Virus record (IMG/VR): IMGVR_UViG_2687453178_000004 | DNA length: 20,000 bases | Source of the DNA: an uncultured virus (IMG/VR IMGVR_UViG_2687453178_000004) | Lineage: Duplodnaviria > Heunggongvirae > Uroviricota > Caudoviricetes | Direction: 5' to 3' (one strand) | Shown: positions 1 through 20,000 of the stretch, piece by piece | How positions within the stretch are numbered: position 1 is the first letter of the stretch | How the letters are laid out: the number at the start of each line of letters is the position of its first letter | Made by a program: the position numbers and the translations under genes | Notes under the pieces: generated by a model | The model's input: the letters and a program-made list of their open reading frames with translations, nothing else | What the model was told of the DNA's origin: nothing | Databases searched by the model: none

Positions 1-617
1 TCTAAATACTCAAGCTTTCCGGTGTGGTGGCAAACCATGCCAAAACTCGACTCGATTCGTTTCTCAAGTCGGTCAATAAACTCCTGCTCTAGTTCTGTAG
101 GTTTATCGCCACGTTCTTCCAGCTCTTTGAGGAAGTCAGCTAATTCATCTTTGTATTGCGTGTAGCACTCAAGCGCCTGAAGAGCGGCAAGCTTATGCAC
201 TTCTAACTTAAATTCGTCATCGACTTGATGAGAGTATTTAACTAGGTTGCCAAATGCTTTAGTCATCAAGCCATGCACGAAAGCGTTGCTATTTCCCTTT
301 GGAGCGCCAGCGCCAGCTCGACGGCCACCGTGTCCATTTTTGGCACTTGATTGATTCGCGGTTTTCTTGCGTTTGATTTTGGTTTTGGGCGGAGTGATCC
401 CTTTGGGTTGTAATTTTTCGCCCTGAACTTCTTCGTTGTTCGCGTTCTGTTCGCTTGGTTTGTTCTCTTTTCTCTGTAACAGTTTGTTATTTAAGTATTT
501 TCTTGCTGTGGAGTAGACTAAACCATTGCGAACACAAAACGTCTTAACGTCAACGCCAGTTTCTTCGTATTCGCTAAGGTATTGTTTTTTAATGCGTTCC
601 CAATTAATTCTCGCCAC
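1..617 (-). CDS. Phage terminase small subunit, 3'-truncated by the window (not in the ORF track)
   Basis: Manual translation from GTG at 617 is open to the edge: MARINWERIKKQYL...CVRNGLVYSTARKYL (HTH-like)...GGRRAGAGAPKGNSNAFVHGL, matching the GAPxGNxNAxxHG motif of small terminases. Confidence 0.8.
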   Translation of the reverse strand, partial: MARINWERIKKQYLSEYEETGVDVKTFCVRNGLVYSTARKYLNNKLLQRKENKPSEQNANNEEVQGEKLQPKGITPPKTKIKRKKTANQSSAKNGHGGRRAGAGAPKGNSNAFVHGLMTKAFGNLVKYSHQVDDEFKLEVHKLAALQALECYTQYKDELADFLKELEERGDKPTELEQEFIDRLEKRIESSFGMVCHHTGKLEYL

Positions 618-655
618 TTCTCTAACTCCGAGTGTTCAATTGCGTCAACATATTA

Positions 656-1078
656 TCACTGTTCAGTGTTCATTGTTTTCGTTCGAGGATCAAAGGCACG
701 TTCTAACCAGCCTCTAAGCTGGCCTAAGTTGTCCGATGCAATCTCAATAACAATCCAGCCTAAAAGCTGCGCTTCGTTCATCTTCTCTCTGTCGTTTGCA
801 AAGCCAACGCCGCGAGTGTGACGCCCATTTGAATGAGTACCGCCGTGAACCTCCAAGGCAATCTTTAAGTCGGGCCAAGCGTAATCCATTCGCCATTTGC
901 GAGTCGGATGAAATAGAACTTCAGTTTGATATGGTGGCAAGCCGATAAGGTTGCGCTGAACACGCGCATGTAGCTTCTGGTAAGCCTTGCTAATGTCCCT
1001 TTGCTGTTTGGTCGGTGTTTTGGCTTGGCTTTCGATAAAAGCCTTTCCTAAGTGTCTGACGGGGATATAAACGGCCAT
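656..1078 (-). CDS. Phage PD-(D/E)XK-type endonuclease (Vsr/DUF559-like)
   Basis: Motif EVLFHPTRKWRMDYAWPDLKIALEVHGG...D.EK.NEAQLLGW. ATG 1078 chosen over GTG 1090. Confidence 0.75.
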   Translation of the reverse strand: MAVYIPVRHLGKAFIESQAKTPTKQQRDISKAYQKLHARVQRNLIGLPPYQTEVLFHPTRKWRMDYAWPDLKIALEVHGGTHSNGRHTRGVGFANDREKMNEAQLLGWIVIEIASDNLGQLRGWLERAFDPRTKTMNTEQ

Positions 1079-1118
1079 ATCTGTTCTCACTTGTGAACTT
1101 TATGACACGAATGATAAC

Positions 1119-1144
1119 AAAAAAGCCAGCATTAAAGCTGGCTT
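1119..1144 (-). terminator. Intrinsic terminator
   Basis: AAGCCAGC-attaaa-GCTGGCTT stem with a T-run on the minus strand. Confidence 0.7.
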
Positions 1145-1170
1145 GTTTAGTTTAAATATATTTTCGAGGA

Positions 1171-1296
1171 TTATTTTTTATCTTTAAATACACCTCGTTT
1201 ACGAGCGATGAATGCACCCATAAAAAGAATGGCAAAGTATTCCACGGCTATTAAGATGCAATTGAACATTTCTTGAGTCATTGCTTCAGCGTTCAT
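1171..1296 (-). CDS. Small 41-aa membrane protein (not in the ORF track)
   Basis: GGAGG RBS, then MNAEAMTQEMFNCILIAVEYFAILFMGAFIARKRGVFKDKK*: one hydrophobic segment and a basic tail. Confidence 0.65.
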   Translation of the reverse strand: MNAEAMTQEMFNCILIAVEYFAILFMGAFIARKRGVFKDKK

Positions 1297-1320
1297 GCTA
1301 ACAACCTCCCGAACAAATAA

Positions 1321-1902
1321 TTACTCTACATCTACATGGTTCATGTGGAACTCAATCAGATATTCCTCATCTTCTTGGTAGAACTGCAAAGAGTAGTCTG
1401 AGCGTTCGATACATTTGAATTTGCTGTTCTCTTCCATATCCGGCGCGTAAAAGTCGTATTTCTTGTTTAGGAATGCTTTCACTCTTTCTTTGCTAGAGAA
1501 GTAATTAGTATGCGTTGATAGCGGTTCACCTCGCTTAGTAGAAACGCGCACCACTTCATAGATAGTAATGCCTTGGCGGTATTCTGGACGCTCACACTCA
1601 AACACTTCTAGGCGGTTTTGCTTCCAAGCAAGGGCTTTGATTGCGTTACCCTTAACGGCTTCCAATGCTTCACGCGCTTCGTTCTCTGAATCCCAAGAAC
1701 CACACCAGCAGTAAGCAATGTCTAAGCAATCTTGTTGGATTGGTGACGCTTCGTTGTAGAAGTTACAAACGGCCTTTGCAGTTGCCTCAACGCCAGATTT
1801 AGAAAGATTCATTAGTAGATTGCCTGTTTGCGCCACCAGCTCTTTAAGATCAGCAATAGCAGCAGTAGCCAGTTTGATTTGTTTTTCTTTTAAGTTGGTC
1901 AT
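1321..1902 (-). CDS. Hypothetical phage protein
   Basis: Long ORF; ATG 1902 has GAGGA 8 nt upstream and its own promoter. Confidence 0.7.
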   Translation of the reverse strand: MTNLKEKQIKLATAAIADLKELVAQTGNLLMNLSKSGVEATAKAVCNFYNEASPIQQDCLDIAYCWCGSWDSENEAREALEAVKGNAIKALAWKQNRLEVFECERPEYRQGITIYEVVRVSTKRGEPLSTHTNYFSSKERVKAFLNKKYDFYAPDMEENSKFKCIERSDYSLQFYQEDEEYLIEFHMNHVDVE

Positions 1903-1947
1903 TTTGGTCATCCTCGTGTCGAAAGGTGCAATTTTGTTTGCATGTAA

Positions 1948-1976
1948 AATATAGCTCCGTTGTTTTCGTTTGTAAA
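1948..1976 (-). promoter_or_regulatory. Sigma70-type promoter TTTACA-17-TATATT, overlapped by an 11-bp inverted repeat (1960-1970 / 1988-1998)
   Basis: Read directly; identical hexamers recur at 11230-11258. Confidence 0.65.
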
Positions 1977-2018
1977 CAAAAGACACGAACGAAAACAAAA
2001 TATTTTTTGAGGATGATC

Positions 2019-2072
2019 AAAAAAGGCCGCTATTGCGACCTTTAGGCATAAAAAAACCGCCTCGAAAGGCGG
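2019..2072 (-). terminator. Two tandem intrinsic terminators downstream of the TA operon
   Basis: CCGCCT-cgaa-AGGCGG (2057-2072) and GGCCGC-tatt-GCGACC (2025-2040), each with a T-run on the minus strand. Confidence 0.75.
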
Positions 2073-2088
2073 CTTTTAATCATCAGTT

Positions 2089-2424
2089 TTATAAGAACCG
2101 GATGCAGTAGTCCACTAGGGTTTTCTGCAAATCTTGCTTATCACTAATCAAAACCATGGCGTAAACCGTATCTGTCGCATCGTCGTATTGATAGATAAGT
2201 TTGAACCCATCAAAACTAAACTGACGAAAGTGATACACTCCAAGCTGAGTTAGCTCATAACAAGCCGGATATATGGCCGGATTGCTCTCAACGTTCTGCT
2301 CGAACGTCTCAATCAAAGTTTCAATTCTCTCTACTACGCTAGTGGAATCATTCCATTGTGAGTAGTAGTCAATACGTTCTTCTGCTGTGTTAGCGAACGT
2401 TTCCGTATAAACAACATTGGCCAT
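2089..2424 (-). CDS. Type II toxin, RelE/ParE superfamily
   Basis: 111 aa; N-terminal VVYTETF...I..Y, FRQFSFDGFKLIYQYD, C-terminal VLISDKQD; downstream of a Phd-like gene. Confidence 0.8.
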   Translation of the reverse strand: MANVVYTETFANTAEERIDYYSQWNDSTSVVERIETLIETFEQNVESNPAIYPACYELTQLGVYHFRQFSFDGFKLIYQYDDATDTVYAMVLISDKQDLQKTLVDYCIRFL

Positions 2425-2436
2425 CTTATGGTCACC

Positions 2437-2679
2437 TTATGATTTCTTGGCGGCCAACCTCTCCTTAAACGAACTCGATGACATTGTGCGACCTTGGGCT
2501 ACGTCCTTGCTACTGATAGTAACAAGCTTCATCAAGGCTACTGCTTGATCGCGCTTTAGTCGTTCTTCGTATGATTCCACCACATAAATCGGCTTACCGT
2601 TTTGTGTGATCGTCATCGCTTCATCTAGCGGGAGATCGGCTGCATTTTTCTTTAAGTAGCTTACCGTCTCAGTGCGCAT
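2437..2679 (-). CDS. Type II antitoxin, Phd/YefM family
   Basis: MRTETVSYLKKNAA...MTITQNGKPIYVVESYE matches the Phd/YefM N-terminal pattern. Confidence 0.88.
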   Translation of the reverse strand: MRTETVSYLKKNAADLPLDEAMTITQNGKPIYVVESYEERLKRDQAVALMKLVTISSKDVAQGRTMSSSSFKERLAAKKS

Positions 2680-2756
2680 GGTTCTTCCTTCGGTATAAGG
2701 GCGAGTAAACCAGCTAAATTTAAAAATTAGTCTGGGATCATTTGTTTGCGTTACTA

Positions 2757-2806
2757 ACTATACACCAAAACCGAGATTAGTCCAAATTTAAACTAAATTT
2801 AGTTTA
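2757..2806 (-). promoter_or_regulatory. TA promoter (TTGGAC-17-TATAGT, 2785-2757) with an adjacent perfect 18-bp palindrome TAAACTAAATTTAGTTTA (2789-2806), likely the antitoxin operator
   Basis: Read directly; Phd/YefM antitoxins autorepress through promoter palindromes. Confidence 0.7.
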
Positions 2807-3063
2807 CGCCCAACTCGGATTGTTCGATTAAGCGCTCTTTATGCTTATTAACCATAAAAACGACTACTTGAAAGAGCTTTTGCAATAGGCATTGCAAACT
2901 CATTTATGCCCCATTGTTGGTTATCACTGAAGCGAATTAACTTCATCTGGATGAAAGTCTCCCTTGCCGACAGCTATCCAAGGTAGTCGAAGTAAGCTTT
3001 TTAAACTATCCGTCATTTTGCAATTCAATATCCATCACCTCTCATTAACCTATTGATTATCAA

Positions 3064-3092
3064 TTGAACTGTAATTGGAAAGATTGCATGAT
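3064..3092 (+). promoter_or_regulatory. Candidate Pc-like promoter for the cassette array (TTGAAC-17-CATGAT)
   Basis: Correct spacing but a weak -10; lies about 40 bp upstream of the first crossover point. Confidence 0.35.
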
Positions 3093-3117
3093 AGGAGTAT
3101 GGAAGGCGGCTAAAATC

Positions 3118-3136
3118 CGTATAGAAAGCGTTAGCT
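3118..3136 (+). other. Left recombination junction of the cassette array (attI-like or secondary site): CGTATAG-AAAGC-G|TTAGCT
   Basis: GTTAGCT (3130-3136) is the exact reverse complement of AGCTAAC, which opens attC1 (3501-3507). No VCR-like body upstream. Confidence 0.7.
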
Positions 3137-3159
3137 TAAATCATTAACAAGGATGTGTA

Positions 3160-3501
3160 ATGAGAAATAGAAAATGGATATTTGCAGCTATTTTGCTCAT
3201 TGGTGGACCTTCACTATTGCCATTTAGTTTGGAAGTGATATCCCTAATTGAGTTACTAGGCTTTTTGGGGTTATGGACAATTTATTCATCCTACGCTGAA
3301 TACTTGGTGAATCACCCTAGATTCAAAAGAGGTCTGCGTTTAGCCACTAGTTGGGATTTTCAGCCGCAAATGCTGTTCTCTCCGAGTGAACTTAAGGAAT
3401 GTCCCCAGTTAGTTTTTCATATGCTTCCAGTTCAGAGTGTAATAGTTTGGACTTTGAATATTCTGTTTTGGGGTGGTCTGGCTTGGTGCTACATAATTTA
3501 A
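3160..3501 (+). CDS. Cassette 1: hypothetical membrane protein, 113 aa
   Basis: AAGGA RBS; hydrophobic N- and C-terminal segments; the stop codon runs into the inverse core site. Confidence 0.8.
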   Translation: MRNRKWIFAAILLIGGPSLLPFSLEVISLIELLGFLGLWTIYSSYAEYLVNHPRFKRGLRLATSWDFQPQMLFSPSELKECPQLVFHMLPVQSVIVWTLNILFWGGLAWCYII

Positions 3502-3626
3502 GCTAACAAATTGTTCAAGAGGGATTCGCAACGCGTGGCATTTTTACTATGCGTTGGTTTTAGTGATTAAGGTGGCTTGCGGCGGCATCGGTATTGCGTT
3601 GCTCACCCCTTAACAAGGCGTTATGC
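3501..3626 (+). repeat. attC site 1 (Vibrio VCR/VXR-type, 126 bp)
   Basis: AGCTAAC-AAATTGTTCAAGAGGGATTCGCAACGCGTGGCATTTTT...GCGTTGCTCACCCCTTAACAAGGC-GTTATGC. Confidence 0.95.
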
Positions 3627-3714
3627 ATTTTGAGGCGAAGGATGTATGGAAATAGATTTGCATCATCCCATTCTGTATAATGCAGCTTTCATTTAACTTT
3701 CTAGTTAAGTAACC

Positions 3715-4137
3715 ATGAAAACTGATGACATTACTGAAGTATCTTTATCATTTGAGCTATATAACGAGATGAAACAATGGTGTAGTAAACAGAAATTGTT
3801 TACTACATCATATAACCATGGTTGGAAACCTTTTAAAGACGGTCAAGAAATTTTAGTCGACCGTACTTATACCATTAACTTTTGTTTTCAAAGTACAACT
3901 ATTGCAGATAAACATGGACGTCAAAATACCTTCTATAAAATAAAGCGAGGTGGTAGACCTACTACTCGATATGGGCAAAACAGCAGTCCTGAAGATAAGG
4001 AGCGTCTGCGTTCAGAAACTCCTTCGTACGAAGCTATGATTTATCCTGCCTTAACACGTTGTCAATCTCAAATCAGAAAAGTTAAACGAGGTTTAACTTT
4101 AGAAGCTTTGAATGATCCTTCAAATATAGCGTTTTAA
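3715..4137 (+). CDS. Cassette 2: hypothetical protein, 140 aa
   Basis: Single ORF between attC1 and attC2; candidate own promoter TAGATT-17-TATAAT at 3653-3681. Confidence 0.75.
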   Translation: MKTDDITEVSLSFELYNEMKQWCSKQKLFTTSYNHGWKPFKDGQEILVDRTYTINFCFQSTTIADKHGRQNTFYKIKRGGRPTTRYGQNSSPEDKERLRSETPSYEAMIYPALTRCQSQIRKVKRGLTLEALNDPSNIAF

Positions 4138-4171
4138 GCAGTTAATACTGATATGTCTAACCCCAGAAAAT

Positions 4172-4297
4172 GCATAACAAACAATTTAAGAGCGATTCAG
4201 CACGCTTGGCATTTTTGGTTTGAGTTTAGTTTAGTGTTTACGGTGGTCAAATTAGGTGTTGTGGTCGCGTGCTTCACACCTTAACAGGGCGTTATGC
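4172..4297 (+). repeat. attC site 2 (126 bp)
   Basis: GCATAAC-AAACAATTTAAGAGCGATTCAGCACGCTTGGCATTTTT...GCGTGCTTCACACCTTAACAGGGC-GTTATGC. Confidence 0.95.
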
Positions 4298-4341
4298 CAC
4301 ATATTTAGTTTGCCGAGATAGAAAATTAATTAGGTTGTAAA

Positions 4342-5586
4342 ATGAGCAAAGATGACAAGAAAACAGATTTTATCGGCAAGGAAGAAAACAATTTAAAGAC
4401 TTTCTTTGATTTAAATCACATAAAATCGAAATCTGAAAGTGAGTACACGAAAAGGGTTTGGAAAAGCCTTAGCAGCGATAGAGATGATGGAAAGTTTGAC
4501 GATATTTTCTCTGATGTGTTTGAAAGTGTATTTAAAAATATTTCTGCTAAAGTTTCTGATTCAGTAATAAAAGCAGTCGACGATGAGGCAAGTCGTAAGA
4601 AAGTAATCCGAGAGCTGAAGAATCATTACAATAATGAAAGCCTCACATTGATCTTGGGGGCAGGGGTTTCAATGGATCTTGGTTTACCATCATGGGACGA
4701 ATTGCTGCGTAGATTGTTAGCAAAAACGCTTGATAGTGCGGATAAAGAAAGTACTGTGATGGCAGCGATGTTTAATTCAGTTTTTGGTCCAAGTAGCTTA
4801 ATAGCGGCGCGCTACTTGAAACTTCACTTTGAGAAAGAGAAGCATGAAAAAAATGGGAGGAAGTTCCCTTTTGAAACTGAAGTTCGCAAAGCTCTATACG
4901 AGAACTTTAATGAGGTAGAAACGCCTATCTATAAAGCGATTGTACAACTATGTGTATCTCCAGGAAAGAATCCAAGTTTGGATTCTGTTATCACTTACAA
5001 CTACGATGATATTTTGGAAGAAAAGCTTAAAGCGTTGGACTTGGGGATCAAATATAAAAGTATTTACACCTTGGGGATGAATCCGAGAAAAGATGAGCTT
5101 CCAATCTATCATGTACATGGTTATCTTCCTCGTTCTGGAAACGTCACGGATAAGCATGCCGTTATCCTTTCTGATGATAGTTATCATAAGCAGTATATGG
5201 ACCTCTATCACTGGAGTAATTTGGTTCAGATAAACAAGTTTAAGGACTCTAATTGTTTGTTTATTGGGCACTCTTTTTCAGATCCAAATTTAAGACGTCT
5301 TTTAGATGTAGCAAAATCTCAACGTGGGCATGATAAAACCCAACATTATGTAATAAAACGTAGATACAACGTCGATAAAGTAAAAGAGACTCTTAAAGAA
5401 TTACTAGTAAAGGAAAAATTAGTAGATGTACTTAATCATTCAGATGAATTAGATGCAGTTGCATCTGGTTTAGTAAAGACAGTGCATAAATTCGAAGAGA
5501 ATGATGCGATATCTTTTGGTGCCGAGATAATTTGGGTTAACGAATTTTCAGAAATATCAGATATTATCGAGAGCATTCCAAAGTAG
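4342..5586 (+). CDS. Cassette 3: SIR2-family (SIR2_2-like) protein, probable NAD+-degrading anti-phage effector
   Basis: Motifs [35 protein letters not shown] and [16 protein letters not shown]. Confidence 0.9.
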
Positions 5587-5713
5587 CATAACAAAGCATT
5601 TAAGACGGATTCCCAACGCTCGGCATTTTCGGTTTGCTTTGAATTTAGTGTTTACGGCACAATACTTTAAGTGTGGTGGTCTGCGTTGCTCACACGTTAA
5701 CACTGCGTGATGT
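5586..5713 (+). repeat. attC site 3 (128 bp) with a degenerate 3' end
   Basis: GCATAAC-AAAGCATTTAAGACGGATTCCCAACGCTCGGCATTTTC...GCGTTGCTCACACGTTAACACTGC-GTGATGT; GTG replaces GTT at 5707-5709. Confidence 0.88.
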
Positions 5714-5937
5714 TATTGGAAGGCCGTGGTGGAACATCAGTTTAAATTTCGCATCGGAAGTCGGCTCACTTGATGTCCAGTATTAATGGTTACACAGTGT
5801 GACCATAGACTCGCTAAGTCTTCAGGGAAAGAACAGCGTACACACACGTATACACGGTATGTACGCTCTACATGCATTCTTTCACACGCAAATAGACATG
5901 GTTTTTACTGAATACTCAATCTCGGTGGCTGATATTA

Positions 5938-6147
5938 CTATCGTTCCAACATGGAAAGTTTGTTTTCGATATCTTTGGCTATGACTTGCAGCTTGCTAGA
6001 AAGCCGTGATCGAATGATGCACATAAGAATCTGCTTATCTTTTTTGTACCAAGTGTAAAGCGTATTACGGCCTCGCCCCGACTCGTCCTCAAGGTCGGCA
6101 ACTGTTAAACCAAACTGCTTTAAATACTCTGCTAGATCGTATCCCAT
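5938..6147 (-). CDS. Small HTH DNA-binding protein (Cro/XRE-like)
   Basis: LKQFGLTVADLEDESGRGRNTLYTWYK helix-turn-helix pattern. Confidence 0.7.
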   Translation of the reverse strand: MGYDLAEYLKQFGLTVADLEDESGRGRNTLYTWYKKDKQILMCIIRSRLSSKLQVIAKDIENKLSMLER

Positions 6148-6151
6148 AGGC

Positions 6152-6436
6152 TCACACCGTCTTTAGATGCTCATTACACTCTTTAATAACGTCCACCAGC
6201 TTATCTATCGTTAAAGAGCTGGCCGAACGCCCCTCAAATTCAGCAAATAACTCATGCAATACCATGCACTTTGTTTGCTGCTTTAGAAACTTTGCTTCGT
6301 CTAGCATTCGGGTAAGGCGCTTGATTGCCTCTGCCTTGCGAATAACTAACTGAACCGCACTTAACTTAGGCGCACTCAAATAACCGATCACGGCACCTAA
6401 ATCGCGCTCTAATTGCTTAATCTCACTCACGCTCAT
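6152..6436 (-). CDS. Hypothetical phage protein
   Basis: In-operon ORF; ATG 6436 overlaps the end of the upstream gene. Confidence 0.6.
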   Translation of the reverse strand: MSVSEIKQLERDLGAVIGYLSAPKLSAVQLVIRKAEAIKRLTRMLDEAKFLKQQTKCMVLHELFAEFEGRSASSLTIDKLVDVIKECNEHLKTV

Positions 6437-6923
6437 CGGTTTTTGCCTCTTCTTCGATATATTCCGAAACAGTCTCGTTAAAGAACACCGTGAAATCCGC
6501 ACGAAAATCACTAGGAACGTCGCAACCAAGCTCCATAACGTATTCGCAAGCTTCCGAGAACTTAGGGCAATCTGGATACATTAGAATGATTTTAGCCAGT
6601 TCAAAACACGTAATTTCTGCGTTTTTTTGACTGACGGCATGATTAACAAGCGATTGCCAAGCAATGTGATTCATCACTGAGTAATTGCAAAACTGCGGCT
6701 TAGTTTGAATGGCCGCTTTAACTAGAGTCGGCAACGTTCCGGTGCGCTCTGCAATTACGTTCGCCAGAATGGTTTTCATTGATTCGCAATTTAAGTCAAA
6801 CCATAGAGCATCAAGTTCCGCTTGGTCGCTGTAGGCTAGTTGGACGTAAGCGCTTGCAAATTCTGGATTATCAAAACCAAGTACGTCTTGAAAAACAATG
6901 GTCGCTGCGTCAATGGTATTCAC
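6423..6923 (-). CDS. Hypothetical phage protein
   Basis: AAGGAG RBS, GTG start, 166 aa. Confidence 0.7.
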   Translation of the reverse strand: MNTIDAATIVFQDVLGFDNPEFASAYVQLAYSDQAELDALWFDLNCESMKTILANVIAERTGTLPTLVKAAIQTKPQFCNYSVMNHIAWQSLVNHAVSQKNAEITCFELAKIILMYPDCPKFSEACEYVMELGCDVPSDFRADFTVFFNETVSEYIEEEAKTDERE

Positions 6924-6933
6924 TACTTTCTCC

Positions 6934-7326
6934 TTAGCTGTCTTGCTTACTAACTTCGCCTAGTTCGGCCTCTTCCGGTGTAACTGCGTCGATAACAGTT
7001 ATCTGGCCGGACTCTTCAAGCAACTTACTGAGTCGGGCCACTTCTTCTTGTAGTTCTTTGATTTGGCTTTCTTGTTGCTTGGTTCGGAGTAAGTAGTAAT
7101 TCGAGTTAGCGATACCAAAAGAAATGTTTTCCATAACGATGTTCGATACATCCTCATGGTCATGTAGAAGAGCCAAGGCTTTAGCCGCTGCTAAGGAACA
7201 AAGCTCACTAACGCTAACAGGTTGCAGCGTGTTGGCTTCCATCTGTTTAAGTAGTGATCTTGATTTCGAAAGAATCCCCTCTGCTAGTAGCTGTTCTTGC
7301 GTTGACAGTACAATCTCGCGTGTCAT
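6934..7326 (-). CDS. Hypothetical protein with a coiled-coil segment
   Basis: 130-aa ORF containing QQESQIKELQEEVARLSKLLEE. Confidence 0.65.
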   Translation of the reverse strand: MTREIVLSTQEQLLAEGILSKSRSLLKQMEANTLQPVSVSELCSLAAAKALALLHDHEDVSNIVMENISFGIANSNYYLLRTKQQESQIKELQEEVARLSKLLEESGQITVIDAVTPEEAELGEVSKQDS

Positions 7327-7507
7327 AGCTGGATATTTCCTCGTTGTTCTCGTAGATAGTGACAGACTTGTACGAACCGACTAGCTTGGCTAGCCGGATC
7401 ATAAACTCATCAAGGTTTAAGCGTTTCGCATCAGTGAATACGATTTGACGAGCTTGAAGTAATTCGGATCTTTTCTGCTCCGTCGTCTTTTGATTCGTCG
7501 CTTTCAT
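7247..7507 (-). CDS. Hypothetical protein (overlaps both neighbours by about 80 nt)
   Basis: Fills the operon gap; start codon uncertain. Confidence 0.4.
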   Translation of the reverse strand: MKATNQKTTEQKRSELLQARQIVFTDAKRLNLDEFMIRLAKLVGSYKSVTIYENNEEISSYDTRDCTVNARTATSRGDSFEIKITT

Positions 7508-7859
7508 TGTGGTGTTCAGAATCCTTGTATTGGCAATCTTCACAATCGCACTCTGTAAGTTTCACGCTGCTCAAATCCACACCTGCCATCTTTGCAAGAG
7601 CAATAGCTGTTACCTTTGGAAGAAGTTGAGGCATAAGCTCTTTGATCACCTCGCTCAAAGCACAACCGATGTGATCAGCGAGATTATTGTTAACCGTAGG
7701 AAACTGTTCGTGTTTAATGCCTAGACCTACTCTTCCATCATCCTGAATCTCTGGATTAATGGTTAAGGCGATTTTAAAACCGTCCCTTTGCACAAACTCT
7801 TCAAGAAAGTTCATTAGTTCTGGTCGTGTTTTGCTGTTTAGCACTTTTTGGTCGGTCAT
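7431..7859 (-). CDS. Hypothetical protein with a C-terminal CxCxxC motif
   Basis: ATGA coupling with the upstream stop; ECDCEDC motif. Confidence 0.65.
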   Translation of the reverse strand: MTDQKVLNSKTRPELMNFLEEFVQRDGFKIALTINPEIQDDGRVGLGIKHEQFPTVNNNLADHIGCALSEVIKELMPQLLPKVTAIALAKMAGVDLSSVKLTECDCEDCQYKDSEHHNESDESKDDGAEKIRITSSSSNRIH

Positions 7860-8062
7860 TTGTTCATACCTATTTGTTGAATTAGCCACAAAGGGCTTAG
7901 AAGAAAGCCGCTCGTCATAAGCAGCGTTCCAATCAAAAAAATTATGGTCGATGTCTTACTTGTTAACTTTCGATTCATAGAATCATAGAACGACAACACC
8001 GAAATCATAAAAAGAGCGTGACCAACAGAGAAGATCACGAATCCAAACAAAACAACAATCAA
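7856..8062 (-). CDS. Small two-TM membrane protein
   Basis: Two hydrophobic segments; AGGGG RBS, TTG start. Confidence 0.55.
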   Translation of the reverse strand: MIVVLFGFVIFSVGHALFMISVLSFYDSMNRKLTSKTSTIIFLIGTLLMTSGFLLSPLWLIQQIGMNK

Positions 8063-8101
8063 GCCTATTTTCCCCTGTGTTTTGTCTGGTAATACCTTGC
8101 G

Positions 8102-8398
8102 TCACTTTGTGTTGCGCCATTGTGCCATAGCAATAATTTCTTTTGTTGGCGCTAGCTGGTGGCGGCCAAATGGGATTTTGTTTTGTCGCATTATCTCGAT
8201 GACTTTAGGAACTAAGTGGATACTTAGCCCTACTACTCGGTAATGCTCAATCTGTGGGATTGCTCGGCCTAGCTCGAACGCTAGGTACTCAACTGCATCT
8301 TGCTCTGAGCAATGTCTATGGATAGAAAGGAGACGAATAGCTGCGTTAAATCCTATTGCCGCGATTTCATCTCTCGGTGAAACTTTGTTTTTGGTCAT
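8102..8398 (-). CDS. Hypothetical protein, possibly HTH
   Basis: In-operon ORF; YLAFELGRAIPQIEHYR is HTH-like. Confidence 0.6.
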   Translation of the reverse strand: MTKNKVSPRDEIAAIGFNAAIRLLSIHRHCSEQDAVEYLAFELGRAIPQIEHYRVVGLSIHLVPKVIEIMRQNKIPFGRHQLAPTKEIIAMAQWRNTK

Positions 8399-8467
8399 AT
8401 CAGTCATACCTTGCAATATTCATTGAACAAAAATAATTGTATCCGTTCGATGATTATACAAACAAAC

Positions 8468-8926
8468 CTAAATATTGGAATTTATATTTTCAAAAATGTT
8501 GCGTTGCTTCGCGTCCTCTCGCACCAACTCTTCAAAGCTCCATATTCCGGTAAGCTCTCCAATCTGATCGAGCGCTACTAGTGGCAATTTAGACCACGCA
8601 TATTCCACCAGCTCTAAATCTGTACCAACCTTGTTGAAGAATAATTGCTTGCGACTACCTAGCGGATCGTGTCGTACTGGTTCGCCTTCTGGTATTGGGT
8701 TGCCGCCAGTTGCGCCTCGATGGTGAACGGGACAAAGGCCATAACCAAAAAAGTGAGCTAGTGGCTTAACCGCACCTTTCTCACTCGAATGATGAAACTC
8801 AACGTATTCCAACGGTTCAGGCCAATCATTCGGGTGACCAAGCTTATCGCAAGCTATACAACCACAACGTTGAATCACGGCCTGTCCATAGATCTGTTCT
8901 GCCTTTGTCGGTTTGCGACCTTTCAT
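8468..8926 (-). CDS. Ref-like (recombination enhancement) HNH/Zn nuclease
   Basis: MKGRKPTKAE, GCIAC, EFHH and AHFFGYGLCPVHHRG resemble the P1 Ref family; AGGAG RBS before ATG 8926. Confidence 0.75.
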   Translation of the reverse strand: MKGRKPTKAEQIYGQAVIQRCGCIACDKLGHPNDWPEPLEYVEFHHSSEKGAVKPLAHFFGYGLCPVHHRGATGGNPIPEGEPVRHDPLGSRKQLFFNKVGTDLELVEYAWSKLPLVALDQIGELTGIWSFEELVREDAKQRNIFENINSNI

Positions 8927-8951
8927 TGCTCTTCTCCTGTTTTCTAGGCAC

Positions 8952-8984
8952 AAAAAAAGCGCTGCATTCACTGAATGCAACGCT
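8952..8984 (-). terminator. Intrinsic terminator
   Basis: Minus strand reads AGCGTTGCATTCA-g-TGAATGCAGCGC followed by TTTTTTT. Confidence 0.75.
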
Positions 8985-9003
8985 CTAACTCAAAAGCGAT
9001 ACT

Positions 9004-9276
9004 CTAAAGCGTCACTGTTAACGTCTCGGCTTGTTCTTTTAGATCTTCAATCATGGCTCTTGGATAGGAACCAAGCTCCTGAATGTTGATAGGCAGTAAC
9101 GTATCTGCGTCAACTCCTAAGTGATCGGCTATAGCGGCCATTATTTTCTTAGTTGAGTAAGGCTTCATTCTCTGGCTCAGAGCAACTTGCTGATAGCCAG
9201 CTTGCGCAAACACGCCTTTTTTGTAGTAGTGATAAGTGATCAGGTAGTAGGTTAATACTTGGTTCGGATTACTCAT
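9004..9276 (-). CDS. Hypothetical phage protein
   Basis: 90-aa in-operon ORF. Confidence 0.65.
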   Translation of the reverse strand: MSNPNQVLTYYLITYHYYKKGVFAQAGYQQVALSQRMKPYSTKKIMAAIADHLGVDADTLLPINIQELGSYPRAMIEDLKEQAETLTVTL

Positions 9277-9289
9277 CTAATGCGTTCCC

Positions 9290-10102
9290 CTAAATAACTG
9301 CTAATGTCTCTTGGTATTTTTTGAATAGTTCTAACACTCGCCCTTTGGCCGCAAATCGCCCTAACTGTCCACCAGCAAACCATAATCCGGTATCTGATAG
9401 TGAGAGAAGTTGAATTTCTTTCTTGAGCGCGGCTTTAAAGTCCTCAATGAGCACCATCTTAGTGAGAACGGGGAACGTCCCACTATTCACTGTGATTGGT
9501 CTAGTTGGAACGTCATAAGCTTCCACTAGCTCTTTAGCCTTTTGATTGGATAGCCCGTAGTGAATACCCAAACCAGAAACAATCGCATATCCAGCCGGAA
9601 TAAAATTGCGCTCTAACTCGTCAATTCGTCGATGAGCGTCGTTGGCCGTTTCAATGGCCTGTTTGGTCTGCTTCTCCTGTTCAACTAGAGCCTTTGCTTG
9701 CTCAAGTAACCATTCCGCGCTTGTTCGCGGCTGTTCGGTCAATGAATAGGAGCCATGCTTTCGAATGTTTGGTAACACTTCGTGAGTGATCCAACGCTGA
9801 AACGGCTTACCCTTTGGCGCTTGGCTGGAAAGAATCAAGTCATACATACCAGCCTCGTTTATTACCGTAAGCCGTTGATTTAACTCTAACGTCGAGCAGC
9901 TCGACGTTGGAAATTCGGCCATTAATTGCTTTAGCGGCTTCTTATCTTGTTCTGAAACATACCGATTAACCGCATCACGAGCGTTCACAAGGCCAAGCAT
10001 TGCGCCGACCTCGTTCCCGATAAACCAAGGATCGTTATCCATATCAATGATGACGGTCAGATCCCCAAAAATAGGTTTGTTGAATTTGGTTATGTTCATC
10101 AA
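9290..10102 (-). CDS. BRO-N domain phage antirepressor-like protein
   Basis: FNKPIFGDLTVI...PWFIGNEVGAMLG, INEAGMYDLILSS, FQRWITHEVLPNIRKHGSY. Confidence 0.9.
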   Translation of the reverse strand: MMNITKFNKPIFGDLTVIIDMDNDPWFIGNEVGAMLGLVNARDAVNRYVSEQDKKPLKQLMAEFPTSSCSTLELNQRLTVINEAGMYDLILSSQAPKGKPFQRWITHEVLPNIRKHGSYSLTEQPRTSAEWLLEQAKALVEQEKQTKQAIETANDAHRRIDELERNFIPAGYAIVSGLGIHYGLSNQKAKELVEAYDVPTRPITVNSGTFPVLTKMVLIEDFKAALKKEIQLLSLSDTGLWFAGGQLGRFAAKGRVLELFKKYQETLAVI

Positions 10103-10142
10103 CGTAATTCCTTAAAACATGGTTCTTTTGGTCATACCCTGC

Positions 10143-10334
10143 TTACACACGAACACGCACTATTGGCTTAACTTCAGTCATGCAATGAATATCAATAGAG
10201 TCGCCTTGCGGCGGCTCATAACACACGACTTTGAAATCATTCGGATCTACTGGCTTTTTAGGTCTAATGAATTGACTATATCTCTTCCCGTTAAGCTTGA
10301 AATCGTACTGATAAGGCAAGTCTCGTAATTTCAT
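10143..10334 (-). CDS. Hypothetical protein, 63 aa
   Basis: GAGGT RBS, in operon. Confidence 0.6.
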   Translation of the reverse strand: MKLRDLPYQYDFKLNGKRYSQFIRPKKPVDPNDFKVVCYEPPQGDSIDIHCMTEVKPIVRVRV

Positions 10335-10336
10335 GC

Positions 10337-10486
10337 CTACCTCACCAATTTGAGTGATTTCAATCTCGCAACGATTACGCCAGCTAGAAAGTAAATCATC
10401 ACCGTAAATTCGATGCCGAACTTAGCCAGCATGTAGATCGCTAGTGCGCCGTGTATCGCTACTAGAACGGTTTCACTAAAACGCAT
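10337..10486 (-). CDS. Small 49-aa membrane protein (not in the ORF track)
   Basis: AGGTGAG RBS; MRFSETVLVAIHGALAIYMLAKFGIEFTVMIYFLAGVIVARLKSLKLVR*; exactly fills the operon gap. Confidence 0.65.
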   Translation of the reverse strand: MRFSETVLVAIHGALAIYMLAKFGIEFTVMIYFLAGVIVARLKSLKLVR

Positions 10487-10493
10487 AACTCAC

Positions 10494-10799
10494 CTAGAAA
10501 CGAAAACGATGCTTGATTTGTTGAATGTTGTGGAACACTGGCAAGTGAAGCTTCTTTGCGTAAGCAACTTCAGCGAATGCGCCAACGCTAGTTTTCCAGT
10601 TCGGCAAGCAATAAATCGCGTCAACTTCACGAATCATTGCCATTGCTATATCCATGTACCCTTGTTCGCTTAATCCTTCTGGCAACATCAGTGTGTGAAC
10701 GGGAACGTGACCGATGCACTGAATCTTTAGGGCTGCGCGTTTAAATTGCGCTTCGCTATCAGGCACATCGGTAACGCCACCAGCGATATAAATCCTCAT
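10494..10799 (-). CDS. DUF4406 family protein (nucleoside 2-deoxyribosyltransferase-like fold)
   Basis: MRIYIAGGVT, YMDIAMAMIREVDAIYCLPNWKTSVGAFAEVAYAKKL. Confidence 0.85.
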   Translation of the reverse strand: MRIYIAGGVTDVPDSEAQFKRAALKIQCIGHVPVHTLMLPEGLSEQGYMDIAMAMIREVDAIYCLPNWKTSVGAFAEVAYAKKLHLPVFHNIQQIKHRFRF

Positions 10800-11197
10800 C
10801 CCTTAATGCTCTCCATTTCGCGTCTAAGGGCGTTGATTTTTAGCTCAATACGCTCAATTTCTTCGGTACTGGATTCTTTAGTGATTTGATGTTGCAGCTC
10901 CGAAATCTCGCGTGGGATCTCTCCTACTCGCCATAGATAAAAATCAAGCTTTTCGATTTTCTTATGTCGGATAGCTTCTAGCTGGTCTTTGTCTACGAGC
11001 TGGTAGATCTGCGCTAGCATGATTTCAACGTCAGCAATTTCTTCCATCACTTCAGTGATCGAGCCTTTGCCTTGTCGAAAGTGGTGGTACAGGGCAACGG
11101 CCAATTCATTTAGCTCTGAAATGGCTTGTTCAACTTGGCGTCTGCGCCCCATTGTTAACAATACTTGGCAAGCTTTTTGGTCTGGTAATTTGGTCAT
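10796..11197 (-). CDS. MazG-like NTP pyrophosphohydrolase
   Basis: Q...AISELNEL and MEEIADVEIMLAQI motifs. Confidence 0.75.
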   Translation of the reverse strand: MTKLPDQKACQVLLTMGRRRQVEQAISELNELAVALYHHFRQGKGSITEVMEEIADVEIMLAQIYQLVDKDQLEAIRHKKIEKLDFYLWRVGEIPREISELQHQITKESSTEEIERIELKINALRREMESIKG

Positions 11198-11229
11198 TGA
11201 TTGTTGCCTTTTGTTTTGTTTCGAAAACA

Positions 11230-11258
11230 AATATATGATCGAAATTAACGTTTGTAAA
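11230..11258 (-). promoter_or_regulatory. Internal promoter TTTACA-17-TATATT
   Basis: Same hexamers as 1948-1976; adjacent near-palindrome TTGTTTCGAAAACAA. Confidence 0.65.
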
Positions 11259-11259
11259 T

Positions 11260-11625
11260 TTAACAGACCGAAAATTTAGATTCTTCTTTTGCGCGGTGAA
11301 GAGCCTCTAAAGCAACATCAAACGCTTCAATTTCCATTCGCCCGTATGAGTTACACGTATTGCCGATCATGCTAGCCATGCCAGCTAGTGTTTTTAAGTC
11401 CTGTTCTAAGTTCTCACTCAATACTTTGAAGTCTCTTTGCTTCGCTAGCTTGTGAAGGCGAGATACGCTCAAGAATGCGTTGCTGGTGGCTTCTAGGTAA
11501 TTCACTAGCGCTTTAGCAAACTCCTGATCCATTGCTGGCACATCGTTGTTGATTGCGATTTCTTCAAAGCCGTACTCGTGCATTTTGGCGATCAAAATCT
11601 TCATTTGCTGCTTGATATCGTTCAT
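11260..11625 (-). CDS. Hypothetical phage protein
   Basis: ATGA-coupled to the P-like gene. Confidence 0.7.
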   Translation of the reverse strand: MNDIKQQMKILIAKMHEYGFEEIAINNDVPAMDQEFAKALVNYLEATSNAFLSVSRLHKLAKQRDFKVLSENLEQDLKTLAGMASMIGNTCNSYGRMEIEAFDVALEALHRAKEESKFSVC

Positions 11626-12311
11626 CGTTTCATGGCCCTTAGTTGGTCAATTCGATCAGAAAACTCGTGTCGTTCTCCTGAACGTCGATACTCTTCTCGA
11701 ACCTTGTCACTTACCGAAACTCGACTGTGTACTGGTAGCGCTTTTAGCTCATCCTCTGCAAGTCTCAAGCGGCCAGCTCGTTCTTTAGCGTCTGCATCCC
11801 GTAGATACTTGATGAAAAGTTCTAACTCTCCACCAGCTCTAGCTCGTTTCAAATCCCAATCACAATTTTGTGCTACCCATTTCTCGGCTCTCCCCATTGG
11901 CGCACGATTCAAAAATCGGTCATAGGCTTCGCGGTATTCCGCTTCGGTTCGCTGGTTAATCTGAGTCATCAACTCACCAAGCGATGGAGGGAAGCGGTTA
12001 CCGTTGGATAGTCGGTCAAAGCAGATCGCTAGTATCCGGTTAAGTTGCAAATCATTCAGGGTCGAAAGGAAGTTTCCCCATGCCGTAGTAATCACTGCGC
12101 CATTCATCGTGACCCATGTCTTGCCGTACATTTCCGTTAGCGTGTCCCATAGGGCTGTTAGCTTGGGATTCAATCCATTGGCGCTGTTGTTGTACTCGTG
12201 CAAATTTGATTGCTGGCGATTGGTTTGGGTAAATCCGCAACCATTCAGGGAAGATTGACTGATCGGCATTCTCGCCATAACCGATTCCATTGATTTCAAA
12301 TTTCTGTCCAT
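11622..12311 (-). CDS. Replication protein P-like (putative helicase loader)
   Basis: Directly after the initiator; LWDTLTEMYGKTW...W...L...FPPSLGEL pattern; GAGGT RBS. Confidence 0.6.
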   Translation of the reverse strand: MDRNLKSMESVMARMPISQSSLNGCGFTQTNRQQSNLHEYNNSANGLNPKLTALWDTLTEMYGKTWVTMNGAVITTAWGNFLSTLNDLQLNRILAICFDRLSNGNRFPPSLGELMTQINQRTEAEYREAYDRFLNRAPMGRAEKWVAQNCDWDLKRARAGGELELFIKYLRDADAKERAGRLRLAEDELKALPVHSRVSVSDKVREEYRRSGERHEFSDRIDQLRAMKR

Positions 12312-13011
12312 TGTCGATACCTCTTAGATTCGTGTCGTTAAGCAATTCATCTGTCCAGCGTTCGTACTTGATGTAACGTTCTGGATGTAAGCGATCAAAA
12401 CCTTGTTGCTGCGCTGCATTGCGTCGCTTTACGTCTTCAGCGAGCATTCGTGCAAACTCGTAAGGCTCGGCCTTTAGGCGCTTGATAGCTCGCTTAAACT
12501 CATTGAATGCTTGAATCTTCCCAACCTTTCTCATTCCGGCAGTCCAGAAAATTGCAAACGCATCAGAAAGCAATTGGTCTGAATCGTCAGATTCGGACGA
12601 AGTATTTAGATCAGTATTTAGTTTAAGATCAGTATTTAGTAGTGTCGTATTAGCCGGATCTGGCTTTTCCGTAATACGGCTTTCACGGATTAGGCTTTTT
12701 GGATAGTCACTCACTTCATACCAGGTTGAACCGTCAGCCTCTTTGTGGCGAAGGCAAAAGCCACGCTCAATAAGCTCTTTTAGTATTACGTAAACACCAT
12801 CACGCCCCGTTTTCTTCATGGTTCCGGTGGTTACTTTCTCTAAGTGGGACACTTTAACTTCCCAATCATCAGGTTTTGACAACAAGTAACTAAGCAATCC
12901 CATAGCTTGAAAACTCAAACAATGGTCTGCATAAACCTCGTTGCAAATCATGGTGAAGTTGCGACTTGCACGTTTACGCTTGATCGTTGCGTTCTTATTT
13001 GGTTGTGCCAT
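12052..13011 (-). CDS. Phage replication initiator (O-like)
   Basis: NFTMI.N...LSFQAMGLLSYLLSKPDDW winged helix; FAIFW...RKVGK.QA and LHPERYIKYERWTDE; internal repeats. Confidence 0.85.
   Translation of the reverse strand: MAQPNKNATIKRKRASRNFTMICNEVYADHCLSFQAMGLLSYLLSKPDDWEVKVSHLEKVTTGTMKKTGRDGVYVILKELIERGFCLRHKEADGSTWYEVSDYPKSLIRESRITEKPDPANTTLLNTDLKLNTDLNTSSESDDSDQLLSDAFAIFWTAGMRKVGKIQAFNEFKRAIKRLKAEPYEFARMLAEDVKRRNAAQQQGFDRLHPERYIKYERWTDELLNDTNLRGIDNGQKFEINGIGYGENADQSIFPEWLRIYPNQSPAIKFARVQQQRQWIESQANSPMGHANGNVRQDMGHDEWRSDYYGMGKLPFDPE
12601..12703. repeat. Putative phage origin of replication inside the initiator gene
   Basis: AGATCAGTATTTAGT twice (12608, 12626) plus a partial copy at 12601; GGCTTT-containing repeats at 12662, 12678 and 12693. 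Confidence 0.6.
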
Positions 13012-13083
13012 ATAATTACCTCGTCACAGCACTAACATTTGGTGCAAACTTAAAGACCGCCGCCTCACACGGCGGTTTTTTTT
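12987..13083 (+). ncRNA. OOP-like antisense unit: promoter TTGCGT-18-TATAAT (12987-13016), RNA about 13023-13083, terminator 13056-13083
   Basis: Plus-strand promoter over the O start and a plus-strand terminator ACCGCCG-7-CGGCGG-TTTTTTTT, both inside a minus-strand operon; same position as lambda oop. Confidence 0.65.
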
Positions 13084-13085
13084 AC

Positions 13086-13400
13086 TTAAAATTCACTATT
13101 TGTTCGAATGTCTTTGTAGATAGAACTTGCGCGTTCAGCCTGTTCTTCTTCGTTGTATTCGTCTTTAGGTTCAGTCAAACCACACTTTTCAACTAACGCT
13201 TGTCTGAGTGATTCAAGTTTCTCGACTGGCACTCCCAATGCGTTGCTGAGTTCATCGACATCTTTCCACCAGTTGAAACTTGTCGCGCTCAAAACGCAGT
13301 AAGCTCCTAACTCTTCAAGCGTCAAACCACGCTTAAAAATCATCGTTGGAACGACAGCCATGTTGTTTAGAACGAAAAAGCGATTTTCAGGAATGTTCAT
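13086..13400 (-). CDS. Putative winged-HTH protein (cII position)
   Basis: GAGGT RBS; LTLEELGAYCVL...VDELSNALGVPVEKLESLRQALVE. Confidence 0.65.
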   Translation of the reverse strand: MNIPENRFFVLNNMAVVPTMIFKRGLTLEELGAYCVLSATSFNWWKDVDELSNALGVPVEKLESLRQALVEKCGLTEPKDEYNEEEQAERASSIYKDIRTNSEF

Positions 13401-13601
13401 GGTTACCTCTCAATGTGCTTTGGTTGAGCGTGGCGACACTGAGCTATTAGCGCCACAAGTGGGTGGCTGATAGGAAATAGCTCCCACGCTCACCAAAACA
13501 CACTTTTAGGTTATCTACTGTTGAGTGTCGTCAACATTCGATGAATGCAATCATTGATCGTAAACAGCGAGGTTGTCAAATAAAAAATTTTCGACCAATA
13601 A

Positions 13602-13630
13602 TCGACCAAAAAAAAGAATTAGTTTATACT
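13602..13630 (+). promoter_or_regulatory. Candidate repressor promoter TCGACC-17-TATACT; TCGACCAA direct repeat (13591, 13602); palindrome TGTGAATTTCACA just downstream
   Basis: Read directly in the divergent immunity region. Confidence 0.45.
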
Positions 13631-13691
13631 TGGTGTGTGAATTTCACATACATATACAAGCGTAATATTTAAACATCAAACAGGGGGCATT

Positions 13692-14327
13692 ATGTCTATG
13701 TCTGTGCTTGCTCGGAACATTGAGCAAAGGAAACGGGATTTAAACATAACCAAAAGCATCGACTTGGCAAAGAGATCTGGTGTAAGTCGAGCGGTGTTAA
13801 CCAACATCAAATTGAATCCAGAAAAAAGTATCATGCTTGATTCGGCTATCAGGCTAGCAGATGCCCTCGATTGCCGTCTTGAGTGGTTAGCTACTGGTGA
13901 AGGTTCGCCAACGGCTGACGAATACAAAGAGCTTTCTCGCATTGAACTAGGTGCTCCCCTAGTATCATTAAACTCGTTCGTTGACGTTGACCCAGATGAG
14001 TTTTTAAAAACGGGCGTTTCAGAGCGCACTCAACGATTCCCTTGCCCTAGTGGAAACTCAAAGAGTCAATTCGTTGTAAAGGTGAACGACCAAATCAAAA
14101 ACTATCCTGCTGGTGGCTACTTGTACTTTGACATTGATAAATCACCTGTGTCTGGTCAATTGGTTGTAGCAAACACTGGTAACAACGTGGAGATCATGGA
14201 ATACCAATCCGCACACGGTAGGCAGTTTTTGAAATCCATGAATGAAGAGTTACCTCTTGAATTGCGTCTTGTAGAAATCACTGGTCAGAAATTAATTGGC
14301 ACTTTCGCTGCGTATGCGATATTCTAA
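13692..14327 (+). CDS. CI-like phage repressor (XRE HTH plus degenerate S24 domain)
   Basis: DLAKRSGVSRAVLTNI...LADALDCRLEWLATGEG; the C-terminus has S24-like spacing. Confidence 0.88.
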   Translation: MSMSVLARNIEQRKRDLNITKSIDLAKRSGVSRAVLTNIKLNPEKSIMLDSAIRLADALDCRLEWLATGEGSPTADEYKELSRIELGAPLVSLNSFVDVDPDEFLKTGVSERTQRFPCPSGNSKSQFVVKVNDQIKNYPAGGYLYFDIDKSPVSGQLVVANTGNNVEIMEYQSAHGRQFLKSMNEELPLELRLVEITGQKLIGTFAAYAIF

Positions 14328-14372
14328 TTTGTGGTGATAGATATCACTCACAATCAGCTTTTAAAAGGATTT

Positions 14373-14397
14373 CCCTCGCTATGCGAGGGTTTTTTTT
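14373..14397 (+). terminator. Intrinsic terminator after the repressor
   Basis: CCCTCGC-tat-GCGAGGG-TTTTTTTT. Confidence 0.85.
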
Positions 14398-14650
14398 GTC
14401 TAAAATTCCAAATCAATCAAAAACGAAAACAATAATTTCATTTTTTCTCGTTCTCGATCACTTCCAATATTTTCATCGTTAAGTTAATCTTTGCATCGTT
14501 CGGAAACAAACGAACAAAAATAAAACCGCCCATTTCTGAGCGGCTTTATTCACAAGGTATGACCAGACCATTTAATGGTATGACCGTGTTGAAGCGGCGA
14601 CCAAACCGCTACAACGCCGTCATAGTATCACAAAAGATAAGTGAGTAAAC

Positions 14651-15079
14651 ATGACTATTGACGAAGCAAAAATGACTGGCGAAGGAGCTGCCAAAAAAGA
14701 CCCTCAAATGGAACGTGTGACTAACTTCCCTGAGTTTATCGAGCGTGTAGAGGCTGGCTCGATTGCTAACGTTCTTGGTTTAGCCACATCCAACGTGGCG
14801 CTAGCCGTATCTAACTCCGGTAAAGCTGGCGAGATCATCTTAAAGCTAAAACTTTCACCAGCATCTAAAACCGACCCGTCGATTATGAATGTAACCACGG
14901 CGATCACGGTTAAAGAACCGAAAGTAAATTACGGCTCGAAAGTCGAAGACTTCAAATATGAAACCGTGGCGTTTGCTGGCTTCGGTGGCAAGTTGAGTTA
15001 TGACCGCCCAGCCGTTGGCGTCCACAACCAGCTAGAAATTCCGGCTGGCATTAGCAAACTAAGCGTTGGTAAATACTAA
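14651..15079 (+). CDS. Phage protein, YfdP-like partner of DUF2303
   Basis: LATSNVALAVSNSGKAGEIILKL; located immediately upstream of the YfdQ-like gene. Confidence 0.65.
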   Translation: MTIDEAKMTGEGAAKKDPQMERVTNFPEFIERVEAGSIANVLGLATSNVALAVSNSGKAGEIILKLKLSPASKTDPSIMNVTTAITVKEPKVNYGSKVEDFKYETVAFAGFGGKLSYDRPAVGVHNQLEIPAGISKLSVGKY

Positions 15080-15092
15080 GGAGTAAAGAAGA

Positions 15093-15917
15093 ATGTCATT
15101 TACTAAAGAATCAATTCAAGAACTTGTAAATAAGGGTAGCGTTCCTGAGTTTATTAAAGCTATTGAAGCTAAAAATACGCTTTCCCAACTGATTCTAGTG
15201 CCTGACAACTGTTCCCTAAAAGATTTGGAACAGTACCAAGAACACCGCAATAACTTGCGTGGCGAGTTTAATACAATCTCGATCACTGAGTTTGCGAAGT
15301 ATGCAAAAGACCACCAGCTAGAAGGCTCAAAGACTTTTATTGATGCTGATTCAATGAAAGCTAAAACAATCTTTGACGTTGGTACTAACGACAAAGCAGG
15401 TCATCAACTTCACAAGGCTTCAGTATCACTAAAACGCACTGCACCATTTAAAGCGCTGCTAAACATCGACGGCGAACGCATGGAACAACGCGATATGGCT
15501 GAGTTCTTGGAAGATTGGAAAGACTACATTTCTGCGTTTGATTCAAACGGCGAACAAATTGAAATGTTCAAGGCGATTGCGGCTGTTCGTGAACTTGATT
15601 TTGAACACACTCGTGGCTCAAACCGACAAGTTAGTGATTTCTCTCAATCACAAAGCGAATACGAACGTATTGCGACTAAAACTCGTGAAGATCTTGTGCT
15701 GCCTGCGGCGTTTGTATTCACTTGCGAACCATACTCTGGTTTAGGTGATTTCCGCTTTGAGTTGCGCCTATCAATAATTCGAAATGAGCTTTTAATCCTA
15801 CGCATTAAACGCATGGAAGAGATTCAAGAGAAAATGGCTGAGAAGTTCCTTGAAGTCGTTAAAGAAGAGTTCGCAAACCAATCGGTAGCAATGCCGACTT
15901 ACATCGGTACTTACTAA
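15093..15917 (+). CDS. DUF2303 / YfdQ family phage protein
   Basis: FIDADSMKAKTIFDVGT...GH, QRDMAEFLEDW, LPAAFVFTCEPYSGL. Confidence 0.85.
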   Translation: MSFTKESIQELVNKGSVPEFIKAIEAKNTLSQLILVPDNCSLKDLEQYQEHRNNLRGEFNTISITEFAKYAKDHQLEGSKTFIDADSMKAKTIFDVGTNDKAGHQLHKASVSLKRTAPFKALLNIDGERMEQRDMAEFLEDWKDYISAFDSNGEQIEMFKAIAAVRELDFEHTRGSNRQVSDFSQSQSEYERIATKTREDLVLPAAFVFTCEPYSGLGDFRFELRLSIIRNELLILRIKRMEEIQEKMAEKFLEVVKEEFANQSVAMPTYIGTY

Positions 15918-15982
15918 TGAGTAATGGTTCCCTCACTCACGAGGGAACCAAATCAGATAAGTTGTATTCACAAGGTAGACCA

Positions 15983-17107
15983 ATGACCAACCAAACCCAA
16001 CCTGTAGACGTTGCTGTTAATCACCTTCTAAACATGGTTCAAAACCAACTTGGTAACGTCCTTTCTCTTGTTGAAACCCAAGCACAATTAGTTTCTGAAT
16101 CTCTAAACTACGAAACCGATCAGTACAACGAACTAATTGATCGAATTGAAAAGGCTGAGTCTGAACGCGACACGCTTGAACTGAAAGTTATTGAGCTGAC
16201 CAAAGAGAACGAAGCAATTGAACTAGACCACCTAGACAAGCTCAACAAACTACGCAGCGAATTTAACTTACTAAAAGCAAGAACGGCTGATCTTCCTGCA
16301 CTAAGAGAAGAAGTTAAGCGTTACCGTGAAATGAATCCAGACGCTTTAAAGCAACGCCTAGCTAAATCACGCGCAACTGCTGACGAGCGCTTAAACACAA
16401 TCAACCGTTTAAAGAAAGAATCAAGCGACTACCGCAAAGAAAATATTCGCTTGAAAAAAGAAGTTACTCAACTAAGCGAAGCGGCATTAGAAGCAACGCA
16501 CCTATGCGAAGAGTACAAAGCTCGATTGCATTTCATTGATGGTGACGTAGAAAAGCCATACGTTGGCAAAGACGGTTTAGAGCTATTTATCTACCGTTAT
16601 GGCTACCCTCTTGCGTTCAAGCCGTTGGTTAAAAATCTAAGCGTAATTCGTGACTTAAACTTCCATATTGAATTGCGTTCCAATTGGGCTGTTTGTTGTG
16701 TGGTAAGTGTTTCTGACTGGCTGATCCCATTAATCCCAACAGTTCACGAGTTTGAAGGCCGTATTCCTACAGAGCTATATACAGACCTTCAAGAAATTTA
16801 CACAAACGCTGCTGAAGTTAGCCACCAGCATCTAATTGCGCGTGTGGAGCACTTTAAAGAAGTCACACTTGAATCTGTTTACGACGGTGTAATCACCGAA
16901 CGAGAATTAAAGCTTCTGAACGATGCAAATTATTTCTCTGTTTACAGCGTAATGCACCCAACCGATGAACAACTAGCAAAATCAGTTAAGGGCATTAGCG
17001 AAGCAAGTGCGTCAAAAATCCGAGCAGCAATTGACGAAAAGATCGTTCAACCTTGGGAACGCGAGAACTGGACGAAAGAACAAGTAAACGAGGTTCGTCG
17101 CAAGTGA
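15983..17107 (+). CDS. Coiled-coil protein with a C-terminal HhH (Rad51-N / alpha-CTD-like) domain
   Basis: Long heptad region; C-terminal ELKLLNDANYFSV...EQLAKSVKGISEASASKI. ATG 15983 preferred over 15917. Confidence 0.7.
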   Translation: MTNQTQPVDVAVNHLLNMVQNQLGNVLSLVETQAQLVSESLNYETDQYNELIDRIEKAESERDTLELKVIELTKENEAIELDHLDKLNKLRSEFNLLKARTADLPALREEVKRYREMNPDALKQRLAKSRATADERLNTINRLKKESSDYRKENIRLKKEVTQLSEAALEATHLCEEYKARLHFIDGDVEKPYVGKDGLELFIYRYGYPLAFKPLVKNLSVIRDLNFHIELRSNWAVCCVVSVSDWLIPLIPTVHEFEGRIPTELYTDLQEIYTNAAEVSHQHLIARVEHFKEVTLESVYDGVITERELKLLNDANYFSVYSVMHPTDEQLAKSVKGISEASASKIRAAIDEKIVQPWERENWTKEQVNEVRRK

Positions 17108-17730
17108 AATACGATGTGATTTATGCCGATCCACCTTGGCAATTCAGTTCAAAAAGAACTGGCGGATCAATGAAAAGCGGCGCTTCACAAAAGTATCTAA
17201 CAATGACGATAGACGACTTAAAGAAAATGCCAGTTGGTGAACTGGCATCTGATAACTGTTATCTGATCATGTGGTACGTGAACGCCATGCCTAAAGAGGC
17301 GTGTGAGCTTGCTGAAGCGTGGGGATTTACCGTTAAAAACATCAATGGATTGGTTTGGGGAAAAGAGACTGTTAACGGCTTGCCTTTCTTTGGTCTTGGT
17401 TACCACACAAGAGCTGGAACAGAATCGGCACTAATCGCGGTTAAAGGTAAACCAAAACCAGCAAGTCGCTCCGTTCGCTCGTTCTTTACGGCACCAGTTG
17501 GCGAACATAGTGCCAAGCCACAAGAAGGCCGCAATAGAGTAGAAAAAATCGCTGGACGGTTCGCTAGAAAGCTTGAGCTTTTCCATCGAGGCGAGCCAAG
17601 ACATGGTTGGGATGTATTCGGCAACCAATCGGCACCAAGTTTAATTTTAGATGATGTTGGATTCAGAAAACCATACTTAGCGGAAATTCAACTTCAATAT
17701 GAGGAATTAGAAAAGTGGAAGAAAAACTAA
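17104..17730 (+). CDS. MT-A70 family N6-adenine methyltransferase
   Basis: YDVIYADPPW, EAWGF, HSAKP, KLELFHR, GWDVFGNQ; the GTG start overlaps the upstream TGA. Confidence 0.9.
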   Translation: MKYDVIYADPPWQFSSKRTGGSMKSGASQKYLTMTIDDLKKMPVGELASDNCYLIMWYVNAMPKEACELAEAWGFTVKNINGLVWGKETVNGLPFFGLGYHTRAGTESALIAVKGKPKPASRSVRSFFTAPVGEHSAKPQEGRNRVEKIAGRFARKLELFHRGEPRHGWDVFGNQSAPSLILDDVGFRKPYLAEIQLQYEELEKWKKN

Positions 17731-17924
17731 TTAGTATTGAGCAGTTGCTTGTTAGATATCGTCCTTTTGCAATGCGCGACGGTGAAAACTTCACAAAGCG
17801 CGGCCTATACAACTGGCGTAAAACAAAAGGCTTCCCTGAACCTGTTATCTCTTCTCCACGACTCATTTGGAAAACTGAAGATGTACTCAAATGGGAAAGT
17901 GATCAGGGTTACGACTTTTTATAA
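17715..17924 (+). CDS. AlpA/excisionase-like DNA-binding protein
   Basis: TKRGLYNWRKTKGFPEPV...LIWKTEDVLKWE. Confidence 0.8.
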   Translation: MEEKLISIEQLLVRYRPFAMRDGENFTKRGLYNWRKTKGFPEPVISSPRLIWKTEDVLKWESDQGYDFL

Positions 17925-17937
17925 TTAATAAAAAAGC

Positions 17938-17967
17938 TTGACTATCACGTCTAACGGTAATTATTCT
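17938..17967 (+). promoter_or_regulatory. Promoter TTGACT-18-TATTCT for the c4-rha unit
   Basis: Read directly. Confidence 0.6.
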
Positions 17968-18079
17968 ATTTAGGCAACGGCAAAATCCGTTGTCGGGATT
18001 GAGACCCCGCAATTTAACAGGCGTGATAACGCCAGCTTTACGCTGGTTTTTTATTGCGTGATTCAGTGCGCCCAAATTA

Positions 18080-18156
18080 TGGTGGACTGGATAAGGGCGC
18101 TCCGGCGCGCCGTTTCCTGTTAAGCGGTAGTCTCAACCTTGTTCAGTTCGCCACCA
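18080..18156 (+). ncRNA. C4-like antisense RNA (P1 C4 / P4 CI RNA family)
   Basis: TGGTGG...CCACCA closing stem. Loop sequences TCCTGTTAAG and GTCTCAA are complementary to upstream (17999-18005, 18014-18021) and downstream (18162-18168, 18192-18201) targets. Attenuator-like terminator at about 18032-18053. Confidence 0.85.
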
Positions 18157-18208
18157 GCAGATTGAGACCTCTTGGTGGTGATTAAAAGCTACTTAACAGG
18201 AGGCGACT

Positions 18209-18817
18209 ATGCCAGCACAAACTACACTTCCAATCGAACAACATCGTCCAGAAGATCTCGTTTTTATCTCTCAAACAAATAAACTTGTCACCGATTCTTT
18301 TTTGGTCGCTAAGTACTTTGATAAACAGCATAAAAACGTCCTGCAAAAAATATCCACACTAGATTGCTCTCAGAAATTTACAAAGCTTAATTTTCAGCTT
18401 TGCCATAAAAACAATGAGTTACAGAACAACAAGCTCCAACCGTTTTATCAAATGACGAAAGATGGGTTCATGTATTTGGTGATGGGCTTTACCGGAAAGA
18501 AAGCAGCAATAATCAAAGAAGCTTACATCAATGCTTTTAACTTAATGGCTGAGAAACTAACCAAGCAGAGTGAAAACTCCATCGACTTCAATCCAAACCT
18601 CTACAAAGACTTCGTTGACTTGAAAGAACATGTAAACTTTAGAGTGTTGATTGACGTGGTTGCTGGACGAGCAAGTGGGCTCCAGTTTGTGCCCGATGAC
18701 GCTTTTGTGTGTAATAAAGAAAAGTTTATGCACTACATGAACAACAACCGAATCTTCACCAATCAAGACATTATTAAGATCAACGCTATTGCAGCTAAAC
18801 GTCTTAGCTTGATGTAA
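18209..18817 (+). CDS. rha: Rha family phage regulatory protein
   Basis: VTDSFLVAKYFDKQHKNVLQKI...YQMTKDGFMYLVMGFTGKKAAIIKEAYINAFNLM. Confidence 0.92.
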   Translation: MPAQTTLPIEQHRPEDLVFISQTNKLVTDSFLVAKYFDKQHKNVLQKISTLDCSQKFTKLNFQLCHKNNELQNNKLQPFYQMTKDGFMYLVMGFTGKKAAIIKEAYINAFNLMAEKLTKQSENSIDFNPNLYKDFVDLKEHVNFRVLIDVVAGRASGLQFVPDDAFVCNKEKFMHYMNNNRIFTNQDIIKINAIAAKRLSLM

Positions 18818-18819
18818 AA

Positions 18820-18854
18820 CAAAATAAAGCCAGCTATTAGCTGGCTTTATTTTG
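18820..18854. terminator. Bidirectional terminator between rha and int
   Basis: Perfect 17-bp inverted repeat CAAAATAAAGCCAGCTA-t-TAGCTGGCTTTATTTTG. Confidence 0.85.
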
Positions 18855-20000
18855 ATAGTTACTTATGGCGTCATGATAAATTTTCATGGCGTCTAGTTGC
18901 TGACTCAAATACTGACCTTTGTTGTAAGTTTTCATTTCACCTGCCATTTCATGGCCCAGCATCTTTTCAGCAATATAAGGCTCAATTTTCAAATCACCAA
19001 AGTGTGTGGCTAAGGTGTGTCTAAATACGTGTGGCGACCAGCTTGGCAACGCTAACGCCGCTTGCAAAGGTCTAAAACGACTTTGAAAGCCTTGCACTCC
19101 TAACTCTCTACCCCTGTTCGAGATAATCAAGTTCTCAGAGCTTGGATGAAGGTTGTATAAAAATTCAAAGTAACTAAACAAGAAATCTGGAATTGGGCGA
19201 ACGATTAAACGCCCGTTCTTGCTGTTTTCTGGTGGCACTTTCCAAGTTCTACCTTGCAGGTCGATGTTAACTTTCTTGGCCGTTCTCAGTTCTCCGCTAC
19301 GCGCTCCGGTAAACATTAGAATTAAACAAGCCGCCGCAAACTCAAGAGGATATTCACCAGAACGGCAATAGTCGTAAATTTGCTTGAGTTCTTTGAATGA
19401 TAAAACCCTATCCCTTGGCTTCGACGGTGTACCAACAAAGCGGCTTTGAATGTTGATTAGTTTGTTCTCTTCAATAATGTCTACAGCCATTAGGTATTTG
19501 GCACACTGCTTTAATTCTGTCAGCAAGCGAACTGGAACAGTTTTACCTTCAATAGTCTTAATCACGTTGATCCAATCAACGGTTTTCATCTGCTCCCATT
19601 CATTAGAGCCAATCTTGCTAATTATGTGTGTATATAGCGCGTTGATAATTAGCTTTGGATATTTGCGTCTTGGGATCAATTCTTCATTAATCCAAAACTC
19701 AATACACTCTTGAACGGTTGAAATTTTCTTTTTGGCTTTGTTGTTTCGCGGATCTAAACCTTGCTCAAGCATCTTTTTAGCTTCTCGGTGAATATCCCTG
19801 GCTTCTTTTAAAGAAACTTGAGGATAAGTGCCGATTGTTAAGATTGCTTGTTTCCCCTGCCAGCGGAAGCGATAGCAAAAGCTAATTTTTCCGCTCTTAT
19901 AGAAGCGCGCAAGTAGGCCGCCGCCGTCGGCTAAATCTTGGTGTGGTTTGTCTGTTGGAAAGTTATTTTTGGACTTTAAAGCCCGTTCGGTGATGGTCAT
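18837..20000 (-). CDS. int: Tyrosine integrase with an arm-DNA-binding domain (P4-like)
   Basis: DGGGL...YRF...IGTYPQVSLKEAR; catalytic residues TGARSGE, SKNG, HVFRHT, LGH and Y. Confidence 0.95.
   Translation of the reverse strand: MTITERALKSKNNFPTDKPHQDLADGGGLLARFYKSGKISFCYRFRWQGKQAILTIGTYPQVSLKEARDIHREAKKMLEQGLDPRNNKAKKKISTVQECIEFWINEELIPRRKYPKLIINALYTHIISKIGSNEWEQMKTVDWINVIKTIEGKTVPVRLLTELKQCAKYLMAVDIIEENKLINIQSRFVGTPSKPRDRVLSFKELKQIYDYCRSGEYPLEFAAACLILMFTGARSGELRTAKKVNIDLQGRTWKVPPENSKNGRLIVRPIPDFLFSYFEFLYNLHPSSENLIISNRGRELGVQGFQSRFRPLQAALALPSWSPHVFRHTLATHFGDLKIEPYIAEKMLGHEMAGEMKTYNKGQYLSQQLDAMKIYHDAISNYQNKAS

What the first reader, a model, noticed from the sequence alone, without database searches (positions are those of the whole stretch)
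3050..3136. attI-like landing site with a candidate Pc promoter at the head of the array
Seen: the first cassette starts exactly at a G|TT crossover (3130/3131) and no attC body precedes it. The upstream CGTATAG-AAAGC-GTT has the same box/5-bp spacer/box geometry as the attC ends (CCTTAAC-AAGGC-GTT). A TTGAAC-17-CATGAT promoter candidate points into the array. Inference: this is a phage-borne attI mimic or a secondary (attG-type) site with its own promoter, and it would be the functional core of a minimal integron.
Basis: partly seen in the sequence, partly recalled or inferred. Interest (0 to 1): 0.78.

Follow-up and report, generated by a model that had tools for sequence, protein, structure and literature searches.

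The report
Integrase-less integron landing site in phage
A Vibrio prophage carries a genuine integron cassette-docking site with its own promoter but no integrase, on a small portable module that also heads cassette arrays in many Vibrio plasmids and chromosomes.

Summary
Cassette 1 starts at G3130|T3131: its first bases plus the G closing its own attC give GTTAGCTT, the exact complement of that attC's R'' box. No attC lies upstream. The site is neither a mimic nor a chance attG-type GTT. Its 17-nt core (3117-3133) occurs letter for letter beside divergent intIA genes in 18 of 85 loci fetched with that word. About 38 nt are 87% identical to attIA of two Vibrio chromosomal integrons. In the window the core is the right end of a ~245-bp module (about 2888-3130) with no integrase. 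The same module occurs in 51 Vibrionaceae and other plasmids, 39 of 285 Vibrio species genomes and several viral contigs, nearly always just before cassettes. TTGAAC-17-CATGAT (3064-3092) matches only 8 of 12 consensus positions, but copies found independently of it keep TTGA, the 17-nt spacing and CAnnAT. Three sister phage arrays share 97-98% identical flanks with the window and none of its cassettes. Best reading: an integrase-less attIA+Pc platform served in trans by host IntIA. Recombination and transcription were not shown. Cassette 3 encodes a SIR2 defence-type protein.

The parts
2888..3130 (+). Portable integrase-less platform module. It runs from a left-end hairpin (GGCAT 2888-2892 pairing with ATGCC 2906-2910, then CCATT) to the crossover G. 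The left edge is uncertain within 2876-2888.
   Evidence: Homology with sister provirus G001 stops at 2875. In an alignment of 17 module-bearing loci, homology ends on the right exactly at G|TT and on the left at a shared CTAAC..TGCCCCATT motif set in otherwise unrelated flanks. A profile of the module finds complete copies in other genomes.
3052..3064 (.). Near-perfect palindrome ATTGATTATCAAT overlapping the -35 hexamer. It is a possible operator. No function was tested.
   Evidence: Read directly from the sequence. TGATTA is among the most conserved columns in the 12 copies found independently of the promoter. The palindrome is absent from the pNDM-116-14 / P. aeruginosa plasmid variant.
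3064..3092 (+). Candidate Pc promoter: -35 TTGAAC 3064-3069, 17-nt spacer, -10 CATGAT 3087-3092. The start site is predicted near 3099.
   Evidence: Twelve copies were ascertained by the attI core or by BLAST, not by the promoter. Of these, 10 keep TTGA at -35, 10 keep the 17-nt spacer, and 11 keep CA-N-N-AT in register. The variants are CATTAT, CATCAT, CACTAT and CAATAT. No RNA evidence exists.
3097..3132 (+). attIA-type recombination site core, with crossover between G3130 and T3131. It contains the small inverted repeat CGGC-TAAAA-TCCG (3107-3119) and the box-spacer-box CCGTATAG-AAAGC-GTT.
   Evidence: It is 87% identical over 37-38 nt to the sites beside intIA in L015 and L016. The exact 17-mer 3117-3133 lies about 200 bp from the start of a divergent intIA in 18 loci. 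The V. anguillarum attIA shares GTATAGAnAGCGTTAG.
3131..3620 (+). Cassette 1: ORF 3160-3501 (113 aa, hydrophobic, no family match) plus an attC ending at G3620.
3621..4291 (+). Cassette 2: ORF 3715-4137 (140 aa, no family match) plus an attC ending at G4291.
4292..5707 (+). Cassette 3: ORF 4342-5586 (414 aa, SIR2_2 domain, ThsA/LmuA/Dsr1-like) plus the terminal attC. The R' triplet of that attC reads GTG, not GTT.
   Evidence: Pfam SIR2_2 E=1.4e-19. PADLOC ThsA E=4.7e-22 and LmuA E=6.5e-18. Terminal junction G|TGATG.
5708..5926 (+). Fixed right flank of the array. It is shared with sister phages L022 and L024 and absent from G001.

Best explanation
Window 3050-3136 is the working end of an integrase-less integron platform. 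An attIA-type recombination site (core 3097-3132, crossover G3130|T3131) lies just downstream of an outward sigma-70-type promoter (TTGAAC 3064-3069 / CATGAT 3087-3092). Both sit on a ~245-bp portable module (about 2888-3130). The phage has no integron integrase. Cassettes are most likely captured at this site by the IntIA of the host's chromosomal integron acting in trans. IntIA is SOS-induced (PMC8191803), and SOS is probably also the phage's induction signal, because its CI-like repressor has a weak S24 peptidase match. The promoter then transcribes the first cassettes, here including a SIR2 defence-type gene. Older cassettes are probably lost by homologous recombination between attC repeats, because the terminal attC has a dead R' (GTG) and is chimeric. 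Shown: site identity, homology to intIA-linked attIA, wide distribution of the module, absence of intI, and different cassettes in near-identical phage backbones. Inferred: recombination in trans, promoter activity, the SOS coupling and the loss mechanism.
For: (1) The crossover is exact. The cassette start and the R'' box of its own attC are complementary for all 3 cassettes.

(2) The site is homologous to true attIA. It is 87% identical over 37-38 nt to the site about 215 bp from the intIA start in L015 and L016. Those integrases score over the TIGR02249 cut-off. The control integrase of V. anguillarum scores 494 bits against a cut-off of 265.

(3) A census with the exact core word covered 85 loci read: 5 viral (18-mer) and 80 metagenomic (17-mer; 88 stretches matched, 80 were listed). 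Of these, 18 have intIA directly upstream and divergent, 8 have the module instead and no intI, 5 have attC but too little upstream sequence to classify, and 54 have none of these and are taken as chance word matches.

(4) The module has no integrase. tblastn with IntIA finds nothing at E<0.1 in the window or within 3 kb of the module in 9 other loci. The phage Int (18837-20000) has no TIGR02249 match. None of 5 viral records passes the TIGR02249 cut-off, including one that is 98% complete.

(5) Distribution: 51 plasmid records with 71 places, namely Vibrio 44, Photobacterium 4, Pseudomonas 2 and Shewanella 1. 39 of 285 Vibrio species genomes match. With the 21-mer, 7 genome contigs and 7 viral contigs match. 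In all 17 aligned loci the sequence diverges immediately after G|TT into TTRRRY-like cassette starts. attC arrays follow in the same orientation in 10 of the 17; several of the others are cut short by contig ends.

(6) Turnover: sister phage records L021, L022 and L024 (L019 is identical to L024) match window 1-3134 at 97.6-98.8%. L022 and L024 also match from 5589 onward at 96.6-97.8%. Between these flanks only the attC repeats match. There are 4 different arrays in 5 records and no cassette ORF is shared.

(7) Promoter conservation in copies found independently of it.

(8) Literature, passages read: IntIA inserts cassettes preferentially at attIA, endogenous SOS-induced levels suffice, and a promoter next to attIA expresses new cassettes (PMC8191803). 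A CALIN with its own attI has been reported in Shewanella prophage M16-3 (PMC9892861).
Against: No recombination or transcription was observed. The four RNA runs laid on the stretch gave zero depth across 2886-3474, because the strains sampled lack this module. This says nothing either way about the promoter.

The promoter matches only 8 of 12 consensus positions and is not listed by the consensus scan.

The terminal attC is chimeric. Its 5' part is cassette-specific, while the last ~25 nt and the G|TGAT flank are shared by the window and L022. So at least part of the cassette exchange went through homologous recombination rather than IntI.

Exchange with another module-headed array, using the module and an attC as homology arms, would give the same picture without any activity at this site.

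The host genome is not held. It is therefore unknown whether the host's IntIA matches this attIA type.

Only the last ~38-55 nt of the module resemble the native intIA-attIA spacer. The origin of the left ~190 nt is unresolved.
Confidence: 0.68

Rival explanations
1. Passive relic. A piece of an integron (attI, promoter and cassettes) was picked up once by the phage lineage and the attI no longer recombines. The differences between sister phages arise from RecA-type homologous recombination with other module-headed arrays or with the host's chromosomal integron, using the module on the left and attC repeats on the right as homology arms.
For: The terminal attC is chimeric and has a fixed 3' tail and flank. 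The module and VCR-like attCs are abundant repeats in Vibrio genomes and plasmids, so homology arms are available. RNA reads of related strains map onto the attC in large numbers, which fits many related attC copies in those strains. No integrase lies in cis.
Against: The core is kept letter for letter with intIA-linked sites across very different replicons, and its flanking promoter elements are conserved. This suggests selection on the site rather than decay. Four different arrays sit in 97-98% identical backbones, which means frequent exchange. Published work shows IntIA strongly prefers attIA for insertion (PMC8191803).
Confidence: 0.22
2. attG-type secondary site. A cassette circle was inserted by an integrase into an ordinary GTT of the phage genome, and the resemblance to attI is coincidental.
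For: Integrases can insert cassettes at sites with no more than a GWT consensus (bioRxiv 10.1101/2022.09.11.507474, passages read). The phage lacks intI.
Against: The cassette-less sister provirus does not contain the site at all. The homology break is at 2875, 255 bp upstream of the crossover. The 17-mer core is identical to sites beside intIA in 18 loci. The whole ~245-bp upstream module recurs in 51 plasmids and in 39 of 285 Vibrio genomes.
Confidence: 0.03
3. Eroded tail of an earlier attC. The sequence before 3131 is the 3' end of a degenerate attC belonging to a lost upstream cassette.
For: The box-spacer-box geometry resembles attC ends. In V. caribbeanicus a divergent copy of the module's promoter part is fused to the 3' half of a real attC.
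Against: The attC profile finds nothing upstream of 3131 at E<1e-3. The same core sits directly beside intIA with no cassette before it in 18 loci.
Confidence: 0.03

Closest known systems
attIA / Pc region of Vibrio sedentary chromosomal integrons (V. cholerae paradigm; PMC8191803 and PMC3948777)
   Same: The recombination core is homologous, the crossover is at G|TT, a promoter lies shortly upstream and fires into the first cassette, and the downstream cassettes carry VCR-like attCs. The abstract of PMC3948777, seen in the listing, places the V. cholerae Pc start 65 bp upstream of attI.
   Different: There is no intIA next to it. There is no LexA box such as the CTGT-N8-ACAG read beside intIA in L001, L015, L016 and L017. 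Only the last ~38-55 nt are homologous to the native spacer. The predicted start is about 31 bp rather than 65 bp from the crossover. The site sits inside a phage.
CALIN (cluster of attC sites lacking an integron integrase), in particular the attI-headed CALIN of Shewanella prophage M16-3 (PMC9892861)
   Same: A cassette array without an integrase, inside a prophage, headed by an attI of the host genus's type (passages read).
   Different: Here the attI comes on a discrete promoter-bearing module that recurs in many replicons. Sister phages also show different cassettes at the same site. No complete integron lies in the same phage.
attG genomic insertion sites (bioRxiv 10.1101/2022.09.11.507474)
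   Same: Cassettes located outside a complete integron.
   Different: attG sites are ordinary genome sequence with a GWT consensus. This site is a conserved attI homologue imported together with its array.
Promoter-bearing gene-less cassettes of Vibrionaceae superintegrons (PMC11014356) and the internal PqnrVC promoter (review PMC8876359)
   Same: Extra promoters that express cassettes far from, or independent of, the platform Pc (passages read).
   Different: Those promoters lie inside cassettes bounded by attC sites. This one lies upstream of an attI-type crossover. In P. aeruginosa plasmid CP071948 the right half of the module lies before the qnrVC1 cassette boundary, and the cassette's known 216-bp 5' UTR follows it.

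Membership tests
integron attI site (attIA type) | Cassette array begins at a G|TT crossover within the site | tested here: met
   G3130|T3131. The start of cassette 1 is complementary to the R'' box of its own attC. The junction is the same in all 17 aligned loci.
integron attI site (attIA type) | Sequence homology to sites that lie beside an integron integrase gene | tested here: met
   87% identity over 37-38 nt to L015 and L016. The exact 17-mer lies beside intIA in 18 of 85 loci.
integron attI site (attIA type) | Recombined with attC by the cognate IntI | not testable with these tools
   Only comparative evidence: 4 different arrays in 97-98% identical phage backbones.
complete integron | intI gene adjacent to and divergent from attI | tested here: not met
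   No IntI-like frame in the window at E<0.1. The phage Int has no TIGR02249 match. None of 5 related viral records is over the cut-off.
CALIN | Two or more attC sites with no integron integrase nearby | tested here: met
   Three attCs at 3503-3623, 4173-4294 and 5587-5710, with no intI.
Pc cassette promoter | Sigma-70-type promoter upstream of attI, oriented into the array, with a mapped start | tested here: inconclusive
   8 of 12 consensus positions, not listed by the scan. Key positions are conserved in 10-11 of 12 independently ascertained copies. RNA runs gave no coverage.
attG secondary site | Native genome sequence, with GWT as the only requirement | tested here: not met
   The site is absent from the cassette-less sister provirus and was imported with the array. 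It is conserved over ~245 bp elsewhere.
attC site | R''-L''...L'-R' imperfect palindrome matching the attC profile | tested here: not met
   No profile hit upstream of 3131.

The most novel reading that the evidence does not exclude
The ~245-bp module is a widespread, portable, integrase-less integron platform (attIA plus a constitutive Pc). It lets phages and plasmids use the host's SOS-induced IntIA to draw cassettes, including anti-phage defence genes, out of the host's chromosomal integron and express them. A temperate phage would then reshuffle its accessory cargo at the moment of induction, and the same platform would have carried qnrVC-type cassettes out of Vibrio onto clinical plasmids.
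Probability: 0.4. Interest if true: 0.8.

Novelty: new variant of a known kind. Interest (0 to 1): 0.62.

Why it matters
Integrons are usually pictured as an integrase with its own attI. Cassette arrays without an integrase (CALINs) are mostly treated as debris or as stray insertions. Here a conserved attI-plus-promoter unit without an integrase recurs in 14% of Vibrio species genomes, in dozens of plasmids and in temperate phages. One plasmid is from P. aeruginosa, where the unit directly precedes qnrVC1. In one phage lineage the cargo behind the unit differs between near-identical genomes. If the site is served in trans, phages and plasmids can sample the very large cassette pools of Vibrio chromosomal integrons without paying for an integrase. 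That would give a concrete route for defence and resistance cassettes to leave sedentary integrons. It is directly testable with standard attC x attI assays.

Tried and rejected
1. Remnant of intI in the left 140 bp. tblastn with four IntI proteins against 17 module copies gave only noise; the best relevant hit had E=23. The conserved ATGGGGCA on the minus strand opens frames of only 3-30 codons.

2. Module as a 'collapsed' IntI2-like Vibrio integron. The left hairpin and the following ~50 nt resemble the 3' flank and last codons of the integrase gene in L017 and pVgang (22 of 27, 14 of 21 and 14 of 15 positions). An 18-mer is identical to that integron's intI-proximal spacer. The whole-length alignment, however, scores only about 3.5 sd above shuffles, and that integron's real attI crossover is a different sequence. 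This is kept as a lead only.

3. RNA evidence. The RNA runs listed held only 5-8% of the sampled words. Of the four runs laid, none covers 2886-3474. Reads pile up only on the attC repeat, and one run's contig carries the cassette-less G001-type junction at 2874. There is no verdict on the promoter.

4. Rfam. No family hit in 2680-6160 except a chance-level Ocean-V match at E=0.76.

5. Empty-site search. A 29-mer from the right flank found only the two known sister contigs.

6. No close relative among deposited phages: megablast of 6000-20000 gave no match. For 1-8000 the only match was an attC in record MK672802.

7. Alternative promoter ATGATA-17-TAAAAT (3088-3116, 9 of 12). It was rejected because its -10 is not conserved in other copies, which read TAAAAG or TGAAAG.

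8. Literature. Searches found no description of this module. They cover open-access text only, and supplements were not opened.

9. Our own earlier findings: none on record.

Full report
**Setting.** The window is part of a temperate Vibrio-type phage or prophage.
- Small terminase subunit at 3-617 (minus strand).
- ParE/Phd toxin-antitoxin pair at 2089-2679 (minus).
- A long minus-strand early operon at 6152-13400, including Ant/Bro, a Ref-like nuclease and a replication initiator.
- CI-type repressor at 13692-14327.
- MT-A70 methylase, a Rha protein, and a P4-type tyrosine integrase at 18837-20000.
- isrK and C4 antisense RNAs at 17974-18158.

Three plus-strand integron cassettes lie between the toxin-antitoxin pair and the end of the early operon. 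Their VCR-like attC sites are at 3503-3623, 4173-4294 and 5587-5710.

**The observation.**
- The first cassette starts at T3131, after G3130.
- Joined to the closing G3620 of its own attC, its first bases give GTTAGCTT. This is the exact complement of AAGCTAAC (3500-3507), the R'' box of that attC.
- Cassettes 2 and 3 show the same signature.
- No attC lies upstream.
- The string CCGTATAG-AAAGC-GTT mirrors the attC ends.
- The promoter candidate is TTGAAC 3064-3069, 17 nt, CATGAT 3087-3092. It matches 8 of 12 consensus positions, below the scan's threshold. The scan found no excess of promoter-like sites in the region: 2 against 3.4 expected. On its own the promoter is therefore not more than chance would give.

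**What the site is.** Record MK672802 is filed as a phage, but it carries infC-rpmI-rplT followed by an integron integrase (494 bits on TIGR02249, cut-off 265) and cassettes. That is the start of the V. anguillarum chromosomal integron. Its attIA reads GTATAGATAGCG|TTAGG, against GTATAGAAAGCG|TTAGC in the window.

Two Vibrio genomes reached through other loci carry intIA with the site GACGGCAAAAAGCCGTATAGAAAGCG|TTA about 215 bp from the start codon. This is 87% identical to the window over 37-38 nt.

I then searched with the core word alone, so the result is blind to whatever lies upstream. I used the 18-mer in viral contigs and the 17-mer in metagenomes (88 stretches matched, 80 were listed and read). 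The 85 loci read fall into four groups:

| Group | Loci |
|---|---|
| intIA (79-93% identical to the L015/L016 proteins) directly upstream and divergent | 18 |
| The window's upstream module instead, with no intI | 8 |
| attCs present but too little upstream sequence to classify | 5 |
| None of these; taken as chance matches of a 17-mer in a very large collection | 54 |

The window's core is therefore a genuine attIA-type site. It is not a mimic, not a chance GTT and not an eroded attC.

**The module.** The core is the right end of a discrete unit.
- BLAST of 2895-3160 against plasmids gives 51 records and 71 places: Vibrio 44, Photobacterium 4, Pseudomonas 2, Shewanella 1. Nearly all matches end at the crossover.
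- A 21-mer from the unit finds 7 species genomes and 7 viral contigs.
- A DNA search of one genome per Vibrio species finds the unit in 39 of 285, with up to two copies scored per genome. It occurs on large chromosomes and on small contigs.
- 177 of the same 285 genomes have an integron integrase over the cut-off. In the 17 module-bearing genomes where both positions were listed, the module is never next to the integrase. The nearest case is a complete copy embedded in the cassette array 14.6 kb from intIA.
- In an alignment of 17 loci the sequences are homologous from a left-end motif (hairpin GGCA..CTAAC..TGCC, then CCATT) to the crossover G. They diverge at once after TT into different TTRRRY-like cassette starts.
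- attC arrays follow in the same orientation in 10 of the 17 loci. Several of the rest are cut by contig ends or by other insertions.
- No IntI is encoded within 3 kb of the module in the loci checked. None of 5 related viral records passes the TIGR02249 cut-off, including one that is 98% complete.
- The window's own integrase is a P4-type phage enzyme with no match to the integron-integrase model.

Only the last 38-55 nt of the module resemble the native intIA-attIA spacer. The LexA boxes read beside intIA in L001, L015, L016 and L017 are absent from the module.

**The promoter.** Support comes from conservation. Twelve copies were found through the attI core or by BLAST, that is, not selected for the promoter.
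- 10 keep TTGA at the -35 position.
- 10 keep the 17-nt spacer.
- 11 keep CA-N-N-AT in register at -10. The two variable positions take several values: CATGAT, CATTAT, CATCAT, CACTAT and CAATAT.

This is the pattern expected if -11A and -7T matter. The better-scoring alternative found by the scan (ATGATA-17-TAAAAT) loses its -10 in other copies. The predicted start near 3099 coincides with the point where homology to the native attIA begins.

The four RNA runs that could be laid do not contain this module. Depth is zero over 2886-3474. Transcription is therefore untested.

**Evidence for use.** The sister provirus G001 is collinear with the window up to 2875 and again from 5927. In between it has 4.3 kb of ordinary minus-strand phage genes and no cassettes. 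The module, the cassettes and 219 bp of right flank therefore entered this lineage as a block.

Other records of the lineage keep the block but not its contents.
- L021, L022 and L024 match window 1-3134 at 97.6-98.8%. L019 is a shorter copy of L024's array.
- L022 and L024 also match from 5589 onward at 96.6-97.8%.
- In between only the attC repeats match.
- Nucleotide and translated all-against-all comparisons of the arrays find no shared cassette ORF. There are four different arrays in five records, with 3, at least 2, 4 and 4 cassettes.
- The cassettes are typical of chromosomal integrons: mostly unknown, with a SIR2 protein here. In a different module-headed array (L018) there are a PD-T7-4 homologue and a GNAT acetyltransferase.

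The right end of the arrays is informative. The terminal attC ends G|TGATG in the window, G|TGATA in L022 and A|TGATA in L024. It therefore lacks the GTT triplet. Its last ~25 nt are shared between the window and L022, while its 5' part belongs to each array's own last cassette.

I read this as follows. Gain occurs at attI. Loss occurs by homologous recombination between attC repeats, which leaves a dead, anchored terminal site. The same chimera is also the main argument for the rival view that all exchange is homologous recombination with other module-headed arrays. These data cannot exclude that view.

**Mechanism proposed.** Published experiments show three things (PMC8191803, abstract and passages read). 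V. cholerae IntIA inserts incoming cassettes almost exclusively at attIA. SOS-induced endogenous levels of the enzyme suffice. A promoter beside attIA expresses the newcomers.

A phage-borne attIA with its own promoter would be served in the same way by the host enzyme. The phage's CI-like repressor has a weak S24 peptidase match, so prophage induction and IntIA expression may share the SOS trigger. That coupling is inference.

**Origin of the module.** This is unresolved. The left hairpin and the next ~50 nt resemble the 3' flank and last codons of an IntI2-like integrase gene (61% identical to IntI2). That gene is plasmid-borne in V. gangliei, in an integron whose first cassette is qnrVC7, and it also occurs in V. 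caribbeanicus.

One Vibrio genome has, in order: the hairpin, the last 41 codons of that integrase, 230 bp, the hairpin again, the module, and at least 11 attCs. This suggests a platform whose integrase was deleted. The overall alignment is only about 3.5 sd above shuffles, however, and that integron's own attI is a different sequence. What fixes the module's left end, and how the module moves, is unexplained.

**Comparison with what is known.** Cassette arrays without an integrase (CALINs) are well known. An attI-headed CALIN has been reported in Shewanella prophage M16-3 (PMC9892861, passages read). attG insertion is a different thing.

I found no description of a conserved, portable attIA-plus-promoter unit in Vibrio phages and plasmids. 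They cover open-access full text only, and supplements were not opened.

I therefore file this as a new variant of a known kind. It is a CALIN headed by a bona fide attIA and Pc on a recurrent module, with comparative evidence of cassette turnover in a phage.

Noticed in passing
window 5786-5917: A ~130-nt non-coding stretch in the fixed right flank of the array has 79-84% matches in intergenic DNA of V. alginolyticus megaplasmids and of a Pseudoalteromonas and an E. coli plasmid. It contains stem-loops and has no Rfam family.
   Followed up: partly
window 5682-5712 (also L022 8730-8765 and L024 8475-8510): The terminal attC of the array has GTG (ATG in L024) instead of GTT at the crossover. 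It is chimeric: the 5' part is cassette-specific and the last ~25 nt are fixed in the lineage. It looks like a locked array end.
   Followed up: partly
window 2876-5926 versus L004 (G001) 2980-7285: The same phage locus, between the ParE/Phd pair and the end of the early operon, holds 4.3 kb of unrelated minus-strand genes in the sister provirus. This is a replacement hotspot.
   Followed up: partly
window 2089-2679: A ParE/Phd-type toxin-antitoxin pair sits directly beside the cassette platform on the opposite strand. Toxin-antitoxin cassettes are known stabilisers of chromosomal integrons; here the pair belongs to the phage backbone, since G001 has it too.
   Followed up: no
window 17974-18158: isrK (66.6 bits) and C4 antisense RNA (64.6 bits) lie in tandem upstream of a Rha-family gene (18209-18817). 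This is a P1/P7-like C4-type immunity arrangement.
   Followed up: no
L123 (P. aeruginosa plasmid CP071948) 3990-4055: The right half of the module (-10 region plus the attIA core) directly precedes the qnrVC1 cassette. It lies beyond the 3' end of intI1 and outside the class 1 array. This is a Vibrio platform fragment carried onto a clinical Pseudomonas plasmid.
   Followed up: partly
L142 (V. gangliei plasmid pVgang) 1-4400; L017: A plasmid-borne Vibrio integron whose integrase is 61% identical to IntI2. It carries qnrVC7, a fos gene and a GNAT cassette, and its attI crossover (..TTAAGAATG|TT) is unlike attIA.
   Followed up: partly
L138 (G040:C1) 3371-3623: A complete module copy lies inside a chromosomal integron array, 14.6 kb from intIA and in cassette orientation. 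About 2.9 kb without attC sites precedes it, and more cassettes follow.
   Followed up: partly
L001/L014 (MK672802, 'Vibrio phage Va_90-11-286_p16'): The deposited phage record contains infC-rpmI-rplT, intIA and cassettes, that is, the start of the V. anguillarum chromosomal integron. PMC9892861 discusses such records.
   Followed up: partly
window 3052-3064: The near-perfect palindrome ATTGATTATCAAT overlaps the -35 hexamer and is highly conserved in most module copies. It is a possible operator for an unknown regulator.
   Followed up: no
L011 3040-3062 and L125 4110-4140: Two module copies have short internal deletions between the direct repeats ATGAAAAGCG and ATAGAAAGCG. In L011 a cassette is joined at the first repeat (GAAAAGCG|TTATGTG). 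This hints at a second usable crossover or IntI-binding box.
   Followed up: no

What the first reader, a model, noticed from the sequence alone, without database searches (positions are those of the whole stretch)
3118..5713. Integron cassette array embedded inside a prophage, with no intI nearby
Seen: three Vibrio-type attC sites (3501-3626, 4172-4297, 5586-5713), each closing a single-ORF cassette. The cassette ends match: GTTAGCT/AGCTAAC, GTTATGCATTTT/AAAATGCATAAC and GTTATGC/GCATAAC. The array runs opposite to the flanking phage genes, with terS on one side and the nin-like region on the other. Known: such repeats define sedentary chromosomal integrons of Vibrio, IntI can act in trans, and integron cassettes are rich in defence genes. 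Inference: the phage carries a cassette-capture hotspot that borrows the host IntI to load genes from the chromosomal integron, and could move cassettes between strains in virions.
Basis: partly seen in the sequence, partly recalled or inferred. Interest (0 to 1): 0.93.

Follow-up and report, generated by a model that had tools for sequence, protein, structure and literature searches.

The report
Integrase-less integron platform in Vibrio phage
A Vibrio prophage carries a copy of the bacterial integron's docking site plus three captured gene cassettes but no integron integrase, and its close relatives hold entirely different cassettes at exactly the same spot, so phages (and plasmids) seem to borrow the host enzyme to collect and ferry integron genes.

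Summary
Window 3131-5707 holds three single-ORF cassettes, each closed by a ~126-nt Vibrio-type attC. They lie inside a lambdoid-like prophage and read against the phage genes. No integron integrase is found in the window or in the related loci.

The 256 bp to the left of the array (2875-3130) is an orphan attIA-type site. Its last ~35 nt match the attIA core that sits ~200 nt upstream of intIA in Vibrio chromosomal integrons. The first cassette starts exactly at its G|TT.

Four prophages with 93-99% identical flanks carry four arrays (3, 4, 4 and at least 3 cassettes) that share no cassette. All begin at the same G|TT. All three whose distal end was seen end at the same distal junction.

The same ~250-bp "head" precedes cassettes in two other phage backbones, on 50 plasmids and in 36 of 285 Vibrio species genomes. 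It was never beside intI where I could check.

The best reading is an integrase-less integron platform served in trans by host IntIA. The structure and the turnover are shown; the catalysis is inferred. Phage CALINs, one with its own attI, are in print, so this is a new variant of a known kind. Earlier scan notes describe phage integron-like arrays with their own recombinase on other DNA, not this type.

The parts
2875..3130 (+). Orphan attIA-type 'head'. It is a ~250-bp conserved non-coding element. Its last ~35 nt (about 3096-3130, ending ...CCGTATAGAAAGCG) are the attIA core. G3130 is the crossover base, and the first cassette begins at T3131.
   Evidence: The homology break with array-free relatives lies at 2874/2875. 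The element is conserved with a sharp right end at G|TTA in 20 Vibrio loci. The core matches the canonical attIA beside intIA in L076, L077 and L078. Short core hits lie 194-202 nt upstream of intI in 12 genomes.
3131..3620 (+). Cassette 1. The ORF at 3160-3501 encodes 113 aa with no family match. attC1 spans about 3501-3626 (R'' AGCTAAC at 3501-3507, R' GTTATGC at 3620-3626).
   Evidence: start against own R'' 12 of 12. Homologs occur in 16 of 285 Vibrio genomes, up to 97% aa. In 5 of the 6 loci fetched they sit between attC sites in dense arrays.
3621..4291 (+). Cassette 2. The ORF at 3715-4137 encodes 140 aa of unknown function. attC2 spans about 4172-4297.
   Evidence: 12 of 12. There is no Pfam, PHROG, PADLOC or NCBIfam match. 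No homolog was found in 285 Vibrio species genomes at E<=1e-5.
4292..5707 (+). Cassette 3. The ORF at 4342-5586 encodes a 414-aa SIR2-domain protein, a candidate anti-phage effector. The terminal attC3 spans about 5586-5713. Its R' is degenerate (GCG|TGATGT).
   Evidence: Pfam SIR2_2 E 1.4e-19. PADLOC ThsA 4.7e-22, LmuA 6.5e-18, Dsr1 2.9e-11. A 92%-identical protein followed by an attC occurs in Vibrio sp. HI00D65. A 1349-nt contig holding only this cassette was seen in run X9.
5708..5786 (.). Fixed distal junction (TGATGTTATTGGAAGG...). This right flank is shared only by the array-bearing prophages.
   Evidence: The same junction follows different terminal attC bodies in L006 and L011. No homolog of these 79 nt was found in 285 Vibrio genomes. 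Homology with L009/L010 resumes at 5787 and with G001 at 5924.
2089..2679 (-). Phd/YefM-ParE toxin-antitoxin pair directly beside the head. It is part of the phage backbone, not of the array.
   Evidence: Pfam ParE_toxin 2.5e-6 and PhdYeFM 4.5e-4; phrog_2268 antitoxin 1.6e-20. It is also present in relatives without an array.
5938..6147 (-). First phage gene to the right of the variable locus (69 aa). It served as the anchor to find relatives.
   Evidence: 94-100% identical in 7 IMG/VR proviruses.
18837..20000 (-). Phage integrase. It is an ordinary tyrosine recombinase with an arm-binding domain, not an integron integrase.
   Evidence: Pfam Phage_integrase plus Arm-DNA-bind_3. There is no match to NCBIfam TIGR02249; its best NCBIfam hits lie far below their cut-offs. 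tblastn with IntIA gave E 0.32.

Best explanation
Window 2875-5786 is an integron platform without its integrase, carried as a moron inside a temperate Vibrio phage. It has an attIA-type double-strand site (the head) followed by three attC-bounded cassettes that read away from it.

Proposed mechanism: in a lysogen, the IntIA of the host's chromosomal integron acts in trans. It recombines folded attC sites of excised cassettes with the phage-borne attIA at G3130|T3131, so new cassettes enter at the first position. Cassettes are lost by attI x attC or attC x attC events, or by recombination between the similar attC repeats. The distal junction stays fixed because its R' box is degenerate.

IntIA is SOS-controlled in V. 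cholerae (Vit et al. 2021, PMC8191803, passages read). The phage repressor here is cI/LexA-like. Loading may therefore coincide with prophage induction, after which the array leaves in virions.

Shown: the anatomy, the attIA homology, the exact boundaries, the turnover among relatives, and the sharing of cassettes with chromosomal arrays. Inferred: IntIA catalysis at this site, expression from the head, the timing, and virion transfer.
For: 1. All 11 cassettes of the window, L006 and L011 begin at G|TT with a start complementary to their own R''. This includes the three first cassettes that abut the head. The first cassette of L109 does the same by eye.

2. The head's terminal ~35 nt are nearly identical to the canonical attIA beside intIA. 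The phage consensus reads CGGCTAAAAGCCGTATAGAAAGCG|TTA. G032 reads GGCAAAAGGCCGTATAGAAAGCG|TTA. nhmmer with the head profile hits the G032 attIA region at E 2.6e-6 over profile positions 118-258, and G252 at E 5.1e-5. In 12 genomes the short core hits lie 194-202 nt upstream of the intI start found.

3. Four prophages share flanks at 93-99% identity: the window, L006, L011 (L016 holds the same array) and L109. They carry 3, 4, 4 and at least 3 cassettes, with no match between arrays longer than 146 nt, which is attC size. Left-flank homology ends at window 3133-3136 in all three relatives. The distal junction G|TGAT is the same in the three arrays whose end is seen.

4. In run X3, a 48-kb contig matches the phage flank and head up to 3133 and then runs on for 972 unlike letters. 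Contigs of X3 and X4 hold cassettes 2-3 joined to the right phage flank; in X4 this is one 74-kb contig from 3596 to beyond 6100. X2, from another study, holds the same three cassettes in four contigs.

5. Cassette 1 occurs in dense chromosomal arrays of other Vibrio species. The first cassette behind the head of plasmid pVIBHAR is the same cassette that sits first at the true attIA of G032.

6. Heads elsewhere are also followed by cassettes whose starts match their R''. L048 and L052 score 12 of 12.

7. Depth over attC1 is about 60 times the flank depth in the isolate contig sets, so organism A holds many similar attC copies.

8. In V. cholerae, incoming cassettes go almost only to attIA, using the endogenous SOS-induced IntIA (PMC8191803, passages read).
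Against: - No IntIA could be examined in the window's own host, because its assembly is not held.
- 18 of the 36 Vibrio species genomes with a strong head match (best E below 1e-10) show no IntI at E<=1e-60. Resident IntIA is therefore not always on hand, though incomplete assemblies may hide it.
- The terminal attCs of the window and L006 share their last ~15-30 nt although their bodies differ. This fits recombination inside attC better than a clean G|TT exchange at that end.
- No convincing conserved sigma-70 promoter was found in the head. The only site is a 9-of-12 match at 3088-3116, and the whole region holds fewer promoter-like sites than shuffles do.
- The attC folds are not more stable than shuffles.
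Confidence: 0.7

Rival explanations
1. The arrays differ because of homologous recombination, by host RecA or a phage recombinase, between the phage module and chromosomal or plasmid arrays. Head and attC repeats would supply the homology. On this view the phage site is not itself a substrate of IntI.
For: Heads (72-86% identical) and attC sites (70-90% identical) are dispersed repeats in the same genomes. The terminal attCs look chimeric, with a shared 3' end and different bodies. Half of the head-bearing genomes show no IntI.
Against: Left-flank homology ends within 3-6 nt of the crossover G in three of three relatives. The first cassettes start precisely with the complement of their own R''. 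Homologous exchange would place breakpoints anywhere in the 250-bp head. Homology of 75-85% over 120-250 bp is also poor substrate for it.
Confidence: 0.15
2. This was a one-off capture. An ancestral phage picked up a fragment of a chromosomal integron by illegitimate recombination, and the block is now an inert passenger.
For: The terminal R' box is degenerate. The locus is a general mosaic hotspot that holds unrelated cargo in other relatives: a NERD+UvrD protein in L012, LysR plus hydrolase plus dehydrogenase in L009/L010, and small phage genes in G001.
Against: Four different arrays, and a fifth variant with another first cassette, sit on near-identical backbones with the same boundaries.
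Confidence: 0.05
3. The phage's own tyrosine integrase (18837-20000), or another phage recombinase, moves the cassettes.
For: It is the only tyrosine recombinase in the window.
Against: It has an arm-binding domain and no match to the integron-integrase family. The site conserved at the junction is the attIA core of chromosomal integrons, which argues for IntIA. The same head works as an array head on plasmids and chromosomes that lack this phage.
Confidence: 0.03
4. Assembly artefact: repeats joined a phage contig to the superintegron.
For: attC repeats do break assemblies here. L016 ends inside an attC, and Logan contigs of X2-X4 break at attC sites.
Against: Both junctions recur in independent records: the window, L006/L017/L110, L011/L018/L112 and L109. 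They also recur in runs from another study (X2), with contigs of 28-74 kb crossing from phage genes into the head or out of the last cassette.
Confidence: 0.02

Closest known systems
CALIN with its own attI in Shewanella prophage M16-3 (Qi et al. 2023, Front Microbiol, PMC9892861; passages and the held supplement text read)
   Same: A cassette array inside a prophage, with no integrase at its head, begins with the host-genus type of attI.
   Different: M16-3 also carries a complete integron with intI in the same prophage, and it is thought to be cryptic. No relatives with different cassettes were shown for it. Here no intI is present, the site is the Vibrio attIA type, and four or five array variants exist on one backbone. 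The same head is also spread over other phages, plasmids and chromosomes. This phage family is not among the phage CALINs listed in the supplement text I could see.
Vibrio sedentary chromosomal integron (superintegron): intIA-attIA-VCR cassettes
   Same: Same type of attC (~125 nt, VCR-like). Same attIA core and same G|TT crossover. At least one shared cassette family. A toxin-antitoxin pair next to the array.
   Different: There is no intIA. The sequence upstream of the core is only distantly related to the intIA-attIA spacer. It lacks the LexA-box-like palindrome seen there by eye in L076 and L005 (recalled motif, no tool test). The array has 3 cassettes rather than tens to hundreds. It sits in a phage genome.
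CALIN / SALIN and attG secondary-site insertion (Cury et al. 2016, PMC4889954; Loot et al. preprint 10.1101/2022.09.11.507474; passages read)
   Same: attC clusters without a neighbouring integrase. The integrase acts in trans on sites outside the integron.
   Different: attG sites are described as unlike attI and attC. Here the target is a conserved attIA homolog reused many times, so this is a platform rather than an off-target insertion. IntegronFinder annotates attI only for classes 1-3, so such heads would not be reported by it.
Vibrio anguillarum 'phage' Va_90-11-286_p16 (MK672802)
   Same: It is the only INPHARED record that matches the window, through one attC at 90% identity. It is cited as a phage carrying a Vibrio-type integron (PMC9892861).
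   Different: That record holds thrS-infC-rpmI-rplT-intIA and the start of the chromosomal integron itself. It is a complete integron next to housekeeping genes, not an integrase-less array inside phage genes.

Membership tests
Integron gene cassette (attC-bounded) | attC with inverse core RYYYAAC (R'') and core GTTRRRY (R') flanking an imperfect palindrome | tested here: met
   attC1 and attC2 are canonical. attC3 has R'' GCATAAC but R' GTGATGT. The consensus fold of 11 sites gives the L''/L' stem and an inner stem: 14 pairs, 4 of them with compensatory changes, and unpaired bulges.
Integron gene cassette (attC-bounded) | Cassette boundary at G|TT, so that the first bases of a cassette are the complement of its own R'' | tested here: met
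   11 of 11 cassettes. The mean is 9.6 of 12 against 7.4 of 12 for 110 non-self pairs, always at the expected distance.
Integron gene cassette (attC-bounded) | Bottom strand folds into a stable hairpin and is recombined by IntI | tested here: inconclusive
   MFE z-scores are -0.18 to +0.88 against shuffles. Only attC2 (bottom strand) and attC1 (top strand) gave the expected nested stems. Recombination cannot be tested with these tools.
[quoted passage not shown] | At least two attC sites close together on one strand, with no intI nearby | tested here: met
   Three attC sites lie within 2.2 kb on the + strand. No IntI was found in the 20-kb window or in 12 related loci, with the positive control working. 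The phage integrase is not in TIGR02249.
Complete integron | intI gene adjacent to attI | tested here: not met
Complete integron | Pc promoter upstream of attI driving the cassettes | tested here: inconclusive
   Only one 9-of-12 consensus match, at 3088-3116. The region holds fewer promoter-like sites than shuffles: 7 against a mean of 10.9. No transcript data were examined.
Vibrio attIA site | Core sequence with the crossover G|TT at the start of the first cassette | tested here: met
   Window ...CCGTATAGAAAGCG|TTAGC against ...GCCGTATAGAAAGCG|TTAGC (G032), |TTATGC (G252) and |TTAGCT (G126), each beside intIA. nhmmer E 2.6e-6 and 5.1e-5. Twelve further core hits lie 194-202 nt from intI.
Vibrio attIA site | Lies directly upstream of, and divergent from, intIA | tested here: not met
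   No intI in the window. In 10 of 10 chromosomal head loci examined over 20 kb (one 10.5 kb) there was no full intI beside the head. Where both coordinates are listed, heads and intI lie on other contigs or far apart.
Vibrio attIA site | Bound and recombined by IntIA | not testable with these tools
   This needs a recombination or binding assay.
attG / SALIN secondary-site insertion | Cassette inserted at a genomic site unlike attI and attC, usually as a single event | tested here: not met
   The target is a conserved attIA homolog reused by many different cassettes.
Temperate (lambdoid-like) prophage | Integrase, cI-type repressor, replication module and terminase on one contiguous backbone on both sides of the array | tested here: met
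   The same backbone occurs without the array in G001/L007, L008, L009, L010 and L012.

The most novel reading that the evidence does not exclude
The ~250-bp head is a portable integron platform without an integrase. It would be an attIA site, possibly with its own expression signals, that has been seeded onto at least three unrelated temperate or tailed phage backbones, onto dozens of Vibrionaceae plasmids (19 typed as conjugative) and onto many chromosomal sites. It would exploit whatever IntIA the current host provides. If so, sedentary chromosomal integrons are not isolated gene banks. Their cassettes would be routinely checked out onto mobile docking sites and carried between cells in virions and by conjugation. 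That would answer the question of how cassettes of 'sedentary' integrons come to be shared across species.
Probability: 0.45. Interest if true: 0.85.

Novelty: new variant of a known kind. Interest (0 to 1): 0.7.

Why it matters
Chromosomal integrons of Vibrio hold hundreds of cassettes, many now known to be anti-phage systems. How these cassettes travel between strains is unclear, because the integron itself does not move.

An attIA site that sits on phages and plasmids without an integrase gives a concrete route that can be tested directly. The host enzyme loads cassettes onto a vehicle that then leaves the cell.

It also means that surveys which score only intI or attC clusters miss the feature that makes some CALINs active platforms. 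For the phage, a swappable first-position cassette, here next to a SIR2 protein, would be a fast way to change what a lysogen is protected against.

Tried and rejected
- Rfam holds no attC family. The gathering scan found only isrK and C4 elsewhere in the window. A permissive scan of 2680-3200 found nothing.
- Single-strand folding of the three attC sites gave no energy signal.
- An exact 23-nt pattern from the window's core found nothing in IMG/VR, because relatives differ there by 1-2 bases.
- A 41-nt head pattern found nothing in the species-representative genomes. BLAST within the genus then did.
- The head has no match in INPHARED phages.
- I looked for a conserved 'tail' element matching the right flank 5709-5930. 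Only the phage part from about 5786 onward has homologs (14 of 285 genomes). The first 78 nt have none, so no empty-site relative was found.
- I asked whether the head's left half or the small - strand ORF (2924-3028) is a remnant of intIA. The ORF is frameshifted in L006 and other copies. The profile match to real integrons covers only the attIA-side 140 positions. This idea is rejected.
- I asked whether heads are linked to window phage genes or to the same toxin-antitoxin pair elsewhere. tblastn of 30 window proteins against 10 chromosomal head loci gave no hit.
- Parts of the window without contig cover cannot count as absence. These are cassette 1 (3156-3497) in X3 and X4, and both phage flanks in X9.
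- The many 'joints' link attC copies of other cassettes in the same genomes. I did not read them as excision products.
- Literature searches for an orphan or attI-like site in Vibrio returned nothing on point. One search was swamped by the word 'attitude'. Absence from print is therefore not shown.
- Earlier notes of this scan hold nothing for this genome or for the head sequence.
Full report
**What is there**

The window is a temperate, lambdoid-like Vibrio prophage. It has an integrase at 18837-20000, a cI-type repressor at 13692-14327, a replication initiator at 12052-13011, anti-repressor and Rha-type genes, and a small terminase subunit at 3-617.

Between a Phd/ParE pair (2089-2679) and a 69-aa phage gene (5938-6147) lie three + strand ORFs that read against the phage genes. 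Each ORF is followed by a ~126-nt repeat.

The cassette limits are 3131-3620, 3621-4291 and 4292-5707. The only family match among the three proteins is a SIR2_2 domain in the third (Pfam E 1.4e-19). PADLOC places it near ThsA, LmuA and Dsr1.

**Are these real integron cassettes?**

I collected eight more attC sites from two related prophages and aligned all eleven. The hallmark of IntI-made cassettes is that the first bases after G|TT are the complement of the cassette's own inverse core. This holds for 11 of 11 cassettes, at 115-127 nt before the next junction. The mean is 9.6 of 12 positions, against 7.4 of 12 for 110 non-self pairs.

A consensus fold of the bottom strands recovers the L''/L' stem and an inner stem: 14 pairs, 4 of them with compensatory changes. 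Single-sequence folding energies are no better than shuffles. The structural case therefore rests on covariation and boundaries, not on energy.

A profile of the eleven sites finds dense arrays in Vibrio chromosomes. No integron integrase is present. tblastn with a Vibrio IntIA gave a best E of 0.32 in the window and 12 related loci, while five known loci scored 1e-116 or better. The phage integrase is not in the integron-integrase family.

The window's own assembly is not held. The nearest record, G001, matches window 1-2874 and 5924-17923 at 97-99% but has 4.3 kb of small - strand phage genes in between. The module peculiar to the window is therefore 2875-5923.

Its first 256 bp are not a cassette. 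In L006 and L011 this stretch is conserved, and homology with the window ends at 3134 and 3133, that is at GCG|TTA(G).

I compared it with true integrons. The sequence just upstream of the first cassette, ~220 nt from intIA, reads:
- ...GGCAAAAGGCCGTATAGAAAGCG|TTAGC in G032
- ...GGCAAAAAGCCGTATAGAAAGCG|TTATGC in G252
- ...GTCAAAAAGATGTATAGAAAGCG|TTAGC in G126

The window reads ...GGCTAAAATCCGTATAGAAAGCG|TTAGC.

A profile of 21 head copies aligns to the G032 attIA region over its last 140 positions (E 2.6e-6) and to G252 over the last 35 (E 5.1e-5). In a BLAST of the head against 285 Vibrio species genomes, 12 of the short weak hits (29-38 nt) lie 194-202 nt upstream of the intI start found independently. 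The array is thus headed by an attIA-type site that lacks its integrase.

**Turnover**

The anchor gene, a head pattern and a looser head pattern together brought in four prophages of this family that carry the module: the window, L006, L011 (L016 holds the same array, cut by a contig end) and L109. Their backbone genes are 95-100% identical in protein, and their flanks 93-99% in DNA.

Their arrays hold 3, 4, 4 and at least 3 cassettes. No match between any two arrays is longer than 146 nt, which is attC length. That makes 14 different cassettes at one site.

All arrays start at the head's G|TT. The three whose end is visible finish at the same junction, GC(G/A)|TGAT..., in front of the same phage sequence, although the bodies of the terminal attC sites differ.

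Public contig sets add a fifth state:
- In X3, a 48-kb contig follows the phage and head to 3133 and then continues for 972 unlike letters.
- X3 and X4 contigs carry cassettes 2 and 3 joined to the right phage flank.
- X2, from a different study, has the same three cassettes as the window.

A swap confined to the first position is what insertion at attI predicts. This rests on contigs, not on reads.

**Links to chromosomal arrays**

- Cassette 1 has homologs in 16 of 285 Vibrio genomes, up to 97% aa. In 5 of the 6 loci fetched it sits between attC sites in dense arrays.
- The SIR2 cassette is 92% identical to a gene followed by an attC in Vibrio sp. HI00D65. It also occurs on a 1.3-kb contig in a run of the same organism label.
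- Cassette 2 was not found in the 285 genomes.

**The head is a family**

The head matches 83 of 285 Vibrio species genomes at E<=0.01, and 36 of them at a best E below 1e-10. Several genomes have two copies, and most matches end at the crossover.

In an alignment of 20 copies, conservation begins near GCCCCATT, preceded by a weakly conserved hairpin, and stops at GCG|TTA. After that point every locus differs.

The heads lie next to unrelated housekeeping genes, downstream of glmS, or inside a large array. In 10 of 10 contexts examined there is no full intI beside the head. A VCR-type attC follows on the same strand in 8 of these 10 contexts, and in 9 of 20 loci that offered only 1.5 kb downstream. 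Where tested, the first cassette's start matches its R'', for example 12 of 12 in L048 and L052.

Fifty plasmids carry the head: 43 Vibrio, 4 Photobacterium, 2 Pseudomonas and 1 Shewanella. Nineteen are typed conjugative. I opened four:
- A V. alginolyticus plasmid has the head plus five attC sites.
- pVIBHAR has the head plus a cassette that is the same as the first cassette at the true attIA of G032.
- In the other two the VCR-type profile found no attC.

Two further phage backbones carry the head. One is a P2-like provirus rated 100% complete (G287). It has the head, six attC sites in a row and a seventh beyond a 2.3-kb gene, all lying between its integrase and repressor. The other is a tailed phage fragment (G288) with a head and one cassette next to its baseplate genes.

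**How it most likely works**

The anatomy is that of an integron minus intI. In V. cholerae, incoming cassettes are inserted almost only at attIA by the endogenous, SOS-induced IntIA, next to a promoter (PMC8191803, passages read).

I therefore propose that the host IntIA serves the phage-borne attIA in trans. New cassettes would enter at position one, and older ones would be lost by attI x attC or attC x attC events. The degenerate terminal R' (GTGATGT) would anchor the array in the phage.

The shared last 15-30 nt of otherwise different terminal attC sites suggest that losses at the distal end go through recombination inside attC repeats. Expression from the head, coupling to prophage induction and export in virions are all inferences.

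**Results against the reading**

- The host's intIA could not be checked.
- 18 of the 36 head-bearing genomes show no IntI at E<=1e-60, against 181 of 285 overall that do.
- No clear promoter was found.
- The attC folds carry no energy signal.

**What is known**

- Phage-borne integrons and 17 phage CALINs are described. They include a Shewanella prophage whose CALIN starts with a Shewanella-type attI (PMC9892861, passages and held supplement text).
- CALINs, SALINs and attG sites are described (PMC4889954; preprint 10.1101/2022.09.11.507474).
- IntegronFinder annotates attI only for classes 1-3.
- I found no description of a dispersed orphan attIA family in Vibrio, nor of cassette turnover among sister prophages. 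That search is limited to open-access text.
- The only INPHARED match to the window is an attC in MK672802. As deposited, that record holds thrS-infC-rpmI-rplT-intIA and the start of the chromosomal integron.

**Verdict**

Two things are added: the array has an attIA-type head, and that head is a widespread mobile platform. It is a new variant of a known kind. Interest is 0.7.

Noticed in passing
window 17974-18158: Rfam gathering-level hits to isrK (66.6 bits) and the C4 antisense RNA (64.6 bits). They lie directly upstream of the Rha-family regulator gene at 18209-18817. This looks like a P1/P7-style antisense-controlled anti-repressor region (the comparison is recalled) next to the integrase.
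   Followed up: no
L012 7511-9232; L009 9447-12515; L004 980-5275: The same slot, between the toxin-antitoxin pair and the 69-aa gene, holds unrelated cargo in sister prophages. L012 has a NERD+UvrD helicase (PADLOC PDLC01087, E 2.5e-66). L009/L010 have a LysR regulator plus hydrolase plus zinc dehydrogenase. G001 has small phage genes. It is a general moron hotspot.
   Followed up: partly
L072 (G032:C1 1995000-2014999), head at 9868-10015: A head sits in the middle of the large chromosomal array of G032, about 15 kb from intIA. It follows a MatE transporter gene and a 114-aa ORF. [quoted passage not shown]
   Followed up: partly
L059, L062, L063, L065; L019 7200-8760: Heads occur in tandem, 0.7-1 kb apart. 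In L062 and L019 the cassette in front of a head ends in only the 5' part of an attC before the head's upstream sequence begins. The left end of the element, and how it spreads, remain unexplained. A weak TGTCCA motif and a variable hairpin lie ~30-60 nt upstream of GCCCCATT.
   Followed up: partly
L071 9548-9643: A 32-aa fragment matching the C-terminus of IntIA (59% identity, E 6.5e-7) lies ~320 bp upstream of the head that starts an array of at least 15 cassettes on G032 contig 2. It may be a decayed integrase.
   Followed up: no
L005 (MK672802.1 25467-41427): The GenBank 'Vibrio phage Va_90-11-286_p16' record contains thrS, infC, rpmI, rplT, intIA and integron cassettes. This is the canonical chromosomal neighbourhood of the Vibrio integron, so any phage survey that counts it should check what was packaged.
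   Followed up: no
L098 4149-4713 and L076 (G032:C1) upstream of intIA: The first cassette behind the head on plasmid pVIBHAR (V. campbellii) begins with nearly the same ~50 nt (1 mismatch) as the first cassette at the true attIA of G032. It is a direct example of one cassette at a plasmid head and at a chromosomal attIA.
   Followed up: partly
L114 (G287:C1 20000-39873) 10811-17679: A P2-like provirus rated 100% complete carries a head followed by six attC sites in a row. A seventh attC lies beyond a 776-aa gene, which would then be a 2.6-kb cassette. The array sits between the integrase and the repressor.
   Followed up: partly
genus-wide: Half of the species genomes with a strong head match (18 of 36) show no integron integrase at E<=1e-60. 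Either the assemblies are incomplete, or head-led arrays persist, or arrive ready-made, in hosts without IntIA.
   Followed up: partly
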